Part shown: positions 1 through 64,000 of the stretch, piece by piece | How the letters are laid out: every line of letters starts with the position of its first letter | Position numbering within the stretch: position 1 is the first letter of the stretch | DNA from: a virus | IMG/VR virus record: IMGVR_UViG_3300045988_119411 | Direction: 5' to 3' (one strand) | DNA length: 64,000 bases | Program-made: the position numbers and the translations under genes | Notes under the pieces: model-generated | Seen by the model: only the letters and a program-made list of their open reading frames with translations | Database searches by the model: none | Told to the model about the DNA's origin: nothing

Positions 1-584
1 ATTGCCCATGTTTCTTGCAGCATGGCTCCATAGGTGTTTTCCGATTCAACAGTTCCAGCCATGCTATAAATACCGTCTGTGCCTTTTTCAAACGCACACT
101 CAGACATGGGGCAGAACTTTGCACTGGATGGCGATTTCAGATGGTTCTTTACACATTTTTCTGCGAGGACATAGACACCGGATTTGATCTCGTCGCTGCT
201 GTATTTGCTGCTGGAAGAGTAGGAATTCGTTTTTGAAGGAGAAACGGAAGGGGATTGACTGGATGTGCTTTGATTCTCGGAATGCAGAGCTTTTTTCTCG
301 TTGTTGTCGCTTAAAGTCATTGCAATCGCGACGGCAGCGAGAATAGCGGCGATTACAATAGCGATTACAAGACCTCTGCGGTCTTTTTTCTCGCTTGGGT
401 CAGACATATAATTCCGGCCGCCGGACGGCAGATCGGCTGGTTTCAGCAGGGGAGATTCTTTGCGCTCGGGCTGAGAAGTGACTTCCGGCTGAGGCAACTT
501 TTGGATTGGACAACCGCAGTGTGGGCATGCTGCTGCACGATCACTGACCTGTCCGCCGCATTCCGGGCATTGCATGAGAGCCAT
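1..584 (-). CDS. zinc-ribbon membrane protein, partial (3' end runs off window)
   Basis: Open minus-strand frame missing from the ORF track because no stop lies inside the window. ATG at 584-582 follows an AGGAGC RBS. N-term MALMQCPECGGQVSDRAAACPHCGCP (CPEC...CPHC), then hydrophobic helix GLVIAIVIAAILAAVAIAM. Confidence 0.6.
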   Translation of the reverse strand, partial: MALMQCPECGGQVSDRAAACPHCGCPIQKLPQPEVTSQPERKESPLLKPADLPSGGRNYMSDPSEKKDRRGLVIAIVIAAILAAVAIAMTLSDNNEKKALHSENQSTSSQSPSVSPSKTNSYSSSSKYSSDEIKSGVYVLAEKCVKNHLKSPSSAKFCPMSECAFEKGTDGIYSMAGTVESENTYGAMLQETWA

Positions 585-613
585 AATGATGCTCCTTTCT
601 GCTGTTCAGGGTG

Positions 614-841
614 TCAGATGCGGACTATGGCGCTTTTGCAGAGCTGCTTTTTGCCGTCCTTTTCGACGAGCTCCCGGTTCTGGGCGACAAGCTCCTTACC
701 GTAGGTGTCAAGGCCCGAGATGTCGTCCGGATCAGAATAAGCAAGAATGGCGGCCATGTCGCCGGGCTCCATGGGCTTGTTGGTTTTGTTCACGATGAAC
801 TGCCCACCGATTACGGTGTATTCGTTATGATCATAAAACAT
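614..841 (-). CDS. hypothetical protein (75 aa)
   Basis: ORF 614..883 trimmed to the ATG at 841, which follows an AAAAGGAGAA RBS. Starts MFYDHNEYTVIGG. Confidence 0.5.
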   Translation of the reverse strand: MFYDHNEYTVIGGQFIVNKTNKPMEPGDMAAILAYSDPDDISGLDTYGKELVAQNRELVEKDGKKQLCKSAIVRI

Positions 842-895
842 GGTTCTGTTCTCCTTTTTTGAAATTGTTTGAAAGCAAGTCAATATGGGCGCGTT

Positions 896-1255
896 CTATG
901 CTGCGGAAGCACAGAGGCTGGCGGCGTGGATCGCTTCGCTGATGAGGGCACTGGAGTCGATGCCAAGGATGCCGGAAATCGATGCGTAAATCGCATCGAT
1001 TTTCTCTGGTGGATAAATAGAGGCGTCATCCATTGTGCCGTTGCAGACGTACCAGCTAAAACCGTCGGCGAAAACGCAGACATAGATGCGGCTGCCAAAG
1101 TCACCGCAAGACAGATCGTCAACCTCGACAGTGACGAGTTGCCCGTCTACGTCGGCCAAGATGCCACCGGCATACTGCCAGTAGCCGCCGTTGTTGGCGT
1201 TGTCTGGATCATAGGTCGGATTTGTGGGATTGCCCCAGGCAGAGATTATCTTCAT
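896..1255 (-). CDS. hypothetical protein (119 aa)
   Basis: ORF track. AAGGAGG RBS upstream of the ATG at 1255. Confidence 0.6.
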   Translation of the reverse strand: MKIISAWGNPTNPTYDPDNANNGGYWQYAGGILADVDGQLVTVEVDDLSCGDFGSRIYVCVFADGFSWYVCNGTMDDASIYPPEKIDAIYASISGILGIDSSALISEAIHAASLCASAA

Positions 1256-1322
1256 CAGGATGATCCTCCTTGTTCATAGTTTAGCATGGTTTTTCTGAAT
1301 TTTCCAGAGGCTATTTGAAATT

Positions 1323-1916
1323 TTACACCTTTTCGCTGTTCAGAGTATATCCGGCGCGCTGCACCTGTTCAGTGCGATAGTAGATTCTGGAAGACCAGTC
1401 CACCCAGACCGGGCGCTTGCGCCCGTTGATGATGGTTTTTTCCAGTTCGAGTGGCTGGCCGTTCTTCTGCGTTGTGATCGTTGTGCCAAGTGGCGCGTTT
1501 TGCAGACTGTTCGGGTCCTTCCGGGCAGCCGCTGCTTTTCTGGCGTTCTCCCGGCAGGCGGCACGCCATTCGAGCGCCCATTCGTCGTCACGCGGCGAGA
1601 GTAGGTTCAAAACGGAAGTTGGACAGCTCCGCTCGGCTGGTCCCATGGATTCGTCCATGTCCTTAAAGCCAAAGTTGCAGTACTCGTTGGAGCAGACATG
1701 CGTCAGGCAGACGCCGGCGAAAACATACGGAGCCTGATTCGGTCTCGTCCGTTCGCAGGCTCCGTACCACGTCGAGCCGACCATGGCAGATTTCAGGACG
1801 CGGCAGCGGTCACCGGTTTCTTCGTTGTGCCAGGTATACAGGGCGTCGCATTCGGCCTTGCGGTCGATGCCACCCCGCCGGTCGTAGAAAATTGCCCGTT
1901 GATAAGTCCAGCCCAT
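1323..1916 (-). CDS. hypothetical protein (197 aa)
   Basis: ORF 1323..2009 trimmed to the MGWTYQRAIFYD start, which follows a GAAAGGAGAA RBS. Confidence 0.6.
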   Translation of the reverse strand: MGWTYQRAIFYDRRGGIDRKAECDALYTWHNEETGDRCRVLKSAMVGSTWYGACERTRPNQAPYVFAGVCLTHVCSNEYCNFGFKDMDESMGPAERSCPTSVLNLLSPRDDEWALEWRAACRENARKAAAARKDPNSLQNAPLGTTITTQKNGQPLELEKTIINGRKRPVWVDWSSRIYYRTEQVQRAGYTLNSEKV

Positions 1917-1930
1917 AATTTTCTCCTTTC

Positions 1931-2245
1931 TCAGTACGCGCGGCAGGTGTCGAAGCACCAGTGCAGGACTTTCCATGCGTGAACGTCCATGAATTTCTCG
2001 GAAAGCCACTGATCCAGCTGCTCAAAGAGTCCATGCGCGCCGCCCTGCGCCTTAATTTTGGTTTTCAGGAGATTATAGACGAACTCGCTGCCGCAGTCTT
2101 CAACGCGGACGGTCTTTGTCACGCCGTTTTTGCAGACGGTGAACTGCTCGCTGCTGCCGGGATAGATGGTAAAGCTCCAATCGGCAGCGTGGACGAGCGC
2201 GTCGGTTTCTTTGTCGTATCTGGTTTCTTCATAGATTCTGGTCAT
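1931..2245 (-). CDS. hypothetical protein (104 aa)
   Basis: ORF 1931..2275 trimmed to MTRIYEETRY with an AAGGAGG RBS. The longer start would sit directly against promoter-like motif copy 1. Confidence 0.55.
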   Translation of the reverse strand: MTRIYEETRYDKETDALVHAADWSFTIYPGSSEQFTVCKNGVTKTVRVEDCGSEFVYNLLKTKIKAQGGAHGLFEQLDQWLSEKFMDVHAWKVLHWCFDTCRAY

Positions 2246-2278
2246 GGATTCGGCCTCCTTTTTGATTTCACTCATAAT

Positions 2279-2304
2279 GCTACCGACAGGGGACGTTTTG
2301 TCCC
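2279..2304 (-). promoter_or_regulatory. promoter-like bipartite motif, copy 1
   Basis: Minus sense GGGACAAA-acgtcccctgtcg-GTAGCATTAT, about 33 nt upstream of the ATG at 2245. Confidence 0.5.
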
Positions 2305-2332
2305 GCTGCCGGTAGATTTTGCCGGAAATTTT

Positions 2333-2488
2333 TTATCCGGCATAGGAAAGTGCTGCCTCCAGCTGCTCGATTTCGTGCTGCCAAGCCGGGGCAAACGGAC
2401 TGTCCGGGCAATAGTTCAGCACTTCGTAAAGTTCCTCAAGTCGGTCAAGGATTCTGGATTCGCTGGGGATGTTCCATTTGATCTCCAT
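2333..2488 (-). CDS. small hypothetical protein (51 aa)
   Basis: Below the ORF-track size cutoff. MEIKWNIPSESRILDRLEELYEVLNYCPDSPFAPAWQHEIEQLEAALSYAG; GAAAGGAAC RBS. Confidence 0.4.
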   Translation of the reverse strand: MEIKWNIPSESRILDRLEELYEVLNYCPDSPFAPAWQHEIEQLEAALSYAG

Positions 2489-2546
2489 TTTCGTTCCTTT
2501 CTGCAAACGGGTTTCTCTTCCGGGACGTTTTATTTTGGGTCGATGT

Positions 2547-3209
2547 TCAGCAGCTTAAAATATCGTAGACTTCCTGTGATTCGTAACGGATGACGGCGCG
2601 GCCCTGCTCGTCGTCGCCGTCGTACATCGGCCCGCAGAAGTTTTTAATCTTCGGCGCGCCTTGCAACTCCGCGCGGCAGGAAACGCTGTGGAATTCTCCG
2701 GTGGTCTCGAATGCTTTTTTCAGATGCTCGACGGTTTCAAATGTTTCGACGATCATGCGCGGCCGCGGGTCGTCCGTGTTCATGCTGACAACCTTGTAGA
2801 CCTTACCCTTCTGCTGAATCTCGGACAGGTGAACGCGCTCGGATTCTTCGGAAATCTTCTGTTCCTTCGGGAAGCTATCGGTCATGGAGTAGAACAGGTT
2901 TTTATCAAAGCAGCAGTAGCTGCGCGGCTGCTCCCAGCCGGTTTCCGGCCAGCCGGAGAAAACAGCCAGCGGGCGCGTGCCATAGGTGCGGATGCCATAA
3001 ACCTGCCGTCCGCCGCGCTTTTTGAAGTAGATGGTCAGGGCTTCCTTGTACTGCGCATACGGGGCGATTTCCGCCTTTACGGCGGTGACGGGCAGGTGGT
3101 AGACGCCGCCAAAGTCGGATTCTGCGACGAGTGTCAGGCGCGGATTTTTGGATGCTGCCGCGCTGTTCACGGCGGCGGCGATGGTCTGGAAAATTTCAAG
3201 CTGTGTCAT
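2547..3209 (-). CDS. hypothetical protein (220 aa)
   Basis: ORF track. AGGAGG RBS before the ATG at 3209. Confidence 0.7.
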   Translation of the reverse strand: MTQLEIFQTIAAAVNSAAASKNPRLTLVAESDFGGVYHLPVTAVKAEIAPYAQYKEALTIYFKKRGGRQVYGIRTYGTRPLAVFSGWPETGWEQPRSYCCFDKNLFYSMTDSFPKEQKISEESERVHLSEIQQKGKVYKVVSMNTDDPRPRMIVETFETVEHLKKAFETTGEFHSVSCRAELQGAPKIKNFCGPMYDGDDEQGRAVIRYESQEVYDILSC

Positions 3210-3253
3210 TGTATGAAACCTCCTGTTTTCTTGGTTTTCTCTACACTTTTATT

Positions 3254-3279
3254 GCTACAGGGAAAGTACGTTTTGTCCC
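3254..3279 (-). promoter_or_regulatory. promoter-like bipartite motif, copy 2
   Basis: Minus sense GGGACAAA-acgtactttccct-GTAGCAATAAAAG, upstream of the ATG at 3209. Confidence 0.5.
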
Positions 3280-3305
3280 ACTTGCATTCATGTTTGTGTT
3301 TTTTG

Positions 3306-3671
3306 TTAGTGGACTGGACATTGGAACAGAACGCAAAAATCGGCTCTGCTGGCAATCTCGTTGATGCGCTTGGCGGTTGTGCTGCCGAGGGAAAACACGG
3401 CGATAAAGTTCACGTGGCAGTCGTCCGGGGTGAAGATCGGCTTGCACTCAACGCCCAGGGCGCGAAGATGGGTTGTGACGTTGGCGGCCTCTGTGACCTC
3501 GTGCAGCGCGTCGGCGTAGCACTCGCGGTAAAGGTCCACGCCGTATTTGTCGCGGATGGCGTCGAGCTGGTCCACGTCGAAAAGCTCGGTGAACGGCTCG
3601 TATTTGTGCGGGGTGGACAGGTGCGCGGCGATGATCTCGTTTCTGCACTCCCAATATCCGGCGGTTTTCAT
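3306..3671 (-). CDS. hypothetical protein (121 aa)
   Basis: ORF 3306..3893 trimmed to MKTAGYWECRNEII with a GAAAGGAGC RBS. The longer N-terminus overlaps the next gene in another frame. Confidence 0.55.
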   Translation of the reverse strand: MKTAGYWECRNEIIAAHLSTPHKYEPFTELFDVDQLDAIRDKYGVDLYRECYADALHEVTEAANVTTHLRALGVECKPIFTPDDCHVNFIAVFSLGSTTAKRINEIASRADFCVLFQCPVH

Positions 3672-3877
3672 GGTTGCGCTCCTTTCTGCGCGTTTCTCGC
3701 GGCGCGGTATGTTTCGTAGACCTGGGCGGCGGGAAATTCTTTCATGCCACAGTTCCATTTTGGGCGCGGGGTCTTTCGGAGATAGACGGTCTCGCCGCCG
3801 TCGTATTCCAAATACCATTTTTCCAGTGTTCCGTCGCGGTTGATCGTGTATCTTGTGGGGGTTGCGGTCGTGGCCAT
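3668..3877 (-). CDS. hypothetical protein (69 aa)
   Basis: ORF track. ATGA start/stop overlap with the downstream gene; GAAAGGAC RBS. Confidence 0.5.
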   Translation of the reverse strand: MATTATPTRYTINRDGTLEKWYLEYDGGETVYLRKTPRPKWNCGMKEFPAAQVYETYRAARNAQKGAQP

Positions 3878-3938
3878 AGTGTTGTCCTTTCATGCCCTCG
3901 TGACCTCCGGGGCGGGCTGTTCGGCTTTCAACCTTCCG

Positions 3939-4163
3939 TTAGGGTTTGAACACGACGCGCACGCCGCGATTTTGCAGCATGGCGATATACAGAAAAAATT
4001 CTGTGCTGATCTCTGCGGTGTCGGTACATCCGATTGTTTCCGGTTCCCGGATAAGCGCCGGATAAAATTTGTCAAGCTCTCCGTCCGGGGACATGATCGC
4101 GTAGCCGTCAAAGCCGCGCATTTTTGTGCGGAAAACTTCGCGGGTGATCTGTTCTTTCCTCAT
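3939..4163 (-). CDS. hypothetical protein (74 aa)
   Basis: ORF track. AGGAGGAAA RBS. Confidence 0.55.
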   Translation of the reverse strand: MRKEQITREVFRTKMRGFDGYAIMSPDGELDKFYPALIREPETIGCTDTAEISTEFFLYIAMLQNRGVRVVFKP

Positions 4164-4192
4164 GGGGTTTCCTCCTGTTCTGTTCCTCCTGT

Positions 4193-4405
4193 TCAGATTA
4201 TGTAGATGTTGATTTTTTCAAGCTCGTCCTGCTCGTATGCTGCTCCAACAGGCTCGAGCGCTGCCCATGCCGCAATCTCGATGGCTTTTTCCCAGGAAAA
4301 GCCTATTCCGTTCAGATACTCAGCGTTGTACTGTTCGTCATCGCAGGAATGATAGTGATTGATGTTTCCCGTGTTTATGACGAGCGTGCCGTAGTCTCCA
4401 TTCAT
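4193..4405 (-). CDS. hypothetical protein (70 aa)
   Basis: ORF track. AGGAGGCAT RBS. Confidence 0.55.
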   Translation of the reverse strand: MNGDYGTLVINTGNINHYHSCDDEQYNAEYLNGIGFSWEKAIEIAAWAALEPVGAAYEQDELEKINIYII

Positions 4406-4421
4406 TTTTTATGCCTCCTGT

Positions 4422-4580
4422 TTAGATGTAATACCATACGATAAACTTGTGTTCTGTTCCGTCTGCCGATGTCCACGGGGTCAGGTACGCCTTGCGTCGC
4501 TGCTTTTTTCGCGCCGCCACAAATGCGGCGGCTTGCTGTTCTGTGCTGAAAAATTCAAAGGTTTTGCGGTACTGATTCAT
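4422..4580 (-). CDS. small hypothetical protein (52 aa)
   Basis: Below the ORF-track cutoff. MNQYRKTFEFFSTEQQAAAFVAARKKQRRKAYLTPWTSADGTEHKFIVWYYI; GAGGAATCACC RBS. Confidence 0.4.
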   Translation of the reverse strand: MNQYRKTFEFFSTEQQAAAFVAARKKQRRKAYLTPWTSADGTEHKFIVWYYI

Positions 4581-4592
4581 GGTGATTCCTCG

Positions 4593-4946
4593 CTATGCAA
4601 TCTGCTCGGCAGGCTGTGCAAATTCCTGCGAGATTTTGAAAAGCATCATTTTTTTGAGCGCCTGACGGCTCATGGTTTTTTCTTCGCAGCTGTTCGGACG
4701 GTCCCAGACGCGGACGCGAAAAACGCCGTTGTCGATGTCTGCGATCTCGCGGTAGATGCAGACCGTCACACCGCCTGAGAAGCAGAGCTTTAAGGCGTTT
4801 AACGTGCTTGCGTCGCCCCGGAAAATCTTCATCCCTGCATCATACAGCTGCGCGGCGGTTTCCTCGGAATATGCGAGGGCGTGATGCTCGACGTTTTCAA
4901 AACAGCCGAAGACATTCTTCACGTCGTAATTTGCGATAAATTCCAT
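4593..4946 (-). CDS. hypothetical protein (117 aa)
   Basis: ORF 4593..4964 trimmed to MEFIANYDVKNVF with a GAGGGGG RBS. Confidence 0.55.
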   Translation of the reverse strand: MEFIANYDVKNVFGCFENVEHHALAYSEETAAQLYDAGMKIFRGDASTLNALKLCFSGGVTVCIYREIADIDNGVFRVRVWDRPNSCEEKTMSRQALKKMMLFKISQEFAQPAEQIA

Positions 4947-4960
4947 TGTGACACCCCCTC

Positions 4961-5059
4961 TCACAGAATGAATTCGATCAGGGTATCCGCCCCGAGCATG
5001 AGATAGAACAGGGCGATGACGGCGATGGCCGTCAGGATTTTTTGAAGTTTGATTTTCAT
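4961..5059 (-). CDS. small hydrophobic peptide (32 aa)
   Basis: MKIKLQKILTAIAVIALFYLMLGADTLIEFIL; GGAGGAACGGCT RBS. First gene after motif copy 3. Confidence 0.35.
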   Translation of the reverse strand: MKIKLQKILTAIAVIALFYLMLGADTLIEFIL

Positions 5060-5097
5060 AGCCGTTCCTCCGTGGTCGGTTTCTTTTCGCTGTTATT

Positions 5098-5122
5098 GCT
5101 ACCGGAGATTTGAATTTGTCCC
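5098..5122 (-). promoter_or_regulatory. promoter-like bipartite motif, copy 3
   Basis: Minus sense GGGACAAA-ttcaaatctccg-GTAGCAATAACAG. Confidence 0.5.
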
Positions 5123-5255
5123 GTGAATTTGAAATTTTTCTCTGATTTCAGTATGACATGCGGGAAAAGTGAATTTTGATACAGTCGAACGCACAAAGAA
5201 CGCACGAAAAAAACGCACGGATTGTTTCCGTGCGTTTTTTGTTCGTTCCTCAGAC

Positions 5256-5600
5256 TCAGGCCGTCAGCGGCTGGACCTGCGCGGCCGTGAAGAAGTGGGA
5301 AAGTTTCATGCGGCAGTAGCCGCTCGATTCGGCCTCGTCGCCCTCCTGCGGCTCGTCGGATTCTTTGCGCTTGCTGCCGATGTACTTCCAGATCGGGAAG
5401 GACGCAATGGAGTGCTCGCCCTTGCGGACGATATAGCCGCGCTGCTTCCAGGCGTTGAAGGTGTGAATCTCCTCGGGGAGCTCCAGCTGCTCGGTCTGGC
5501 CGTTCTCGTCTACGATGTCGATGAAATGGCCTGTGCCTTTGAGAATGCCGTCGTTCATCAGCCGGATGGATTCGTCAAGAATGATTGCTGCGTTAGTCAT
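5256..5600 (-). CDS. hypothetical protein, possible ArdC-N-like ssDNA-binding domain
   Basis: ORF track; GGAGGTAC RBS. Segment HTFNAWKQRGYIVRKGEHSIASFPIWKY resembles the TF..W...G..V+KGEK core of ArdC N-terminal domains (from memory only). Acidic tail. Confidence 0.45.
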   Translation of the reverse strand: MTNAAIILDESIRLMNDGILKGTGHFIDIVDENGQTEQLELPEEIHTFNAWKQRGYIVRKGEHSIASFPIWKYIGSKRKESDEPQEGDEAESSGYCRMKLSHFFTAAQVQPLTA

Positions 5601-5640
5601 GAGTAAGTACCTCCGTTTGTTTCATTTTTCTGTCTTTGTT

Positions 5641-5665
5641 GCTACCTGAAATTTCGATTTGTCCT
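5641..5665 (-). promoter_or_regulatory. promoter-like bipartite motif, copy 4
   Basis: Minus sense aGGACAAA-tcgaaatttcag-GTAGCAACAAAGA (one mismatch in the upstream box). Confidence 0.45.
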
Positions 5666-5687
5666 GGCAATGCCGGGCTTTTTTATT
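5663..5687 (+). terminator. plus-strand-oriented hairpin + T-run
   Basis: CCTGG-caatg-CCGGG followed by CTTTTTTATT. Weak 5-bp stem; overlaps the upstream box of motif copy 4. Confidence 0.3.
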
Positions 5688-6060
5688 GCAGATATTCCGC
5701 AGCTGTTTCGACGGCCCAGCGGATGGCCGACTCGAAGGCGCGGATAAACTCCTTGGTGCGCATCGAGCCTCCCGCGAAGGTGTTTCCGACGCTCACGGCT
5801 GCGTCGTAGTATTTGCAGCCTCCGTCGGAGTGCTCAGCAATTTGGGCCCGGACCTCGCGCCCGGCAGGCGTGCGGCCAATCAGTTTAGAGACCCAGTTCC
5901 CGCCAGCCTGCCAGCCGTCTGGCGTATACATCCTCGATTCGAGATAGTCACGCGGGAAATCGACTGTGATTTTTCCGCTTTTGTAGTCGTAGGCCTTGCA
6001 GTCCGAAAACATCTTTTTGTAGACCCGATAGGGGATCGTGCGGCTTGCTGCTTTTTTCAT
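5683..6060 (-). CDS. hypothetical protein (125 aa)
   Basis: ORF track. AAAGGAGTCC RBS. Confidence 0.65.
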   Translation of the reverse strand: MKKAASRTIPYRVYKKMFSDCKAYDYKSGKITVDFPRDYLESRMYTPDGWQAGGNWVSKLIGRTPAGREVRAQIAEHSDGGCKYYDAAVSVGNTFAGGSMRTKEFIRAFESAIRWAVETAAEYLQ

Positions 6061-6092
6061 CTTGGAGGACTCCTTTATGTTTTTTCTTTATA

Positions 6093-6117
6093 GCTACCTC
6101 AAAATTGGATTTGTCCC
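6093..6117 (-). promoter_or_regulatory. promoter-like bipartite motif, copy 5
   Basis: Minus sense GGGACAAA-tccaattttgag-GTAGCTATAAAGA. Confidence 0.5.
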
Positions 6118-6160
6118 GCTTGGTTCGGAAATTTTCTCGTTTTTTGGGAAAAAAAGAAAG

Positions 6161-6183
6161 CCGGGGTTTCTCCCGGTTTTTCT
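6161..6183. terminator. short GC hairpin with T-runs on both strands (bidirectional terminator candidate)
   Basis: CCGGG-gtttct-CCCGG. TTTTTCT follows on the plus strand and CTTTCTTTTTTT on the minus strand, downstream of gene 6253..6471. Confidence 0.4.
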
Positions 6184-6252
6184 GTCGCTTGGTTTTTCAC
6201 GTTTTTGGGCGCTGCTGGTTGGTTCGGATTCTTTGCGGTTTTTCGGCGACAT

Positions 6253-6471
6253 TCAGACTGGCGTTTTTGCTCCGCGGATCAGGAAGCGGAAATTCCAGAA
6301 CACCGCCTCCCATTTCAGGCGGTCGATGAATTTCTCCGCTTGCTGGAATGTTTGGAACCGCTCCTGATGCGCCATAATCGAGCCGGTAATTGCAGACGGC
6401 CACGTATAGGCAACGCCGTAGCCGATGGACGTTTTGACGAGCTGCGCCTTGACTGTTGTAACATGTTTCAT
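6253..6471 (-). CDS. hypothetical protein (72 aa)
   Basis: ORF track. GAGGTACACACC RBS. Confidence 0.5.
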   Translation of the reverse strand: MKHVTTVKAQLVKTSIGYGVAYTWPSAITGSIMAHQERFQTFQQAEKFIDRLKWEAVFWNFRFLIRGAKTPV

Positions 6472-6505
6472 GGTGTGTACCTCGTTTCTGTTCTTTGACT
6501 TTGAA

Positions 6506-6530
6506 GCTACCGTATTTTCCGATTTGTCCC
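6506..6530 (-). promoter_or_regulatory. promoter-like bipartite motif, copy 6
   Basis: Minus sense GGGACAAA-tcggaaaatacg-GTAGCTTCAAAGT. Confidence 0.5.
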
Positions 6531-6550
6531 GCCGAAGGCGGGATTTTTTT
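6528..6550 (+). terminator. plus-strand-oriented intrinsic terminator
   Basis: CCCGCC-gaa-GGCGGG followed by A + T7. The stem shares CCC with motif copy 6. Confidence 0.5.
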
Positions 6551-6553
6551 GAC

Positions 6554-6895
6554 CTATTTTCGATAGACGCAGCCGGTCCACGCCTGACAGGTCGTGCCGC
6601 TGCACGTGCTTCCGCGCCGCTTGCAGTCTACGCAGATCGGATTCAGCTGTTCAGCGTCCTTTTCCAGCCATTTGACCGACTTGATATACTCGCAGATTTC
6701 CGGATCGTAGTTGTTGGCCGCGATGTATGCGCAGAGTTCGCGCTGGACGTCCGCTTCCTCGCCGCCGTCCATTGCTTCGGCGATTCTCTGGGCGATGTCC
6801 GGGGCCGTTTCGGCGTAGCTTACCACGCCAATGTAAAAATCGAATGGATTGTAGAAAATACCGTCCCTGCGGTCGAGAATGAGATCGATGATCAT
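6554..6895 (-). CDS. hypothetical protein (113 aa), Cys-rich C-terminus
   Basis: ORF track. AAAGGAGCCC RBS. Confidence 0.65.
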   Translation of the reverse strand: MIIDLILDRRDGIFYNPFDFYIGVVSYAETAPDIAQRIAEAMDGGEEADVQRELCAYIAANNYDPEICEYIKSVKWLEKDAEQLNPICVDCKRRGSTCSGTTCQAWTGCVYRK

Positions 6896-6927
6896 CTTTT
6901 TGGGCTCCTTTTTGTTTTTCCTTTATA

Positions 6928-6952
6928 GCTACACGATTTCTGCGTTTGTCCC
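6928..6952 (-). promoter_or_regulatory. promoter-like bipartite motif, copy 7
   Basis: Minus sense GGGACAAA-cgcagaaatcgt-GTAGCTATAAAGG. Confidence 0.5.
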
Positions 6953-6954
6953 GC

Positions 6955-6989
6955 AAAAAAGTAAAAAAAGCGCCCGAGCGATCGGGCGC
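6955..6989 (-). terminator. intrinsic terminator of the HTH gene transcript
   Basis: Perfect 8-bp stem GCGCCCGA-(4 nt)-TCGGGCGC, followed in minus sense by TTTTTTTACTTTTTT. Confidence 0.8.
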
Positions 6990-6990
6990 T

Positions 6991-7081
6991 GCTGTTCAGA
7001 ATATTCAAGTTGGTGCTGTTCAGGAGCTGCGGAGCGCTGCTGTTCAGGTTTTCCCCGGAAATGAGAATGGGCGCTGTTCAG
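6991..7081. repeat. four direct copies of GCTGTTCAG
   Basis: Copies start at 6991, 7015, 7039 and 7073 (spacing 24, 24, 34 bp). They lie between the stop of gene 7115..7417 and its terminator. Confidence 0.7.
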
Positions 7082-7114
7082 CAATTTCGAAAGTTGGCCG
7101 GAAGGTCCGGAATT

Positions 7115-7417
7115 TCAGGCGTTGCCGGATGCGTCCGCGGGATCAGCAGGGGATGTGGATGCGGGAGCGGATGACGGAGAAGTTGCATCATGGGCCGGGA
7201 TGGTCTGCATGATGGTCTCCCCGTCCGGCAGGACGAAACCCACCACCAGGCCGCAGCCGTAAACGTCCGCGATCTGCTCCAGGTCCGCGACGCTCCAGGT
7301 ATTCCGCTTTAGGCGCTGGCTGGCATTTGCGCGGGACGTGCCGAGGCGCGCGGCCATGTCCGCCGCCGTGCTGTCACACTCCAAAAGCATCCGCTTTATC
7401 ATCTTTGAAATATCCAT
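7115..7417 (-). CDS. helix-turn-helix DNA-binding protein (Cro/CI-like regulator)
   Basis: ORF track; AAAGGAGCGG RBS. HTH-like STAADMAARLGTSRANASQRLKRNTWSVADLEQIADVYG; Pro/Ser/Ala-rich tail. Divergent from the rightward operon. Confidence 0.65.
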   Translation of the reverse strand: MDISKMIKRMLLECDSTAADMAARLGTSRANASQRLKRNTWSVADLEQIADVYGCGLVVGFVLPDGETIMQTIPAHDATSPSSAPASTSPADPADASGNA

Positions 7418-7454
7418 ATCGTATCCGCTCCTTTGCTGGCGATCTGCCTATACT

Positions 7455-7480
7455 GCTACCGCGTCGGCGTCCTTTGTCCC
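7455..7480 (-). promoter_or_regulatory. promoter-like bipartite motif, copy 8
   Basis: Minus sense GGGACAAA-ggacgccgacgcg-GTAGCAGTATAGG, upstream of the ATG at 7417. Confidence 0.5.
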
Positions 7481-7497
7481 ATATTGTATATCGTTTC

Positions 7498-7566
7498 GTT
7501 AACTTTGTCAATTCCTACAATTTATTTGTTAATTATTTGGTTAATTCAACGATTTACAAAGTTAAC
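7498..7566. promoter_or_regulatory. operator-like inverted repeat plus GTTAA repeats
   Basis: GTTAACTTTGT (7498-7508) and ACAAAGTTAAC (7556-7566) form a perfect 11-bp inverted repeat. GTTAATT also occurs at 7528 and 7540. Confidence 0.5.
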
Positions 7567-7581
7567 TTCAGGGTGTACAAT
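7553..7581 (+). promoter_or_regulatory. sigmaA-type promoter of the rightward operon
   Basis: TTTACA-17 bp-TACAAT. The right arm of the inverted repeat lies inside the spacer. Confidence 0.6.
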
Positions 7582-7646
7582 CAATACAGAAATTCAAACA
7601 ACGGACGCCCCAAGGGGCAAGGCCGAGAGGCCGGAAAGGATACGAT

Positions 7647-8405
7647 ATGAAAATGAACGCCACTGAAATCGCCGCCCGCCGCGAGCAGATCAAGACCACC
7701 CGCGCGAACATCAAAACCGTGGTAAACATCTACCGCGAAACCAGCGACCGGACCCCCGCCGAGACCGTCGCCGCTATCGTGGAACGCCTCGGATACGATA
7801 CCGCCCGCGAGGCAATCGCCGAGATCATCAACACCGTGGGCGAGTGGGACGGCAGAATCTACCCCAGCAGCCGCGAGTGGGCCGCCACCATCGAGAACGC
7901 CGCGACCCGTGACGAGCTGGAAGCAAAAAGCATCTACCAGCCCGCCGAAATCCACCCCGCGCACATCAACCAGCTTGCGCAGGCTATGAGCAAGTACACG
8001 CCGCCCGCACCGGAGCCCAGCGAACCCAGCGCCCCGGCGGCGTCTCCGATCCGGCTGAACGTCGAGCAGTTCGGCGGCGTACAGCTTCCGCACCGCGTCG
8101 CCGTGTACGTTCCCAGCACGCAGGGCCCTGCAGAGACCACCGACAACGCCAAGCAGGTGCAGCGCGTCGCCCGAGAGTTTGCCGAGATGTTCGGCGGCGC
8201 GACCGCCACCACCGCCCGCGGCTTTTGGGTGAGCGACGCCGCCGGTCTGGTTGCCGAGTCCGTGACCATCGTTTATGCCAGTTGCACCGATCGTCAGTAT
8301 CACGAGCAGGTGCCGGAAGTGATCCGCATCGCCCAGCGGATCAAAGAGGAAATGCAGCAGGAGGCGGTAAGCATCGAGCTTGACGGAATCCTGTATCTCG
8401 TCTGA
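7647..8405 (+). CDS. hypothetical protein (252 aa)
   Basis: ORF track. AAAGGATACGAT RBS. First gene of the rightward operon. Confidence 0.7.
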   Translation: MKMNATEIAARREQIKTTRANIKTVVNIYRETSDRTPAETVAAIVERLGYDTAREAIAEIINTVGEWDGRIYPSSREWAATIENAATRDELEAKSIYQPAEIHPAHINQLAQAMSKYTPPAPEPSEPSAPAASPIRLNVEQFGGVQLPHRVAVYVPSTQGPAETTDNAKQVQRVAREFAEMFGGATATTARGFWVSDAAGLVAESVTIVYASCTDRQYHEQVPEVIRIAQRIKEEMQQEAVSIELDGILYLV

Positions 8406-8463
8406 GCTACAAACCACCCCGGCGGCATACGCCGCCGGGAGCCGAAGAAAGGAGAAAAACAGC

Positions 8464-8685
8464 ATGCAGAAAATCAATATCAGCGGCACGGACCGCCCGC
8501 AGTGGTACACGCCCGAAGAGATCCGCGCAGCAGCCGCCGAGGGCCTGCCGCTCCGCCTGAAGGGCGGGAATCATCATCCCGATATTCTGTGCCGTCTCGC
8601 TGCGAATTGCGGCGGATGGTGTACCGTCGTCACCGATAGCGGCGCGATCCTGCACGCATGGGCCGGAGAGCTTGCCGCAGCCTGA
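8464..8685 (+). CDS. hypothetical protein (73 aa)
   Basis: ORF 8380..8685 trimmed to MQKINISGTDRPQWY with a GAAAGGAGAAAAA RBS. Confidence 0.5.
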   Translation: MQKINISGTDRPQWYTPEEIRAAAAEGLPLRLKGGNHHPDILCRLAANCGGWCTVVTDSGAILHAWAGELAAA

Positions 8686-8768
8686 GAGCAGCCGGACACC
8701 TTGACGGGCCGCACCGTAAAGCGACCCGATCCCATCAAAATTTTGACGATGTAAAGGAGATCAATACC

Positions 8769-9482
8769 ATGAAGAAAACCGCCATCATGTCCCAGGCTTG
8801 GAGCCTGTACCGCCAGACCGTCACCGAGTACCCCGAGACCCGCAGCCGCGCCCAGTTTGCCATCTGCCTGAAAGAGGCGCACCGCGCCGCCAGAGCGGCC
8901 CAGACGGCCCGCTGCGAGTGGGACGCCATGACCGGCGAGGAGAAATATTCCGCCCTGATCCGCATGACGTGGACCATGAAGCACCGCGCCGAGGCGCAGG
9001 GCCGGGACATGGACACCGATTGGATCGTTACCCAGGACGACGCGCAGACCGTCGCATCGGACGCTTATTGCCGCATCTTTGCCGCCATGGACCGCAACGA
9101 GCAGAGAGAGGAGCCACGCCCCCTAGCCTATCTCATGCTTTCCGCGTGCGCCCAGGCAGCGCACAGCATCAGCCGCGCCGAGCGCCGCCATGCCAACGCA
9201 TGCCGCCAGACCGTCACCGACGAGGACCAGACTCAGACCGTGATTGATATTTCCGCCAGCGTCACCGCCGAGCCGATCACGCAGGGCCCCGAGGCCGCAG
9301 CCATCACCGCCGAGACCATCCGCGAGGCCATCGCCACCGACACGGACGGCATTATCGTGCAGCAGCTCGCAGCCGGTTACACCGTCCGAGACATCGCCGC
9401 CGTGCTCGCTATGAGCAAGAGCAGCGTTCAAAGACGTATCGACGCAATCCGCGCCCGCTACCGTCAGGCCCTCGCAGGCTGA
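8769..9482 (+). CDS. sigma-70 family (ECF-like) factor candidate with N-terminal extension
   Basis: ORF 8658..9482 trimmed to MKKTAIMSQ with a TAAAGGAGA RBS. Region-2-like DDAQTVASDAYCRIFAAMDR...AQAAHSISRAERRH. Region-4 HTH-like QQLAAGYTVRDIAAVLAMSKSSVQRRIDAIRARYRQAL. Confidence 0.5.
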   Translation: MKKTAIMSQAWSLYRQTVTEYPETRSRAQFAICLKEAHRAARAAQTARCEWDAMTGEEKYSALIRMTWTMKHRAEAQGRDMDTDWIVTQDDAQTVASDAYCRIFAAMDRNEQREEPRPLAYLMLSACAQAAHSISRAERRHANACRQTVTDEDQTQTVIDISASVTAEPITQGPEAAAITAETIREAIATDTDGIIVQQLAAGYTVRDIAAVLAMSKSSVQRRIDAIRARYRQALAG

Positions 9483-10581
9483 CAGCAGCCAGCCAAGAAA
9501 TACCGCACCCCCAGCCGCCCCGGCATAGCCCGGAGCGGCTTTCCTGCGCCCAAAACGCCCCGCCCAGCCCCAAGCGGGCAACAACCAGCCAAGACCATCC
9601 GAGCCGCCCAAACGCCAGCCAGACCGCCCCGCGCAAAGCAGAGAGGCCCGAAACAGCCCCGCACCTACTCTTTATTATAATCGCGCGCGTGCGCGCGTGT
9701 ACTCCGCGCGGGCGAGCATACTATAGTCTAAACTCATATCATACCAACCCAAGCAGACCAGCCACACGCAGCCAAGCACCGGCAAAGAGAAGACCATGCA
9801 GGCCAACAGAGGAAAGGGAAAGGGGACGGGGAAAAGTGTTCGCGGCTTCGCCGTGTTCAGGCCGCGAACCAAGGCGGGGGACGCCTTGACCGCCAGCATC
9901 AGACCGGCAGCGCATCCGCCCCAGCTCCGCAGCATCTCCGAGCCAAACCGAGGCGGACCGGCAGCAGCCCGGAGAAGTCCGCCGAATTTGGCAGAAATGC
10001 AGGATATGCAAGAGAACTTGCAGAAATTCCGGGATGTCGTTTACTTTCCTATGCAGAATGTAAACGACAACGGCCAAGAAATGCAAGACACCATGCAGAA
10101 ATGCAAGACCCCGCCCCACTTTACAAACCTGAGAGGCGCTTTTTTCTGGAGAAGGGCAATAGCTCTTCTCCCCCCATCCATGTTCCACCTCGGCTCCCAT
10201 CCGAGATACCACCGCCTAGTAAACCTGTTTTCCACCATAATATATTTCACATCGCGCCAGCCAAAGACCATCGAAGTCTCCGGCCGGCGCTTTTCTTATG
10301 CGCAAGGTGGGAGGGGGCGTACTTTTCAAACCCGAGATGAAATTTCGAAAGTCGGAAAACGAAAAGGCCAAAAAATAAAATTTGCGCGGTTGCCTTACGG
10401 CAACGAAGCAGATACCCTTCGGGTCTATGGCAGGGAAGGGTTGGTTATGGTGCAGCAGCGAAGTAAGGCGGAGTCGGCGGCGCGGTAGCCGGGAGTGTAA
10501 CATAAATCGTTTTGGTCGGATGGTACGATGAGAATAGAGAAACAAATCCGCAGAAAAACGGATGAAATATTGGAGGAAGAA
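9483..10581. other. ~1.1 kb non-coding region: C-rich skewed tract, alternating CG run, iteron-like repeats, hairpins (origin / ncRNA candidate)
   Basis: Only one unconvincing ORF. Details are given in the findings. Confidence 0.5.
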
Positions 10582-11151
10582 ATGAGAGCAACAATCTTTT
10601 CAGACGATTTTAACAGAATCGTAGATGCCACGAAGCAGTTCGTCAGCAAGGTTCATTGTGAGAGCCGGAAAGCGGAGGAGTACATTCGCTTCGATTTTGA
10701 CGCCGAGCATCAGAAGGTGACGGCGATGTCGCTGGATGGCTATCGGATGAGCGTGGAGAACTCTGTGGTGAGTGAGTGCGACGAGAACTTCTCGGTCTAC
10801 ATCATGGGCAGCTTCCGCCTTCCGCGAAAAACCTACGCTGTGATTGAGAAGGTGGGGACCGAAGTTCAGATCCGATGTGCTGGGGCCCTGTTTGGATTTG
10901 AGCAGCCGGCAGACCCGCAGCCGTTTGAATGGCAGAAGGTAATTCCGGAAGGCAAACCTCACTTCAAGATCGGGTTCAATGGGAACTATCTGCTGACAGC
11001 GCTTCAGGCCGCGAAGATCAGCGCCGGACAGACTTTCAAGAATCCAATCGTCTTGGAGTTCTGGTCTCCTATTTCTCCGGTAATTATCCGGACGAACAAG
11101 GATGACATCAAAATGGTGCTTCCAATCAGACTGGGAGGGCACGAATCATGA
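10582..11151 (+). CDS. DNA polymerase III beta (sliding clamp)-like protein, about half length (189 aa)
   Basis: ORF 10528..11151 trimmed to the ATG after a GGAGGAAGAA RBS. C-terminus FKIGFNGNYLLTALQAAK...PVIIRTNKDDIKMVLPIRL matches the DnaN C-terminal pattern. EWQKVIPEG resembles the DnaN P.Y..viP motif. Confidence 0.6.
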   Translation: MRATIFSDDFNRIVDATKQFVSKVHCESRKAEEYIRFDFDAEHQKVTAMSLDGYRMSVENSVVSECDENFSVYIMGSFRLPRKTYAVIEKVGTEVQIRCAGALFGFEQPADPQPFEWQKVIPEGKPHFKIGFNGNYLLTALQAAKISAGQTFKNPIVLEFWSPISPVIIRTNKDDIKMVLPIRLGGHES

Positions 11152-11429
11152 GCAGGTATGTAGAGATCCCAGATGGAACATGCCGTGTCATTATTTTCGG
11201 ATTGGATGCAAAACCAATATCAGACCATGCTTACGATCCGGAAGATCGTGGCGCCGCTGTGCGAGAGGCGATTGACGGTGAGTGGATTGACGGCCATGGC
11301 GGCGCTCCGCGCTGCTCTGCTTGTGGAAATGAAGCTGACTATAGCAGCTGGGAGAAGGACTTCCGCGATAAGCTGCGCTTCAATAAAAGCCGGTACTGCT
11401 CCGATTGCGGCGCGCTCTTAGGCGAATAG
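11148..11429 (+). CDS. hypothetical zinc-ribbon protein (93 aa)
   Basis: ORF track. ATGA overlap with the clamp gene. CSACG...CSDCG. Confidence 0.6.
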   Translation: MSRYVEIPDGTCRVIIFGLDAKPISDHAYDPEDRGAAVREAIDGEWIDGHGGAPRCSACGNEADYSSWEKDFRDKLRFNKSRYCSDCGALLGE

Positions 11430-11437
11430 GAGGACGA

Positions 11438-12253
11438 ATGAACACAAAGAAAATTAACGTCGGCTTGTATGGCGACGGAAGCCGGAAGGCGAGGCTTCGG
11501 GCGGAGTATATCTACTGCGGCCGCGCGGATGAGTGCTCGCTTTACAAAATCGGGAAATGCTTCAACGTGACAACACTTTTCGGAACCCGCTGCCCTATCG
11601 GGGAAAGAAATTGCGTGGACGGTGGAACAAAGCAGAGCAAGAAGTTTAGAGATATATGGGAGCAGGCGAAATTTGACCCATGCTATGCAAAACTGAACTA
11701 TCCGTCAAATGAACACATTGGACGAATCGGAGACGATGTCTATTTATGCCCACCGTTTGTCGAGATCAAGGACTGTAACGGGCGACTGAATGTTTCAGAC
11801 CCCGGATTTGGCTGCAATTGGGTTGTTGTAAAGCGCGATACGCTGACCCCGGAAAACCTGAATCGGATATGTTCGTACAGGCCGCGAAGTTTGATGGGCG
11901 GGACGATCACAGACTATCAGGAAGAAACCGTTCCAAACTTCTTGCATCAGCTCTCCTTGCTGTTTCCAGACGAATACGCCGCCCTGATTGCGGAGTACCC
12001 GGAATACGCGGAGAAGAAGCCAAATTTCATTGGCCGAATCGCGAAGCTCGCCACCTGCAACCCAGCGTGTGAGTACAAGGACGGCGGGAGTGTATTCCGC
12101 TTTGATGGTGACTGGCTTATCTGCGACTGTTACAAATCCTCTTTTGCACCGTTCGATGGGAAGGGCGCAATGCTGAAAATTCAGCTGACGGATGAGATGA
12201 CAGTTAAAATCACGGATAATGCGCAAGTGCTGCCGGAAACGGTGTTGCTATGA
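11438..12253 (+). CDS. hypothetical Cys-rich protein (271 aa)
   Basis: ORF 11405..12253 trimmed to MNTKKINVGLYG with a TAGGAGGACGA RBS. Confidence 0.65.
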   Translation: MNTKKINVGLYGDGSRKARLRAEYIYCGRADECSLYKIGKCFNVTTLFGTRCPIGERNCVDGGTKQSKKFRDIWEQAKFDPCYAKLNYPSNEHIGRIGDDVYLCPPFVEIKDCNGRLNVSDPGFGCNWVVVKRDTLTPENLNRICSYRPRSLMGGTITDYQEETVPNFLHQLSLLFPDEYAALIAEYPEYAEKKPNFIGRIAKLATCNPACEYKDGGSVFRFDGDWLICDCYKSSFAPFDGKGAMLKIQLTDEMTVKITDNAQVLPETVLL

Positions 12254-12262
12254 GGTAAGAAC

Positions 12263-12688
12263 ATGCCAATTAAGAATTATACGACAGACGTAGATGTCTA
12301 CAAGACCCTCGGCACCATTCAGGCAGATCTCGTGAAGCACGGCGCCAAGAAGATCGTGCAGGACTATGATGATGCCGGCCGCATTGTGTCTCTGTGTTTC
12401 ATGATCGACACGCCGAACGGCCCGCACGGAATCCGGCTCCCGGCAAACGTTGATGCGGTATGGTCAGTGCTCCAGCGCCAGAAGGTGAAATGCGACCGGG
12501 CACAGGCGGAGCGTGTCGCTTGGCGCATCATCAAGGACTGGGTAGCTGCGCAGATGGCAATTTTGGAAACCGAGATGGTTCAGATGGATGAGATCTTCTT
12601 GCCCTATATGATAAACGACTCTGGACAGACGCTCTTTCAGTGCTATCAGAAAAATCAACTTTTGATCGGAGATGCCGGAAATGAGTGA
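12263..12688 (+). CDS. hypothetical protein (141 aa)
   Basis: ORF track. Confidence 0.65.
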   Translation: MPIKNYTTDVDVYKTLGTIQADLVKHGAKKIVQDYDDAGRIVSLCFMIDTPNGPHGIRLPANVDAVWSVLQRQKVKCDRAQAERVAWRIIKDWVAAQMAILETEMVQMDEIFLPYMINDSGQTLFQCYQKNQLLIGDAGNE

Positions 12689-12986
12689 CAAATTCATTCT
12701 TCGCAGTGCTGCGATCGACCTCATTCGAAAGCAAAAGGGTTCTCTCACTGATCCGTGTCCTCAAAGAGTCGTAGAAGACACTTATGATCGCATTATTCGC
12801 TCCATCAAACAGTTTTCTGCGGCCGATGTAGAGGAAGTGGTTCATTGCAAAGATTGTGCGGCTTGTAGCCCTGTCCGTCATTGGCGCACAGGAGAATTAA
12901 CCTATTACCTCTGCAATCGCACGGATTTTGTGGTGTCGGCAGATGGTTTCTGCAATTTTGGACGCAGGAGGACAAACAATGGGTGA
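12672..12986 (+). CDS. hypothetical Cys-rich protein, paralogue of 14063..14404
   Basis: ORF track. Shares the AADVEEVVHCKDCAAC motif (compare AADVEPVIHCKDCQKW). Start may be 12681. Confidence 0.55.
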   Translation: MPEMSDKFILRSAAIDLIRKQKGSLTDPCPQRVVEDTYDRIIRSIKQFSAADVEEVVHCKDCAACSPVRHWRTGELTYYLCNRTDFVVSADGFCNFGRRRTNNG

Positions 12987-13353
12987 GGAGAAGCGCATGG
13001 ATACTTTCGAATCGCTGGCTCGAAATCATGTTGAATTGCAGGTGAAACCGTGCGCAAGCGGCGTTTTATGCTCGGCGCTCATGTATAACGCAGACGGCTC
13101 GATTGTGATTCTGGCAAAAGAGGGCCTTGCGCTTGGATATTTCGATTATCCGATGGGAACGGGAGAATGGAAGCTGCACAGCAAACTCGAACACTGGGAT
13201 GATTGGGGCGAGAAATTCATCTTGGAGTGCCCAAGTTGCGGCAGAAAAGTCTTTCATGTGGATTATCGTGATGATCCGGAAGATTTACTGCGGAAATACC
13301 CATTCTGCCATTGCGGAATGAAGATGATTGGAATTTCGGAGGTTATTGAATGA
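12979..13353 (+). CDS. hypothetical zinc-ribbon protein (124 aa)
   Basis: ORF 12928..13353 trimmed to MGEEKRMDTF with an AGGAGGACAAACA RBS. CPSCG...CHCG. Confidence 0.6.
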   Translation: MGEEKRMDTFESLARNHVELQVKPCASGVLCSALMYNADGSIVILAKEGLALGYFDYPMGTGEWKLHSKLEHWDDWGEKFILECPSCGRKVFHVDYRDDPEDLLRKYPFCHCGMKMIGISEVIE

Positions 13354-13784
13354 CGCTGAGAGAACTTCTGATTAGAAGTCACGATCTTCCGCCAGAAGAG
13401 AGTTTTGCTTTTCAAGTGGAGCAAATTGGCCCGTTCCTCGGCGGCGTTGGAGTTCTTCTTGCTCGGGAAGAAAGAGAAGTCTGGTTTTTCGCAACGCTCG
13501 TCTTTGGCGTCAATGTCTTTTGTGACGAACTCGGACATCTTTGTTTCAACAAAGGACTGCCGGGGAGGCTGTACGAGGGAAAGGTATTTGTCCGCATGGA
13601 AGATCCGGACGAAGAGATTATCCCAAATGAGAAAAATGCGTTTTTGCTTACAGAGCATATCGCCAATGAACTCCAAGCGATTGACCTTCGAATTGAGGGA
13701 TTAACACGAACGTGCGTCTTCAATGGGAGAGAAGTCGTTTGGGAGAAGAATATCTCTTGGGAGAACGCTTATGGGAAAAATTGA
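13350..13784 (+). CDS. hypothetical protein (144 aa)
   Basis: ORF track. ATGA overlap with the upstream gene. Confidence 0.6.
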   Translation: MTLRELLIRSHDLPPEESFAFQVEQIGPFLGGVGVLLAREEREVWFFATLVFGVNVFCDELGHLCFNKGLPGRLYEGKVFVRMEDPDEEIIPNEKNAFLLTEHIANELQAIDLRIEGLTRTCVFNGREVVWEKNISWENAYGKN

Positions 13785-14073
13785 AATCAAAGATTATCTT
13801 GGCGAGGCGGAAGTTCTCGCACAGATGGCCGAAGAGGCGGCGGAGCTGGCACAGGCAGCTTTGAAACTGCGTCGAGCGATTGATGGCAAGAATCCGACTC
13901 CGAAGTCCATCGATGACTGCCGGAAAAGCCTAATCGATGAATACAGCGATGTCGTTCACTGTGCCATTGCTCTTGGGATTTTGCCGGACGGTGATTTGAT
14001 TCGTGAGAAATCAAAACGCTGGTGGAAGCGACTTGGTGTGGATGGGAAGGAGAGTGTGCTTTATGAGCCCTGA
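13771..14073 (+). CDS. MazG-like nucleotide pyrophosphohydrolase domain protein
   Basis: ORF 13723..14073 trimmed to MGKIEIKDYL. EVLAQMAEEAAELAQAALKLRRA and DEYSDVVHCAIAL resemble the EExxE / D-rich helices of small phage MazG proteins. Confidence 0.5.
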   Translation: MGKIEIKDYLGEAEVLAQMAEEAAELAQAALKLRRAIDGKNPTPKSIDDCRKSLIDEYSDVVHCAIALGILPDGDLIREKSKRWWKRLGVDGKESVLYEP

Positions 14074-14404
14074 CAAATATGTCAATGCGACACGGTTGAT
14101 TGGTGTGCTGGAAAGCGTGTTGGAGGATGAAGAGAAAAAAGAAGCGTCTCTTGAAAAAATGGCAATGGTCTCGTCGCTCAGATGCGCCATACGTCTGCTT
14201 TCGGAAGAAGTTGCTGCTGATGTAGAACCCGTGATTCATTGCAAAGACTGCCAGAAATGGCATCGGGACGAAGAGTGGTGCGAGGAACACTCGCATTTTA
14301 TCGGCTCAGAAGGTGAGGCGTGTCATCCTTGGGAGAGCAGCGACTGGAAGACGTTCGATGAGAATTATTTCTGCGCGGACGCGGTGCGTCGGGAGGGAAC
14401 ATGA
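14063..14404 (+). CDS. hypothetical Cys-rich protein, paralogue of 12672..12986
   Basis: ORF 14003..14404 trimmed to MSPDKYVNATR with a GGAAGGAGAG RBS. Confidence 0.55.
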   Translation: MSPDKYVNATRLIGVLESVLEDEEKKEASLEKMAMVSSLRCAIRLLSEEVAADVEPVIHCKDCQKWHRDEEWCEEHSHFIGSEGEACHPWESSDWKTFDENYFCADAVRREGT

Positions 14405-14865
14405 CTCTGAAAGAACAATTCTTCGAAGAGGCAAATCTTGCACTTTCAAATCTGATCCCCGCTGATGAACAACGCAGAATCCTTTTGCAGTACAGATGCG
14501 AGCTGGAACCGAATTTTCTTGGTTTTGTGGATGCCTACTACGCATTGAGCAAACTCATTCCCCAAGACACGACGATAATCGACTTTGGTTGTTATCTGGC
14601 TGCGCAGAGCTATTTCTTCAAAGATCATAAAGCCTACATCGGTGTGGATGAGGTAATTGATATGCAGCGGTTCCGGCCGCCCAATGCGACGCACTACTAT
14701 GGCCGGATTCAGGATTTCCTAGCCGCCGATGGCCCAATTCCTTACCAGTTCAACAATCTGGAATACTTTGCGATCTGCAACTACGTTCCAGACCCCGAGG
14801 CCCGCCGGATGGTGCGCGAGCGGTTTCAGAACTGTTTCTGCTTCTACCCGTGCGGAGTAGTGTGA
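14401..14865 (+). CDS. hypothetical protein (154 aa)
   Basis: ORF track. ATGA overlap with the upstream gene. Confidence 0.6.
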   Translation: MTLKEQFFEEANLALSNLIPADEQRRILLQYRCELEPNFLGFVDAYYALSKLIPQDTTIIDFGCYLAAQSYFFKDHKAYIGVDEVIDMQRFRPPNATHYYGRIQDFLAADGPIPYQFNNLEYFAICNYVPDPEARRMVRERFQNCFCFYPCGVV

Positions 14866-14916
14866 GTTAGAAATGTGTTTTGAAAATGCGGTATAACGCC
14901 GTGGAGAGGAAAATGA

Positions 14917-15129
14917 ATGGAAGACCATAGACAAAAGGACAGCCTCATTCGGCTCCGCTATATCGGAAAAAGCGGTGTGCGCGGCCTTCGGCACGGAAAA
15001 GTTTACACTGTGTCACTGGTCAGCATGTACCGCCGCATCTGGGTGGAAGTGGATGGTGATGCGATCCACTACGACAGTTTAGGCCATTTGGAGCGAAACT
15101 GGGCAGACATTGGAGGACTGAGAAAATGA
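14917..15129 (+). CDS. hypothetical protein (70 aa)
   Basis: ORF track. GGAGAGGAAAATGA RBS. Confidence 0.5.
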   Translation: MEDHRQKDSLIRLRYIGKSGVRGLRHGKVYTVSLVSMYRRIWVEVDGDAIHYDSLGHLERNWADIGGLRK

Positions 15130-15347
15130 GTGCATGTGATCTCATTATTGCGTATTGCAAGCAGCACGGCTCCATCACGCAGATGGAAGCTACCAACGCT
15201 TTGGGCTGCACACGGCTTTCGGGTCGGATCTGGGATCTGAAACGCCGCCCCGGCATCGTTGTCACAGATGCTTGGGAGTATGGAGTCAATCGGTATCAGA
15301 AGCCTACCAGATATAAGCGATACTACGTTACGGAGGAAGCAAAGTGA
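15126..15347 (+). CDS. winged-helix DNA-binding protein (73 aa)
   Basis: ORF track. GSITQMEATNALGCTRLSGRIWDLKRRPG matches the small phage wHTH pattern. Confidence 0.55.
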   Translation: MSACDLIIAYCKQHGSITQMEATNALGCTRLSGRIWDLKRRPGIVVTDAWEYGVNRYQKPTRYKRYYVTEEAK

Positions 15348-15577
15348 TTGAAGCGAAAGTCAAATGCGCATTCTGCGGGAAAGAAATCGGAGAATCTGGT
15401 TATGTGTGGAAAGTTCGTGTTGTGAATTGCAACGGTCGGACAGAGTATCTTCCAACCTGCTCAGAAGAACATGCCAGACTTACGAAGGAGAAGTATGCCT
15501 GCATTCACGAGGAAATGTCCAAGTATGTGAAACAGCAGGTCCTTCAAAAGATGCGCGTCAGAGATTATCTGGGATGA
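15344..15577 (+). CDS. hypothetical zinc-binding protein (77 aa)
   Basis: ORF track. Overlaps the upstream stop. Confidence 0.5.
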   Translation: MIEAKVKCAFCGKEIGESGYVWKVRVVNCNGRTEYLPTCSEEHARLTKEKYACIHEEMSKYVKQQVLQKMRVRDYLG

Positions 15578-15972
15578 TGCGATGCAAGGTCTGTGGAAAG
15601 GAATATTCCGGATGGGGCCGATATTCAAAAGACTGCTGCAGTCGGGAGTGCGCCGAGCGCGCGCGGCAGACGTTTGGTGGAGCTACGCGCTCGACGCCGG
15701 TTCTGATCGTGATTCCAAGAGCACTTTATCTTTCTGCTGGTATGAACCCAGAGATTGGCTCAATCTATAAAGCTGAGAAAATCGGAAACGTGGACGGAAA
15801 TGGTTTTCACTATCGTCTTACAGTTCGCGGGAGGCCCCTTTTGTTGAAAGAGTCTGACTGCTGGGAAGTGGAATTGAACGTTATGTGTGCGGAAGAACAT
15901 GGAATTCCCCCCAAGCCGGGATGGGATAACGCGGTAATCTCCAAATTTCTGTGCAGCGGATTTGGAAAGTAG
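15574..15972 (+). CDS. hypothetical zinc-ribbon protein (132 aa)
   Basis: ORF 15364..15972 trimmed to MMRCKVCGKEYSG, which overlaps the upstream TGA. Confidence 0.5.
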   Translation: MMRCKVCGKEYSGWGRYSKDCCSRECAERARQTFGGATRSTPVLIVIPRALYLSAGMNPEIGSIYKAEKIGNVDGNGFHYRLTVRGRPLLLKESDCWEVELNVMCAEEHGIPPKPGWDNAVISKFLCSGFGK

Positions 15973-15978
15973 GAAATT

Positions 15979-16131
15979 ATGGATAAGCCAACTTGTGACA
16001 GCTGCAAATGGTGGGAGCCTTGGAACGAGGTATGCTTCAATGGTGAAAGTCCATATTGCGCCGATTTCGTGAACTGCGGGTGCGAAAAATATGAGGAGGA
16101 CAAAGAAATTGAACGTTTATACAAAGAATGA
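15979..16131 (+). CDS. small Cys-rich protein (50 aa)
   Basis: Below the ORF-track cutoff. MDKPTCDSCKWWEPWNEVCFNGESPYCADFVNCGCEKYEEDKEIERLYKE. Confidence 0.4.
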   Translation: MDKPTCDSCKWWEPWNEVCFNGESPYCADFVNCGCEKYEEDKEIERLYKE

Positions 16132-16417
16132 TTGTACCACATCTACGCTGGATGAGAATCTTCGAAATGTAGGGCTGCAGAACGACTCGCAGAGCGCTAT
16201 TGATCATCCAGCGCACTACAATCATGGCTCGATTGAGTGCATCGACGCGCTCAACGCTATGGTTGAAGAATGGAATGATTCGGTAGCTGCGGTCCTTGCA
16301 TGGCAGACCGTCAAATACATCTGGCGTCATCCATTCAAAGGGAAACCGACCGAAGACCTCAAAAAAGCGAGATTCTATCTCGACCGATTGATTGAACAGT
16401 ATGAGCGTGAGGCGTAA
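16091..16417 (+). CDS. DUF3310-like phage protein
   Basis: ORF track. HPAHYNHGSIECIDALNAM...VKYIWRHPFKGKPTEDLKKARFYLDRL matches the remembered DUF3310 pattern. The true start may be the TTG at 16109 after GAGGAGG. Confidence 0.55.
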   Translation: MRRTKKLNVYTKNDCTTSTLDENLRNVGLQNDSQSAIDHPAHYNHGSIECIDALNAMVEEWNDSVAAVLAWQTVKYIWRHPFKGKPTEDLKKARFYLDRLIEQYEREA

Positions 16418-16838
16418 AACTGATTTCCGGCTTACGCTGATGCGCAGCTGTGGGACATGCGGAAAGTCTTTTGTTACCTCTGCTGGTAGCCCATGGATAC
16501 GACAGGTCAAGCGAGATGGAAAAAAGCAGGCGACAACCTACTACTGCTCCGAGAGCTGCTATGCTGCAAGCTATAAGCATATTGGATTTTTCGATGGAAA
16601 GGCAACGGAGCGGCGGAGAGAACGTGAGCGCAACCGCGACGTCAGAGAGAAAAACAGGCAGTATTATTTGGCTCATGCGGAAGAAATCAAAGCAAAAAAG
16701 CGAGCCTACTATGCATCAAATCCGGGTCTGAGTGCAGCGAACAGCAGGTACAACCGGAAGAAAAACAGACTGCTTGCCGCAGAGGCGGCGAGTCAAGGAG
16801 AAATCGTGGAATTTGGAGGACAATGTGAGACACTTTAA
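16392..16838 (+). CDS. hypothetical basic protein (148 aa)
   Basis: ORF track. Zn-ribbon-like CGTCG...CSESC, followed by an Arg/Lys-rich helix. Confidence 0.5.
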   Translation: MNSMSVRRKTDFRLTLMRSCGTCGKSFVTSAGSPWIRQVKRDGKKQATTYYCSESCYAASYKHIGFFDGKATERRRERERNRDVREKNRQYYLAHAEEIKAKKRAYYASNPGLSAANSRYNRKKNRLLAAEAASQGEIVEFGGQCETL

Positions 16839-17517
16839 GGATTTTTTGGCATACGCCATATTTGTGATTGCACTTTTCGCTTTTACATTTTCGGTGTTTC
16901 GAACCGGTGCTGCAGCAATCAGCCGTCACAACAGCGAAACGGAAGCGAAGAGCAATTCAAATAAAAGATTATTCAAACTCGAAGATTTTTCGGTGCCAGA
17001 AACAGATACTGAGATTTTAAGCCGCCCGGTCGTATTCATTCCGTGTGAGATAGAATCGGAAATACCGGCGCAGGAGCCGCCGACGGAAGAAGCGTTGGAA
17101 TCATTGGAAGCGATTGAAGAAACTTCGGAAGAGAATTTTCCTGTCGATGAGGCAGAGCTGGAGATGTTGGCATGTACGATCTACATAGAGGCCGGCGGAG
17201 ATGCGTGCTCGGACGAAACCCGGATGATGGTCGGGAATGTGGTTTTGAATCGCATCGCAGATGAACGCTTTCCCGACACGATGGAAGAGGTCCTGCTTCA
17301 GCCCCGGCAATATAACACATTTTCATGGACTGGCATTCAGTGGCCTGCAAGGGCCAGTACAGAGCCGGAGGCCGAGGCAGTAGCCCGTGCCTACGATTGT
17401 GCCCGTAGGTTGCTGGAGGGAGAAAGAGTTCTCGATGCCGACGTCGTGTGGCAGGCCGAGTTTTTCCAAGGCAGTGAAGTTGTTTCATATCAGGATGGCA
17501 TCTATTTTTGCCGATGA
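16825..17517 (+). CDS. membrane-anchored cell-wall hydrolase, SleB/Hydrolase_2-like
   Basis: ORF 16732..17517 trimmed to the GTG after a GGAGGACAAT RBS. TM helix FLAYAIFVIALFAFTFSVF. Catalytic-domain pattern IYIEAGGDACSDETRMMVGNVVLNRIADERFPDTMEEVLLQPRQYNTF. Confidence 0.7.
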   Translation: MRHFKDFLAYAIFVIALFAFTFSVFRTGAAAISRHNSETEAKSNSNKRLFKLEDFSVPETDTEILSRPVVFIPCEIESEIPAQEPPTEEALESLEAIEETSEENFPVDEAELEMLACTIYIEAGGDACSDETRMMVGNVVLNRIADERFPDTMEEVLLQPRQYNTFSWTGIQWPARASTEPEAEAVARAYDCARRLLEGERVLDADVVWQAEFFQGSEVVSYQDGIYFCR

Positions 17518-17533
17518 GAAAGGAGTAATTCAC

Positions 17534-17710
17534 ATGTGTACGCTCCAAGTCCTCGCGGGCATAGCAAATCTCTTGGCACTGATCCCGGTTATGGTCGCAG
17601 TAGTTATTGCCATTAAACTCCGAAAGGCTATCTGGGTTGCGCTCTTCATTTCCGAGATTTTGCTAGTGCTTTATGCACTGGCATTTACACTCAGCTTCGT
17701 CATTCCGTAA
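17534..17710 (+). CDS. small two-TM membrane protein (58 aa)
   Basis: ORF 17387..17710 trimmed to MCTLQVLAGIANLL with a GAAAGGAGTAA RBS. Two hydrophobic helices. Confidence 0.5.
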   Translation: MCTLQVLAGIANLLALIPVMVAVVIAIKLRKAIWVALFISEILLVLYALAFTLSFVIP

Positions 17711-17777
17711 GAGCACCGTACACCCCCAGGAACCACTTTATTTCTTCAAATGCAAAAGGACACGTATAAACCACAAA

Positions 17778-17813
17778 CGATGCGTCGCGTCGAACCAGCG
17801 GCGCGACGCATCG
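17778..17813 (+). terminator. 12-bp perfect hairpin, weak T tract
   Basis: CGATGCGTCGCG-(12 nt)-CGCGACGCATCG followed by GTTT. Lies between the membrane protein gene and ssb. Confidence 0.35.
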
Positions 17814-17838
17814 GTTTAGAACGCCGAGGAGAATAGAA

Positions 17839-18267
17839 ATGCTCAACAAAGTAATTTTAGCCGGACGGCTCTGCACCGATCCGGAGTTAAGACGCACGCA
17901 AAATGGGACAGCCGTAGCAACAGTGTCGCTGGCCGTTGATCGAGATTATGCAAAGCCAGGCGAACCTCGGGAGGTCGATTTCGTTCCTCTGGTGGCATGG
18001 TCGAGCACCGCAGAGTTTATGTCCCGCAACTTCTCAAAAGGAAGAATGGCAATCGTAGTTGGACGGCTGGCATTGAGACGGTACGAGGATCATGAGGGAA
18101 AGAAGAAAAGTGTCATGGAAGTCATCGTGTCCGATGCCTACTTTGGGGATAGCAAGACTCAGAACAACGTAAGCAGTCCGCCTGACTATTTGTCTGATAC
18201 GCAGGCCAAAGTGAAACCAGCGGATTTCGCTGAGATGACATTTGATAATTCTGATCTTCCGTTTTGA
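17839..18267 (+). CDS. ssb: single-stranded DNA-binding protein
   Basis: MLNKVILAGRLCTDPELRRTQNGTAVATVSLAVDR OB-fold N-terminus. Acidic C-terminal tip DNSDLPF. Confidence 0.9.
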   Translation: MLNKVILAGRLCTDPELRRTQNGTAVATVSLAVDRDYAKPGEPREVDFVPLVAWSSTAEFMSRNFSKGRMAIVVGRLALRRYEDHEGKKKSVMEVIVSDAYFGDSKTQNNVSSPPDYLSDTQAKVKPADFAEMTFDNSDLPF

Positions 18268-18280
18268 GAGGTAGAAAAGT

Positions 18281-19162
18281 ATGAGCGACGTTCAGTGGAT
18301 TAAAATTAAAGTCGGCATGTTCGATGGAGAGAGCTTTAAGAAAATCAAGAAAGCGAAGATTGGAGGAGAGAGCTTCCGTGACAAACTGACTGCCGTTTGG
18401 TTTGAATTGATGGACTTTGCAGGAAAATGTAACCATTCTGGATTCTTTATCAGTTCACGGGAGATTCCGTATCGTTCTATCGCGGATATTGCCGTGATGA
18501 TAGACCGGGAGCCGGAAGAACTTGAACTCTGTATGAGATTTTTCATCAATGAAGGAATGGTTGAAATTATCGATGATGTGTATCTCCTCTCAAACTGGAT
18601 GATGTATCAGAACGAGGAGAAACTTGAACGCATCCGAGAACAAACACGCTTGCGCGTCGCAAAATATCGTGCGTTAAAGGCTGGAAAGGATGCAGAAGGA
18701 GATGTAACGCAAGATGGCGTTACCGATACCGTTACAAAATCGTTACCCTCTTATTCTTATTCTTATTCTAATTCTAATTCTAAAAAGAAAGATAAGGGTA
18801 AAGAGGGTACGGGAGGAAAGGGGAAAGAGAAGCCGCAAAAGCAGATGGTTTCGGAAGCAGAGTTCGAAGATGCGATTAAATCGTTTCCTTCGTCTATTCA
18901 GGAAATTCTTCGAGATTGGTTTGCATACAAAACAGAACGCAAAGAAGGATACACACCTCGCGGCCTAAAGAGTTTGATGACGACGGTTCGTAAGAACGTT
19001 GAAGAATACGGAGAGCGGCTGGTTGTTGAGGTTATTGAGAGCAGCATGAGTTCGATGTATGTCGGGATTGTTTGGGATAAGTTGAAAAAATATAAGCCTG
19101 TTGTTGAGCAAAAGGCTCTTAACCGGGATGATTACGGCTCACCGATGGATTTCTACAAATGA
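18281..19162 (+). CDS. phage replisome organizer (DnaD-like, Phage_rep_org_N)
   Basis: N-terminus VQWIKIKVGMFDGESFKKIKK...LTAVWFELMDFAGKCNHSGFF matches the family pattern. Sits immediately upstream of the DnaC-like loader. Confidence 0.75.
   Translation: MSDVQWIKIKVGMFDGESFKKIKKAKIGGESFRDKLTAVWFELMDFAGKCNHSGFFISSREIPYRSIADIAVMIDREPEELELCMRFFINEGMVEIIDDVYLLSNWMMYQNEEKLERIREQTRLRVAKYRALKAGKDAEGDVTQDGVTDTVTKSLPSYSYSYSNSNSKKKDKGKEGTGGKGKEKPQKQMVSEAEFEDAIKSFPSSIQEILRDWFAYKTERKEGYTPRGLKSLMTTVRKNVEEYGERLVVEVIESSMSSMYVGIVWDKLKKYKPVVEQKALNRDDYGSPMDFYK
18751..18780 (+). repeat. hexanucleotide microsatellite (TTATTC)x3(TAATTC)x2 inside a CDS
   Basis: Encodes SYSYSYSNSNS in the linker of the replisome organizer. 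Confidence 0.9.
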
Positions 19163-20091
19163 CAGAAAACAAGAAAATGGATGCGCTGCTCGCGCTGGCG
19201 CAGGAAAAGAGAGATCAGCAAAGAGAGAATATCACAGATTCAGCTCCGTTTGCAGAGGCAGTTGTCGGTGTCGCAAAGCTGGCAGCCACAGAGGCCAAGA
19301 AAGATTCCGCCACAGCTGTCGTAGGCGAGGATGGCCTTCTGCATTGCACAATCTGCGGCGGAAGGCGCCAGACGATTGCCACCTTCGGGGACGGGAAGCA
19401 AGTCAAAGTCTATTGCAGATGCAAATGCCAAGCGGAGCAGGATGCAGCGGAAAAGGCTGATTACCAAAAGCGTGAAGAAATGCAGCGAGTGGATAAGCTT
19501 CGGACGCTGGGATTCGCAGATCGAGAAATGGTGAATTGTACGTTCGAAAACGATGATGGTGCCAATCCGAAACTGACGGCTGGAATGAAGCAATATTGCG
19601 AAAACTTCCCGAGACTCAGGAGAGAGGGGACGGGCCTACTCCTGTACGGGCCGGTTGGGACGGGAAAGAGTTTTTATGCAGCGTGCATTGTAAACGAGCT
19701 GATTTCACGCGGGTATCCGTGCCTTATGACCACGTTCCCAAAACTGGCAAATCAACTTTCCGCCACATGGGATGGAAAGCAGGAGATCATCGACGGGCTT
19801 GCGCGGTTGTCACTTCTAGCCATCGATGATCTTGGTGTTGAACGGGATACGGAGTATATGAATGAAAATATCACGGTGATTGTCGATACGTTGTGTCGTG
19901 CAAAGATCCCGCTCATCATTACGAGCAATTACACTCCACGACAAATGGCAGGAGAGTTCGAAATCAAAAGGAAGCGTGCCTTTGACAGACTCTTGGGTCG
20001 CTGCCATCCTGTGGAGGTTTTGGGTGAGAGTCGCAGGAAGGCCATGGGAAGGAAAAATTATCTTGAAATGAAGGAACTTTTGGGGATCTGA
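19159..20091 (+). CDS. DnaC/IstB-like AAA+ helicase loader
   Basis: Walker A LLLYGPVGTGKSF; Walker B LLAIDDLGVE; sensor IITSNY. N-terminal CTICGG...CRCKC zinc module. Confidence 0.85.
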   Translation: MTENKKMDALLALAQEKRDQQRENITDSAPFAEAVVGVAKLAATEAKKDSATAVVGEDGLLHCTICGGRRQTIATFGDGKQVKVYCRCKCQAEQDAAEKADYQKREEMQRVDKLRTLGFADREMVNCTFENDDGANPKLTAGMKQYCENFPRLRREGTGLLLYGPVGTGKSFYAACIVNELISRGYPCLMTTFPKLANQLSATWDGKQEIIDGLARLSLLAIDDLGVERDTEYMNENITVIVDTLCRAKIPLIITSNYTPRQMAGEFEIKRKRAFDRLLGRCHPVEVLGESRRKAMGRKNYLEMKELLGI

Positions 20092-20100
20092 GGGACCGAG

Positions 20101-20289
20101 ATGGAATTTAAGATTGTCCGCGCTCTCGATGGACAGGTTATGATGACGACGAGCCACGAGAGCTGCATTTACAGTGATGCCACGATCAGAAATATGATGA
20201 AAGCTGGCTATAAGGCATACAAGGACGGAAGAGTATATCGGCCGGCGCAGGAAGGGAAGGTGAGGAAAAGTGGTTCAGATCGGCGATAA
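20101..20289 (+). CDS. hypothetical protein (62 aa)
   Basis: ORF track. Confidence 0.45.
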   Translation: MEFKIVRALDGQVMMTTSHESCIYSDATIRNMMKAGYKAYKDGRVYRPAQEGKVRKSGSDRR

Positions 20290-20464
20290 AGTGAAGAAAC
20301 GCTTCTCTCTGACTGATCACGCGGATGGGAAAAGTGATGACACATCAAAGCTGTATTTCGGGAAGGTAATATGGATTCATCCGGAACGCCGATTCTATGT
20401 GGCTGAATTCAGCACGTTCAGGGGAGAAATATTCCGGAGCTGCTTCCGGGAAAATGAGAGTTAG
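20270..20464 (+). CDS. hypothetical protein (64 aa)
   Basis: ORF track. GTG start after a GGTGAGGAAAA RBS. Confidence 0.45.
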   Translation: MVQIGDKVKKRFSLTDHADGKSDDTSKLYFGKVIWIHPERRFYVAEFSTFRGEIFRSCFRENES

Positions 20465-20476
20465 GGAGAAAATGAG

Positions 20477-20806
20477 ATGACAAAGAAAGAAGCAATTCGT
20501 CAATACCACGGACGTAGATTTGAGTTTGTATGGAAAAGCGTAGAAAAAGGATATTGCACAGAGGCTGATCTGTGGTTCTTGATACCGAATGGCTGGAAGC
20601 GAATGCATGGATTCCTTGTCACGCGGACGTTTGCAAAAAGAAAGAGCGCTGCGAAAAGGAATCGGAAACGCAGAATCATGTTCTCAGGAGTTTTTGGGGT
20701 CATGATAGAAACAATCGATAAAATTTTGCCAAAGGCCGTTGAAACTACGTTTTCTGAGTTCGTCGATTTCAAATCTGTACCGTTCGGTGATGTATCGATC
20801 TTCTAA
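20477..20806 (+). CDS. hypothetical protein (109 aa)
   Basis: ORF track. GGGAGAAAATGAG RBS. Last gene before the att region. Confidence 0.55.
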   Translation: MTKKEAIRQYHGRRFEFVWKSVEKGYCTEADLWFLIPNGWKRMHGFLVTRTFAKRKSAAKRNRKRRIMFSGVFGVMIETIDKILPKAVETTFSEFVDFKSVPFGDVSIF

Positions 20807-20818
20807 AAGGGGCAGAGG

Positions 20819-20842
20819 CGTGCCGATTTTCGTGCCGATTTT
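20819..20842. repeat. tandem 12-mer CGTGCCGATTTT x2 (left copy; candidate integrase arm-type site)
   Basis: Identical 24 bp recur at 21059..21082, exactly 240 bp away. Confidence 0.8.
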
Positions 20843-20848
20843 CGCGCG

Positions 20849-20874
20849 TTTCTGACTGACTGATTAGTCAGAAA
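20849..20874. repeat. 9-bp perfect inverted repeat TTTCTGACT/AGTCAGAAA
   Basis: 8-nt spacer. Lies in the att arm. Confidence 0.6.
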
Positions 20875-20942
20875 ACTGGTTAAAAAGTTAGTCTGGTGAC
20901 TTTTCTGAATTATAGGCATATAGGTGGAAAACGTTGAGAATA

Positions 20943-20983
20943 GAAGAAAAACCGACAATCTCAACGATTGCCGGTTTTTCTTC
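20943..20983. terminator. long hairpin with T-rich flanks (bidirectional; terminator of the tRNA fragment)
   Basis: GAAGAAAAACCG...CGGTTTTTCTTC, a 12-bp perfect stem with an inner CAATC/GATTG stem. TTTTGG follows on the plus strand; T-rich sequence follows on the minus strand. Confidence 0.7.
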
Positions 20984-20986
20984 TTT

Positions 20987-21022
20987 TGGTCGGAGTGTCG
21001 GGATTCGAACCCGACACCAATC
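20987..21022 (-). other. partial tRNA gene: T-arm, 3' acceptor strand, discriminator and CCA only (candidate att core)
   Basis: Minus sense ...gattggtg TCGGG TTCGAAT CCCGA CACTCCG A CCA. Sequence upstream does not fold into anticodon or D arms. Confidence 0.7.
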
Positions 21023-21054
21023 TTTCAAACATGTTGATTTTCAAGGACAAAACT

Positions 21055-22233
21055 TTATCGTGCCGATTTTCGTGCCGATTTTGAAGGACTTTTGGTTCCT
21101 GATTTTTTCTCCTGCGTGGTTTCGGTGGAACCCTGAAGATAGAATCTACGCATCTTATTGGTTGCAGCGTTCTTATCTTTTGCAGCTTCACGCAAATAGC
21201 ATTCATGAACGACTTTAATATCATTCCATCCGCCGACACGCATGGTGCGTTCTTCGCTCCAACCGAGATGGTAAGCAAGGGAACAGAAAGATCGACGTAG
21301 ACCATGAACGCCAACTTGCGGCAAATTGTTTTCTATGCAAATTGCGTTGATCCTGCGAGTAAGAGTATTAGGATAACAGTCAATTAGTGGACCTTCGTCT
21401 GGAATGACTTCAAGGAGCCTAGGAACGAGAACGGGTACCGGCCGAGTGGATTTTTCAGATTTATTCGTATCCTTGTGAACAAGTTTTCCGTTTTCGTCGT
21501 AAACGACGGCACCAGACACAGAAAGATACTCGGAGCCTTTGATCTCAAAATGCAAACTGTCACGGGTTAATGCCATGATTTCTGAGCGACGCAAAGAATG
21601 CAGTGCCAAAAGCGCACCGAGCTCAATCGGCTTTTCTCGAATAGCCTTCACAAAGACAAGGATTTGCTCATAGTCGAGAGTGGGCTGGCCTCCTTTCTTG
21701 AAGGCAGGGAGGGTGACATTCGGGACATCAAACTCCAAATAGTTCATCGTGGCTGTCACAAGTGCCCACACATTGCAAACAGTTTTTGGGGAACAATGCT
21801 TCAGCTCTTCGCCAATGGCGATCTGCCACTCACTCTTTGTAATTCCAGAAAGGTCACGGCCCATATAATCGAGAAAATGATTTTTTCGATATGACATATA
21901 GTTGCGGCGGGTAGAAGGAGAAAGAGAAGGGCCTCGCTCTGCAATCATTTTGTCAATGGCTTTTCCGAGCGTGATTCTCGATGCATTCTTCTTTTTCTCG
22001 ATGAAGCCGGCGCGGATGGCTTTGGCCTTGGCAATGCACAGCTCTTTTGTGGGCTCCGTGATGCTCTGCTTTTCGGCATCCAAATAAATCCGCCAGTTTC
22101 CACTAGCAAGTTTTCGCGGAGACGGGACTTTGAGCGCATCTTTCTTCTTGCGCTCTTTGAGCTGCTTTTCTCCGCACCAATTACAGAACATGGAATTATC
22201 TTCGATTTCACGGCCGCAGGATTTACACTTCAT
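21055..22233 (-). CDS. int: tyrosine integrase with N-terminal zinc ribbon
   Basis: ORF 21055..22389 trimmed to MKCKSCGREIEDNSMFCNWCG. Catalytic pattern ALHSLRRSE, HGLRRSF, GGWNDIKVVHECY. Confidence 0.9.
   Translation of the reverse strand: MKCKSCGREIEDNSMFCNWCGEKQLKERKKKDALKVPSPRKLASGNWRIYLDAEKQSITEPTKELCIAKAKAIRAGFIEKKKNASRITLGKAIDKMIAERGPSLSPSTRRNYMSYRKNHFLDYMGRDLSGITKSEWQIAIGEELKHCSPKTVCNVWALVTATMNYLEFDVPNVTLPAFKKGGQPTLDYEQILVFVKAIREKPIELGALLALHSLRRSEIMALTRDSLHFEIKGSEYLSVSGAVVYDENGKLVHKDTNKSEKSTRPVPVLVPRLLEVIPDEGPLIDCYPNTLTRRINAICIENNLPQVGVHGLRRSFCSLAYHLGWSEERTMRVGGWNDIKVVHECYLREAAKDKNAATNKMRRFYLQGSTETTQEKKSGTKSPSKSARKSAR
21059..21082. repeat. tandem 12-mer CGTGCCGATTTT x2 (right copy)
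   Basis: Identical to 20819..20842. Lies in the last codons (KSARKSAR) of the integrase ORF. Confidence 0.8.
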
Positions 22234-22408
22234 GACGTTGCTGCTCCTGAAGCTGTTGTAGAGCGTCATCCCGCTCCTGCATAACGCGAAGGAATTCCTG
22301 CTTGAGAGCATAAAAGGTGTCGGCGCAGATGCCAAGCTCTGGGGCCTTCTTGATGTTTTCGTCGAGTGCGTCCAGCACGAGCTTGTCACGTTCAGTATAA
22401 GGTTTCAA
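22223..22408 (-). CDS. hypothetical helical protein (61 aa) upstream of int
   Basis: ORF track. TTG start. Overlaps the int start by 11 nt. Confidence 0.4.
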   Translation of the reverse strand: MKPYTERDKLVLDALDENIKKAPELGICADTFYALKQEFLRVMQERDDALQQLQEQQRHEV

Positions 22409-22467
22409 TTTTGCTATACCTCTTTCTTTGAGAATTTTGGATATGTATTATTGCTGGACTGCAGAGA

Positions 22468-23091
22468 CTATTTTTTCTTGTTTTTGTTTAGAACTTTGAA
22501 GATTGTAATTATGACTGTGATAACGGCTGCGGCGATGATAAGGATGATGATCCACGAAAAGACGCTGAGATTTCCAAACTGGATCAGTCCGGCATCTTTG
22601 ATCTGGAAGTCGATAATAAGATAGACAATCAGAAAGAATGCCAAGATGATGCTCATTGCGAGCTGCGCGTATTCTACGGGGCGGTGTGATGTAGACTGTG
22701 TCGTCTTGTATTCGTCGAGTTTTTTCAGACCATCAGCTGTTGCAGTGGCTGTATTCACCATGCCCTGTAGACGCTGAATTTCTGCGTCTTTCTGTGCGTT
22801 GTCAAGTTCTAGGGCATGAATCTGTTTTCTTAATTCTGAAGCGTCTTCACTCCGAATAGGTAGACCACAGAGTTCATCGAGAGACAGGCCCATGGTATCG
22901 GCCATAGCTGCGCAGTTGAACAGAAGCGGATTCGCCTGCGCGCCGGCGTTGATTCGACTGACGTTAGAATATGGGACACCTGACTTTTCGGCGAGGGCGT
23001 TGACTGTTAGCCCAAGCTCAATCCTTCTCTGCTTAATTTTTTCTGAGAAGGAATCGAAATACGGGGATAGCTTTTCCGTTGACGTTGACAT
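22468..23091 (-). CDS. membrane-anchored XRE-family HTH protein
   Basis: ORF 22468..23259 trimmed to MSTSTEKLSPYF with a GGAGGCTCGAA RBS. HTH IKQRRIELGLTVNALAEKSGVPYSNVSRI, then a coiled coil, then two C-terminal TM helices. Confidence 0.7.
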   Translation of the reverse strand: MSTSTEKLSPYFDSFSEKIKQRRIELGLTVNALAEKSGVPYSNVSRINAGAQANPLLFNCAAMADTMGLSLDELCGLPIRSEDASELRKQIHALELDNAQKDAEIQRLQGMVNTATATADGLKKLDEYKTTQSTSHRPVEYAQLAMSIILAFFLIVYLIIDFQIKDAGLIQFGNLSVFSWIIILIIAAAVITVIITIFKVLNKNKKK

Positions 23092-23187
23092 TTCGAGCCT
23101 CCAAAAGCAGAATTTGAAATTTAGGGTAGTGTTTGGGCAGAATAGGAGAGTGTTTTGAAATCCGAGGTGTGGACTTCTGGAAACAAA

Positions 23188-23214
23188 ATCTGCTACGATA
23201 GAGGCGTAGCAGAT
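23188..23214. promoter_or_regulatory. perfect palindrome ATCTGCTACG-N7-CGTAGCAGAT
   Basis: 10-bp arms. A third half-site ATCTGCTA lies at 23230-23237. Confidence 0.6.
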
Positions 23215-23335
23215 GACAGGTAATACGGGATCTGCTATAGGCTCCGTCGTCGGTGGCACGGCGGCGGAGCCGCTTTCAACGCTGATGCAATTATCTCAGC
23301 ACACCGGAAAGACTCCTTTCATGCATGGCTCTTGT

Positions 23336-23376
23336 TTGCCCGGACTAGTCCGGGCAAGCCGTGATAAAGTCACGGC
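23336..23376. promoter_or_regulatory. 22-bp perfect palindrome plus adjacent 7-bp-stem hairpin
   Basis: TTGCCCGGACTAGTCCGGGCAA (23336-23357) followed by GCCGTGA-taaag-TCACGGC (23358-23376). Confidence 0.55.
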
Positions 23377-23395
23377 TTGAATGAATCGCTGATTA

Positions 23396-23416
23396 TATCA
23401 CAGCACGTGTGTGATA
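23396..23416. promoter_or_regulatory. operator-like palindrome TATCACA-N7-TGTGATA
   Basis: Related GTGTGATAA / TTATCACAC copies lie at 23533-23542 and 23611-23620. Confidence 0.5.
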
Positions 23417-23479
23417 ATTCGGACATTTAAGTGCGGCACGTCGTAGAAAATTTTAATACCAATTTGTGCATGATGGATA

Positions 23480-23508
23480 TTGCAAATATCGAACAGATGT
23501 TTTAATAT
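23480..23508 (+). promoter_or_regulatory. sigmaA-type promoter convergent with the repressor gene
   Basis: TTGCAA-17 bp-TAATAT. Confidence 0.45.
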
Positions 23509-23646
23509 TAGATGTAACAAAAATAATTTCGACCGTGTGATAACATGAAAATAGAGAGCGACGGAAGAAAGGGAAATGGAAGATGGACAGAGAAGAACTT
23601 ATAAAGAAAATTATCACACAGTTGGATGGACTAAATATTGAAGAGC

Positions 23647-24015
23647 TTAACGAGATTTATTCCTGTTGCGAATTACATCAATCTGGGCGGAAAGAGACTC
23701 CAGCGTGTCCAGAGAAAGGCCATCCAAAGACGCAATAATTTTTGCTCGAACTTCAGCCTCCGCACTGTTATCAGTGTTGGGGCTGCTTTTTTTTGCTTTT
23801 TCTTGCTGAATGGTAGGCAATTCGTCTCCGTCAAGCTCCGCAAGTGTAATACCAAAGTGATCAGCGATTTTTTGCCTCGTCCTCGTATGGGGAATAGTCT
23901 TTCCTGCTTGCCAAAGCAATACGGCTTGATTGCTAGAGCCGATTATTTTTGCAAGGCGATAGGCGGAATACCCCTTACTTTGCATACAGTAATTTAGATT
24001 ATGCACAAATGCCAT
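23647..24015 (-). CDS. CI-like XRE-family repressor
   Basis: HTH MQSKGYSAYRLAKIIGSSNQAVLLWQAGKTIP. Divergent from the cro-like gene. Confidence 0.85.
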   Translation of the reverse strand: MAFVHNLNYCMQSKGYSAYRLAKIIGSSNQAVLLWQAGKTIPHTRTRQKIADHFGITLAELDGDELPTIQQEKAKKSSPNTDNSAEAEVRAKIIASLDGLSLDTLESLSAQIDVIRNRNKSR

Positions 24016-24058
24016 AATTAGACCTCAAATTTTGTACAATATGATACTTAAAGTTTGA

Positions 24059-24087
24059 TTGACATATACGTAAACTTTGAGTACAAT
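24059..24087 (+). promoter_or_regulatory. sigmaA-type early rightward promoter
   Basis: TTGACA-17 bp-TACAAT. AAAGTTT/AAACTTTGAGTA operator-like repeats overlap it; a related AAACTTAGAGTA lies near 24161. Confidence 0.65.
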
Positions 24088-24222
24088 AATAACTGTGGAC
24101 AGGCAGTAAAAACCTGAACACTCTGACAATACAGGTCGGAGTGAACTCAATGTTGTAGCAAACTTAGAGTATCACCAACTACTTGATTTGTCAACAAAAT
24201 AATCTAAGTTGGAGGTGAAATA

Positions 24223-24423
24223 GTGGGTTTTGCGAAAAATCTCACCAACTTACAGGCTGAACACGGCGAAACGAATTATCGTCTTGCAAAGGAAATCGAT
24301 GTTACTCAAACTTCCGTTAAAAGTTGGAATACTGGGGAGCGTCTACCGCATCCGAAGACACGAAAAAAGATTGCGGAACACTACGGCATAACCGTGGAAG
24401 AACTGATGAGGGAGGATGAATGA
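24223..24423 (+). CDS. Cro-like XRE-family HTH protein
   Basis: GTG start after a GGAGGTGAAATA RBS. NLQAEHGETNYRLAKEIDVTQTSVKSWNTGERLP. Confidence 0.8.
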   Translation: MGFAKNLTNLQAEHGETNYRLAKEIDVTQTSVKSWNTGERLPHPKTRKKIAEHYGITVEELMREDE

Positions 24424-25103
24424 GGGAACTGATTCCAATGGATGAGTATGGGGTATTTGCTGACCGGAATGATACAGCCAGAGTGAGCAGTTTGATGGTG
24501 GCTAAATATTTTGACAAAAGCCACAATCACGTATTGCGAGACATTCAAAATCTGGACTGCTCCGACGCATTTCGACTGTCCAACTTTGGACAGTCCCTAT
24601 ACATCAACGAACAGGGAAAGCGACAGCCCTGCATTTGTATGACACGGGATGGATTTATGTTTCTCGCGATGGGGTACCGAGGGAAGAAAGCGGCGGCAAT
24701 CAAAGAAGCGTATATCAAACGCTTCAACGAAATGGAAATGTTCATCCGCACGTTGGTTGAAACCAGACAGGAATTCCCGCTACTGACCGACAATATCAAA
24801 TTGATTCATGAAAAACCGAAACCTTATCATTTCTCAAATGAAGCTGATATGCTGAACCGGCTGGCTCTTGGCATGACGGCAAAAGAGTTTCGCATGGCGC
24901 ATGGTCTGAAGGCTGGCGAGAGCATTCGACCTTACTTGACGGAGAAACAAATTTCTGTTTTGGACACGCTGCAAAAGGTCGATATTGGACTGTTACTGGC
25001 AATGCCAGATTTCAATCAGAGGAAACGACAACTGCAATGGTATTTGGCCCAAACGTCAAATACCGAGAATTACAGGAAGGAGGCCGCCAATGCCGGATGT
25101 TAA
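24420..25103 (+). CDS. Rha-family phage regulatory protein
   Basis: VSSLMVAKYFDKSHNHVLRDIQNL...MTRDGFMFLAMGYRGKKAAAIKEAYIKRFNEME matches the Phage_pRha pattern. Confidence 0.8.
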   Translation: MRELIPMDEYGVFADRNDTARVSSLMVAKYFDKSHNHVLRDIQNLDCSDAFRLSNFGQSLYINEQGKRQPCICMTRDGFMFLAMGYRGKKAAAIKEAYIKRFNEMEMFIRTLVETRQEFPLLTDNIKLIHEKPKPYHFSNEADMLNRLALGMTAKEFRMAHGLKAGESIRPYLTEKQISVLDTLQKVDIGLLLAMPDFNQRKRQLQWYLAQTSNTENYRKEAANAGC

Positions 25104-25356
25104 AAGCAGCGAAAAAAAGCAGCGCAAAAAAATTGTCAACAACAGCAGAAAAAAACAGCCGGATTTTTTCGCCATTACGCGGCTGATTCGTGGATATGCC
25201 ACGCCGCCCCAAGTGGCCGTGATCCTGAACTGCTCGCCGACTACGGCAAGAAAAAAGATGAATGCCCCGGAACTCTTCACGCTTGGCGAATTGAAGTGGA
25301 TTTGTCATGAGACACACATTCCGGTGGAGGAGATGCAGAAGGCGGCTATGGTATGA
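25090..25356 (+). CDS. hypothetical protein (88 aa), possible HTH
   Basis: ORF 24985..25356 trimmed to MPDVKSSEKKQ with a GGAAGGAGG RBS. Confidence 0.5.
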   Translation: MPDVKSSEKKQRKKIVNNSRKKQPDFFAITRLIRGYATPPQVAVILNCSPTTARKKMNAPELFTLGELKWICHETHIPVEEMQKAAMV

Positions 25357-26000
25357 GCCTGATACGAAAACATTTCGAGGATCGGCGGAGCTGGCTGGAA
25401 GGTCGGCAGGAGCTGGGGCTTGGCGGCTCCGACGCGGCGGCGGTCTGCGGGTTATCACCTTGGATGTCGCCGGTGGAGCTCTGGAAGATCAAAACGGGGC
25501 AGAAGAAGGCGAAGGACATTTCGAGTGATGAGGTCGTAGAACGCGGAGTCCGGATGGAACCGGCGCTCAGAACGCTGTATGCGGCCATGAACCCGACGGT
25601 TCAAGTGGAGTATTATCCGTTCGATATTCTGGCGCAGAGTGAGAGGCCATGGCTGACGTCGACGCTTGACGGAGAATTGATCGACGAAAACGGCCGGCGA
25701 GGAATTTTGGAAATCAAGACCGGCCAGACCATGAAAAAAGCGGATTATGAAAAATGGTCGGACGGAAAAATCCCGGACAACTATTACTGCCAGACACTGT
25801 TTCAGCTCCTTGCGACCGGCTGGGAGTTTGTGGATCTGTTTGCGGCGCTCGAAGACATCCGCGGGGATTGGTCAATCCGGACGCGCCACATTGAACGGGC
25901 CAGCTGCGAGGATGACCTTGCATGGCTGCTGGAGAAAGCCGAGATATTCTGGGGTTATGTGCAGAGACGGCAGATGCCGCCAATGGTATTGCGTTTGTAA
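25353..26000 (+). CDS. YqaJ-like viral recombinase exonuclease
   Basis: RRSWLEGRQELGLGGSDAAAVCGLSPWMSPVELWKIKTG is the typical YqaJ N-terminus. Sits upstream of recT. Confidence 0.85.
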   Translation: MSLIRKHFEDRRSWLEGRQELGLGGSDAAAVCGLSPWMSPVELWKIKTGQKKAKDISSDEVVERGVRMEPALRTLYAAMNPTVQVEYYPFDILAQSERPWLTSTLDGELIDENGRRGILEIKTGQTMKKADYEKWSDGKIPDNYYCQTLFQLLATGWEFVDLFAALEDIRGDWSIRTRHIERASCEDDLAWLLEKAEIFWGYVQRRQMPPMVLRL

Positions 26001-26012
26001 GGAGGAAAAATT

Positions 26013-26246
26013 TTGTACGTTGCAGTAAAATTTTACCGTGAAAAGACGGGCGGTTATTCTGGCATGGCGTATAGCTATGAAACGGATCTGCCGCTGAAAG
26101 CTGGCGACCGCGTGATCGTTCCGGCTGGGAGCGGAAAGAACCGGGCCATCGTTGTGAGAGAGAACGTTCCGCAGAGCGAGATCAATCCGGCGTTCTTCCC
26201 GCTGAAGAAAATCACGGAGTATGACGTGGAGGAGGCGGAGGGCTGA
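26013..26246 (+). CDS. hypothetical protein (77 aa)
   Basis: ORF track (non-ATG start). Confidence 0.45.
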   Translation: MYVAVKFYREKTGGYSGMAYSYETDLPLKAGDRVIVPAGSGKNRAIVVRENVPQSEINPAFFPLKKITEYDVEEAEG

Positions 26247-27118
26247 TGCAGACGACAGAAATTCGGATGATCACAGACCTCGACAGTGCCGTTCCGCAGA
26301 GCCTTGACTTCAACTTTGAGGAAGTAAAAGACTGGCTTGCCGAAAATCTGACGGCCTACCGGTCCATGGTGGTCACGGAGGATGCGCTGGGCGCCGCCAA
26401 GGCCGATAAGGCGAAGATCCGAAAGATCAGCTCGGCAATTTCAGAACAGCGGATCGCGGTCAAGAAGCGCTATCTGGAACCATACAACTCCTTTGAGGCG
26501 AAAATGAAGGAGCTTTCCGCGATGTGCGACGAGGCTGCGAAGAACATCGATACGCAAGTCAAAGCATTTGAGGAAAAGCGGAAGACAGAAAAATGTGATC
26601 TCCTCAAGCAATACTTCTCTTCTGTCAATCATCAGAGTTGGCTCACGTTTGAGAGAATTTTCAATCCTCGTTGGCTGAATGCGACGTTTTCCTTTGATGA
26701 GGCAAAGAAGGAGATCGACAGCAGAGTCAAGGTTGTTGAAGTAGACTTGGAAACCATCCAAAAGATGGAGAGCGATTTTCAGGATGAGCTGATGCTGGAA
26801 TACCAGCGGAGCCTTGAAATGAGGACTGTGTTCGAGAAACAGATCATGCTTGGGCAGATGAAAAAGCAGCGTGACGCCCAAAGGGTTGCGCAGGAAGCGG
26901 CAGCGAAGGCAGCTGCTGAGAGAGTGGCTACTGCGCAGAAGCCCGAAGAGCCGGTTGCCAAAACTGAGCCGGTGGCAAGGCAGAGTGAGGAAACGGCGGA
27001 GCCGCTGGAAGTTCTGGATTTTCGCTGCTATCTGACCAGAAGCCAGAAAATCGAGCTGCGGGACTGGCTGATCAAGCACGGTATTAAATTTGGCCGTGTG
27101 CCGAAAGAGGATTACTGA
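26246..27118 (+). CDS. DUF1351-like phage protein
   Basis: LDFNFEEVKDWLAENLTAYRSMVVTEDALGAAKADKAKIRK matches the remembered family pattern. Typical neighbour of RecT. Confidence 0.55.
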   Translation: MQTTEIRMITDLDSAVPQSLDFNFEEVKDWLAENLTAYRSMVVTEDALGAAKADKAKIRKISSAISEQRIAVKKRYLEPYNSFEAKMKELSAMCDEAAKNIDTQVKAFEEKRKTEKCDLLKQYFSSVNHQSWLTFERIFNPRWLNATFSFDEAKKEIDSRVKVVEVDLETIQKMESDFQDELMLEYQRSLEMRTVFEKQIMLGQMKKQRDAQRVAQEAAAKAAAERVATAQKPEEPVAKTEPVARQSEETAEPLEVLDFRCYLTRSQKIELRDWLIKHGIKFGRVPKEDY

Positions 27119-27133
27119 GGAGGAAATTGAGAT

Positions 27134-28159
27134 ATGAATACAACAAATAGATTGGCCCCGAGACAGCAGACCTTTTCTGGCGCAATCACATCCACGACGA
27201 TGCAGACGATGATCCAAAAATCGCTGAAGGATGACCGGGCCGCTGCACGCTTTACATCAACGCTGATTTCGGCCGTCAATGCATCGGATCAGTTGAAAGC
27301 CTGCGAGCCAGGGACGATTGTGGCGGCAGCACTGCGAGGTGAGGGCATGGGCCTGAGCCTTGGAATGGGGTACTATCTCGTTCCGTATGGGCAGACCTGC
27401 ACGTTCATCGTTGGATATAAGGGGTTGATCGCTCTGGCGCTGGCGACGGGGCAGTACAGCGACATTGACTGCATTGACATCCGGGAAGGTGAATATAAGG
27501 GCCGTGACCGGAGAACCGGAAAGCCATCGTTTGACTTTGAGGTCTATGCGGACGATGAAGAGCGGGAAAAAGCGAAGATCATTGGGTATTATGCATATTT
27601 TGAGCTGAAAAACGGCATGTTCCGTTCGGAATACTGGAATATGGACAAGCTACTCAAGCATGCAGACAAATATGCACAGGCGTTTAAGCTCGATAAATTC
27701 AATGCCTTTGTCAACGAAGAACTCAGCGAGGCAGAAACGGCAAAGCTGAAAAAGTCCTCGCCTTGGTACGATGTTGGAGGCGGACAGGAGCGGATGTGCA
27801 AGAAGACGGTTCTTCGCAGCCTCTTGAATTCTGGTTATGCTCCGCTGTCAAACGAGGTCCGCTATGTCCTTTCGGAAGATGATGAAGATGGCATGATTCC
27901 GGATCTTCCGGTTCTCAGCGTGGATCGGAGCACCGGCGAGGTCATTGATCCTGCGCCGGCAGCGATTGAGAGCGCCAAAGACGATGATTTCTTCGGCGGC
28001 GGAAATACGGTCGAGGAAGAGCTGAAGCAGCGGGAAGAGGCCGCACAGACTACTGAGGCCACGACAGAACCCAAGAGCCAGAAGAAAAGTCAGAAAAATG
28101 CTGCACAGGCAGAAGATGACTTCTCGGATGATGGGTTCTTCGGCATGGGTGAGGCATGA
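27134..28159 (+). CDS. recT: RecT-family single-strand annealing protein
   Basis: GLSLGMGYYLVPYGQTCTFIVGYKGLIALALATGQYSDIDCIDIREGE. Confidence 0.85.
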   Translation: MNTTNRLAPRQQTFSGAITSTTMQTMIQKSLKDDRAAARFTSTLISAVNASDQLKACEPGTIVAAALRGEGMGLSLGMGYYLVPYGQTCTFIVGYKGLIALALATGQYSDIDCIDIREGEYKGRDRRTGKPSFDFEVYADDEEREKAKIIGYYAYFELKNGMFRSEYWNMDKLLKHADKYAQAFKLDKFNAFVNEELSEAETAKLKKSSPWYDVGGGQERMCKKTVLRSLLNSGYAPLSNEVRYVLSEDDEDGMIPDLPVLSVDRSTGEVIDPAPAAIESAKDDDFFGGGNTVEEELKQREEAAQTTEATTEPKSQKKSQKNAAQAEDDFSDDGFFGMGEA

Positions 28160-28746
28160 GGCCGCTTGTAAATCGCGTAGAGCAAGACCCAAAAGACCCA
28201 AAACGCAAATTCTGCCAAAGCATGGTTATCTGGGGGAAGGTTACGCGCGACGCAAAGCTGGAATACACGAAGGGGTCGGAAACAGCCCCTCCAAAGCCAA
28301 AGGTCACGTTCGGTGTCGCGTATGGCGACAAGGGCGCAGAAAACGATAAGAAATTCATGAACTGCATCTCCATCGGAGAGTGCTACCAGACGGATTTGGC
28401 GCAGCGAGTTCGTGCTGGGGACTATGTTTTGATTGCCGGAAGATGGTCCAGCAAGGAGTATACAAACAAGGACGGAGAGCAGAGGACTTGGAATGAGCTG
28501 CGGATCGAACACATCGAAATCCTCAGTGATGGATTCCGGGAGGCTGTAGTGGATGCCATGACGACCGCAATGTCGAAGATATTGACGTTGGGGCGCTATG
28601 ATGAGAAGCGTGATTTCGTGAAAGCCTTCAATTTGTCCTTTGTTGATGCCTTCTGGAATCTCTGTCAGGAAATGCAGGGCGAGGCCGCGGAAGAATCGGT
28701 TGACGGTGATGGATACGGTGCCGATGACTATGAAATGACGATTTGA
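28156..28746 (+). CDS. OB-fold SSB-like protein (second SSB-type gene in the window)
   Basis: ATGA overlap with recT. WGKVTRDAKLEY...LIAGRWSSKEYTNKDGEQRTWNELRIEHIEIL resembles an SSB OB core. Acidic C-terminus. Confidence 0.45.
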   Translation: MRPLVNRVEQDPKDPKRKFCQSMVIWGKVTRDAKLEYTKGSETAPPKPKVTFGVAYGDKGAENDKKFMNCISIGECYQTDLAQRVRAGDYVLIAGRWSSKEYTNKDGEQRTWNELRIEHIEILSDGFREAVVDAMTTAMSKILTLGRYDEKRDFVKAFNLSFVDAFWNLCQEMQGEAAEESVDGDGYGADDYEMTI

Positions 28747-28752
28747 GGAACT

Positions 28753-29265
28753 ATGGGGCTGAACATGAGCTTATCGGATCTGCCGGAGCCTTACAGAAAG
28801 CAGGCGACGGAGAAAATCCTTTCTCAGATGAAGAAAAAACAGACTGCGCCGCCACAACCTATCCAGAAAGAAAAAAAGACGCCGAAACTGCACAACAAAA
28901 AAGTTGAGCGCGGCGGCAAGACTTTTGACAGCATCAAAGAAGCAAACCGATATGACGAGCTTGTGCTGATGGAGCAGCAGGGGATGATCCGAAATCTGGA
29001 ATGGCAGAAGAAATTCCCTCTGCTGCCGGCACAATATAAAACAGTCGTCAGATATGGAAAAAATGGAGCGCGCCTGAAAGATGGGCAAAAGCTGGTGGAA
29101 CGGGCGGTCGATTATTACGCCGATTTTGTGTATAAGAAAGACGGCATTTTGGTGGTGGAGGATGTGAAAGGCTATCGAAATCCATCTTCCGCGGCCTACG
29201 CAAAGTTCGTACTAAAGCGGAAAATGATGCTTTATTTCCACGGAATTGAGATTACGGAAGTTTAA
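28753..29265 (+). CDS. DUF1064-like (PD-(D/E)xK nuclease-like) phage protein
   Basis: KKVERGGKTFDSIKEANRYDELVLMEQQGMIRNLEWQKKFPL...YYADFVY...VEDVKG. Confidence 0.7.
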   Translation: MGLNMSLSDLPEPYRKQATEKILSQMKKKQTAPPQPIQKEKKTPKLHNKKVERGGKTFDSIKEANRYDELVLMEQQGMIRNLEWQKKFPLLPAQYKTVVRYGKNGARLKDGQKLVERAVDYYADFVYKKDGILVVEDVKGYRNPSSAAYAKFVLKRKMMLYFHGIEITEV

Positions 29266-29285
29266 CTGCACCGGAGGAAAACAAA

Positions 29286-29612
29286 ATGGAAGTCAATTAT
29301 GAATCATTGGTGATCCGGGCGTCAGTGCCTTGGCAAAGCGTTTACCGGGAAGAGGTCGTGGAAAGGCATACGACAGATTCTCAGGAAGATATAGATTTCT
29401 GCCTCAACCACTGCCCTTATGCGAGCGATGAGTGCTGCAACTGCCTCGCCGGTGGAAAACCGGAGGCGAAGCGAGGGCGCCCGGAAAAGTTTGACATAGA
29501 AAGACTGGCTGAGATGCTGCGGTTGAAAAAAACCAGCGCTGAGATCTGCAAAGAGCTCGGAATGAGCAGGATGACCGTTTCCAGGTATAAGAAAAAATTG
29601 TGTGGTGTTTGA
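29286..29612 (+). CDS. HTH DNA-binding protein (108 aa)
   Basis: C-terminal DIERLAEMLRLKKTSAEICKELGMSRMTVSRYKKKL. Cys cluster upstream. Confidence 0.55.
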   Translation: MEVNYESLVIRASVPWQSVYREEVVERHTTDSQEDIDFCLNHCPYASDECCNCLAGGKPEAKRGRPEKFDIERLAEMLRLKKTSAEICKELGMSRMTVSRYKKKLCGV

Positions 29613-29787
29613 CATGACAAAGCGAGAGAAATTGATTCAGCGGCTCCGCTGCCCGAAAATTGCATCCTGTCCATTTGAACTGCGCGAGACAACATGCAGC
29701 AAGTGCCAGAAAACTGTGAAGGAAGAGGCTGCTGACGAGTTGGAGCGGATGGAAAAGCAGTCCTGCATTGCGGAGGGCGTGGAATGA
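29602..29787 (+). CDS. hypothetical protein (61 aa)
   Basis: ORF track. Start may be 29614. Confidence 0.4.
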   Translation: MVFDMTKREKLIQRLRCPKIASCPFELRETTCSKCQKTVKEEAADELERMEKQSCIAEGVE

Positions 29788-30014
29788 AGGGCGGATGGCG
29801 TTTGATGGCCTCCGGTAGCATGATCCGCTGCCGGAACGGTCATATCGTGGGCTGCGTGGAGGACGGGCGGCTCGTGATGCGATATAGAAAGCGGACGGCT
29901 GTCTATTCTTCGGAACGTGGGGATGCGGAGATCATCTGCGACCAGTGCGGAGCGATGGTCAAGACGCATCTGATCGGTGGAGCAGTCTATTTGGAGGAAT
30001 GGAATGAAAATTGA
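29784..30014 (+). CDS. hypothetical zinc-ribbon protein (76 aa)
   Basis: ORF track. Confidence 0.45.
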   Translation: MKGGWRLMASGSMIRCRNGHIVGCVEDGRLVMRYRKRTAVYSSERGDAEIICDQCGAMVKTHLIGGAVYLEEWNEN

Positions 30015-30456
30015 AAAGGGCTACTATCTCAAGATGAGAAATGGCTATATTGGCTACATCTCTGCTGTTTTGAAAACTGACTCGGAAGAGAACCATGCTT
30101 TTGAGTACACCATTACACATCCGGAAATCGGGAAATACGCATTTTTCGTGGGGTCCGAAAAAGAAATGTGGAGAAAGTTTCACACGATTGGCACGGAATC
30201 CATTCCAATCGTTGTGGAAGACGAGTCAGATAAGGCAAAATGCAGTCTTGAGAAGAGAATCAAACCATTTTCACTCGTTAAGAAAGAACAAAGAGAATGT
30301 TGGAAGATTCAAACAGACCGACATGGCGGCGTGACAAAAAATTTTGGAATACATGATATTTATCTGAAGGATATTCCGGACAACGAACGCCTTGCATTCA
30401 AGATCAATGAAATCATAGAAGTTTTGAATGGGATGATTGATAAAGATGGAAATTGA
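30004..30456 (+). CDS. hypothetical protein (150 aa), low-GC
   Basis: ORF 29977..30456 trimmed to MKIEKGYYLKM with a GGAGGAATGGA RBS. Visibly AT-rich. Confidence 0.55.
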   Translation: MKIEKGYYLKMRNGYIGYISAVLKTDSEENHAFEYTITHPEIGKYAFFVGSEKEMWRKFHTIGTESIPIVVEDESDKAKCSLEKRIKPFSLVKKEQRECWKIQTDRHGGVTKNFGIHDIYLKDIPDNERLAFKINEIIEVLNGMIDKDGN

Positions 30457-30784
30457 TCTCGGACGGGCGATTCCGCTTCCAATTCTGGAAGTTCAGGAGA
30501 TGGAGGCCAAAGGGATGCCGATTGAGCTGGTTCTGTGCCCTCTATGCGGAGTGGAGCCTGTGAGGGAGCAGCAGGAAGTGATGCTCGGGAAGATTCAGGA
30601 CGGCGGCTATCCGGTTTTGCAGGGCCGACTTGTTTGTCCGGAGTGCGGCTTCGGGCAGACATGGGGGCAATCATATTGCATTGGGAGTCCTTGGGATCGC
30701 AAGAGAGATTGGCGAGTCAACATTGTGGTATGGAATCGACTCGCAAAAATGGAGGAACAGCATGAACAGAATGACAAAATATGA
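30437..30784 (+). CDS. zinc-ribbon protein, possibly Lar-like restriction alleviation
   Basis: CPLCG...CPECG followed by VVWNRLA, resembling the Lar family C..CG...WN.R pattern (memory only). Confidence 0.35.
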   Translation: MIKMEIDLGRAIPLPILEVQEMEAKGMPIELVLCPLCGVEPVREQQEVMLGKIQDGGYPVLQGRLVCPECGFGQTWGQSYCIGSPWDRKRDWRVNIVVWNRLAKMEEQHEQNDKI

Positions 30785-31277
30785 GGAGCGCGACGGCGTG
30801 AAACGTGCCGTGGCGCTGGTCGATCACGATACGGCAATCACGCGGCTGGCGGAATATGAAGATTCGCTTCTTCCGCCGGAAGATGTCATTGGAAATAAGA
30901 AAATTATTGAAATGGCTTTTGAAGATGATCTGTCGAGAGCAGCGCAGCTCCGCAAGCTGGCTGTGGCCGATGCGGCCGGAAAAGTTCTTGTCCAGCCGTT
31001 TGTTCCGGGAGAGTGCGTGTGGGTGGTCGAACGGGATGAGGACGGAGATCCCTACGAGATAAGCGGATATATCTTTGTTGCACTCGTCCATAAAACCGTG
31101 ATCGTATCACCATACATCAATGGCGGTGATGATATTGATGCTGCATTGGAGTATGCGGTAGAACAGAAACAAAATTGCGACGAAGCAGTCCTCGAAGCAT
31201 ATTCAGTCTATGACTGTTTTGCCACAAAAGAGGGTGCCAAGGCACATCTGAACGGATCGGAGGAAGAATCTTGGTGA
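30762..31277 (+). CDS. hypothetical protein (171 aa)
   Basis: ORF 30630..31277 trimmed to MNRMTKYEERDG with a GGAGGAACAGC RBS. Confidence 0.55.
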   Translation: MNRMTKYEERDGVKRAVALVDHDTAITRLAEYEDSLLPPEDVIGNKKIIEMAFEDDLSRAAQLRKLAVADAAGKVLVQPFVPGECVWVVERDEDGDPYEISGYIFVALVHKTVIVSPYINGGDDIDAALEYAVEQKQNCDEAVLEAYSVYDCFATKEGAKAHLNGSEEESW

Positions 31278-31699
31278 ATGGTAAAATGAAGATCGTTTTG
31301 GAGCCGTGGGCCATTATGCCTACGAGGGCACACGAGTTTGACGCGGGCCTTGACCTTTATTCGACTGACGATGATGTTTATATCTATCCGGGTGGAAGCG
31401 CTATCTTTAACACTGGGGTGCATGTCCAACTGGAAAAAGGAACCGTCGGCATGGTCAAAAGCAAGAGCGGATTGAACGTCAAGCATGGAATTACCAGCGA
31501 GGGCGTGATCGACGTCGGTTATACGGGGAGCATCATGGTAAAACTCTACAACCATTCGGATCATCCGTACAGAGTGCGAAAGGGAGACAAAATCTCTCAG
31601 CTGGTGATTTTACCCTGCCTGCTGCCAGAGCTGGAAGTGGTCTCTTCATTGGAAAAGACGGAACGAGGAACCGGCGGGTTCGGGAGCACGGGGAGGTAG
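31271..31699 (+). CDS. dut: dUTP diphosphatase
   Basis: AHEFDAGLDLYS, GVIDVGYTG and RGTGGFGSTGR motifs. Start may be the ATG at 31286. Confidence 0.9.
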   Translation: MVNGKMKIVLEPWAIMPTRAHEFDAGLDLYSTDDDVYIYPGGSAIFNTGVHVQLEKGTVGMVKSKSGLNVKHGITSEGVIDVGYTGSIMVKLYNHSDHPYRVRKGDKISQLVILPCLLPELEVVSSLEKTERGTGGFGSTGR

Positions 31700-31706
31700 A
31701 CTGAAA

Positions 31707-31979
31707 ATGCACGGATTTATTGAGGTCACGACGGAAGCAAGCCAGGGAAAGTCACTCGTCAATGTCGATTGGATACAGATGGTCGTTCGAAAAACCGACT
31801 GCACGATGATTTACTTTGCGTTCAATGTGCCATACGCAGGCGAGCAGGATTACATTGTCGTTGCGGAGGATTATGATTCTGTCAAGAGAAAAATCGAATA
31901 TGCGACAAGAAGGGATGACGGAGGTACTGAATGCGGTGTGATAAAATCAGAATTCACGCAGAAATCCCAGTTGAGATAG
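31707..31979 (+). CDS. hypothetical protein (90 aa)
   Basis: ORF track. Confidence 0.5.
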   Translation: MHGFIEVTTEASQGKSLVNVDWIQMVVRKTDCTMIYFAFNVPYAGEQDYIVVAEDYDSVKRKIEYATRRDDGGTECGVIKSEFTQKSQLR

Positions 31980-32251
31980 AGAATGGCATCTTCGAGGATG
32001 GCAACAAAGTCAAATACTCCGAAGAAGCCATCCGGAAGGCATGTGAAAAAGCGGATGGCCGGCCGATCGTGCAATTCGACAGAGATGGGAACCCGCTGGT
32101 GATTGGGATTGCTGAGCATGCGCAGTGGAATACGAAAGGCTTTGTGGAAGTGGAAGGTTTTCTGTTTGCCAGAGGAACCGAAGAGAAGGTCGATTTGAAT
32201 GAAAACGTGGTTACAGAAATGGAAATCGAGTCGTTTGGCGTCGCGCCATAA
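31931..32251 (+). CDS. hypothetical protein (106 aa)
   Basis: ORF track. Overlaps the upstream gene, so the start is uncertain. Confidence 0.45.
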   Translation: MRCDKIRIHAEIPVEIENGIFEDGNKVKYSEEAIRKACEKADGRPIVQFDRDGNPLVIGIAEHAQWNTKGFVEVEGFLFARGTEEKVDLNENVVTEMEIESFGVAP

Positions 32252-32264
32252 AAACGGGGATGGA

Positions 32265-32462
32265 ATGGCGCTACAAAACTATTATAATGCGCTTCTGGAA
32301 GAACGCTCAAGGTGGTCAGAGATATTTTATCAAACGAGCGATTATAACTTAAAAATCCGCATTTCATGGATGATTCAAGGATTGGAATTTGCAATTTCAA
32401 ATTTTCAAAAAGCATTTCCTGATATTGTCGAGTTGAATGAGAAGGATGGGAATAGAGAATGA
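32265..32462 (+). CDS. hypothetical protein (65 aa), low-GC
   Basis: ORF 32199..32462 trimmed to MALQNYYNALLEE. Confidence 0.4.
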   Translation: MALQNYYNALLEERSRWSEIFYQTSDYNLKIRISWMIQGLEFAISNFQKAFPDIVELNEKDGNRE

Positions 32463-32758
32463 AATGGATCAGCAATGCACCGGCGAGAAAGAATCCTGAA
32501 GAAGGAACGATTTATCGTTTGGATGCAACAATGGTTTCCATCCATCACTATGCTGGACTTGGAGAAAAGTGGTTTCTGACGTACAAACCATTGAACATTT
32601 CAATGCATGATCTTGGAACTGATGATTTTAGAGTGGCAAAAGAGAAATCGTATCTATATATCAAGAAGATATTTGAAGAGCAGCAGGAGGCAGTGACGCA
32701 TGCAATGCAAATGCTCTCAACTTCCTTGGGGGAAAAGGATGATTTTTCTTGGTATTGA
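32459..32758 (+). CDS. hypothetical protein (99 aa), low-GC
   Basis: ORF track. ATGA overlap with the upstream gene. Confidence 0.5.
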   Translation: MKWISNAPARKNPEEGTIYRLDATMVSIHHYAGLGEKWFLTYKPLNISMHDLGTDDFRVAKEKSYLYIKKIFEEQQEAVTHAMQMLSTSLGEKDDFSWY

Positions 32759-32766
32759 AATTTCTG

Positions 32767-32795
32767 TTGCATTTTTATTGGAAGTGTGGTATAAT
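32767..32795 (+). promoter_or_regulatory. strong sigmaA-type late-operon promoter
   Basis: TTGCAT-17 bp-TATAAT with a TGg extended -10. Confidence 0.7.
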
Positions 32796-32820
32796 CCGTT
32801 ACAAAGAATAGTGTGACTTC

Positions 32821-32872
32821 ACGCCGTTTCGGTGTATCTATCAAAGATACCGGAACGGCGTTTTTCGTTTTT
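32821..32872 (+). terminator. leader intrinsic terminator between the late promoter and terS
   Basis: About 17-bp stem ACGCCGTTTCGGTGTATCT...AGATACCGGAACGGCGT followed by TTTTTCGTTTTT. Confidence 0.7.
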
Positions 32873-32885
32873 CAGGGAGGAAACG

Positions 32886-33848
32886 ATGGAAGACCAGACA
32901 AACGAACTTCAGCAGCAGGAATATTATGTCGAGCTTGCAAAGAAGACCTCAGAGAGTCTGGCCTATTTTTATTGCTGCGTGAAATACGATGTCCCGTTTG
33001 CGCGGGACTGCGTGCCGCGCGACGAGGGCCGGGATAAATGGCTCTCTTACATTGACAATCTGCATATCAAAAAGCTGGACGTCAATAAGGCTGGGGAACC
33101 GTTTGGGTTTTTGGATGGACTGACCGACATCACAAAAATCTTCGGAGAAGGGCTGAAGGACGGAGAGTTTACCAAGGCCATCTATGCGGAGCAGAATGCA
33201 AGAACAGCGAGGTTTGGAACGCAGCGGCAGCGCAAGGACTGGGGCACAGGAAGCCCGGAGCGGCCGTTCACGAATGAGGATTTTGCGGAGTTCGACCGGA
33301 TCTACGCAATTCTGGTCTCTGATTATGGCGGAGAAAGCGCATTGAGCGCAAAACAGCAGCTCATTTTGCGAAATGTGACGATCTGGATGAAGCAGATGAA
33401 TGATGCATCGGCGGCCGGCAAGTTTGACATGGCAAAGAAGCTGTCCAGCCTGATTCAGGAAAACCTCGCAAGCGAAAATCTGCGGAAAAAGGACGTTCGG
33501 CCGGCAGACATTATCCGAGTCGATGAGATCACAGACCGGCTCGAAAAGGCGGGGCTCCTCAAAAACGGAAAGCAGTGCAGCCCAGATGAGATGTTTGAAT
33601 TTTTCTTTGGCCGTAAGCCGAGATACCAATACACAGCGGATGCCGTAGACCAGATGATCCTCATCAACGAAAATCGGATGCGGCAAAATGATGGGATGCC
33701 GGAGTTGAGTACGCTTCCGGATGAAATGAGAATCCACGATGATTTGGGCGAATTTGCACAGGAGCCAAACGAGGCGGAGAAGGAGGCTTATGAGAAATTG
33801 GGCCTGATTCGTATGCCGCCGCTGAAGAATCGTAAGGACGGAAAATAA
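32886..33848 (+). CDS. terS: putative terminase small subunit (by position)
   Basis: ORF 32832..33848 trimmed to MEDQTNELQ with a GGGAGGAAACG RBS. First late gene, directly upstream of terL. Confidence 0.45.
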   Translation: MEDQTNELQQQEYYVELAKKTSESLAYFYCCVKYDVPFARDCVPRDEGRDKWLSYIDNLHIKKLDVNKAGEPFGFLDGLTDITKIFGEGLKDGEFTKAIYAEQNARTARFGTQRQRKDWGTGSPERPFTNEDFAEFDRIYAILVSDYGGESALSAKQQLILRNVTIWMKQMNDASAAGKFDMAKKLSSLIQENLASENLRKKDVRPADIIRVDEITDRLEKAGLLKNGKQCSPDEMFEFFFGRKPRYQYTADAVDQMILINENRMRQNDGMPELSTLPDEMRIHDDLGEFAQEPNEAEKEAYEKLGLIRMPPLKNRKDGK

Positions 33849-33862
33849 GGCGGTGAATCTGG

Positions 33863-35713
33863 ATGGCGCGACGTGCTGGGAAGGCTTGGGCCCCCGGAGT
33901 TGGCTGGGTCAGCAAGCGCGAAGTTGAGCAGCGTGACTATTCTTCTTTTGAGTCGGAATGGTGGGCCTTCCTGATTTGGGTACTTCGCTGGTATCCGGAC
34001 AAAGGGTGCGACTTGCTCCGAGATGAGTCTGCTGACTATGCCAATGAGGAATTTATGCAGCGGCTTATGATGCGCTGCTATGCCAGATATGAAGATGTTG
34101 CGTTCACAGGAACGCGAGGAATTACAAAAACAAGTACAAAGTTCAAATATGAGCTGCTGAATGGGCTTGTGTGGCCGGGAACGCAGAGTGCATATTACGG
34201 TCCGTCGTATAAGCAGATGGCCGCGATCGGAAGCAAGCAGTTCAAACAGATTTCGCATGATTATCCTGCGATGACCAAGGGATGGAGAATCACGGCCGAG
34301 AGTAAGGATGACTTCAAAATCGAAACTGATCTTGGAAGTGCATTTTATATTTCGGCGTTCCGCGGCGATAACATCCATGCTGTGACAGCCGAAGAATTTG
34401 CACAGGAAGAGAATCCTGCTTTTGACTTTACGGAATATTCGACAATCGTTCTGCCGGCCGTGCGTTTGCGGCACAATGTAAACGGAAAACCGGACGAGAA
34501 CTTCGTCGCGTATAAAAACCACTCGATCACAAGCTCCGGGAGAAAACAGCATCCGTCGTTTCAGGTCCGATGCGATACGCTCAAAGAGATGAATCGCGGA
34601 GAGAGTGCCTTTGCTTATGATATGAGCTGGGAATGCGTCGTGCTTCAGCAGATGCGGCCGTATTCATGGGCGATGAAACTAAAGGCAAAGCTGACACCAG
34701 AGCGGTGGATGCGGGAGATGGAGAGTCGATACACCGGCGCGGACGAGAATCCGATCATCTCCGACGAAACGCTCTCAGAAAGCTGCTGTTTGATGACAAT
34801 GGAGCGGCAGCACTGCTGCAAATATCCGGGATGCAAAGTTGATCCCAATGATGTGACCTACATCGTCTGCTACGACGTTTCTTATGAGGATAACAAACGA
34901 AACGCGAAATGCGCCGTTGGCGTTTGGAAGCTGACGCGGCAGAGCGATTTTCTGAAGCGGGATAGATACCTAAAACAGCTGGTTTGGCTGGACGACTGGC
35001 CGCCGCCTGACAATGCGATGAAACAGGCTCGGATGCTCAAGGATGTTTGGTATCGGTTCTGCTTTGACGGTGGAAACACGACTTATATTGCAATAGACGG
35101 ATGGCAGTACGGCAAGGCGGTCATTGAAGATCTTATGAAGGATCTTGGAGATGGGCTGCCTCCACTCTGCATCATGGACCACACAGAGTATATGGCCCTA
35201 GAATTGGACGGCGCGCTTCCAATCATCTATCCGATCAAGGCCGGCGGCACAGGCGTCACAGACCCGGACGCAGAAATGATCCGCTATGCGCAGATCCAAT
35301 TTGACAACCACAACGTTCAGCTGCTGACGATGAATACCCGCGACGGCGTGGAAGCATATAAGCGGCTGCACAAGATCAAAGAGGACGATATGGATTATCG
35401 CATTGCGCGTCCGTATCAAAAGACGAGAGAGCTTTCGGCGCAGATCCAGAACCTGAAGGCCGTTCCGAGCGGCGCTGGGTTCAGCGAGAAGCGCATCTCA
35501 AGAGCAATCCAGCGAGACAGTTGGTCAGCCATCAAATATGGCCTGCGGCTGGCACAGAAGTTGGAAAAGCAGCTTGCAATCGAGTCTGCCAGAAAAAAGA
35601 GCGACTGGGACTCGATTCTGGCGAAATACAAAGGGAAGCCGTTGACCTCCAGTGCCGGAAGAAGCGCAGGAGGAAGAATTGCGGTGGGACGCCGGGGAGG
35701 GCGCTTATACTGA
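33863..35713 (+). CDS. terL: terminase large subunit
   Basis: Walker-A-like FTGTRGITKTS. 616 aa. Sits between terS and portal. Confidence 0.8.
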   Translation: MARRAGKAWAPGVGWVSKREVEQRDYSSFESEWWAFLIWVLRWYPDKGCDLLRDESADYANEEFMQRLMMRCYARYEDVAFTGTRGITKTSTKFKYELLNGLVWPGTQSAYYGPSYKQMAAIGSKQFKQISHDYPAMTKGWRITAESKDDFKIETDLGSAFYISAFRGDNIHAVTAEEFAQEENPAFDFTEYSTIVLPAVRLRHNVNGKPDENFVAYKNHSITSSGRKQHPSFQVRCDTLKEMNRGESAFAYDMSWECVVLQQMRPYSWAMKLKAKLTPERWMREMESRYTGADENPIISDETLSESCCLMTMERQHCCKYPGCKVDPNDVTYIVCYDVSYEDNKRNAKCAVGVWKLTRQSDFLKRDRYLKQLVWLDDWPPPDNAMKQARMLKDVWYRFCFDGGNTTYIAIDGWQYGKAVIEDLMKDLGDGLPPLCIMDHTEYMALELDGALPIIYPIKAGGTGVTDPDAEMIRYAQIQFDNHNVQLLTMNTRDGVEAYKRLHKIKEDDMDYRIARPYQKTRELSAQIQNLKAVPSGAGFSEKRISRAIQRDSWSAIKYGLRLAQKLEKQLAIESARKKSDWDSILAKYKGKPLTSSAGRSAGGRIAVGRRGGRLY

Positions 35714-36111
35714 TGGAAGAGCAGAAGGAGACGGCCGTATATCGGCTTTATGCGTTGAACCTGACGCAGGAAAACATTGGGCTGGCGTTGGAACAACGAT
35801 TCAGTCGAATCGCATCAGGTTATATTCTCATCTATACGTCTGGAGAGGCACCGAAAAAGAGTGTTGAGATCAACGGCAAGGAGATTCGGCGGCTGACAAA
35901 GGCTGACGAAGAATGGATCATGGAATGTGCGGCGAATCTTCTGCGGGAGCGGATAAAGAAAGAGGAGCCGAAGACGATGGAACGTCTCAGCAGCATGGTA
36001 GATCAGCTTGCAGAAGCGTTGGACGCGGAACGTGTAAAGTTGACACAGGAGAAGAAGGGGGAAAAGACGGATGGCGATACCGACAGAGGAGCTGCGGAAG
36101 GCGCAGTATGA
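35713..36111 (+). CDS. hypothetical protein (132 aa)
   Basis: ORF 35521..36111 trimmed to MEEQKETAVYRL. Its ATG overlaps the terL TGA. Confidence 0.45.
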   Translation: MEEQKETAVYRLYALNLTQENIGLALEQRFSRIASGYILIYTSGEAPKKSVEINGKEIRRLTKADEEWIMECAANLLRERIKKEEPKTMERLSSMVDQLAEALDAERVKLTQEKKGEKTDGDTDRGAAEGAV

Positions 36112-37822
36112 GTCTTTTCCGGAAATCTTCAAGCGATTCAGGACACTGGCACAGGAAAACGGCGGGATGCCGCTTGGCAGTCTCATTTCTGCATTTTCTG
36201 GGATCAACAGTGGACGCTATGGGCTGGCAAACCCATACATTCAAAACCGCCGCGTAAAGAAAATTTCGTCACTCCCGGAGGATTACTCCAAGGATGATGT
36301 GGCGCAGATGCTCACCAAGCCGTATGAAAGCGAAATGCAGCTCCGGCAAGTGGCGCACATTCTGGAATATACAGCATATCCGTTTTTCCACATTCGGAAA
36401 AGCTATCAAAATATGCTGACCTATCACAGCTACATTGCGCCGAACCTCGTTTCTAAAGAGGATGCGGGGAAAGACGATTTCATGCGGGAGTGGACGTTGG
36501 CAGAAAAGCTGCGAACGGAGTTCCGACCGAAAGAGCTGGCGCATCAGATTGTCGGGCAGACCGGCGCAGAGGGAAAGGTCTTCTACTACCCTCGATACAG
36601 CGTGGACAAGAGCCACAACAAGGTCAATTACGCATTTGCCCAGCAGCTCCCGAGCGATTGGGTGAAGATTACGGGATTCAACAACGTCTCGAAGTACACC
36701 ATCGCATTCAATATGATGTACTTCCTCCAGCCGGGATGCGTTCCGGAACAGTTTGGAGATCTCTTCCGACCGTATCTGTACGATTTTGCACAGGTGGTCG
36801 GGAAACCGAAAGGAACCGGTTCATCGGTGGTATTTGCGAGACGGCTCGTCGATATGGAGCGGTTCAACCTGATCCAATCGAATGGGCCGATGGCAGGAAC
36901 ACCGGATGTCTATTATCAGAATGGGCGCTGGTATTACTGGGTCTATCTTCCGCCCGAGGAAGTATTTCCGTTTGAAGCGGATGACGTGAGCCGCGCGGTG
37001 ATCTCTCCGTTCTCCGGTTTGTTTTTGAGTATGATTCAGCTGGCGCAGATGGAACAGATCCAGTTGGAGCTGATCCAGAATCCGCTCGTAAGCCTGCTGC
37101 ATGGCGAGATCCCGTACAGGGATGATGAAAACGCATCCTCAGACGACCAATACCGGCTGAGCAATGCAGGAATCCTGCTGTTTCAGGCAATGTGGTATGA
37201 CATGATGCGGGAGAACAACACATCCGGAATTGGTCTCTATATGGCGCCACTGGAGAACATGAAGCTCGAAAGCCTGTCTGAGGCGCCAAGCGCGATGGAC
37301 ATTGTGAAGCAGGGCTACAGCGATACGATCAATCAGGCCGGCCTCGGTGCGATCATGCCGATCGACTCTGACGCGAAGGCGGCTACCGCACAAATCTCCT
37401 TGCAGATCGAAAGTAAGTTCATGCAGACAGTCTATCGGGATTTCGAACGGATGATGAACACCATTCTGAGGCGGCTGAACCTCAAATATGAGTGGAAATT
37501 CGTGATGTTTGGTGACATTGCCGAGGATGAAAAGATGCTCGACCGGTGTATGAAGGGCATGGAGCACGGAATTTTGCCGGATGCGATCCTCTATAATGCG
37601 TTGTTGGACCGGTCGATTCTGGATGATATTTCGCTCTCGGAAGTGGTTTACAAGAGCGGAATTTTGGACAGGCGCATCCCTCTGGTGACGAGCTACAACA
37701 TGAAACAGGAATCCTCTGGACTTCCGCCGCAGAACACGGGGAGACCGAAGGGAGACGGAAACGTCACCACAGATGGCACAGAGGCGATGGTTGACACTTA
37801 CGGGGACACGAACCCGGTCTGA
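36071..37822 (+). CDS. portal protein (by size and position)
   Basis: 583 aa, immediately after the terminase genes. Confidence 0.65.
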   Translation: MAIPTEELRKAQYESFPEIFKRFRTLAQENGGMPLGSLISAFSGINSGRYGLANPYIQNRRVKKISSLPEDYSKDDVAQMLTKPYESEMQLRQVAHILEYTAYPFFHIRKSYQNMLTYHSYIAPNLVSKEDAGKDDFMREWTLAEKLRTEFRPKELAHQIVGQTGAEGKVFYYPRYSVDKSHNKVNYAFAQQLPSDWVKITGFNNVSKYTIAFNMMYFLQPGCVPEQFGDLFRPYLYDFAQVVGKPKGTGSSVVFARRLVDMERFNLIQSNGPMAGTPDVYYQNGRWYYWVYLPPEEVFPFEADDVSRAVISPFSGLFLSMIQLAQMEQIQLELIQNPLVSLLHGEIPYRDDENASSDDQYRLSNAGILLFQAMWYDMMRENNTSGIGLYMAPLENMKLESLSEAPSAMDIVKQGYSDTINQAGLGAIMPIDSDAKAATAQISLQIESKFMQTVYRDFERMMNTILRRLNLKYEWKFVMFGDIAEDEKMLDRCMKGMEHGILPDAILYNALLDRSILDDISLSEVVYKSGILDRRIPLVTSYNMKQESSGLPPQNTGRPKGDGNVTTDGTEAMVDTYGDTNPV

Positions 37823-37839
37823 CGGATGGAGAACGTGAA

Positions 37840-37992
37840 ATGACAGAGTTTGTAAAAGCGGATGATCTGAGGGTCATCAATAAGGCGCTCAGTGAGGAAA
37901 AGGACGTGCGAATCCAGCGGACGCGGGACGGATACCGCATCGTGGAGGACACGGTTCGGGTGCTGAAAAAGAGCGCGATTCTTGAAAAATGA
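37840..37992 (+). CDS. small hypothetical protein (50 aa)
   Basis: Below the ORF-track cutoff. MTEFVKADDLRVINKALSEEKDVRIQRTRDGYRIVEDTVRVLKKSAILEK. Confidence 0.4.
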   Translation: MTEFVKADDLRVINKALSEEKDVRIQRTRDGYRIVEDTVRVLKKSAILEK

Positions 37993-38099
37993 CTCCTACC
38001 AAGCCGAAGGCTTGCGCTGGATGCGCGGGGTATTGAAGTAGGCGCGGCGGGAGAATATAGAAAATCTTGCGGCGAAAGGGCGCTGCAAAAGGGCTGAAG

Positions 38100-38147
38100 A
38101 GAGCCAACTGACTACGATTTATAGTCGGTTGGCTCTTTTTTGTTTTG
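38100..38147 (+). terminator. strong intrinsic terminator inside the late operon
   Basis: 15-bp stem AGAGCCAACTGACTA...TAGTCGGTTGGCTCT followed by TTTTTTGTTTT. Confidence 0.75.
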
Positions 38148-38162
38148 AAAGGAGATGCGGCC

Positions 38163-38696
38163 ATGGCACGGCTGAGAGATCGAATGAACTTTGAAAACGG
38201 CGCACTGGCTGCGGTGCGCGACGCGGCGCGGGACGCGACCGGCGCCTATCAGGATGCGGCACGTGGGCTGGATACGCTGAAAGAGCGTGTCTTGATCGAA
38301 TTTGGGATGCCCAAGACGGCGGAAGTGATCCACCGACTGGCACATGAGCAGCCGAAACGGTTCGACACCGTTGGAGACATTCTGCATCAGCGGCATATCC
38401 TGCAGATCTACCCGGAGACTGCGGAATATGAAGGACGGCCGGATGATCTGGACGGCGTATTTGAAGCGATCATCGATTTGCTTCAGCGCATTGAAGATAA
38501 GCTCCGCATCTGCGTCCGTGTATGCGATGAAAACGGCCTTTTCCCATTGGGACGGCAGTTTGAAACCCTCCAGATGGAGAACAGCGAGAGCTACCAAAAA
38601 TTCCTCTACGCATGGCAGATGAGTTCGGAGCACGAGATGAGCGCAACGAGCTTTGAGGGATGGATCGAAGAACTCTTTGAAGAGGACGGTGATTGA
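38163..38696 (+). CDS. hypothetical virion-module protein (177 aa)
   Basis: ORF 38145..38696 trimmed to MARLRDRMNF with a GAAAGGAGATG RBS. Confidence 0.55.
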   Translation: MARLRDRMNFENGALAAVRDAARDATGAYQDAARGLDTLKERVLIEFGMPKTAEVIHRLAHEQPKRFDTVGDILHQRHILQIYPETAEYEGRPDDLDGVFEAIIDLLQRIEDKLRICVRVCDENGLFPLGRQFETLQMENSESYQKFLYAWQMSSEHEMSATSFEGWIEELFEEDGD

Positions 38697-38697
38697 G

Positions 38698-40101
38698 ATG
38701 CCGGTGAAAGGAAGGACGCGGAGCCTCGGAACAGGGCAACTGCGTGTGCTTCAAAAGCTGAACCCCTATGAGTTTGGCGTGGAGCTCTGGCTGATGCGGG
38801 ATGGACCGAACGATAACCACTGGAACTATCAAAACCTCGAAAAATACTACCTGACGTTTGTTGGCCGGCCGATCCTGATCGCATACGTGATGGGAAAAAT
38901 CGGCGATGGGCACAACTCCAGAGTAAAAATCGATTTCAGGACTGGAGAAGAGTATCAGTCCTATACCGATGGGACAGCGGAGCGCATTGTCGGTACGCTG
39001 TCGGATGACAAAAATGACTTTTCCCTCCGGGAGAGGGATGGCCATACATGGATCGTGGCGAAAGGAAAGCTTTTTGCGTTCTACGCCAAGGAGACTGTGG
39101 ATGAGATCGTGCGAACAGGGCGCATGGACGTATCCGTGGAAACCATGACGGACGAGGAACACCAAGACGGAGAAATTACCGTTTTTGACGTCTGGGAGGG
39201 CCTCGGCGTGACGATCCTTGGGGCGGGCGTTGCTCCGGCAATTCCGGGGGCCAACATCGCTCGACTTGCCGCGATGAACGATGAGTTTAAGGCATTGAAG
39301 CTCAGAGCGGCATCTTTGCAGAAGGCCCCGGACAGCAACGACCCCAATTTTGGGAAGAAAACTCAAAAAGGAGTGAGAAATTTGGACATCTTCAACAAGA
39401 GACAGCTGGCAACGCTGAGCGCTCGTTTTGAGGGTTATACGGTTCTCTCCGCCGCGAAGAACAAGGATGGCAAGATCTTTGTCTGCCTGATGGCGAAGGA
39501 CGGCGGCTTCAAGTCCTACGTGATGGAAAACGAAGCCGAAACGATTGCCCCGGAACGGCTCCAGAGCATGACGGTAAATGCCGCGATGAAGTTTGGAGAC
39601 GAAGAGTGCGCAGAAATGGACGTTCAGGACTTCATGGAGTGCGTAAACGGCGAAACGAGAACGCGCATGACGGAAGCGGAAGACAAAGTCGCTACGCTGG
39701 AATCGAAGCTCGAACAGGCGAACAATCAGCTCAATGCAATGCAGGAGTTTGAGAACAAGCGTCGGCTGAACGCCGCGAAGGCGAAGGCCACTGAGGTTCT
39801 GGCTCGATTCAATGCGAGCCGCGCGGAAAAGGTTGCGGAGTCGGCCATTTCGGCAATCCTCGGTGACATTGATGGCGGCCTTTATACCAACAGCGTGGAC
39901 AAGGACGGCAACTGGATCGGCGAGAAGCAGGTTTCGGATGCGGTTTACGCAGTCTGCGGCAAGGCCGTTGAGGAAATGGACGCTGCGGCCGCACAGAAGA
40001 ACCGGAAGGTCTTCTCGTGGGACAAGTTCCAGACGAACGAAAAGCACGACGACGGCTCCGTGTCCGGTCTGCTTGCAAGCTGGGGCATTGACGCTCAGTA
40101 A
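38698..40101 (+). CDS. putative prohead protease/scaffold fusion protein
   Basis: ORF 38653..40101 trimmed to MPVKGRTRSLG. Globular N-terminal half, then a long coiled-coil C-terminal half. Sits just before the capsid gene. Confidence 0.45.
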   Translation: MPVKGRTRSLGTGQLRVLQKLNPYEFGVELWLMRDGPNDNHWNYQNLEKYYLTFVGRPILIAYVMGKIGDGHNSRVKIDFRTGEEYQSYTDGTAERIVGTLSDDKNDFSLRERDGHTWIVAKGKLFAFYAKETVDEIVRTGRMDVSVETMTDEEHQDGEITVFDVWEGLGVTILGAGVAPAIPGANIARLAAMNDEFKALKLRAASLQKAPDSNDPNFGKKTQKGVRNLDIFNKRQLATLSARFEGYTVLSAAKNKDGKIFVCLMAKDGGFKSYVMENEAETIAPERLQSMTVNAAMKFGDEECAEMDVQDFMECVNGETRTRMTEAEDKVATLESKLEQANNQLNAMQEFENKRRLNAAKAKATEVLARFNASRAEKVAESAISAILGDIDGGLYTNSVDKDGNWIGEKQVSDAVYAVCGKAVEEMDAAAAQKNRKVFSWDKFQTNEKHDDGSVSGLLASWGIDAQ

Positions 40102-40121
40102 GAAAAGGAGAGTGAAACAAG

Positions 40122-40724
40122 ATGTTTATCGAAAAAACCGCGTTTGAACCGCGGATCACGAACAACAGAAACGACGATCTCTGCAACATCACCGGACGGT
40201 ATCAGGAGAGCGGCGCGGATGCGGACTGCTCGGCCGGTATCCTCTGCGTGCGCGGAGAGAATTTGCCGTGCGCGGGATTTCCCAATGTGAAGAACGAAAA
40301 TGCGTTCTACATGGAAGCTGCTGGCGCGAACGCCAATGCGGCGACTGGGATCTACGCCTGCAACACCTATGAGACGCAGATGCTCGCAGGCCGGCACGGC
40401 AACGCCTACTACATCGGAACGGAAACCCTCGGCCTCGGCATTCCGGCTGGCCGTGACGGCACGTTCACCGAGATCGTTTTCAACGGCAAAACGACTTACC
40501 GTTTCGGTATCGGCAACCTGTCTGCAGAGCTTGGCAGCAACAAGTTCTTCACGATCGCAAACGGCATGCTGGTCCCCGCGGCTGCGGCCCCGACCGGCAA
40601 CGGCGCGATCTATTTTGAGCTGAAAGACCCCGGCACCGGAAACTTCACCGAGGGTACGACCAGCAGCTTCGAATACATTGATGTATTCGCAAAAACGGTC
40701 GTCTCCGCCGTGGCGGCCGGCTAA
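40122..40724 (+). CDS. hypothetical head-module protein (200 aa)
   Basis: ORF track. AAAGGAGAGTGAAA RBS. Confidence 0.55.
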   Translation: MFIEKTAFEPRITNNRNDDLCNITGRYQESGADADCSAGILCVRGENLPCAGFPNVKNENAFYMEAAGANANAATGIYACNTYETQMLAGRHGNAYYIGTETLGLGIPAGRDGTFTEIVFNGKTTYRFGIGNLSAELGSNKFFTIANGMLVPAAAAPTGNGAIYFELKDPGTGNFTEGTTSSFEYIDVFAKTVVSAVAAG

Positions 40725-40744
40725 TCAGGAAGGAGTGAATTGAA

Positions 40745-41983
40745 ATGTCGAAACTTTCTTTGAACAGCGTTTCTCCGTCCGTGTTTCAGGTGAACGCTGA
40801 GAGCGGCAGCGGCATCGCCAGACAGCGAGCAGACGTCGTTGCAAAGGGCCGGATGCTCTTCTTCGAGCACTCTGCCAAGGGCAAGAACGCCATGAACGCG
40901 GCCAGAGGCAGTACCGAGCGCGTGGCGAGCCTGATGAACGCCAACGCCTACAAGCAGCTCAACGAGCAGTTCCAGGCGGAACATCTGCTGTTTGCGGCGA
41001 AGGTCTGCTGCGCGCAGAACGGCGCTGTGGCTCCTGACAACTTTGCCGATTTCCGCCGTCAGGGCCGGAACTTCTACAACAACAAGCAGTTCTACGCCGT
41101 GCTTCAGGGCATTTATCAGGAAATCGTGACGCCGATCATCCCGGCAACCTATTCTGAGGCCGTGGACATGTTTGCAGACACCGTGGAAGTTGGATTCGGC
41201 ACGACCGAGACCATTTCCATCAGTTCCAACGACATTCCTATCTTCCAGGATTCCTCTTGGGGTGCAAGCCGCAGTGTGCCGCGAAACCGGTTCTATTCCA
41301 AGGACTACACGCTGAATCCGCAGCCGAAGACCGCACAGATCAATGCGAAGTGGCATCAGCTGGTTGGCAACAATCAGGACTTCGGCGCCTTCTTTGCCAA
41401 CATCGTGGCTGGCATGTATGCCAAGACCATGGGCATGTGGAATGAGGCGATGACCATTGCGGCGGCTGACACCAGTCTCGTCCCCACGGATCTGAACTAT
41501 GTTTTCAATAGCCAGAACTGGATGAAGGCCGCAAACAAGCTGTCTGCGCTGAACAACATCGGCATCAACGGCCTGTTTTCGACCGGCAGCATGGTTCCGC
41601 TGTCGAAGGTGCTGCCGACCGAGGCAACCGGCACCACCAACGTCAACATGGATGCTGCGCTGGCGACGCTGCTCGGCGACCGCTACAACCGCGCGGGCTA
41701 TCTCGGTGAGTTTATGAGCGTGCCGCTGCTGCCGCTCCGCGATGCAATCGTCCCCGGTACGCAGAACACCAATCCGCAGACGATCCTCGGCGAAAACGAC
41801 ATTTGGATGATGGCATCCAACCGCCGGAAGCCGATGACCATTGCGTACACCGCTGAGACCCCGATCTCCATTGAGATCGATCCCGTTCGGGATTCCGCGG
41901 ACTTTGAAATGGCCCTCAACCTGACCATTGCAATCGACGCTGTGGCGACTTTTGCCAGCAAGATCGCGCACTTCACAATCTAA
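40745..41983 (+). CDS. major capsid protein (by size and position)
   Basis: 412 aa. GGAAGGAGTGAA RBS. Followed by strong hairpins. Confidence 0.6.
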   Translation: MSKLSLNSVSPSVFQVNAESGSGIARQRADVVAKGRMLFFEHSAKGKNAMNAARGSTERVASLMNANAYKQLNEQFQAEHLLFAAKVCCAQNGAVAPDNFADFRRQGRNFYNNKQFYAVLQGIYQEIVTPIIPATYSEAVDMFADTVEVGFGTTETISISSNDIPIFQDSSWGASRSVPRNRFYSKDYTLNPQPKTAQINAKWHQLVGNNQDFGAFFANIVAGMYAKTMGMWNEAMTIAAADTSLVPTDLNYVFNSQNWMKAANKLSALNNIGINGLFSTGSMVPLSKVLPTEATGTTNVNMDAALATLLGDRYNRAGYLGEFMSVPLLPLRDAIVPGTQNTNPQTILGENDIWMMASNRRKPMTIAYTAETPISIEIDPVRDSADFEMALNLTIAIDAVATFASKIAHFTI

Positions 41984-41995
41984 GGATGGGACACG

Positions 41996-42063
41996 CTGCG
42001 TGAAACTCACGCAGATGTTATAGGCGTGCTCCGTGGGGAGGGTTTACCTCCGGCCCTCCCCAC
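41996..42063 (+). other. two GC-rich hairpins after the capsid gene (no T-run)
   Basis: CTGCGTGA-aac-TCACGCAG and GTGGGGAGGG-(11 nt)-CCCTCCCCAC. Confidence 0.5.
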
Positions 42064-42179
42064 ACTTACCTATATTGTAATGTATAAACGGCTCCGCAAG
42101 CGCGAGATGCCGGTGCAAGTCCGGCAGGAGCAGACACGAGAAGGAACAAGGCATCTAAAACCGAAAGGAGATCATAAAA

Positions 42180-43085
42180 ATGCCCAGAAAAGCAAACAGC
42201 AACAGCAACGCCGGAGAAAAGAAGCCGGAAGAGAAGAAAACGCAGGATTTTGGCGCACTCGGAGAATTTGAAGAGGCTGCGACCTCGACCTCGGCTGCGC
42301 CGGAGGGCTATGAGGTTGCGGCGGAGGACGTGACTGCGGTTGGCTACGATGGCAGCGAGACGCCGCTGGTGGATGTGGAACCAGCGCTGAAAGGCGAGGC
42401 AGTTACCGTGCCTTCTGAAGCTATCATTCCGGCGGATGAGGCTCCGGTTGTCAGCGAGAAGACGGAGAAGAAGACCTATTCTGAAGATGATGTGCAGAAG
42501 ATGATCGCGGACGCGGTGTCGGCGGCCGTGGCGAAGGCGATGGCCGGGATGCAGCAGCCGGCACCGCAGATCGTGCAGGTCATGGGAGACAGCGAAAAGG
42601 TCCATTTTTTGTGGCAGGCGGAGGTTGCAGATGACAACGTCGTCCTCTTCGGGGAACACGGGATGTACGGCCAGATCGTGGGAAAGACGGGAAGCTTCTA
42701 CGTGCCGAAGAACGACCTTTCGCGCGTGCTGACTGATCTGACGCGCGTATTTTTGAAGAAGCGCTGGCTGATTGCGGTGAGCGGCCTCAACGATGAAGAG
42801 CGCGAAGCTCTTGGCTGCGACTACTGCGAGGGCGAGCTGCTGGATAAAAAGGCATTTGCGAAGATGGTGGAGATCGGGGATGAGATGCTGGACATCTATC
42901 CGCGTCTCTGCGAGGGCCACAAGAAGATGGTTGCAGCTCGGTATGCCGAGGCATTTGCAAAGAACAGCCCGTATGTGACGCGCGAGCGCGTGGTAAAGCT
43001 GAACGAGATGAGCAAGACCAAGGAAAACCCGCGTGGCGACTTCGTGAGCATCATCGAGCAGATGAACGAGCGCGAGGCGCAGTAA
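42180..43085 (+). CDS. hypothetical head-module protein (301 aa)
   Basis: ORF track. GAAAGGAGATCAT RBS. Low-complexity Lys/Glu N-terminus. Confidence 0.55.
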   Translation: MPRKANSNSNAGEKKPEEKKTQDFGALGEFEEAATSTSAAPEGYEVAAEDVTAVGYDGSETPLVDVEPALKGEAVTVPSEAIIPADEAPVVSEKTEKKTYSEDDVQKMIADAVSAAVAKAMAGMQQPAPQIVQVMGDSEKVHFLWQAEVADDNVVLFGEHGMYGQIVGKTGSFYVPKNDLSRVLTDLTRVFLKKRWLIAVSGLNDEEREALGCDYCEGELLDKKAFAKMVEIGDEMLDIYPRLCEGHKKMVAARYAEAFAKNSPYVTRERVVKLNEMSKTKENPRGDFVSIIEQMNEREAQ

Positions 43086-43118
43086 AAATATAAGCTGAAT
43101 CGGAAAGGCGGCGGTTTT

Positions 43119-43259
43119 ATGGATGATCGGAGGAGAATCGAGGCGCTTTGCGGCGTCGTGGAGAGTCTTTTGGAGCTGATCGAGGATGAAGCCGCCGCCG
43201 ATGAGCAGAGAGAAGCCTATCGCCGGATCATGCGGAGGGGCGAAGAGGGGGAGGACTGA
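43119..43259 (+). CDS. small acidic protein (46 aa)
   Basis: Below the ORF-track cutoff. MDDRRRIEALCGVVESLLELIEDEAAADEQREAYRRIMRRGEEGED. Confidence 0.35.
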   Translation: MDDRRRIEALCGVVESLLELIEDEAAADEQREAYRRIMRRGEEGED

Positions 43260-43261
43260 AC

Positions 43262-43978
43262 GTGAGCGGAACGACGTGGAGCGAGATCATCACGGGATAT
43301 GCAATGGTCGTGATCGGCGATGAGCGGATGACAGACGACCTCGCGACGGACGCGGCCCTCTTTTTCCGGCGGATGAGTATTTGGCTGAAGATGGCGATGC
43401 CGATGCTGAATCGGCCGCCGGAGCTGCTGACATATCTCTCGGAGGGGCTGACCAATCCGGTATACGCGGATGCTGAATGGGTCAGCACGCAGGAGAGCAC
43501 AACGAGGGAGACCGTTGTGGAGACGGGGAAGGCCGGATTTGAGCTTTGCTCCTGTGTGATCGCGATTTCGGCGCGGAACGGCGATGTGACCTTCGTTCCA
43601 TATACGGATTTTAGTTATGATCCGGAAACAGGGAACGTCACTTTTCCGCAGCAGGATAACGCGGGGACGGAATACCGGCTCGATTTTTATACAGACGGGG
43701 CCTTCGCTCATGAGCTGACCGAAACACAAAAGAGGCTGCTTGGCTTGGCTGTGGCCGTGACGTGGGACAACCGGTTCAACCGGGAATGGCTGAACATCCA
43801 GCCGAAGCCGCACGACAAGAGTTTCGACGTGCCGAATGAGAACACGACGATGAAGGAGTCGACGGCACGCTACAAAGAAAATGCACAGCTCTTTTTTGCG
43901 GAGCTGCGGAAATATGAGCAGGATTGCGCCTATATGCGGCGGGTGAACCCCGTGCGGCGCATCTGGAAGATGATCTGA
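43262..43978 (+). CDS. hypothetical virion protein (238 aa), possible connector
   Basis: ORF track. GTG start after GGGGGAGGAC. Confidence 0.5.
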   Translation: MSGTTWSEIITGYAMVVIGDERMTDDLATDAALFFRRMSIWLKMAMPMLNRPPELLTYLSEGLTNPVYADAEWVSTQESTTRETVVETGKAGFELCSCVIAISARNGDVTFVPYTDFSYDPETGNVTFPQQDNAGTEYRLDFYTDGAFAHELTETQKRLLGLAVAVTWDNRFNREWLNIQPKPHDKSFDVPNENTTMKESTARYKENAQLFFAELRKYEQDCAYMRRVNPVRRIWKMI

Positions 43979-43990
43979 GGGAGGATGACT

Positions 43991-44698
43991 ATGGCTTGCG
44001 AATTCAGCCGCCGCGGTGGTGTGGTAAAGCTGCAGAAGAAGACAGTCAGCGCATTGACGACGGGAAAGGTAAATGTCCTTCCAGATCCGGGCTACACGGC
44101 CCTTTCTGGCGTGGATGTGGATCAGATCCGACTCCAGAGCAAGAACATTCTGCCGGGAAGCCTCCCTTATACTTTCTCGCCGGATGCAAATTATGATGGA
44201 CTTGGCAGTGCAGTTGTGCAGAAACCGAGTGCGCTGATTGCATCGAATATCAGGAGTGGCGTAAGCCTATTTGGCGTAAGTGGAACATACGAAGGAGACT
44301 CTGCTACATCTATTAAACGTATTGTTCAGTCGTCTCCGCCGTCTTCATCTTCTACATTAAAACAGTTGATAATTCCTGTCCCACAATCGTCAAAAAGGAT
44401 AACCGCAATATCATTCTATTGTTCTGATTCTAATGGTGGTTATGCAGATCCATCGAGACCCACAGCTATAGCTTGCGCAATTCCAGTTCTGGAGGAGCCG
44501 GTTTTGGTTGGTAGTAGCTATACCGTTCCAAAGGCGTATGAGGTTTATGGTAATACTGGGTCGTATAGGGGTTATGACTTGTATCTAGTTGATAATTCTC
44601 TTTCGATAATATTTTCAAACGGCTCTGTGATAATAGAGGCAACCATTGGTGCTCAGTTTGGAGTCGGATACTATACGTTCGCCATTGGACTTGGATGA
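43991..44698 (+). CDS. hypothetical virion protein, fibre-module
   Basis: ORF 43985..44698. The second ATG has better spacing to GGGAGG. The C-terminal half is low-GC. Confidence 0.5.
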   Translation: MACEFSRRGGVVKLQKKTVSALTTGKVNVLPDPGYTALSGVDVDQIRLQSKNILPGSLPYTFSPDANYDGLGSAVVQKPSALIASNIRSGVSLFGVSGTYEGDSATSIKRIVQSSPPSSSSTLKQLIIPVPQSSKRITAISFYCSDSNGGYADPSRPTAIACAIPVLEEPVLVGSSYTVPKAYEVYGNTGSYRGYDLYLVDNSLSIIFSNGSVIIEATIGAQFGVGYYTFAIGLG

Positions 44699-44716
44699 CG
44701 CAGAAAAGGTGATTTT

Positions 44717-46033
44717 ATGAGTATCGCAGACAGCGCAAAAAATGGAATCATTCTCGGCGGCTGTCTGCAACAGGCGGTGAAAAACTCGCCAGAGGAATAT
44801 AGGAGCCGCAGGCGGCAGTACATGGGGGAAGCGGCGACCGAGTTCGTCCACAAGTACGCCAAGTACGCAACTGACTATTTTGACGCAGACGTTCAGGGAC
44901 TCGACCCGAACGACCCGGATGGATGGGAAACGGTCCAGATCCGCATGGCGGACATCTCAACCGTTTCGGCGGCGACACTGCGGCGGCAGGACGACTATAA
45001 AATCATCCTGTTTGCAGACGAGAGCATCGACTATGTGAGGCTGGGGACGAAGATCCGGACCATGGGAAGCATGTGGCTAGTGGTGAATCCGCAGAACATC
45101 TCAAGCGCGGTGGGCTGTGCAATCATTCAGCGGTGCAGAACCGTTTGGAACTGGCTGGATTGGTACGGCAGGATGCAGTCGGAGCCGCTGTGCGTGGAGA
45201 AGGGAGAATTGCTCTCCAACGACAGCGACATGCAGGAATATGCGCTGATCACGAAGGGCTATGTGAACGTGGTTTGCCAGAGAAACGAAGCTACAAAGAA
45301 CCTCGCTACGAACAGCCGCATCATTCTCGGCTCGGGCGCGTACAAGATCACCGGATTTGGCGATTTTACGCAGGAATTTACCGGAGATTATGATTCGGTG
45401 CGGCTTTTGGAGTTCGCGGCGCGGTATGAGCCGCCGAACCTAGAAATTGACGATATGGAGCGGCACATTGCCGGAGGAAAGAACTTCTCATGGGAGCTCC
45501 GAATTGACGGAAGACCGACGATCCGCGAAGGGCAGACGACGCCGCTGAGTGCGGTGAGCGTCCGGAACGGGGAATTTGTGAGCAGCACGGCGGACAGGCC
45601 CGTGAGCTATCTTTGGTGCAGCTCGGACGAGGACGTGATCTTGATGCGGCCAGACGGCGTGGCTCGCGCGATGGGCGGTGGAGAATGCACCGTGCGCTGT
45701 ACGCTGGCGCAAAACCCGGAAATCTTCGCAGAATATGAAATGACCGTGGAGCCGGCGGCGGAGACCGAAGTGCTCTTCACCGGGAGCGTGCCGAAAAAGC
45801 TCGGGATCTTTGAGAGTGCGACGATCCCGGCAGCGTATTTTGAGAATGGCGAGGAAACGGGGCGGACCGTGGAATTTTCGTTCGAGGGGCCTGACAGCAT
45901 GGCCTACAGCGTGGATCAGAATCAGAACAGCGTGACTGTGATGTGCTGGAAGGGCGACAACGTTCCACTGAGAATCACGGCGAAGTGCGGCGAGAGCAGC
46001 ATTTCGGCGGAGATCGAGCTGGAGGGAATCTGA
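44717..46033 (+). CDS. virion protein with C-terminal Ig-like (Big_2-type) repeats
   Basis: ORF track. C-terminal segments such as GECTVRCTLAQNPEIFAEYEMTVEP resemble Big_2. Confidence 0.55.
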   Translation: MSIADSAKNGIILGGCLQQAVKNSPEEYRSRRRQYMGEAATEFVHKYAKYATDYFDADVQGLDPNDPDGWETVQIRMADISTVSAATLRRQDDYKIILFADESIDYVRLGTKIRTMGSMWLVVNPQNISSAVGCAIIQRCRTVWNWLDWYGRMQSEPLCVEKGELLSNDSDMQEYALITKGYVNVVCQRNEATKNLATNSRIILGSGAYKITGFGDFTQEFTGDYDSVRLLEFAARYEPPNLEIDDMERHIAGGKNFSWELRIDGRPTIREGQTTPLSAVSVRNGEFVSSTADRPVSYLWCSSDEDVILMRPDGVARAMGGGECTVRCTLAQNPEIFAEYEMTVEPAAETEVLFTGSVPKKLGIFESATIPAAYFENGEETGRTVEFSFEGPDSMAYSVDQNQNSVTVMCWKGDNVPLRITAKCGESSISAEIELEGI

Positions 46034-46035
46034 AA

Positions 46036-46740
46036 ATGGGAATCTGGATGATGCAGGGAGACCAATATGCGCTGCCATTTGCGCTGGAAATGCTGGATGG
46101 GACGCTCATCACTGACAAGATGGTAAAGACCGTGGTGCTGAACCTCGGAAGCCTATCTCGCCAGTATCCCGGTGATGTGACCTATGAAAACGGAAAATGG
46201 CTATTCCCGCTGACACAGCAGCAGACCTTCGCTATGAAGGGGCTGATTGAGCCGCAGGCGAGAGTAGAGTTTGAAAATGAGCAGATCTTCGGCGGGGCCG
46301 GGGACGGCATCGACGTGCAGAGCGCTTTCAACAAGGGAACGCTTGGAACCGGAAGCGGCACGGGGAGCCAGAAAAACCGAAATCAGGGCGGTGGTCAGAC
46401 AAAACTCTGCGGGACGATCTTCGTGCGGGTGTCGGCGGCGGGCGTTCAGTATACGGCCGAGGGTGCAGTTCGGTATGACGTGCAGCAGGATTTGACCGAG
46501 GCGGAAAAGGCACAGGCCCGGCAGAACATCGGCGCGGACGAGGCTGGGAAAGGCTCTGTCCGATATGACATCCAACAGAACCTGACGGAGAAAGAACAGC
46601 GTCAGGCAAGGGAAAACATCGGCGCCGGCGTATTTTCAGCGGCGGACGACGGAAACGGAAACATCGTCATCAACAACATGCCGGGAATGGCTGCGGCGGA
46701 TGACGGGGACGGAAATCTTGAAATCTACTGGGAAGCCTAG
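46036..46740 (+). CDS. fibre-like protein with repeated VRYDxQQxLTExExxQARxNIGA motif
   Basis: ORF 45943..46740 trimmed to MGIWMMQGDQY. Two copies of the motif, which is common in phage fibre proteins. Confidence 0.55.
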   Translation: MGIWMMQGDQYALPFALEMLDGTLITDKMVKTVVLNLGSLSRQYPGDVTYENGKWLFPLTQQQTFAMKGLIEPQARVEFENEQIFGGAGDGIDVQSAFNKGTLGTGSGTGSQKNRNQGGGQTKLCGTIFVRVSAAGVQYTAEGAVRYDVQQDLTEAEKAQARQNIGADEAGKGSVRYDIQQNLTEKEQRQARENIGAGVFSAADDGNGNIVINNMPGMAAADDGDGNLEIYWEA

Positions 46741-46764
46741 GGAAAAGAAAGTGAGTGAGAGAAC

Positions 46765-47037
46765 ATGGCAACAAAACCTCTGCGATCCGTAAAATTTCCG
46801 GGCTTGCCGGATACCTACACCATCCCGCAGGGCGGCGGAACGTCAGACACCTATGTGTTTGCACAGAGCGTCGCTTCTGATACGTGGATCATTCAGCACA
46901 ATCTCGGGAAATATCCGAGCGTGACCGTCGTGGACAGCGGCGGGAACTTGGTGGTTGGAGACGTACAGTATCTCGACCGCAACAACATCACTCTCAGATT
47001 CGCGGCTCCGTTCAGCGGAAACGCTTATCTAAACTAA
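46765..47037 (+). CDS. hypothetical protein (90 aa)
   Basis: ORF track. Confidence 0.5.
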   Translation: MATKPLRSVKFPGLPDTYTIPQGGGTSDTYVFAQSVASDTWIIQHNLGKYPSVTVVDSGGNLVVGDVQYLDRNNITLRFAAPFSGNAYLN

Positions 47038-47058
47038 AAACAAAGGGGATAGAACAAT

Positions 47059-48594
47059 ATGAGTCAAATTCTTTCCAATCTGAATCTCAACAAAAATGAG
47101 CTTCAGAACGCCGTGCTGCATCCGCTGGCAACGGCTCCGGCGAATCCGAAACTGTATCAGATCTACACGGATTCTGCGACCGGTGTCATCAAGCAGTACC
47201 TCGCGGAAGGCTGGCAGATCGTTGGTGCGGTCTATAATCAGGCGAACAGCACCGGTGCAGTTCTGACCGGCATCGGCAAGGATGGCACCGTCAAGGTCAC
47301 GGATGTGATCGATCTGACGCTCGAAGGCTATACGCCGCTGGACGGCGGCTACGTCACCGCGGGTATGACGATGGCTGCGGCTTTGAAGGCCATCGATACG
47401 GCACTGAAAAACGTCGTTTCTGAGGGCGGCGAGCCGAACCAGAATGCCTTCAGCAACATCAACATTCCCATCCAGAGCACCAACGCCGACACGCAGGTAG
47501 AGGGTCAGACGGCGGCTGCGACCATTTCGGCCACGGCAAAGACCGACACCTTCATCTTTGCCTCCGGCGACAAGTGGAGCATCGTCCACGCTGATCCGGA
47601 CACCAAGACCATCTCGCTCGGTCATGCGTTCTCTGGCGCAACCGCTGGTTCCTATGGCGATGCGACGCATGTTGCGAAGATCACCGTCGATAAGGCTGGC
47701 CATATCACTGCCGTTGAGGCTGTCGAGATCGTTGGCGCGGAGTACATCAAGAACCTGACCAGCGATGCGCAGGCGCAGATCGACGACAAGATCCCGCTTT
47801 CTCAGAAGGGTCAGAAGAACGGTGTCGCGTCTCTGGATGAAAACGGCCTTGTTCCTTCCGCACAGCTGCCGAGCTATGTAGACGACGTTGTGGAGGCGTA
47901 TGTTGTTGGCGATACCGCGCTGGCGGCTGGCTGGCTTTCCAAGACCGAGGGTGGCGAGGCCCTGACCCCGGAGACCGACAAGATCTATGTTGTCGTCGGT
48001 CCGGATGGCACTCCCTATCTCAACAAGCAGTACCGCTGGGGCGGCACGACCTATGTTGAGTGCAACCCGTCGGACGTCAACTCCGTCAACGGCAAGACTG
48101 GCATCGTCACCCTGACGCAGGATGATGTGCTCCCCGGTGAGACCTACACGCAGTTTGCCAAGACCGACAAGGAAAAGCTGGATGCCATCGACGATGAGGC
48201 CACCAAGAACACCATCACCATGAATGGCGCGGAGAACAAGAACCCGAGCTTCTACGCACCTACGGATAGCGGCACGGTCGGACAGGTCCTCGTTTCTGGC
48301 GGCGAGAACGCGGCTCCGACTTGGCAGGCGATGCCCAACCATCTCCAGAAGTACAGCATCAACAACCCCGTGATCGCAGCGGCCGGCGGCGCCTTCACTT
48401 GGACCATTGCGGCGCAGGAGAATGGCCCACAGACTCCGATGCTGGTCCAGATCTACGAGGCCGGCACGAACGAGATGGTGATGGCCGATGTGACTGTGAA
48501 TGCGGACAACAGCATCGTTATCAAGATCAACCAGACGGATTCTTCCGTCACTTCGCTGGCTGCCGGCACCTATAAGGCTGTTGCCATCGGCTAA
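47059..48594 (+). CDS. tail/neck fibre-like protein (511 aa)
   Basis: N-terminus LNLNKNELQNAVLHPLATAPANPKLYQIY is typical of phage fibre proteins. Confidence 0.55.
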   Translation: MSQILSNLNLNKNELQNAVLHPLATAPANPKLYQIYTDSATGVIKQYLAEGWQIVGAVYNQANSTGAVLTGIGKDGTVKVTDVIDLTLEGYTPLDGGYVTAGMTMAAALKAIDTALKNVVSEGGEPNQNAFSNINIPIQSTNADTQVEGQTAAATISATAKTDTFIFASGDKWSIVHADPDTKTISLGHAFSGATAGSYGDATHVAKITVDKAGHITAVEAVEIVGAEYIKNLTSDAQAQIDDKIPLSQKGQKNGVASLDENGLVPSAQLPSYVDDVVEAYVVGDTALAAGWLSKTEGGEALTPETDKIYVVVGPDGTPYLNKQYRWGGTTYVECNPSDVNSVNGKTGIVTLTQDDVLPGETYTQFAKTDKEKLDAIDDEATKNTITMNGAENKNPSFYAPTDSGTVGQVLVSGGENAAPTWQAMPNHLQKYSINNPVIAAAGGAFTWTIAAQENGPQTPMLVQIYEAGTNEMVMADVTVNADNSIVIKINQTDSSVTSLAAGTYKAVAIG

Positions 48595-48639
48595 AATTGA
48601 AAAAATCCTGCTGCGAAAGAGCGCAGCAGAAGGCTGAGA

Positions 48640-48680
48640 GGAGCATGACGGCATGACGCCGCTATGCTCTATTTTTGTTT
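48640..48680 (+). terminator. intrinsic terminator, homologous to 52819..52866
   Basis: GGAGCATGACGGC...GCCGCTATGCTC followed by TATTTTTGTTT. An upstream hairpin lies at 48608-48629. Confidence 0.6.
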
Positions 48681-48735
48681 CTCCCCGGTCCGCAAGGGCC
48701 GGGGAGAGGGTGAAACGGAAAAGGAGTATGGCGAA

Positions 48736-48990
48736 ATGAAGAATCTTGGGCTTTACAATGAAGAACTTTCGGTGCCTAGAAAGGAAGATGTCCCACAGCC
48801 TTCTGATGATACGCCAAAAGGACCGGGAGTGGCATCGGCGGGATCGGAGAATGCGTATGCCCGATGGGATCATGTGCATTCGAAGGAGCTGCCAACTGTC
48901 ACCACGTCGGACGACGGGAAGTTCCTGCGCGTTGTTTCTGGCGCATGGGCCGCTGCGGCAATCGCAAACGCGAATGGAGGTAGCTTCTGA
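48736..48990 (+). CDS. small fibre-associated protein (84 aa)
   Basis: ORF 48664..48990 trimmed to MKNLGLYNEE with an AAAAGGAGTATGG RBS. GSENAYARWDHVH motif. Confidence 0.5.
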   Translation: MKNLGLYNEELSVPRKEDVPQPSDDTPKGPGVASAGSENAYARWDHVHSKELPTVTTSDDGKFLRVVSGAWAAAAIANANGGSF

Positions 48991-50114
48991 TGGCTGAATA
49001 TTTGACAAATACAACCGACCTGGAAAAGGTTGCCGACGCAATCCGCGCGAAGGGCGGTACATCTGACCCACTGGTCTATCCGGACGGATTTGTTATGGCC
49101 ATTCAGGCCATTCAGACCGGTACAGAACTGAAAATCATCGTGTCTGTGACCTCGGGTGCAACTGTTACCGCTAAAAAAGGAAGCCTGTCTGTGAGCGGCA
49201 CATCGGTTAACGGAACGTGTACGTTGGTCGTTCCAGAAGAAGGAGAATGGACGGTTAGTGCAACATTGGGTGGGGAAACGAGCACTAGTAATATCGTGAA
49301 CGTTACATCTTCGTATGATACATCTCTGGTATTTATATCTACCATACTGAATGATAATTCATGGGAAACCATTCGTGGGATTTCTGATGCTGGAACAGGT
49401 GAAAACTTTTGGAGCATCGGCGACCGAAAGGAGATCACGCTTAACGGAACGGTTGGTACACTGACGCTCTCGAATTACACAACATACGCATTTATCATCG
49501 GATTTAACCACAATCAAGAGCTGGAGGGAACAAACCGCATCCATTTTCAGCTTGCAAAGACCGCGTTGTCCAGTGGTACAGATGTTGCGCTATGCGATAG
49601 TGGATATGGAAATGCTTTTATGGGACAATTTATAATGAATTCTAGTGAATCAAATGATGGTGGTTGGGAGTCGTCATTTATGCGCAAGTACATCTGCGGT
49701 ACGAGCATGATAAGCTATTCCAATACAATCATTGCGGTTATTCCAGAAGCACTCCGTACAGTACTTAAATATGTCACAAAGTATACAAATAATACAGGTA
49801 GATTGCAACCTGGTATGGAAGCTGCTACAGCGACAACAGACTATTTCTTCTTGCTGTCTGAATACGAGGTGTTTGGGACATTCGGTGCTTCAAACATTGG
49901 TGAATCAAAAAAACAGGCACAATACTTGTATTACAGCTCCGGAAACAGTAAGGTCAAATACAATTACAGCGCAACAAGTATAGCTGTTATTTGGTGGCTC
50001 CGTTCCCCGGTGGCAAGCGGTTCCGAGCAGTTCGTAACCGCAAGCGCGAACGGCACGGTCGCGTCTGATGATGCGAGAAGATCGTTTGGCTTCGCGCCCG
50101 GCTTTTGCGTATGA
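48990..50114 (+). CDS. putative receptor-binding / fibre-tip protein, low-GC
   Basis: ORF track. Visibly AT-rich relative to its neighbours. C-terminal IWWLRSP...FAPGFCV. Confidence 0.5.
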   Translation: MAEYLTNTTDLEKVADAIRAKGGTSDPLVYPDGFVMAIQAIQTGTELKIIVSVTSGATVTAKKGSLSVSGTSVNGTCTLVVPEEGEWTVSATLGGETSTSNIVNVTSSYDTSLVFISTILNDNSWETIRGISDAGTGENFWSIGDRKEITLNGTVGTLTLSNYTTYAFIIGFNHNQELEGTNRIHFQLAKTALSSGTDVALCDSGYGNAFMGQFIMNSSESNDGGWESSFMRKYICGTSMISYSNTIIAVIPEALRTVLKYVTKYTNNTGRLQPGMEAATATTDYFFLLSEYEVFGTFGASNIGESKKQAQYLYYSSGNSKVKYNYSATSIAVIWWLRSPVASGSEQFVTASANGTVASDDARRSFGFAPGFCV

Positions 50115-50123
50115 GGTACGATT

Positions 50124-50492
50124 ATGGACTATATCACATACAAACGCTTCAAAGGAAAATCCATCTCTGGGGAGGTTAATATCCCATACGGCACGATTTT
50201 GCAGGAGCATGAAAAATTCCTCTATCTGGACGGAAAGCCGGTTTGCTGCGTGACGAGTGAAAACGGCTGGGAGCACTTCCGGCCCAACACCGACGAGGGG
50301 CAGAGACGGCAAGCGATACTGGAAAAGCTCTATCGCTGGTACATGAAACACGGCTGCGGCGAGGATTTCACCGATGAGAACTGGCCGGGACAGGAGAACG
50401 GCTATTGGAAGAACCGGCTGCGGACGGCCAGCACGGAACGGTTGGAGAAAATCTATCAAGAGAAATTTGGAGGGACACCATGTATGCAGTAA
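50124..50492 (+). CDS. hypothetical protein (122 aa)
   Basis: ORF track. Confidence 0.5.
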   Translation: MDYITYKRFKGKSISGEVNIPYGTILQEHEKFLYLDGKPVCCVTSENGWEHFRPNTDEGQRRQAILEKLYRWYMKHGCGEDFTDENWPGQENGYWKNRLRTASTERLEKIYQEKFGGTPCMQ

Positions 50493-50791
50493 AAAAAGAG
50501 GGTGCGTTTGCCGGGTATGCGGACAGTATTGTGCTCATCCGGCTGCACGGCAACGGCTGCTATGTGCCGTGCGAGGAGGCCGAGGCCGAGGGCTTTTGCG
50601 CGAAGATGGCAGTGACGCTGACCGACGAGGACGGGAAGGCGTATCAGGCACTTTCTGACACGGTGTTCCGACTGGCGGGCAAGCTGTTGAAAGGCACGGA
50701 GCCAGAGGGCAGCTATGAGCAAATGGGCGCCGCGATCCCGCTGACGGATGCAGAGACAGCGGCGAAAATTTTACTTGGGGAGGCGGAATAA
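50480..50791 (+). CDS. hypothetical protein (103 aa)
   Basis: ORF 50405..50791 trimmed to MYAVKKEGAFAGY with a GGAGGGACACC RBS. Confidence 0.5.
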   Translation: MYAVKKEGAFAGYADSIVLIRLHGNGCYVPCEEAEAEGFCAKMAVTLTDEDGKAYQALSDTVFRLAGKLLKGTEPEGSYEQMGAAIPLTDAETAAKILLGEAE

Positions 50792-50793
50792 TA

Positions 50794-51252
50794 ATGACCT
50801 ACACAGAAAGGGCCAGAGCATTGCGCCCCTATATCGTAAAAGCGAGCGCCAGTCTGACGGACGCGGACGCCTTAAAGGCGATGGAGCTTTACCGACGCTG
50901 GGAACCTGGTCTGGTTATCAAAGCGGGCGACCGACTTGTGTTCCCGGTCAATGGCACGGACAGGCTGTTCCGCGTCAACGAAGGACAGGCCCACACGACA
51001 CAGGAGGGCTGGGAGCCGGACAAGACACCGGCGCTGTTTACCGTCATCGACGAGACCCACGCGGGCACACAGGACGACCCCATCCCCGCCGCAAAAGGCA
51101 TGGAGTACACCTACGGACTTTACTACATAGACCCGGAGGACGGCAAGCTCTATCTTTGCGAGCGTATCGGCGAGGCTGCCGGCGGTAAAATCACGCTGCA
51201 ATATCTGCCGCATGAGCTGATTGGGCAGTATTTCACAGAAGTGGAGCAGTGA
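50794..51252 (+). CDS. hypothetical protein with carbohydrate-binding-like W..G...GD....G..Y.....H....W.P pattern
   Basis: RRWEPGLVIKAGDRLVFPVNGTDRLFRVNEGQAHTTQEGWEPDKTPALF. Confidence 0.45.
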   Translation: MTYTERARALRPYIVKASASLTDADALKAMELYRRWEPGLVIKAGDRLVFPVNGTDRLFRVNEGQAHTTQEGWEPDKTPALFTVIDETHAGTQDDPIPAAKGMEYTYGLYYIDPEDGKLYLCERIGEAAGGKITLQYLPHELIGQYFTEVEQ

Positions 51253-51267
51253 TGAGGAAGAGCGGCT

Positions 51268-51453
51268 ATGAGTGAGCACTGCGCGCATGCGTATCACAAG
51301 CCCGGCGATGTGAGCTTACACTGCCGGATTTTGGAGAAGAAAGATGAAAAGCGCGACTGGTGCGCACATCAGTTCCTCTGCAAGAGAACGCGGCGATGGG
51401 AAGTCTCGGATGGGGCAATTCAGTGCGAAATTCGGAGACAGGGACAGAAATAA
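51268..51453 (+). CDS. small Cys/His-rich protein (61 aa)
   Basis: ORF track. Weak RBS. Confidence 0.3.
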   Translation: MSEHCAHAYHKPGDVSLHCRILEKKDEKRDWCAHQFLCKRTRRWEVSDGAIQCEIRRQGQK

Positions 51454-51496
51454 TAGAAGTAGGACGAGCCATGGGAAACCGAAAGGAGTAGAGAGC

Positions 51497-52072
51497 ATGG
51501 ACAAAATTGTGATCACTGCGGAAAAATTGATGGAAATGCGGGATTATGTGCCGCTGGCGGAAAAACTGCGATTCGTGGGAGAGGCGGCAGACGGCTGCTT
51601 CGACCGGATGGAGATCAAGATCAAAAATGGAGCGGACAGTTTGCCGATCCCTCCGCTCTATAAGGAAAACACCGGGATCAAGAGCAGGATGCTGATGGGC
51701 GCGTTTGCTCGGCTCTATTGCGGCGCCAAGATCGACGCGGAGAAGGAAAGCCCGTGGCTGATGAGCGTGGGAGAATATGACCGATGGGCAGGAAGCCACG
51801 TTTTCAACCAGATCGACCGGCTGAAGAAAGGGAGCGCGGAGGTGCGCGACCGGGCATTTGACATTCTGGTGGACTACAAAGATCTGGAGAAGCGGATGAA
51901 CGCGGAGATCTTTGGGATGCTGCAGGTGATGAATGAGCCGGTGTCGCGGATCATGACGGCCATCGGCCAGCAGACGACGCCGGAGGCGATGACAGCTCTG
52001 AAACAGGAGCTGGAGGGCGTGCAGAAGGAGCTTCAGGATTACGCGGTGAAGAAGAATGGCGGTGGGGCCTGA
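51497..52072 (+). CDS. hypothetical virion-module protein (191 aa)
   Basis: ORF 51344..52072 trimmed to MDKIVITAEKL with a GAAAGGAGTAGAG RBS. Confidence 0.55.
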   Translation: MDKIVITAEKLMEMRDYVPLAEKLRFVGEAADGCFDRMEIKIKNGADSLPIPPLYKENTGIKSRMLMGAFARLYCGAKIDAEKESPWLMSVGEYDRWAGSHVFNQIDRLKKGSAEVRDRAFDILVDYKDLEKRMNAEIFGMLQVMNEPVSRIMTAIGQQTTPEAMTALKQELEGVQKELQDYAVKKNGGGA

Positions 52073-52073
52073 G

Positions 52074-52775
52074 ATGGGCATTCCATTCAGTTCTGACAGC
52101 TATCCATACGAGAGAATTCAGTCAGGATTTAACCGGCTGCGCGGTTCTGAGAAGATCCCCGAGAAGGTTTTGCTCTATTTGCTCGATCTGCCGGATGCCA
52201 ATGGATATTTTCCACAGGATGACAACCGACGGCCAAGAGTTCGGCTGATAAAATACCTCTGGTATGATGGCGCACGTCCGCTTGGCAATCCGCTTCCGAC
52301 GCCGGTAGAAAAGCTTTCGATGGTATTTGACGGGGAAGAGCCAGTTTTGAATACGCAGGAGCTTCGGGAAAAGCATCCGAAGGGATACCGCATCTATCCG
52401 CAGCGCGTTTGGGGCCAGAGCGATACAGAGGCTGGGGTGACGCTCAAATGCTATTTGGGCAGAACCGTGGCAAAGGACAATTTTCACACGGTCTTCGGGC
52501 TTACGTTCGAGATCCTTGTGAATGTCAATTTGGAGAACACGACGAGAACAGACGCTTATTCCCGTGCTTACGACATTGAACAGTGCATCATCGAGGCACT
52601 GCACGGAGTCAACATGACGGGAATCGGCGTGGTGGATTTCAGCCGGTACGCGCATCCGGACAACGGGAGCGACAGTATATTCGATTACGGCACCCATGTT
52701 GGGCGTAGGCTCAAAATGAGCATCGAATGGTGCGACAGCGAAATGGACGTGCCGGCGGAGGAAGACACAATTTGA
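52074..52775 (+). CDS. hypothetical virion-module protein (233 aa)
   Basis: ORF 52056..52775 trimmed to MGIPFSSDSYPY. Confidence 0.5.
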   Translation: MGIPFSSDSYPYERIQSGFNRLRGSEKIPEKVLLYLLDLPDANGYFPQDDNRRPRVRLIKYLWYDGARPLGNPLPTPVEKLSMVFDGEEPVLNTQELREKHPKGYRIYPQRVWGQSDTEAGVTLKCYLGRTVAKDNFHTVFGLTFEILVNVNLENTTRTDAYSRAYDIEQCIIEALHGVNMTGIGVVDFSRYAHPDNGSDSIFDYGTHVGRRLKMSIEWCDSEMDVPAEEDTI

Positions 52776-52818
52776 TATAGAAGCCCCGCGGCGGAAGAGC
52801 GCGGCGGGAAGGCTGAGA

Positions 52819-52866
52819 GGAGCATGACGGCGATGTGCCGTGATGCTCCGTTTTTTATTTTTTCAA
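52819..52866 (+). terminator. intrinsic terminator, homologous to 48640..48680
   Basis: GGAGCATGACGGC-gatgt-GCCGTGATGCTCC followed by GTTTTTTATTTTTT. Confidence 0.8.
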
Positions 52867-52886
52867 ACCGGGAGGAGAAAGAACAC

Positions 52887-53720
52887 ATGAATGGACTCCC
52901 TTTGAGCATGGTTCAGGCCGTTTCGCAGTACGAACCCATCTGGGCGGAGGGCCTGCGCCTATTTCCAATCCGCGTGCGAGAATTTGAGACGTTTTCCATG
53001 GCACGGGCAGCAATCGAGTTTATGCAGCAGAGCCTCCCTGTGGCTTTGATGTCGAAACCACTGCTGCAAGCGTTTTACACGCTCGAATTTGAGGCTGCGG
53101 CGCAAGGAAAGCCGAGCGTCGGTCTGCTATACCAGAGCATTTTATTCCTGATTCTTGCCATGCGAGTGGGAGAAGACAAAGAAACCGGCGAACGGATGAA
53201 ATACGCGAGAATCTGCCCCAAAGAAAGTGACCCTCGGGTGCTCGATGCAATCATCATTGGGAATGAGCGGCGGACACTGCGGGTGACACCGGTGCAGTTT
53301 CAGCGGATTCGCCCGATTCTGGCTGCCCAGAACGGCATTGAACTGGTTTCAGAAAATGCCAACCCTGAACTGGTGCAGGCGGAGAGGGACCTTGCAGAAA
53401 TGAACGCCCCGAAACTGGACTACCGGCTGGAGAGCATGATGGCGTCGATCGCGCTGGTGAGCGGTGCGGACGAGGCGGAAATGTACGACTGGCCGATTTT
53501 GAAGCTGATGCGGCGTAAGGAAGCATTGCAGAGGATGATGGGCTATCTGGTATGCGGCGTGGCAGAGGCGCAGGGGGCAAAGTGGAAGGGCGGAAATCCG
53601 TTCCCAAGCCCGCTTTTCTCCAAAGAGGATAACGGCTCCGGCGGCGTGATCGCAATGGAGAATTTCGCCGGAGGGGCTGGAATGCGGGCCGTTCAAAATG
53701 CGGGAAACCGCACGACGTAA
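52887..53720 (+). CDS. hypothetical virion-module protein (277 aa)
   Basis: ORF 52824..53720 trimmed to MNGLPLSMVQ with a GGGAGGAGAAAG RBS. The longer start lies inside the terminator. Confidence 0.55.
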   Translation: MNGLPLSMVQAVSQYEPIWAEGLRLFPIRVREFETFSMARAAIEFMQQSLPVALMSKPLLQAFYTLEFEAAAQGKPSVGLLYQSILFLILAMRVGEDKETGERMKYARICPKESDPRVLDAIIIGNERRTLRVTPVQFQRIRPILAAQNGIELVSENANPELVQAERDLAEMNAPKLDYRLESMMASIALVSGADEAEMYDWPILKLMRRKEALQRMMGYLVCGVAEAQGAKWKGGNPFPSPLFSKEDNGSGGVIAMENFAGGAGMRAVQNAGNRTT

Positions 53721-53756
53721 GAAAACTGAATTTTTCGACAAAAGGAGTGGAATTCA

Positions 53757-54881
53757 ATGATTCGTTTCACTGACAAAAGACTGTATCTGAAGGGCACGTC
53801 TGAAGCCATCTGTATGGACAAGGCGACGGGCGACATCCTGTATTACTCCAACAAGTTCCAGACCGGCAACGTGACCACGGGCGTCACGATGGGCGAGATC
53901 CGTGCGGGCCTCGGCAACGCGGTCGCGGCGATCATTCCGTCTGACGCGGCGGTCAATGTCGAGTTCACGGCGGCGGACTTCTCCCTGTGGGGCAAGGCGG
54001 CGCAGGTCGGCGCAGCGCTGAAGTATTCGGCGCCTGTGATGACCTGCCAGAACGTGACGGCGGAAGGTACGGCCCTGACCGTTGACGTGAAGGGCGGCGC
54101 GCCCGTTGCGCAGCAGGGCTTGAGCCGGATCTGCTGCTATGTGCAGGAAGTCGGCGCGGGTTCGCTGATCTCCGTGGGCGGCAAGGCATACGACATCAGC
54201 CCGACGACCGGTGCGGTCTCCGGCTTTACGGCTGAGAGCGGCAAGACCTACAAGGTCTGGTACTTCGTGAACCGGGCGGATGCGCAGATCGCCACGATCA
54301 CGTCCATGCTCGACCCAAAGGTCGTTCATTTCACCGCAGCGATGGCCGTTTATGCCAATGAATCCGGCTCTGCGCAGAACGAGGGCACGCGCGTCGGCAC
54401 GCTGTACGTGATCATCCCGTCGCTGAAGTTCGGCGCCAACGGCGGCGTGGTCGGCGACCAGACCAACAACGACACCACGTCGATGTCTGGTCAGGCAATC
54501 ATCTATGACTCTGACGTGATCTCTGAGAGCTGCGAGGACTGCAACGGTGGCGGCTCCGATCTCGCTTACTACATCTACGTTCCTTGCGAAGGAAGCGCGG
54601 ATAGCTATCAGGGCATCATCGCCAAGATCGGCGGCGTCATCACCATGGCACAGAGCGCGACCGCACAGGTCCAGCCGAAGGCCATCATGGACAACGGCCA
54701 GCTGGTCGACCTGACTCCGAGCCTCTGCACCTACGAAGTGACTGGCGTGGCGGGGCTTACCGTTTCGGACACCGGTCTTCTGACTGCCGGGACCACGGCG
54801 GGCGACGCGACGCTGACTGTGAAGTATACGGTTGGGGAGACCGAGTTCACCGACAGCTGCACCGTGACCGTGCAGGCGTAA
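53757..54881 (+). CDS. major tail protein with C-terminal Ig-like domain
   Basis: AAAGGAGTGGAA RBS. Position two genes upstream of the tape measure. C-terminal TYEVTGVAGLTVSDTGLLTAGTTAGDATLTVKYTV is Big_2-like. Confidence 0.55.
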   Translation: MIRFTDKRLYLKGTSEAICMDKATGDILYYSNKFQTGNVTTGVTMGEIRAGLGNAVAAIIPSDAAVNVEFTAADFSLWGKAAQVGAALKYSAPVMTCQNVTAEGTALTVDVKGGAPVAQQGLSRICCYVQEVGAGSLISVGGKAYDISPTTGAVSGFTAESGKTYKVWYFVNRADAQIATITSMLDPKVVHFTAAMAVYANESGSAQNEGTRVGTLYVIIPSLKFGANGGVVGDQTNNDTTSMSGQAIIYDSDVISESCEDCNGGGSDLAYYIYVPCEGSADSYQGIIAKIGGVITMAQSATAQVQPKAIMDNGQLVDLTPSLCTYEVTGVAGLTVSDTGLLTAGTTAGDATLTVKYTVGETEFTDSCTVTVQA

Positions 54882-54979
54882 ACAAAAGCGGCCCGGAGGG
54901 GCGAAAGCCTCTCCGGGAAATGCGCGAATCCATCAAGGAATTGGCGGGTTGGCGCATTTTTTGCAGAGGGGGGCGTCGT

Positions 54980-55426
54980 GTGGCAATCGAAGATATTGTG
55001 GCCCGGTTCAACGCGAAACTCGATGCGGCCATCGGACAGGCGATGGAAAACGACGTGGCGACGATGGTGAGAGTTGCGCTGGCGACGGCCGTGCAGACCG
55101 AAGTCTATGATGCTTATCAGCCGCACATGTATGAGCGCCGGGGCCCGGAGGACGGCGGCTTACATTCGCAGAGCAAGGACGTGATGGTTGCGACCTATGA
55201 CCCGGCGACGATGACGCTGGAAGTGCAGGACATGAGCCGGGATGACGACACAGGGCGGCTGATCGCGCCGGTTGTGGAAAGCGGCGAAGGTTACCAATAC
55301 CCATGGAAGGGGCAGAAGGCCAGACCGTTCCACGAAAGAGCGCAGGAAGACGTGGTTGAGAGCGGCTGGTTTGAGGGTGCGCTGGTCTCTGCGCTGCGCG
55401 GAGCAGGATTTACGGTAAAAGACTGA
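54980..55426 (+). CDS. hypothetical tail-module protein (chaperone position)
   Basis: ORF 54920..55426 trimmed to the GTG after AGAGGGGGG. It is the only ORF between the major tail and tape measure genes. Confidence 0.4.
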   Translation: MAIEDIVARFNAKLDAAIGQAMENDVATMVRVALATAVQTEVYDAYQPHMYERRGPEDGGLHSQSKDVMVATYDPATMTLEVQDMSRDDDTGRLIAPVVESGEGYQYPWKGQKARPFHERAQEDVVESGWFEGALVSALRGAGFTVKD

Positions 55427-55440
55427 TTGGAGGGTATACG

Positions 55441-58400
55441 ATGGCGGGAAACGTCGATAGAGTTCAGTTGCAGGTTGAGGTCGTTCGCAATCAGCTCGAT
55501 ACGCTGATCAAGGATGTCAACTCGCTCAAAGGGCAGAAACTCTCCATCAGCGTAGAGTCCTCCGGTATGGAGGCCATCAATAAATTTAATGCGTCGATCA
55601 AGACGCTGGAACAGAATGTCAGTAACCTTGGAGGAAAGTTTACCCAAATTTGGGCTGGCGCTGCAGATGGTTCGCCGACAAGGACTATTGAGACCGTGAA
55701 CAATGGCCTCGGCCGCACGACGGAGATCATACGGACGCTGGATGAGGAAACACAGTCCTATACGACCGTGCAGACCAAGACCACGGCCAACTATGACCAG
55801 ATGGCAAAGGCGGCACAAAAAGCTGCCGAGCAGGCAGAAAAACTACGCCAGCGCCAAGAAGGCGATATGTGGCGTTCTTACAATGCAGAGCTTGAGGATC
55901 AGCAGAGAATCCTTTCAGAGACAAATCAGGCTTGGGCGGAATATGCCCAGCAGCAGGAGAAGACCGAGCGGCAGATCGCAGACAGCACGAAAAAGGAGAT
56001 CGCATGGTACGACAGCTGGCTTGACGGGCAGGAGAAGGTTTTTGAATCGGCACAGCAGAATATGCCGACGCTGCAAAAGCAGTATGCGGATCTGGCGCGG
56101 TCGATTGAAAGTGCAGCAGACAAATATCCCAAAGGGACATTTGATGAAATTGCTGATGGAGTCTCCTCGGCTCGGGAAAGCCTCCGTGCGCTGGACGCGG
56201 GGTTGGCGGATGGGACCGTCAGTTACGAAGATTATGTAAATGGAGTCGATAAGGCGAAGGCTGGCTTAAAGGGCTTGCAGTCTGAATTCGCTCAGACGAA
56301 GGCAGATACGGAAGAGCTGAAGAACTCAACCAATATTCTCGGGGACAGCCTTACTAACATTGTAAAGAAGATTGTTGCATGGCAGGTCATCAATGCTTCC
56401 GTCGCAAAGGTGATCGGGATGTTCCGCGAGGCGGTCTCCACGCTGAAAGAGGTCGATACAGAGCTGACCGCCATCCAGAAGGTGACAAACAATACCGATG
56501 CTGAGATGGCAAAACTCAGCGAGCATGCATACGAAGTGGCTTCTCAGTATGGCGTGGCCGTGACGGATTATCTGGAATCGACGGGCACGTTCGCCAAGGC
56601 TGGCTACAAAGAGCTTTCAGAGGACATGGCGGAGCTGGCGACGAAGACGCAGCTCGTCGGTGATGTGAACGCAGAGACAGCGAACCAGTTCCTGATTTCG
56701 GCGGATGCGGCCTACAAGATGGAGGGCAACGTCACCAGACTTTCGACCGTGCTGGACAAGGCCAACGTCATTGAGAACAACTATGCGACCTCGATTGAAA
56801 AAATAGCTGAAGGTTTCCCGATTGTTGCCAATGTAGCCTCTATGGCAAATATGAGCATTGAAGAACTGATCGCAATGCTCGGAACAATTACTGCGGTGAC
56901 ACAGGAAAGCGGGACAAAAGCAGCTACAGCGGCTCGCGCCCTCATCTTGAATATCATGGGCGACACAGAGACTGAACTCGCTGATGGCGTTACATGGACA
57001 AAAGATGAGATTGAGAATTTGACTCAGGTGCTTTGGACTTATTCCAAGGAAGCTATGGAAGCGGCTCAGGCATCTGGAAAGATCGTAGATCCGATGAAGG
57101 CTATTGCCGGCCTTGCACAAGCCGCTAAGGAAGGCGTTCTGACGGAGGCAGAGCTTGCGCAGATCGAATCGGACCTCGGCGGCAAGCTCCGCACGAACCA
57201 GCTCGACGCACTTATCAAAAACTACGATATGTACGCCGAGATGCTGGATAAGGTGGCAGATTCGGCGGGGAGCGCAGATCAGGAAGTTGAGATCATGCTG
57301 TCCTCTTGGGAGAGCAAAGCCAACATCCTGCAAAACACCTGGACACAGTTTATTGCGAAGACCGTCGATACGGATTGGATCAAGGGCCTTCTGGATGGAA
57401 TCACGTGGCTGATCGACGGATTTGACAACCTTGGGAACGTCATCTTAGTTTTTGGCGGAACGCTTCTGACGCTGAAATGGAACAGCGTGGTTTCGGCACT
57501 TGGAACGCTGAAATCCGTGCTTGGAGCGCTGCCGATGCTATTTAGTGCGGCAAAAGGCGGCGCTGCTGGTTTTGACGCTGGGATGAAGGCCCTCAATCTT
57601 TCTCTGACCAGTACGCAGCTTCTTGTGGGCGGAGTCGTGGCGGCAATCTCCATCGCCGTGATCGCATTCAACAAGATCAAAAAGGCAGAGGAAGAAGCAA
57701 GGCAGGCGGCGATAGAGACAGGAGAGGCTTCCACAGAAGAAGCGAAGGAGGTCGTTTCCCTTTATCAGAATTATAATGACCTAAAAAAAGCGGTTGATGA
57801 CGGTTCTGGATCAAAAGACGAATTTTTGAACATTTCGGAAACGCTGACGAAAAAGCTCGGGATTGAGAAGGCGGGCGTGGATGCGCTTTCAGATTCTTAT
57901 GATGAGCTTGACCAGTCGATTCGGAATGCAACTGCGGCGCAGATCGAAAGTGCTCTTTATGATGCGAAAGCTGCGGTGGCCGCGGCAGAAAGTGACCTGA
58001 AGGGCGCAAGCGATTTCCAGTTCTTCGGTATTGGACAGAATGACGTCAGCGAGATCACAGCTTATTATGATGCGCTGATGAAGGAGCGGAACGAGCTGAT
58101 CGATTCTGGCGATACCAGCAGCGTAAAATACAACAACATTGTAAAAGAACTGACTGAGCTTCAGCCGTTGATCGAGGCGTATAACAGTGCCATTGAGAAT
58201 CAGAGCTATTTGGAAGGCGCTCTGGCGGCGGCACAGAATGGGACGCTTGAAAGCTACTTGAAGGCTGAAGATGCAGCACATGAGGCAGCTGGTGCGGCCG
58301 GAGAATATGCAGATGCGACGGGGGAGGCGGCGGAAAACCAGAAAACGCTGGCCGAGCGGCTTCAGGATGCTTCGAAATCTCTGACTTCGCAGAAAAATGA

Positions 58401-60624
58401 CCTGAAGACAGCAAACGCGGCGCTCAGTGAGTATCAGCAGACCGGGAAAATTACGACGTCGACGCTGCAATCGCTGCTTGGAATGAGCGAGAATCACGTC
58501 GATGTACTCATTGACGAAAACGGAAAGCTGAAGGTGACGGAAGAATCTCTGCGAGAGCTGATTTCTGCCATCTATGAGGACATCGAGGCAACCAACAAAC
58601 AGATCGGCGTGACAGATGATGCGAACGTTTCAGCAGAAGCGTTTGTTTCCACGTTGATGGACGAGGCCAAGCAGAGCGGCAAAACAGGGCAGGCGATTCG
58701 GGAGCTGGTTTTGGAGGAAATCAAGCTCAACAGCACCAATCTGAATCTGGAGCAGCAGATTGCAGCGGTGATGGCGCTTGGAAACGCCGCCGGCGCGACA
58801 GCAACGTCGATTGCAATGCTGTATTCGTATGGCGGAACGTCGGCGAGCAACGCGGAACGGACGATTTCCGGATACCTTCAGACTGGACAGGCGAAGACGC
58901 GGGCAGAGGCCGAGGCCAAGTACCTGCAGAACCTCTACAATCAGTTCGATTTTTCCAAGGCGGATTCTGATACGTCTACGTCCGGCGGCGGGGGCAGCAG
59001 CTCGGACGCAAGGCTGGAGGCGCTGAAGGATCGGGTTTCTCTGCTGAAATCGGAACTGACCTTGATGGAAAAGCAAGGTAAGAGCGCCGACGAGCAGAAG
59101 GCCAAGATGAAGGAGATCCAGCAGGCACTCCATGCGCAGGCCCAGTATCTCCGCAGCATCGGCGGCAATGAGGCAGACATCAATGATCTTTCTGCAGAAT
59201 GGTGGGACTGGCAGAAGAAGATCAACGGGGAGCTCGAAGATTCGGCCGACCTTCTTGATGAGCTGAAAAATGCGCTTCAGGAGGCAATGAATCGGCAACA
59301 GGACGCACGAGATGCCGAGCTGAAAGCCATCGACGACCAAATAGATGCGCTGAAAAAGCAGAAGGACGAGAAGGACAAGCAGGTTGAGCTCGAAGAAAAG
59401 CTGCTTGCCATTCAGCAGGCGGAGGCGGATCTGGCTGCTGCGCAGGCAGAACGGACGGTCCGGCAGTACAACGCTTCTTCTGGCCAGTGGGAATGGATCG
59501 CAAATCAGAAGGACATTGATGAGGCCCAAGATGCACTGGACAAGGCAAAGAAAGATCTTGAAGATTTTCAGGATCAGGCAGAATATGACGCGCGGCTGGC
59601 GGAGCTGGAAGCGCAGAAGGATGCCATCAACGCCAAATATGATGCGCTGGAGGCGCAGTATGACCGGTTCCTCGACTCCTTGAAAGAGAAGACGCGCGGC
59701 ATTGGCGAAATTTTGCAAGATATTCTCAAAAATGCGACGCCGGAGCTGCGGCAGATCATTTTGGAAAATGCCGAGCTTTTCAAAGCATTTGGCATTGATG
59801 TTTCTGAACTGCTTAATTCGTTCACGGAGACGGTGAAGAAGATCGTCCGCGTCCTTCCAGGCGGCAAGGCCCCGGCCGGGCTCAATGTCGGCGATCAGGT
59901 CGTCACGGGCGGCGGCACATTTGAGATCACTGGCGTCAACCCGGACGGAAGCTACGAATCGAAGAAGGTAGACCCGAACCAGACCATCTACAACTATGAT
60001 GGCCCTTATGATGATGTGCCGGGCGGCTATACGGGTTCTGACACCTATCCATCCGGCAACGGAGGATCTGGGTCACGCGGCGGAAGGACCGTTCGCGTGG
60101 AAAGCGGGACCGGGAAGGCACCGAAGGGCCTTTCCGTTGGAGATAAGGTCGTGACGGCGGTTGGCACGTACATCATTGTGGCGGTGAATCCGGATGGAAC
60201 TTATCAGTCGCAGATGTATGACAAAAACCAGACGATCTACAACTTCCGTGGGACTTACGATGCCTATGATGAAGGCGGAATTCTGCGCGGGATGGGCGCG
60301 ATCAAGGCGACGGAACGCGACGAATTTGTGGCAGACCCCGATACAACGGAGCTTTTGAAGCGGCGGTTTGGAAGCTGGAACGCATTGGCTCCGGCACGGG
60401 ACGCACAGAGCGACAGCATCATGCGCGGAATCAGGATGACGCTGGGAAATCGGGATGGTGGAACGACTGCAAACTCTTATAGCTCCAACAGCATCGGCAC
60501 ACAGCACAATGGACCGCTCTATCAGATCGACGGCGTGACGATCACGGAGCAGGAGGCGCAGACGATGACCGTAAAGCAGCTGGCTGACGCGGCGCGGACG
60601 CTGGCGATCAAAAAGCAGGCGTAA
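55441..60624 (+). CDS. tail tape measure protein (1727 aa)
   Basis: Very long coiled coil. Core IEKIAEGFPIVANVASMANMSIEELIAMLGTITAVTQESGTKAATAARALILNIMG. Central TM-like segments. Confidence 0.9.
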   Translation: MAGNVDRVQLQVEVVRNQLDTLIKDVNSLKGQKLSISVESSGMEAINKFNASIKTLEQNVSNLGGKFTQIWAGAADGSPTRTIETVNNGLGRTTEIIRTLDEETQSYTTVQTKTTANYDQMAKAAQKAAEQAEKLRQRQEGDMWRSYNAELEDQQRILSETNQAWAEYAQQQEKTERQIADSTKKEIAWYDSWLDGQEKVFESAQQNMPTLQKQYADLARSIESAADKYPKGTFDEIADGVSSARESLRALDAGLADGTVSYEDYVNGVDKAKAGLKGLQSEFAQTKADTEELKNSTNILGDSLTNIVKKIVAWQVINASVAKVIGMFREAVSTLKEVDTELTAIQKVTNNTDAEMAKLSEHAYEVASQYGVAVTDYLESTGTFAKAGYKELSEDMAELATKTQLVGDVNAETANQFLISADAAYKMEGNVTRLSTVLDKANVIENNYATSIEKIAEGFPIVANVASMANMSIEELIAMLGTITAVTQESGTKAATAARALILNIMGDTETELADGVTWTKDEIENLTQVLWTYSKEAMEAAQASGKIVDPMKAIAGLAQAAKEGVLTEAELAQIESDLGGKLRTNQLDALIKNYDMYAEMLDKVADSAGSADQEVEIMLSSWESKANILQNTWTQFIAKTVDTDWIKGLLDGITWLIDGFDNLGNVILVFGGTLLTLKWNSVVSALGTLKSVLGALPMLFSAAKGGAAGFDAGMKALNLSLTSTQLLVGGVVAAISIAVIAFNKIKKAEEEARQAAIETGEASTEEAKEVVSLYQNYNDLKKAVDDGSGSKDEFLNISETLTKKLGIEKAGVDALSDSYDELDQSIRNATAAQIESALYDAKAAVAAAESDLKGASDFQFFGIGQNDVSEITAYYDALMKERNELIDSGDTSSVKYNNIVKELTELQPLIEAYNSAIENQSYLEGALAAAQNGTLESYLKAEDAAHEAAGAAGEYADATGEAAENQKTLAERLQDASKSLTSQKNDLKTANAALSEYQQTGKITTSTLQSLLGMSENHVDVLIDENGKLKVTEESLRELISAIYEDIEATNKQIGVTDDANVSAEAFVSTLMDEAKQSGKTGQAIRELVLEEIKLNSTNLNLEQQIAAVMALGNAAGATATSIAMLYSYGGTSASNAERTISGYLQTGQAKTRAEAEAKYLQNLYNQFDFSKADSDTSTSGGGGSSSDARLEALKDRVSLLKSELTLMEKQGKSADEQKAKMKEIQQALHAQAQYLRSIGGNEADINDLSAEWWDWQKKINGELEDSADLLDELKNALQEAMNRQQDARDAELKAIDDQIDALKKQKDEKDKQVELEEKLLAIQQAEADLAAAQAERTVRQYNASSGQWEWIANQKDIDEAQDALDKAKKDLEDFQDQAEYDARLAELEAQKDAINAKYDALEAQYDRFLDSLKEKTRGIGEILQDILKNATPELRQIILENAELFKAFGIDVSELLNSFTETVKKIVRVLPGGKAPAGLNVGDQVVTGGGTFEITGVNPDGSYESKKVDPNQTIYNYDGPYDDVPGGYTGSDTYPSGNGGSGSRGGRTVRVESGTGKAPKGLSVGDKVVTAVGTYIIVAVNPDGTYQSQMYDKNQTIYNFRGTYDAYDEGGILRGMGAIKATERDEFVADPDTTELLKRRFGSWNALAPARDAQSDSIMRGIRMTLGNRDGGTTANSYSSNSIGTQHNGPLYQIDGVTITEQEAQTMTVKQLADAARTLAIKKQA

Positions 60625-60639
60625 GAGGGGAGATACAGT

Positions 60640-63471
60640 ATGTTATATCAGCCGACAAATATCTATCCGAGCATGACCGGCAGCCTTGGAAACGGGGTCG
60701 TGGATGCGACGGAACCCCTGACCGTCAGCTTTCAGGTAAACGGTAACTCGGCGCTGCAAGCGTTTCAAATCACGATTTATCGCAACGACTCTGCCTCGAC
60801 ACAGCTTTACACGACGGGAAAACTGACGCAGGGCTGCCCATTTTATGGCGTGGACTATGCGGGAAACATTCAATTTTTCAGCTACACCATCCCGGCTGCG
60901 ACGCTCTCGGCCAACGGGATCACAAACGGCGGAGAATACAAGCTCATCATCAAACAGTGGTGGAACAGCTCAGATTCTGTGACGCAGACGAGCGCGAGCG
61001 CGTTTATTACGCGCTCGGGCCCGACGCTGACGCTGGGAACGGTCCCGAATCCGCTGGAAGTGCGGGAATACACGTTTTCGGCCAGCTACGCACAGGCACA
61101 GGGAGACAACCTGAACTGGGTGCGATGGGAGATCGCATTGGTGGACGATGGGGAATACCGCGTGCTGAAGGACACGGGCCGCATTTACGGCACGGCACAG
61201 CTCCAATTCGGATACGACGGCATGTTTTCTGGCAGCACCTATGCCATCCGCTGCATCGTGCAGACGGAAAACGGCGTGGAAGCTGACACGGGATGGCGGA
61301 GCTTCGCGGTGCAGTATGAGATGGAATCGGTGAGCGGAACGCTGACAGCCTGCCAGAGCCGGAGAGCCAATGGCGTTCGGCTGACCTTCCCGCAGGTGAA
61401 GAACATTCCGGCGACGATCACTGGAAACTACACCATGAGCGACAGCTATCTGAATCTTGCCAGTGGAGCAAAGGCTGTCTGGAACGAGGTCAACGACGAG
61501 GCGATGCAGTTTTTGCCGCCGTTTGACATTGTGTGGCGCGGAAAGAACACGGCAGTTGGGACAACGCTGAAGGTTTTTGGAAAAGTTCTCAGCCGGTCGG
61601 CTTCGACGATGCTGCCGAGTGAATCTTGTTGGGACTCCGTTTGCTACGGAAATGGGACGTGGGTCGCCGTTTCGAGCAGCGGGAAGATTGCTTATTCCAC
61701 AGACAACGGGACGACATGGAACACGGCTACGAGCCCGTCCAGCGATGGATGGTTTTCTGTTTGCTATGGCGGGGGACGATTTGTTGCTGTGGCGTGCGCG
61801 AGCAGTGCAGCGGCATATTCCACGGACGGAAAGAACTGGACACTGGCGGCGCTGCCGGCCTTTGGCTATTGGAACAGTGTGGCCTACGGAAATGGACGGT
61901 TCGTGGCGATCGCCACAGGGACGCAGAGCGCGTGGTCGGAAGACGGCGAGACATGGACGGCGGTGGAGATGCCAGCGGAACTCGGATGGTATTCTGTTTG
62001 CTTCGGTGCCGGGAGATTTATTGCAGTTGCCAACAGCAGCGCAAGCTTTGCATCTTCCACGGATGGAACGGACTGGGTGCTCGGAGATCTGCCGGAGATG
62101 GGTTGCTGGAACTGCGTGACGTTTGGAACCGGTAAATTCATCGCAGTGCAGACCGGCGCAACTTGCGCATACAGCTCCGATGGACTGAACTGGATCTCCC
62201 GCGCGATGCCGGCAGATCAAGACTGGATCAGCGTAGCCTACGGGGATGGAAAATTCATGGCTGTAGCTTCGGAAAGTGCTGTTTCAGCGGAATCGACAGA
62301 TGGTGCGAGCTGGACCGCGGAGTCGTTGACTGTGGCTGATTTCTGGGAATGCGTCTGTTACGGTGAAGACCGATTCTTCGTTGTGGCAGACAGCGGAGAC
62401 CGGGCCGTCTATGTGACAGGCGAGACCACGGAGCTTGACGATGTGCTGCAAGTGGACATTTCTTCTGCGAAGGTGATGACCATTACGGCGCATGGGTCCA
62501 TTCAGGCGACGCAGGACTTACCGACTGGGGCAGACCTGACGCTTTTCTTCGGAAAGAACACGATGTATTGGAGCGCCGGGTCAAGCGGAAGCACGCCGCT
62601 TTCCATGGAATGGACGCAAATCAATGGATTTGAGTTGAATGGCGTGCAATCCTGTGACTATCTGTTTTTGAGCAATGGGAATCTGACGGATGCGGTCCGG
62701 AACCGGCTGCTGGCGGATATGACCTACCATCCGACGGATCAATCCGCGCTTTTCTTTGCGGACTTCAACGGATCGACCAACGCCGGCGGCATCGGAGACA
62801 CGAAATTCTCTGCCTTTGCCATCTACCGCTATTCTCCGGGAGATGCGACGCTGACGCACGTGGTGAACACGACGGCAGACAGCGGCAATGTCATCATTGA
62901 CAGCGGCGCGGTGGTCGGGAAAGAGTACGTCTACTACGCCTTCGGCATGGGCGCGAGCACGTATGTTTCGGCGGCGCTGATCTCGAACTCGATCACGCTC
63001 TGCTTCTGGGACTGGGCCCTGCTGTCCTGCACGGTGGACAGCGATGGGGTCTACCATCCGCAGGAAATTTTCCTGTTTGGAAAGAACCTTGTGAGCGGCA
63101 GTGTGTCCAACAACAACACGCCGCAGGTGCTGCAGAATTTCACCCGGTATCCGACGGTGCAGCCGGCACCATGGAATTATCGGAGCGGCGCGCTGCAAAG
63201 TTTGATCGGGACGATCTCGGACGGTGTTTATTCCGACACCCGCGCAACACGCGATGCGATCCGTGCGCTCGGAACGACACAGAACACACTTTTCCTCAAA
63301 AACCGGAAGGGCGACCTGATGAAGATCCGGACGAACGGCGCCGTAGAGATGGAGACGATGGACAATGCGGCCTGTCAGGCGCAGACGATGACTCTGCCGT
63401 GGGTGGAGATCGGGAGCGCGGATGACGCGCAGATCGTTGTGATGAACAGCGACGGTGCGTGGCCGTATTAA
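60640..63471 (+). CDS. distal-tail-type protein with embedded 7-blade Asp-box propeller
   Basis: Directly follows the tape measure. Seven ~40-aa repeats of form W.SV.YG.G.FVAV...S.DG..W. Confidence 0.6.
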   Translation: MLYQPTNIYPSMTGSLGNGVVDATEPLTVSFQVNGNSALQAFQITIYRNDSASTQLYTTGKLTQGCPFYGVDYAGNIQFFSYTIPAATLSANGITNGGEYKLIIKQWWNSSDSVTQTSASAFITRSGPTLTLGTVPNPLEVREYTFSASYAQAQGDNLNWVRWEIALVDDGEYRVLKDTGRIYGTAQLQFGYDGMFSGSTYAIRCIVQTENGVEADTGWRSFAVQYEMESVSGTLTACQSRRANGVRLTFPQVKNIPATITGNYTMSDSYLNLASGAKAVWNEVNDEAMQFLPPFDIVWRGKNTAVGTTLKVFGKVLSRSASTMLPSESCWDSVCYGNGTWVAVSSSGKIAYSTDNGTTWNTATSPSSDGWFSVCYGGGRFVAVACASSAAAYSTDGKNWTLAALPAFGYWNSVAYGNGRFVAIATGTQSAWSEDGETWTAVEMPAELGWYSVCFGAGRFIAVANSSASFASSTDGTDWVLGDLPEMGCWNCVTFGTGKFIAVQTGATCAYSSDGLNWISRAMPADQDWISVAYGDGKFMAVASESAVSAESTDGASWTAESLTVADFWECVCYGEDRFFVVADSGDRAVYVTGETTELDDVLQVDISSAKVMTITAHGSIQATQDLPTGADLTLFFGKNTMYWSAGSSGSTPLSMEWTQINGFELNGVQSCDYLFLSNGNLTDAVRNRLLADMTYHPTDQSALFFADFNGSTNAGGIGDTKFSAFAIYRYSPGDATLTHVVNTTADSGNVIIDSGAVVGKEYVYYAFGMGASTYVSAALISNSITLCFWDWALLSCTVDSDGVYHPQEIFLFGKNLVSGSVSNNNTPQVLQNFTRYPTVQPAPWNYRSGALQSLIGTISDGVYSDTRATRDAIRALGTTQNTLFLKNRKGDLMKIRTNGAVEMETMDNAACQAQTMTLPWVEIGSADDAQIVVMNSDGAWPY

Positions 63472-63484
63472 AGGAGGTTCGGAT

Positions 63485-64000
63485 ATGTCACTTTTGACGC
63501 ATGCGGAGCAGATGAACGATTACCTACGGCAGCTGCGAACGCCGTTTACAAAGCTGTGCCGGCTGCGCTTTTTGCAGCCGGACGGCTCGACGGCCTTCGC
63601 GCTCGACAACAACCCCGGAAACCGGAGAAGCGGCGCCTTTTTGCAGGATGGCACGATCTCAGGAAATTTGCAGAATGGGCAGCGGCGAACGGCAAACGTG
63701 ATGCTGGCGAATCTGGATTCGGAGTACGACTACAACGTCAACAACGTGTGGTTTGGACAGCAGATCGCCATTGACGAGGGCTTGATTTTGTCTGACGGCT
63801 CTGACTTTTACATCCCGCAGGGCGTTTTTTACATCGCGGAGCCGCAGGAAACACTCTATCCAAACGCTCGGACGATGGAATATCCGTTGGTAGACAAGTG
63901 GTCCTATCTGGATGGCTCACTGTTTGGCCGGTTGGAGTCCACCTACGAAGTGCCGGTGAACACGAATATTTTTACGCCAATTACGGCGCTGCTGGCGCTC
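63485..64000 (+). CDS. tail-associated (Tal / tail endopeptidase-type) protein, partial
   Basis: AAAGGAGGTTCGGAT RBS. The frame stays open to the window end, so it is absent from the ORF track. Starts MSLLTHAEQMNDYLRQLRTPF. Confidence 0.5.
   Translation, partial: MSLLTHAEQMNDYLRQLRTPFTKLCRLRFLQPDGSTAFALDNNPGNRRSGAFLQDGTISGNLQNGQRRTANVMLANLDSEYDYNVNNVWFGQQIAIDEGLILSDGSDFYIPQGVFYIAEPQETLYPNARTMEYPLVDKWSYLDGSLFGRLESTYEVPVNTNIFTPITALLAL

Follow-up and report, generated by a model that had tools for sequence, protein, structure and literature searches.

Phage morons are cassettes of promoter, gene and terminator; their expression is normally from the prophage and relies on host promoters. Bacteria also have ECF (group 4) sigma factors, for example, E. 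coli sigmaE, B. subtilis SigW and M. tuberculosis SigH. In Bacillus phage SPO1, gp28 is a phage sigma factor whose middle promoters have the boxes AGGAGA and TTTNTTT, and the dense region of small host-takeover genes uses sigmaA early promoters. The early-to-middle sigma switch of this phage has been described (PMC13401047). Genome sequence was used to predict a phage sigma factor and its promoters in coliphage phiEco32 and Salmonella phage 7-11; in these, phage promoters precede the sigma gene too, and an anti-sigma factor shuts off the host polymerase (PMC4331800).

We analyzed a 64-kb stretch of viral DNA (hereafter, the window), which encodes an integrase and a CI-like repressor and belongs to a temperate gut phage. 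The large ORFs of the window that were scanned include no RNA polymerase gene. Eight sites in it share a bipartite motif (Table 1). These sites probably constitute a phage-specific promoter class that would be read by the host core RNA polymerase carrying an ECF-like sigma factor of the phage, encoded at 8769-9482. They are best read as putative middle-type, phage-sigma-dependent promoters of small accessory gene cassettes. The strategy of using the phage's own sigma factor is classical; new here are the sigma family and the promoter sequence.

Table 1. Motif copies and neighboring features (window coordinates).
Feature	Coordinates	Strand	Description
Motif copy 1	7455..7480	-	GGGACAAA-N13-GTAGC; pattern match 7455-7479; 42 nt to ATG of HTH gene; abuts sigmaA promoter
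Motif copy 2	6928..6952	-	GGGACAAA-N12-GTAGC; pattern match 6928-6951; 37 nt to ATG 6895; after terminator 6990-6969
Motif copy 3	6506..6530	-	N12; pattern match 6506-6529; 39 nt to ATG 6471; A-tract and hairpin overlapping GGGAC
Motif copy 4	6093..6117	-	N12; pattern match 6093-6116; 37 nt to ATG 6060; after terminator 6176-6161
Motif copy 5	5641..5665	-	AGGACAAA-N12-GTAGC, sole mismatch; pattern match 5641-5664; 45 nt to ATG 5600
Motif copy 6	5098..5122	-	N12; pattern match 5098-5121; 43 nt to ATG 5059
Motif copy 7	3254..3279	-	N13; pattern match 3254-3278; 49 nt to ATG 3209
Motif copy 8	2279..2304	-	N13; pattern match 2279-2303; 38 nt to ATG 2245
SigmaA-type promoter, leftward HTH gene	7483..7511	-	TTGACA-17-TACAAT; 11/12 match; abuts copy 1
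SigmaA-type promoter, rightward sigma operon	7553..7581	+	TTTACA-17-TACAAT
Cro/CI-type HTH regulator	7115..7417	-	First leftward gene
Gene of unknown function, 252 aa	7647..8405	+	First in rightward operon; co-conserved with sigma gene, 34/36 loci
Gene of unknown function, 73 aa	8464..8685	+	Second in rightward operon; co-conserved, 31/36 loci
RAGATH-5 RNA motif	8692..8741	+	Leader directly upstream of sigma gene; 57.9 bits (gathering score 50)
Predicted divergent ECF-like sigma gene, 237 aa	8769..9482	+	Proposed cognate factor
Intrinsic terminator	6969..6990	-	Closes HTH unit, just upstream of copy 2
Intrinsic terminator	6161..6176	-	Upstream of copy 4
Hairpin and T-run	5207..5235	-	cgcacgg-aaacaat-ccgtgcg-ttttttt; closes ArdC-like unit, upstream of copy 6; read from sequence

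The pattern GGACAAA-N11-14-GTAGC gives exactly eight matches in the window, all on the minus strand, compared with a mean of 0.02 and a maximum of 1 in dinucleotide shuffles. When the plus strand and the remainder of the 64 kb were searched for the bipartite motif, no further copy was found. Both results agree with a first-pass annotation of this DNA, which had listed these eight copies and had seen none elsewhere. A lone GGGACAAA is present at 56911 on the plus strand, without a GTAG partner. The left box is GGGACAAA in seven copies and AGGACAAA in the copy at 5665, previously recorded as the only one with a mismatch, and recounting again gave five copies with a 12-nt spacer and three with a 13-nt spacer. 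However, the right consensus GTAGC(A/T)(A/T)TAAAG, which had been ascribed to all eight sites, is too long: this 12-nt sequence is completely matched in two of them, and only GTAGC is invariant, with the next 7 nt being just A/T-rich.

All eight copies are intergenic, have the same orientation as the genes, and are followed by an RBS and an ATG. Counted from the first G of GTAG, the ATG lies 37-49 nt downstream, consistent with the earlier estimate of 33-46 nt from the end of the box. The units headed by copies 1, 3 and 5 each consist of one small gene with a terminator-like hairpin after it; the gene after copy 5 encodes an ArdC-N-like domain. Copy 6 heads about seven small genes in a row, as far as 3306, and copy 8 heads the final leftward unit, which extends to the left end of the window. 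The cassette of copy 7 and its promoter-like motif recur in many related loci. Copies 2 and 4 come after terminator-like hairpins detected by a scan, and a hairpin with a T-run read from the sequence precedes copy 6.

A scan for sigmaA-type promoters found none in the seven motif-bearing intergenic regions other than that of copy 1. The motif is unlike such promoters, as had been stated earlier. Three canonical sigmaA-type promoters had been proposed for comparison, and those at 7553 and 24059 were confirmed; the scan did not return the third, at 32767. A leftward promoter at 7511-7483 had been overlooked; it shares the box ACAAAGTTAAC with its rightward counterpart (7553-7581). The tandem arrangement of a sigmaA promoter and the motif, as at copy 1, occurs also in four related loci (L033, L001, L012 and L013), and RAGATH-5 occupies the same position in L001, L003, L007, L033 and L034.

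The form GGGACAAA-N12/13-GTAG(A/C) occurs in approximately 40 related gut-phage contigs, with 8-20 co-oriented copies in each, and the arrays span at least 14 kb on larger contigs. The first-pass annotation had pointed to the homologous arms of related phages as a place where the motif might prove absent; co-oriented copies are present in all 26 loci having the full 10-kb upstream arm, mostly 6-11 per locus. The lowest counts are one or two copies (L024, L025 and L031). Among 163 distinct instances in the family, 154 have a recognizable start codon, located 30-69 nt downstream in 129, and an ORF of at least 30 aa follows in 93%. In IMG/VR, a 19-base version of the motif had matches in 41 stretches, which are contigs of the same phage family; all hold at least two co-oriented copies of the looser motif except one with a single match (L080). 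A sigma homolog was found in 15 of the 41; in another eight, the adjacent 252-aa gene alone is present, close to or at the edge of the stretch. The array adjoins a homolog of the 8769-9482 gene in every locus whose fetched DNA extends far enough, an adjacency that partly reflects shared ancestry, because all motif-bearing contigs are related. Cassettes have been gained and lost between related phages, with their order retained.

A position weight matrix was derived from 101 distinct instances, with GGGAC and GTAG preset by the scan, so that these boxes are not independent results of the matrix. Beyond them, AAA is conserved after GGGAC, the base after GTAG is A in 80% and C in 19%, and conservation continues downstream of GTAG to about +17. 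Also conserved, 11-18 nt upstream of GGGAC, is an AAAWTTTTT tract (n = 101), which resembles an UP element. Of the 101 spacers, 54 are 12 nt long and 47 are 13 nt long. A promoter-like nature of the motif, unlike that of sigmaA promoters, is supported by its location, its orientation, its fixed spacer, its distance from the start codon and the A/T tract upstream of it.

The protein encoded at 8769-9482 begins with an extension of about 85 aa, followed by a sigma2-like region (residues ~86-148); a disordered linker separates this region from a sigma4 HTH (~174-236). In a Foldseek search of the PDB with its AlphaFold2 model (mean pLDDT 81), the top 24 matches were all chains or complexes of sigma factors, with ECF sigmas accounting for about 20; probabilities were 0.75-0.99 and E-values only about 1e-2. 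The ECF matches include M. tuberculosis SigH and SigL, E. coli sigmaE, CnrH, AlgU and SigK, and structures 1or7, 6jcx and 2h27 are among the fold or profile matches. A profile of the 63-member family matches sigmaE (1or7) with an E-value of 2.8e-5, aligning profile positions 95-239 with sigmaE residues 45-186 and thus covering both domains; it also matches CnrH and AlgU. Pfam Sigma70_ECF is matched by 32 of the 63 members, Sigma70_r4_2 by 23 and Sigma70_r2 by one. The protein itself matches PHROG 1740 ("RNA polymerase sigma factor"; E 1.4e-5), and its scores are below the curated thresholds of Sigma70_ECF (20.5 versus 21.1 bits) and TIGR02937 (16.3 versus 42.9). Family profile and predicted fold support its classification as a putative remote, divergent two-domain ECF-type sigma factor.

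Where the sigma homolog is about 60% identical, the motif is GGGACAAA-N12/13-GTAGA. Where it is only 36-40% identical, the layout of the arm and the A/T tract are kept, but the boxes differ: GGGACAAA-N13-GT(T/A)(A/T)C (P0124, 40%), CGGACA(AA/TT)-N12-TGGCAC (P0135, 37%), GGTTCTAAA-N12-CACGCA (P0128, 36%, four copies), GGTTGCCAAA-N12-TGGCGTATA (P0129, 38%, 10 copies) and TTTCCATT-N12/13-GGCGTTAT (P0133, 38%). The AAAAAATTTTTT tract and the spacer length are unchanged where several copies are readable (L087 and L090). The window sigma and P0124 have the sigma4 recognition helix SKSxVxRRI, P0100 and P0125 have close variants of it, and all four go with GGGACAAA; sigmas paired with GGTT-type or TTTCCATT boxes have S(Q/H)xA(V/L/I)(S/N)KR(L/I) instead. 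P0135 is an exception, with a near-identical -35 box and a dissimilar helix. Boxes change with the sigma subfamily; about six subfamilies were compared, and for several of them the short contigs hold only 1-4 promoter copies. In the distant subfamilies, it is the sigma gene itself that is divergent from the arm, and it is therefore the only candidate factor found beside every arm examined. The first-pass annotation had suggested a regulon driven by the 8769-9482 protein, and adjacency, the ECF-type profile and fold, and the change of boxes with divergent sigmas argue for this suggestion.

In the mechanism that we propose, the host sigmaA polymerase would fire two back-to-back promoters, one leftward for the HTH regulator (7511-7483) and one rightward (7553-7581), the rightward transcript comprising the 252-aa gene, the 73-aa gene, the RAGATH-5 RNA and the sigma gene. 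The new sigma would guide the polymerase to GGGACAAA, a -35-like box for the sigma4 HTH, and to GTAGC, a -10-like box for the sigma2-like domain, 12-13 nt apart, and the AAAWTTTTT tract may assist as an UP element touching the alpha subunits. Transcription would presumably start about 7-10 nt past GTAG, within the conserved AAAG, giving leaders of 25-40 nt to at least eight small accessory gene units, several with their own terminator. One gene product has an ArdC-like anti-restriction domain. Some observations count against this mechanism. Copy 1 coincides with the start point of a sigmaA promoter, where operators are also typically located. A resemblance to ECF-type promoters had been noted earlier, and it holds for the geometry of the boxes but not for the usual AAC/CGT consensus. 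Also, the window search found no motif copy upstream of the sigma operon, which accordingly lacks the autoregulation typical of ECF sigmas.

This absence would also suit promoters that are read by an alternative sigma of the host (ECF or another group 3/4 factor), with the 8769-9482 protein acting otherwise, for example, by activating other genes. The geometry of the motif is generic for alternative sigmas, and the phages are uncultured, so that differences in boxes between subfamilies could follow different hosts. We nevertheless consider a host factor unlikely. In 185,579 species-representative bacterial genomes, the 19-base pattern has only eight matches, single and scattered, and arrays are found only in phage arms adjoining the phage sigma gene. 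It would be unusual for a set of 8-20 promoters to rely early on a host sigma that is gated by stress, and the sigma4 helix of the phage largely co-varies with the -35 box.

It is similarly improbable that the motif is an operator or activator site, although the position of copy 1 and the occasional TATAAA within the A/T-rich stretch past GTAG would fit one. A TATAAA used as a -10 box would be 19-20 nt from GGGACA and would have A in place of the key final T, and seven of the eight copies have no sigmaA -35/-10 pair nearby. The HTH protein encoded at 7115-7417, which had been raised earlier as a repressor that might bind the motif, was rejected: a homolog is detectable in one of 36 related loci, versus the motif in all 26 with a full arm. 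For the 8769-9482 protein, the C-terminal HTH also matches generic families (HTH_23, AsnC-type and GerE), Sigma70_r2 is matched by only one family member, and the Foldseek E-values are weak; therefore, the protein may resemble a sigma without being one and act on sigmaA polymerase as a classical HTH activator. However, its profile and fold matches include the sigma2 region in addition to the HTH, and two invariant boxes 12/13 nt apart, at a fixed distance from the start codon and with a UP-like tract, represent core promoter anatomy rather than that of an operator. An element acting at the RNA level (a processing site, a nut-like antitermination site or a structured leader) of a long transcript that runs leftward from the sigmaA promoter at 7511 is very unlikely. 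That promoter would transcribe copy 1, and the conservation beyond GTAG would extend into the RNA, but RNAalifold predicted no pairs and no consensus structure for the eight copies, and the RAGATH-5 motif upstream of the sigma gene is the sole Rfam match in the first 10 kb, with none at motif copies. Moreover, the spacer varies in sequence and is fixed in length, as expected of a DNA-helix constraint; several copies directly follow intrinsic terminators that would halt a long transcript; and the upstream A/T tract has no obvious role in RNA.

The favored explanation, a phage sigma with its own promoters, resembles the SPO1 gp28 system in that a phage sigma expressed from host sigmaA promoters would redirect the host core polymerase to phage-specific bipartite promoters. 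As in the host-takeover region of SPO1, the arm is composed of small genes dense with promoters and terminators, although here the dense array bears the phage-specific motif rather than sigmaA early promoters. The window phage also differs from SPO1 in being temperate, in its boxes and in its sigma family, which is unrelated in sequence to gp28. With phiEco32 and 7-11, it shares a putative sigma-70-family factor and well-conserved phage-specific promoters that are seen by intergenic comparison and kept in relatives. Unlike in those phages, the sigma operon has no motif copy and no anti-sigma was identified; the copies per genome (8-20) far exceed their small promoter sets, and the host phylum and motif differ.

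The 8769-9482 protein has the sigma2-linker-sigma4 architecture of bacterial ECF sigmas, and its proposed promoters have, like theirs, a G-rich -35 box ending in AC and a short -10 box that follows the C of the -35 box by about 16 nt. Both would also recognize their promoters with high specificity. In contrast to ECF sigmas, the protein has an additional N-terminal domain (about 85 aa, conserved), misses curated family thresholds, is encoded by a phage, and has neither autoregulation nor a recognizable anti-sigma partner, and the boxes are GGGAC/GTAG rather than AAC/CGT. Finally, the single-gene units of copies 1, 3 and 5 with their terminator-like hairpins, and the gain and loss of cassettes in a retained order, are reminiscent of morons. 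Whereas morons normally use host promoters, one phage-specific class of putative promoter is common to all cassettes of the window.

Eight intergenic sites in the leftward arm of small genes are probably promoters that depend on a phage-encoded sigma factor. A pattern scan for GGACAAA-N11-14-GTAGC found exactly eight matches in the 64-kb window, all of them on the minus strand, whereas dinucleotide-preserving shuffles gave a mean of 0.02 matches and a maximum of one. All eight fall at the coordinates that the first-pass annotation had given for a promoter-like motif. Seven copies start with GGGACAAA, and the copy at 5665 starts with AGGACAAA; five copies have a 12-nt spacer and three have a 13-nt spacer. 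The long right-hand consensus that had been proposed, GTAGC(A/T)(A/T)TAAAG, did not hold up, being complete in only two of the eight copies. The invariant part of this box in the window is GTAGC only, and the next seven bases are merely A/T-rich. Every copy is intergenic, and the distance from the G of GTAG to an RBS-preceded ATG is 37-49 nt. Terminator-like hairpins detected by a scan directly precede copies 2 and 4, and a hairpin with a T-run, read straight from the sequence, precedes copy 6. Positions of these and other features are listed in the table.

Positions of the motif copies and of other features in the window and in related loci (L-numbers denote loci fetched from relatives)
Feature	Position	Strand or direction	Remarks
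About 20 small genes	1-7417	leftward	
Motif copies 1-8	7455-7480, 6928-6952, 6506-6530, 6093-6117, 5641-5665, 5098-5122, 3254-3279, 2279-2304	minus	numbered right to left
HTH protein	7115-7417	minus	Cro/CI-type regulator
SigmaA-type promoter TTGACA-17-TACAAT	7511-7483	leftward	strong; directly abuts copy 1
Shared 11-nt box ACAAAGTTAAC	7497-7507 and 7556-7566	minus and plus, respectively	core palindrome GTTAAC; in both back-to-back sigmaA-type promoters
Rightward block	from 7647	rightward	sigma-like gene (8769-9482), clamp-like protein, SSB, DnaD- and DnaC-like loaders
252-aa protein	7647-8405	plus	
73-aa protein	8464-8685	plus	
RAGATH-5 RNA (Rfam RF02685)	8692-8741	plus	57.9 bits (gathering score 50); lies in the small gap just before the sigma-like gene
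RAGATH-5 in relatives	L001 9924-9973, L033 9924-9973, L003 9922-9977, L007 9921-9976, L034 9924-9979		
Integrase	21055-22389	minus	
CI-like repressor	22468-23259	minus	
Rha/Ant, RecE, RecT, SSB and RusA homologs, portal protein, tape measure, tail genes	beyond the CI-like repressor		

The sites are not sigmaA promoters in the usual sense, which calls for hexamers resembling TTGACA and TATAAT at a distance of 16-18 nt and for a conserved T at -7. Their best internal reading of this type, GGGACA...TATAAA, has a spacer of 19-20 nt, and the final T is replaced by A in 93% of instances. A scan found a sigmaA-type pair only beside copy 1, where the leftward promoter was absent from the first-pass list; seven of the eight sites have no sigmaA hexamers. 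The boxes, GGGAC and GTAGC, also depart from the canonical ECF promoter consensus (-35 AAC and -10 CGT, about 16-17 nt apart), and the window motif is ECF-like in geometry only, with 15-16 nt from the C of GGGAC to the G of GTAG. In some distant subfamilies, GGCGTAT is present in the -10 box. The eight sites have the anatomy of core promoters: they consist of two boxes and a length-constrained spacer of free sequence, and they are intergenic, co-oriented and at a short, fixed distance from a gene start. They are also conserved in relatives and change with the cognate sigma factor, as judged from a small sampling in which one sigma homolog, P0135, is an exception to the helix-to-box pattern.

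Conservation was assessed in 36 loci, each fetched because it encodes a homolog of the 8769-9482 protein; L001-L032 come from IMG/VR and L033-L036 from ENA assemblies. The first-pass annotation had named lack of the motif in the homologous arms of relatives as a result that would speak against the proposal; co-oriented copies of GGGACAAA-N12/13-GTAG(A/C) were present in all 26 loci that have the full 10 kb upstream. As in the window, these copies lie within the homologous leftward arm, on the strand opposite the sigma gene. Most loci carry 6-11 copies, and L024, L025 and L031 carry only one or two. A looser scan returned almost only these motif forms in the arms. The 101 distinct instances divide into 54 with a 12-nt spacer and 47 with a 13-nt spacer, the sequence of which is weakly conserved, and GTAG is followed by A in 80% and by C in 19%. 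The scan pattern itself imposed GGGAC and GTAG on the matrix built from these instances, so that the two boxes are not an independent result, but conservation reaches downstream to about +17 (GTAG-A-W-a-T-A-A-A-G-r-T-A-g-A-A), and an AAAWTTTTT tract occupies a fixed position 11-18 nt upstream of GGGAC. We take this tract to resemble the E. coli UP-element consensus. Across the family, a start codon lies 30-69 nt past GTAG in 129 of 154 distinct instances, and an ORF of at least 30 aa follows in 93%.

A 19-base version of the motif matched 41 IMG/VR stretches. In all of these except one (L080), the looser motif is present in at least two co-oriented copies; they lie on contigs of the window's phage family, and the arrays of some relatives span 14 kb or more. 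In 185,579 species-representative genomes, this 19-base pattern had just eight matches, all of them single and scattered.

In the window, a GC-rich hairpin with an A-tract abuts or overlaps the GGGAC box of copies 3, 5 and 8 (6526-6544, 5663-5677 and 2309-2325). These hairpins score as plus-strand intrinsic terminators, though plus-strand genes are absent there. They may block antisense read-through or form part of the UP-like region.

The first-pass annotation had described the 237-aa protein encoded at 8769-9482 as sigma-like. Its family profile and predicted fold resemble those of ECF sigma factors, but it reaches no curated family cut-off (Pfam gathering score or NCBIfam). Specifically, the Pfam family Sigma70_ECF matches with an E value of 5e-4 (20.5 bits, below the cut-off of 21.1), and PHROG 1740, "RNA polymerase sigma factor", matches with an E value of 1.4e-5. 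TIGR02937 (16.3 versus a cut-off of 42.9) and TIGR02985 (19.9 versus 126.4) give alignments that start at residues 88-92 and cover residues 88-235. The protein belongs to a family of about 300 clusters at 50% identity. A profile of 63 diverse members matches E. coli sigmaE (1or7) with an E value of 2.8e-5, aligning profile positions 95-239 with sigmaE residues 45-186, a span that takes in the sigma2 region as well as the sigma4 region. Similar matches were obtained to CnrH and AlgU, and the alignment with sigma-H, like that with sigmaE, also covers the C-terminal domain. Among the 63 members, 32 match Sigma70_ECF and 23 match Sigma70_r4_2, and only one matches Sigma70_r2.

An AlphaFold2 model of the protein (mean pLDDT 81) begins with a three-helix extension, followed by a helical domain (about 89-149), a linker that is disordered (149-173) and, at the C-terminus, an HTH domain. 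In a Foldseek search of the PDB, the best 24 matches are all chains or complexes of sigma factors, of which some 20 are ECF sigmas, with probabilities of 0.75-0.99, E values of about 1e-2 and, for full-length ECF sigmas, alignments of 170-208 columns. The C-terminal domain of the model superposes on sigmaE region 4 bound to -35 DNA (2h27) with a target TM score of 0.65 and an rmsd of 2.3 A. The protein has a sigma4 domain (regions 4.1-4.2), which in sigma factors is the HTH that reads the -35 box, and the predicted assignment of a sigma2 domain (regions 2.1-2.4, which in sigma factors serve core binding and -10 recognition) draws on profile- and fold-level evidence only. From these profiles and this model, we conclude that the protein is a putative remote ECF-type sigma factor with an extra N-terminal domain, lying below curated thresholds. 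It lacks the autoregulated operon with a co-transcribed anti-sigma factor that is typical of, but not obligatory for, ECF sigmas: no motif copy was found on the plus strand or upstream of 7647-9482, and neither of the two co-transcribed proteins (252 aa and 73 aa) could be assigned to a family above threshold. The latter two proteins could be sigma partners or regulators, for example an anti-sigma factor. A search of GTDB representative genomes yielded no homolog of the sigma, and the only GenBank phage record with one is MT835520 (human faeces, 44.8% identity, unannotated), in which simple scans detected no clear motif array.

The motif and the sigma gene occur together. Wherever the fetched DNA reaches far enough, the arm adjoins the sigma operon. 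A sigma homolog is present in 15 of the 41 motif-bearing stretches, and another eight contain the neighbouring 252-aa gene alone, located at or close to an edge. Within the rightward trio, the 252-aa gene was found in 34, the 73-aa gene in 31 and the sigma gene in 36 of the 36 loci. In subfamilies that are more distant, the sigma gene itself is the one divergent from the arm; the 252-aa and 73-aa genes were not seen beside it there.

Even where the sigma factor is only 36-40% identical, the layout is kept: an A/T tract, a -35-like box, a 12-13-nt spacer, a -10-like box, a short leader and leftward small genes. Box sequences differ among six sigma subfamilies, represented here by a sigma homolog (P-number) and its locus. 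P0124 (L086) is accompanied by three copies of GGGACAAA-N13-GT(T/A)(A/T)C, P0125 (L092) by one copy of GGGACAAA-N13-GTCAC, and P0135 (L095) by two copies of CGGACA(AA/TT)-N12-TGGCAC. Four copies of GGTTCTAAA-N12-CACGCA accompany P0128 (L087), ten copies of GGTTGCCAAA-N12-TGGCGTATA accompany P0129 (L090), and two copies of TTTCCATT-N12/13-GGCGTTAT accompany P0133 (L094). The window sigma and P0124 share the sigma4 recognition helix SKSxVxRRI, P0100 and P0125 have close variants of it, and all four pair with GGGACAAA. Sigmas that pair with GGTT-type or TTTCCATT boxes have the helix S(Q/H)xA(V/L/I)(S/N)KR(L/I). The helix split thus largely parallels the box split, with the exception of P0135, which combines a near-identical -35 box with a dissimilar helix. 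Where several copies can be read, the AAAAAATTTTTT tract is constant, as is expected if one host core enzyme, via its alpha subunits, serves different sigmas. Relatives of P0128 and P0129 were not found in IMG/VR, where the GGTTGCCAAA-type motif gave single chance matches only. Multi-copy arrays of this type were found in metagenomes on only two contigs from one assembly; on one of these, L106, the sigma is 99.6% identical to that of L090.

That a host alternative sigma factor reads the sites is an unlikely alternative. This explanation fits poorly with a motif that is essentially absent from cellular genomes and strictly associated with a phage sigma gene. An operator or activator site is likewise disfavoured, given the core-promoter anatomy and the missing sigmaA hexamers at seven of the eight sites. 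The specific alternative raised in the first-pass annotation, that the HTH protein at 7115-7417 represses from these sites, was rejected: a detectable homolog of this neighbour is present in only one of the 36 loci, whereas the motif is present in all full-arm loci. That the 8769-9482 protein is an activator rather than a sigma factor is a minority possibility.

A function of the motif at the RNA level has no support, in that RNAalifold predicts zero consensus pairs over the eight copies and no Rfam family matches at the sites. Promoters for a phage single-subunit or multisubunit RNA polymerase were also rejected; the large ORFs of the window that were scanned include no RNA polymerase, and a bipartite motif with a 12/13-nt spacer is a misfit for such enzymes. 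Finally, the idea that the promoter boxes are recombination junctions for cassette exchange is not supported: of 18 homology breakpoints in the motif-bearing intergenic regions, six fell on the motif, versus 21% expected (p = 0.16). Promoters read by the phage sigma factor are the reading that we retain as probable.

The window has additional candidate control elements. The shared box ACAAAGTTAAC runs from the -35 hexamer into the spacer of each divergent promoter, and the two boxes are likely an operator pair for a switch, perhaps bound by the HTH protein. The tandem arrangement of a sigmaA promoter and then motif copy 1 ahead of the first leftward gene is also found in L033, L001, L012 and L013. 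The position of RAGATH-5 is kept in five related loci, the sigmas of which are 56-94% identical to that of the window. This conserved place in the sigma leader suggests post-transcriptional control. Over 47 nt, the RNA matches Faecalibacterium phage FP_Toutatis at 97.9% identity. We know of no function for RAGATH-5, and literature searches returned nothing specific on it. Four occurrences of the word CTGAACAGC(A) lie in the non-coding DNA that separates the HTH gene from its terminator (6990-7115, minus strand), and the word recurs at many arm gene junctions (for example, near 610, 1340, 4190 and 6650), in the order TGA stop, ACAG and then RBS. Similar words are enriched in L096, and "gaacag" precedes many RBSs in L087 and L090; the word may be a signature of gene junctions or a site for protein binding. 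The non-coding region after the sigma gene (9483-9800) is unusually rich in GC (about 65%) and has tracts of alternating CGCGCG with ATTATAAT and ATACTATAGT at their flanks; in L094 and L095, too, such tracts lie downstream of the sigma gene. This region could be an origin or a regulatory region.

The window most likely represents one temperate gut phage with attP beside the integrase, because its first 23 kb are collinear, at 72-93% identity, with the contig behind L033 across the integrase junction and with L001 to that locus's limit, and because its more remote relatives are phage contigs about 109 kb long. The same collinearity led us to reject two tandem elements (an arm and sigma satellite beside a separate prophage), an arrangement suggested by a tRNA 3'-end fragment at about 20985-21015 on the minus strand, beside the integrase stop. 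This fragment is likely the attP core. Two copies of the repeat CGTGCCGATTTTCGTGCCGATTTT lie near 20820 and 21060, and segment 20815-21082 matches L001 and L033 in inverted orientation. L033 has a second Phage_integrase-family gene at the far end of its leftward arm, a position that the window stops short of; the integrases of L033 span 1-403 and 18835-19941, and the other one adjoins the CI-like repressor, as in the window. The tape measure is a 1727-aa protein. The FP_Toutatis match and a MAG protein labelled Oscillospiraceae point to Oscillospiraceae as the host group. Arm proteins are small and mostly unassignable. One has an ArdC-N-like anti-restriction domain and another a DUF6927 domain, which suggests accessory or anti-defence functions for the arm.

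In the mechanism that we propose, host sigmaA polymerase would fire the divergent promoters at 7511-7483 and 7553-7581, the sigma factor would be produced from the rightward transcript, and it would then drive at least eight arm promoters. This scheme would define the regulon of a sigma family from sequence alone, and would assign a function to a widespread human-gut phage protein family that was previously unnamed or called "hypothetical protein". It also offers a testable transcription programme for uncultured Oscillospiraceae-type phages, from sigmaA early promoters through the phage sigma to a dense array of dedicated promoters before small accessory genes. The box changes among subfamilies form a compact natural data set on how specificity changes in ECF-like sigmas, and these subfamilies are candidate orthogonal sigma/promoter parts for engineering gut Firmicutes.

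A bolder reading, which we regard as rather unlikely, is that the phage family contains a natural set of mutually orthogonal sigma/promoter pairs that gate swappable single-gene cassettes for anti-defence or host takeover, with the sigma gene perhaps controlled by RAGATH-5. Each sigma subfamily could then have its own -35 and -10 boxes on a constant scaffold of UP-like tract and 12/13-nt spacer. If this were true, a functional context would for the first time be available for RAGATH-5, namely that of a switch acting on a phage sigma factor, and the pairs would be ready-made orthogonal expression parts for gut Firmicutes.

Literature searches returned no description of this sigma family or its motif. 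The window system is ECF-like in its protein architecture and promoter geometry. It differs from known systems in its N-terminal domain, its box sequences, the absence of autoregulation and of an identifiable anti-sigma factor, and its very high promoter density. Its logic is shared with SPO1 gp28, and also with the sigma factors of phages phiEco32 and 7-11 (PMC4331800). The mechanism is conceptually classical, and therefore extends rather than overturns the known picture.

Follow-up and report, generated by a model that had tools for sequence, protein, structure and literature searches.

The lambda Q system comprises PR', qut, the 6S RNA and tR', and the short non-coding transcript made from its promoter stops at an intrinsic terminator before the regulated genes. 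For PBSX of Bacillus subtilis, McDonnell and co-workers are said to have reported in 1994 a gene order in which Xpf lies at the end of the early operon and the next block follows directly. Xpf is a group IV sigma-like "positive control factor" (PMC10141391). RinA binds one promoter region, which controls the late operon (PMC3152322).

The DNA analysed here, a 64,000-nucleotide viral stretch (IMG/VR record IMGVR_UViG_3300045988_119411; the window), holds a locus with a related layout. A single-copy gap of about 1.1 kb (9483–10581) lies directly 3' of a sigma-like gene and 5' of a clamp-like gene. As with PBSX Xpf, a predicted phage ECF-type factor (sigma-2 plus sigma-4) ends the early operon, opposite the repressor, and the next block comes after it. 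The region differs from that of PBSX in its 1.1 kb length, around ten blocks, internal terminator, dyad, CG tract and T-depleted spacers, and no Xpf-type promoter was recognised in the gap. The likeness to lambda Q/PR' and RinA is that of a regulator gene followed by a single cis target. Here the sigma-like gene sits immediately upstream of a unique, co-inherited candidate target that is single copy and has a plus-strand terminator. However, the protein is sigma-like and not Q- or RinA-like, the putative transcript would span 0.4–0.6 kb compared with 194 nt in lambda, antitermination is only putative, and the genes that follow are not those for packaging or lysis. We propose, at a probability of roughly 45%, that the gap is a composite transcription-control region (terminators, promoters and structured leader RNA) of the upstream sigma gene.

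Results and Discussion

Coding status and distribution of the gap

A sequence-only reading of the window had described the gap as non-coding and listed four features in it: a C-rich, T-poor tract, a TATAAT hexamer leading into pyrimidine–purine alternation, iteron-like repeats flanking an inverted repeat, and tight hairpins. All four are present, at the positions given below, and the non-coding call is borne out. Across 18 relatives, the substitutions in both flanking genes follow a codon periodicity that the gap lacks (codon-phase test, p = 0.34–0.98 in the gap; as low as 1e-4 and 1e-8 in the genes). ORFs of 109–230 aa are found on both strands of the gap, and gene callers place inconsistent ORFs there in some relatives. 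These could be taken as signs of an overlooked protein gene, either the 230-aa ORF at 9796–10488 or a long minus-strand ORF. We consider such a gene highly improbable. Indels of 10 bp and 1 bp break the frame of the 230-aa ORF between close relatives (in one of 91% identity), and codon-phase bias is absent throughout the gap, unlike in both flanking genes. A search of 1.84 billion representative proteins returned just five matches to this ORF, all of them fragments from the same locus in close relatives, with no homologue outside the locus; no Pfam family matched the gap ORFs. The minus strand is A-poor, and long ORFs on it are to be expected. Small conserved ORFs were also rejected: cross-lineage blastp matches appear in all six frames, which reflects conservation at the nucleotide level and not coding.

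The sigma-like protein clusters are each found on tens to more than 100 metagenomic contigs, and the relatives' contigs are mostly 40–120 kb long; the element belongs to a common family of human-gut phages of about 100 kb. A 24-nt core motif of the gap has a single occurrence in each of 38 IMG/VR contigs and in the window, where the AT box, the inverted repeat and block B described below are likewise each unique. Searches by blastn with the gap (the window version and that of the relative L031) against 50,697 GenBank phage records gave no match. JGI metagenomes and GTDB genomes yielded none to a 34-nt motif, and the GTDB genomes were also negative in a protein-guided search. The Rfam/Infernal-type scan that the sequence-only reading had recommended matched no family in the gap at gathering thresholds (4227 models; window and eight relatives). 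At E values up to 10, only noise appeared in the gap (mir-2568, sX6 and Chlorobi-1; 12–19 bits).

The upstream gene and co-inheritance of the gap

The gene at 8769–9482 (plus strand) encodes a two-domain helical protein of 237 aa with a sigma-4-like HTH. Its sequence matches to sigma-70/ECF families are weak and fall below curated cut-offs. The AlphaFold (AF2) model has a pLDDT of 81, and in a Foldseek search against the PDB, 39 of the best 40 matches were sigma factors or sigma-containing RNA polymerase complexes, with about 190 aligned columns covering both domains. The model and the weak sequence matches together suggest a sigma-factor-like protein of ECF type. A RAGATH-5 RNA motif lies at 8692–8741 on the plus strand (Rfam score 57.9 bits against a gathering score of 50). 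It is placed about 25 nt 5' of the sigma-like gene in six of the eight relatives scanned (five lineages). A full-text literature search found no paper naming RAGATH-5.

More than 50 loci with homologues of the sigma-like protein (45–98% amino acid identity) were examined, and all have the same parts: a gap of 1.05–1.1 kb, with shared blocks that agree in order and spacing. The 24-nt core is present at every sigma-like locus with sufficient sequence 3' of the gene, even where the downstream genes are different. Gap blocks persist next to a sigma relative of 45% identity. At 58–64% identity the whole gap is kept, while the genes downstream are now YopX, DUF6440, PAPS reductase and others. In other phages, clamp homologues of at most 73% identity lie directly after DnaC- or DnaD-like genes, without the gap. 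By this comparison, the gap travels with the sigma-like gene on its 5' side, not with the clamp gene.

The order of the module is repressor, divergent promoter region, early genes, sigma gene, gap and next same-strand block, with replication and recombination genes further downstream in that block. T-poverty (13% T) also spans the two genes upstream of the gap (7647–9482) and is thus a property of the module, not of the gap only. No motifs common to the gap and the early operator region (7400–7660) were seen.

The T-depleted spacers, AT boxes and alternating tract

The gap opens with a C-rich, T-depleted plus-strand spacer (9483–9667), whose composition, not sequence, is kept in relatives. Its stretch at 9483–9660 (46% C, 26% A, 24% G and 3.9% T) is the most T-poor of 6383 windows of 178 nt in the 64 kb. 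This confirms the tract as first described, except for the recurring units claimed within it: CCAGCCAAGA has only two exact copies, and at up to one mismatch it gives four matches against 4.4 expected, which is not above chance. The excess of C over G fits a rut-like composition, but there is a GC hairpin inside, and Rho may have a role here. This hairpin (9513–9540) is followed by TTTCC, resembles a terminator and occurs in some lineages only.

The spacer ends at an AT box, CTACTCTTTATTATAAT (9668–9681, plus strand), unique in the window, with a -10-like TATAAT (9676–9681) and no canonical -35. Most lineages have it in the form TAC..TAT(T/A)ATA(A/T)T; it is absent in one (L071). The hexamer is followed, as had been noted, by 21 nt of perfect pyrimidine–purine alternation (9682–9702). 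No run of this kind in the window is longer, the next measuring 15 nt, and 7 of 200 mononucleotide shuffles reached its length. The longest alternating run lies at the homologous place in 41/41 relatives and measures 19–55 nt. The alternating CG/TG tract as a whole (9682–9716) is self-complementary and ends in a GC hairpin with the 3' arm GCGCGGGCGAG; its length differs between relatives, which have gained or lost a 20-nt tandem unit. With uninterrupted CG/TG-rich alternation over at least 12 bp it is Z-DNA-prone, which is a sequence-level propensity only. A second AT box follows, CATACTATAGTC (9717–9729), with the palindromic ACTATAGT, and then a C/A-rich, T-poor plus-strand spacer of variable length (9730–9829), which in relatives contains tandem units such as CACCACGCAG.

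Block B, the central dyad and block D

Block B (9830–9862, plus strand) reads GGGGAAAAGTGTTC-N11-GTGTTCAGG, is conserved in most lineages and is unique in the window. Its direct repeat of GTGTTC could be a protein-binding site or an ECF-type promoter element.

Block C (9990–10110) consists of TGCA(A/G)GA repeats around a large, covarying dyad. The outer arms of the dyad are CTTGCA (10017–10022) and TGCAAG (10082–10087), and the inner arms lie at 10034–10049 and 10055–10070. The iteron-like repeats of the sequence-only reading are real: GCAGAAATGCAAGA-like copies begin at 9991, 10075 and 10095, and all three matches in the window fall within 120 nt. TGCA(A/G)GA has about four conserved positions, symmetric around the dyad. 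The inverted repeat, given earlier as 9 bp, is present but longer, with 14 nt at 93% complementarity (10035–10048 with 10056–10069), and is unique in the window (10035–10069). Among relatives, ten pairs of the dyad have changed on both sides. Paired cells make up 89% in register against at most 40% when the arms are slid, and none of 500 shuffles reached the observed score. The mismatches (G-U 14, A-C 20) show no strand bias.

The conserved blocks CCCCGCCCCACTTTACAAACC, AATAGCTCTTCTCCCCCC and CATGTTCC follow in this order as block D (10107–10188, plus strand). Pairing of the C-run at 10110–10122 with the G-run at 10306–10317 is thermodynamically possible in every lineage. We dropped it as a candidate because the runs are of low complexity and the 5' partner in L071 is itself a G run.

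The terminator, the invariant 33-mer and the clamp leader

An intrinsic terminator on the plus strand (10254–10299) is formed by an interrupted GC stem, GCGCC...GGCGC, followed by TTTTCTTAT (RNAfold, -18.8 kcal/mol). A hairpin with a T-run ending 31–130 nt before the 33-mer anchor is found on the plus strand in 40/42 sequences and on the minus strand in none. The stems differ between lineages, so it is the position that is kept and not the sequence. Tool scans agree in their terminator calls on two relatives (L031 and L045); the window's own copy, with its interrupted stem, is not called by a strict scan. Beyond the terminator, the G run GGTGGGAGGGGG is followed by the dyad CTTTTCAAA ... TTTCGAAAG (10306–10352), the first after the G run, which has more A-C than G-U mismatches.

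The most conserved block in the family is a 33-mer in the 10368–10404 region (plus strand), where the near-invariant CCAAAAAATAAAATTTGCGCGG is joined to the hairpin GTTGCC-TTAC-GGCAAC. It could supply the downstream operon with a -10 element (TAAAAT) and a 5'-terminal stem-loop. Both tight hairpins described earlier are present: GGTTGCC-TTAC-GGCAAC (10388–10404) is invariant in 37/38 distinct relatives, and ACCC-TTC-GGGT (10414–10424, plus strand) covaries. The latter is of UNCG type and reads GTCC-TAC-GGAC or TTCC..GGAA in relatives, with two pairs changed on both sides in 11 and 8 sequences. Its G-U mismatches (29) far exceed A-C (4), which favors a plus-strand RNA. A variable plus-strand leader (10425–10581) contains the conserved block GGTACGATGAGAATAGAG at 10522–10539 and a small hairpin of ATCCG (10546–10550) with CGGAT (10559–10563), and then the Shine-Dalgarno GGAGG. 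The clamp-like gene begins with the ATG at 10582; an upstream ATG at 10528 is out of frame in four relatives.

A model for transcription control

The gap is real, non-coding, present in single copy and always 3' of the sigma-like gene, and these properties make transcription control its most likely function, rather than an origin. The sigma gene would be the last gene of an early operon that starts at the divergent repressor/cro-type region at about 7.4–7.65 kb. Early transcription leaving it would enter an untranslated C-rich, G- and T-poor RNA suited to Rho loading, and would next meet GC-rich hairpins, in some lineages with a T-rich tail. At least one non-canonical promoter inside the gap, with the AT box and CG tract (9668–9716) and block B (9830–9862) as candidates, would start a non-coding plus-strand transcript that crosses the dyad/TGCA block and block D and ends at the intrinsic terminator at 10254–10299. 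The invariant AAAATAAAATTTGCGCGG box and two stable 5' hairpins beyond it would then serve as promoter and leader of the next gene block, which in this window opens with the clamp-like gene. The dyad and repeats would be DNA sites for a regulator. A regulator gene would thus precede its single cis target and gate the next gene class, as with PBSX Xpf and the late promoter or lambda Q and PR'. We infer the promoter identity of the boxes, their recognition by the sigma-like protein, the role of Rho and antitermination.

The gene order, the single target and the linkage to a neighbour whose structural matches are nearly all sigma factors, with weak ECF profiles in agreement, argue for this model, as do the kept position of a plus-strand terminator with unrelated stems and the G-U bias of the covarying UNCG-type hairpin. 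However, known late-promoter regions are far smaller than this one, with its 1.1 kb and about ten conserved blocks, and the window's own terminator evades a strict scan. Promoter scans predicted no canonical sigma-70 promoter at a conserved plus-strand position, nor could the gap be assigned a clear -35/-10 pair of ECF type at standard spacing; ECF-like readings of blocks B, C and F had non-standard or inconsistent spacing on inspection and were discarded. The dyads, which have no RNA strand bias in one case and more A-C than G-U mismatches in the other, suggest that several blocks may act as DNA and be unrelated to transcription.

Alternative explanations

We judge the two main alternatives, an origin and a long non-coding RNA, both less likely than a composite control region. 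An origin or another cis-acting DNA site (partition or resolution) is unlikely. An initiator would then sit on the TGCA repeats and dyad and unwinding would take place at the A/T box (10368–10383), with the CG tract taking up or signalling supercoiling and transcription nearby switching the site on. The single copy per genome agrees with this, as do repeats and a large dyad that keep their symmetry by compensatory changes without RNA strand bias, an AT-rich patch in a context of 55–65% GC (the only AT-rich stretch in the gap, about 16–55 nt at 10330–10385), and an alternating tract in which the property is conserved rather than the sequence. Iteron origins such as lambda ori, P1 oriR/incA and the lactococcal/streptococcal phage ori share the repeats, the dyad, the AT-rich patch and the occurrence once per genome; here, however, the repeats are few and symmetric around the dyad, with neither an adjacent initiator gene nor linkage to replication genes. 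The sequence-only reading had proposed an origin from the proximity of replication genes. This is not supported, as the gap follows the sigma gene and not the clamp, and the SSB, DnaD-like and DnaC-like genes named as neighbours are actually 7–9 kb away (17839–20091). In relatives the element is not linked to replication genes, clamp/DnaC/DnaD modules of other phages lack it, and the adjoining conserved gene is sigma-like, not Rep-like. The cumulative GC skew has a local minimum near 10.2–10.4 kb; we rejected it as an origin signal since the dip is confined to the compositionally odd 7.6–10.3 kb module, with no genome-wide inflection. An origin would also leave the plus-strand terminator and the UNCG hairpins unexplained. 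The telomere site of N15/phiKO2 has a TATA-CGCGCG-TATA core, and here too an AT box abuts an alternating CG run. As a tel site the locus was nevertheless rejected: it has no perfect palindrome, only a 7+7 nt dyad around a GT centre, and a tract of variable length, and no protelomerase family was found among the ORFs scanned, a subset of those in the window.

The second alternative, which we regard as rather doubtful, is one non-coding RNA of 0.6–1 kb with its own regulatory or scaffold function, made after the sigma gene, with conserved blocks that would bind proteins or make tertiary contacts. The conserved plus-strand terminator and covarying hairpins are in its favor, as are the RAGATH-5 motif at the same locus, the small hairpin before the start codon, which is kept through sequence changes in relatives, and a plus-strand fold of 9682–10300 that is steadier than shuffled sequence (z = -2.9). 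The minus strand folds better still (z = -5.3), as composition alone predicts. The covariation analysis across homologues proposed in the sequence-only reading detects the dyad and the UNCG-type hairpin, but only three or four short helices covary in all. Whole-gap RNAalifold gave a covariation term of +2.15, that is, no net covariation, and its long-range pairs were dropped as unsupported. Large low-complexity spacers change length by gain and loss of tandem repeats, and Rfam gives no match even with E values as high as 10. GOLLD and ROOL, large RNAs that are also long non-coding elements in phage or prophage DNA, differ from this region in its lack of a match to the 4227 Rfam models, its sparse covariation and its low-complexity spacers. 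The structured-RNA option is partly supported, by the terminator of conserved position and by the UNCG-type hairpins with their G-U bias. Against it stand conservation that is mostly of sequence, low-complexity spacers of variable length and the lack of a match in Rfam. We also considered a composite control region of a more unusual kind, and think it quite unlikely: an undescribed class of phage regulation made up of a 1-kb cis module, an ECF-like sigma factor and RAGATH-5. The hypervariable, Z-DNA-prone and hairpin-forming CG/TG tandem-repeat tract beside an AT box would then be a supercoiling-sensitive or copy-number-tunable switch for a long non-coding RNA and the next gene class.

Conclusion

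Human-gut phages of this widespread family have one copy of the element per genome, and it has no Rfam entry and no match in GenBank phage records. Its invariant 33-mer is a specific marker for this family, and the locus gives RAGATH-5 a genomic context. A perfect alternation tract of variable length and extreme T depletion, both conserved here, are rare in phage DNA. The gap also warns of spurious ORFs from gene callers. If the undescribed regulatory class were real, RAGATH-5 and a conserved, natural Z-DNA-prone tract would gain a testable function in abundant gut phages. The gap probably marks the point at which these uncultured phages switch from early genes to the next gene class.

Non-coding Character and Composition of the Gap

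The gap at 9483-10581 is bounded by a 237-aa gene (8769-9482) and by a clamp-like gene starting at 10582. An alternative upstream ATG for the latter, at 10528, is out of frame in 4 relatives. The sequence-only reading had described the gap as non-coding, and homology, indel and codon-phase tests all speak against a gene in it. The 230-aa ORF at 9796-10488 is interrupted by a 10-bp and a 1-bp indel in a 91%-identical relative, and further frame-breaking indels occur in 7 relatives. A search of 1.84 billion representative proteins gave 5 matches, all fragments of the same locus, and a Pfam search of the gap ORFs matched no family. Codon phase was examined at the variable sites in 18 sequences of a sister lineage. 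Phase bias is strong in both flanking genes, with p reaching 1e-4 in the upstream and 1e-8 in the downstream one, and it is absent throughout the gap (p = 0.34-0.98), where alignment gap columns are frequent. Cross-lineage 'peptide' matches are spread over all six frames, and the long minus-strand ORFs arise because that strand is A-poor. The frame-breaking indels, the absence of phase bias and the locus-internal matches all but exclude a protein-coding gene.

All four features previously listed for the gap were located in the window. The T-poor tract at 9483-9660 (46% C, 3.9% T) is the T-poorest of 6383 178-nt windows in the 64 kb, and T-poverty extends over two upstream genes (13% T). The CCAGCCAAGA units said to recur in this tract are no more numerous than chance predicts. 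Directly behind TATAAT (9676-9681), pyrimidines and purines alternate without a break for 21 nt; no other run in the window is as long, and 7 of 200 shuffles reach this length. Three GCAGAAATGCAAGA-like copies fall inside 120 nt, and the inverted repeat is 14 nt long with 93% complementarity. The two tight hairpins at 10388-10424 are present as described.

On the coding strand, the module 7600-10300, within which two protein-coding genes fall, is anomalous (GC about 65%, C > G, A >> T, 13% T); the remainder of the window has about 50% GC and G > C. The composition boundary lies within the gap, near 10.1-10.3 kb. This suggests either a mosaic junction or a bias, mutational or selective, that acts strand-specifically on the early operon.

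Linkage to a Sigma-like Gene

Family matches of the 237-aa protein to ECF/sigma-70 are weak and under curated cut-offs. Its AlphaFold model (pLDDT 81) has two helical domains with a disordered linker between them. Sigma factors or RNA polymerase complexes with a sigma factor, mostly of ECF type, make up 39 of the 40 best PDB matches of the model, with about 190 columns aligned. From this predicted fold, we regard the gene as sigma-like. It closes an operon that begins at a divergent repressor/cro-type region. All 12 aligned sigma-like proteins show a weak match of their N-terminus to the anti-CRISPR family AcrIIA3 (NCBIfam; window 8769-8900, residues 2-44), whose best E of 7.5e-6 falls far short of the curated cut-off. 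Though consistent across members, it is probably spurious.

Clamp homologues of at least 77% identity keep the order sigma-like gene, gap of about 1.07-1.1 kb, clamp. Those of at most 73% identity directly follow DnaC- or DnaD-like genes, without the gap. Many gut metagenome contigs encode homologues of the 237-aa protein with 58-64% identity, each with an ORF-poor gap of 1.05-1.1 kb on its 3' side. These gaps have the conserved blocks of the window in identical order and nearly identical spacing, and the next genes beyond them are unrelated (small ORFs, YopX, DUF6440, PAPS reductase). The 24-nt core motif, part of a conserved 33-mer near 10368-10404, is found in all loci with the sigma-like gene and sufficient downstream DNA. 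Each of 38 IMG/VR contigs has a single copy of it, and so does the window. Judged by this distribution, the element belongs to the upstream sigma-like gene. Even in MT835520 (GenBank), where the sigma-like protein is only 45% identical and the sequence largely different, most of the architecture is kept: T-poor spacers, a CG run, AACTTGCAAAAAT with a dyad, TTTACAAACC, C and G runs, and a hairpin behind AAAAATAAAAATTT. Neither an AT box nor a clear terminator is present in its element.

In the window, RAGATH-5 (Rfam RF02685; 8692-8741, plus strand) precedes the sigma-like gene by about 25 nt, as it does in 6 of 8 relatives scanned, across five lineages (related loci L010 2149-2198; L040 2421-2476; L043 1960-2015; L031 4924-4979; L064 2419-2474; L028 4922-4977). 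This position suggests that it forms the 5' leader of the gene. No paper naming RAGATH-5 turned up in a full-text literature search.

Other Features of the Window

A second Rfam motif, DUF3800-VIII (RF03075; 37990-38056, plus strand), scores 43.5 bits, above its gathering score of 40.2, and lies between a portal-like gene (36071-37822) and the large ORF that follows. The segments 8406-8686 and 11139-11444 have no counterpart in the 91%-identical IMGVR_UViG_3300045988_097672. Each carries one small ORF (8380-8685, 101 aa; 11148-11429, 93 aa), and both resemble moron-like insertions or deletions beside the sigma and clamp genes. L016-L022 are phages of about 40-95 kb in which the clamp homologue has only 72-73% identity. 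Downstream of their clamp gene, about 685 bp (4556-5240) are free of ORFs and do not contain the core motif. Repressor-type regions occur twice in the window, both on the minus strand. The first (7115-7417) holds a small HTH gene that runs divergently from the early operon. The second (21055-23259) holds an integrase (444 aa) and a repressor-like gene (263 aa); after these come an anti-repressor/Rha-like gene, a YqaJ-like recombinase and RecT. This second region may be a nested element or a further regulatory module.

Architecture of the Element

The C/A-rich, T-poor spacers are conserved in composition and not in sequence. They consist partly of tandem units such as CACCACGCAG, present 4.5 times in the related locus L032 (6011-6055). 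An AT box precedes an alternating CG/TG tract, Z-DNA-prone by sequence; the tract lies at the same place in 41 of 41 relatives (19-55 nt; 21 nt in the window). Tract length varies in 20-nt steps among close relatives, which suggests active slippage. The CG tract of L032 contains 2.3 copies of a perfect 20-nt unit, GCGCGTATGCGCGTATGCGT (5855-5900). The tract is self-complementary, with a hairpin at its end and, in some lineages, a T-rich tail behind it.

Three conserved blocks follow. Block B is a direct GTGTTC repeat, and block D consists of conserved sequence blocks. In block C, TGCA(A/G)GA sites surround a dyad in which 10 pairs have changes on both sides; the paired share of cells is 89%, compared with at most 40% when slid, and none of 500 shuffles reaches the score. 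Because the pairs covary and G-U (14) and A-C (20) mismatches are equally common, we take the symmetry to be selected, without pointing to the RNA of one particular strand.

In 40 of 42 sequences, the plus strand carries an intrinsic terminator, a hairpin with a T-run, 31-130 nt ahead of the core motif; on the minus strand, none of the 42 has such a structure at this place. The terminator stems are wholly different among lineages. Past it come a G run, a small dyad, the near-invariant AAAATAAAATTTGCGCGG, a near-invariant hairpin and then a hairpin with a UUCG- or UACG-type loop, which covaries (11 and 8 two-sided changes). Its mismatches are G-U in 29 cases versus A-C in 4, as expected for plus-strand RNA. 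A variable leader with a conserved GGTA(C/T)GATGA.AATAGAG block precedes the ribosome-binding site.

A Candidate Transcription-control Region

The sigma-like linkage, the single copy, the plus-strand terminator and the RNA hairpins before the next operon lead us to read the gap tentatively, with a probability of roughly 45%, as a composite transcription-control region tied to the sigma-like gene. A replication origin, preferred by the sequence-only reading, or another cis-acting DNA site would suit the single copy and the repeats, dyad and AT patch. However, the element is not linked to replication genes, its neighbour is sigma-like, the GC-skew dip is local and the gap carries plus-strand RNA signals, so that we consider such a site quite improbable. 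A telomere-resolution site was rejected (no long palindrome, no protelomerase among the ORFs scanned).

The structured RNA named as a fallback fared partly better, as it fits the plus-strand terminator and the covarying hairpins. Covariation across homologues holds for the block C dyad and the UUCG/UACG hairpin, but only a few short helices are involved and whole-gap RNAalifold gave no net covariation. The proposed Rfam scan matched no family in the gap, and the minus strand folds better (z = -5.3 versus -2.9 for the plus strand) because of composition. One long structured non-coding RNA is therefore unlikely.

As a transcription-control region, the gap would insulate against early read-through. 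Canonical promoter prediction found none at a conserved plus-strand position; one or more non-canonical promoters may lie inside it, and a non-coding transcript from them would stop at the terminator. The region after the terminator would be promoter and leader of the next gene block. The assignment of promoters, their recognition by the sigma-like protein and any part played by Rho or antitermination are matters of inference.

In PBSX, the Xpf gene is followed by its late promoter, and in lambda, the Q gene is followed by PR' and tR'; the gene order in the window is like both. Xpf is a group IV sigma factor (PMC10141391). The order is also like that of the RinA-type late activators, taken as a comparison (PMC3152322). 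A search of GenBank phage records with the gap gave no match. Control regions behind a phage regulator gene are already known as a kind. What is new here is the element's size, its modular make-up, the variable alternating CG tract, the extreme T depletion and the coupling to RAGATH-5.
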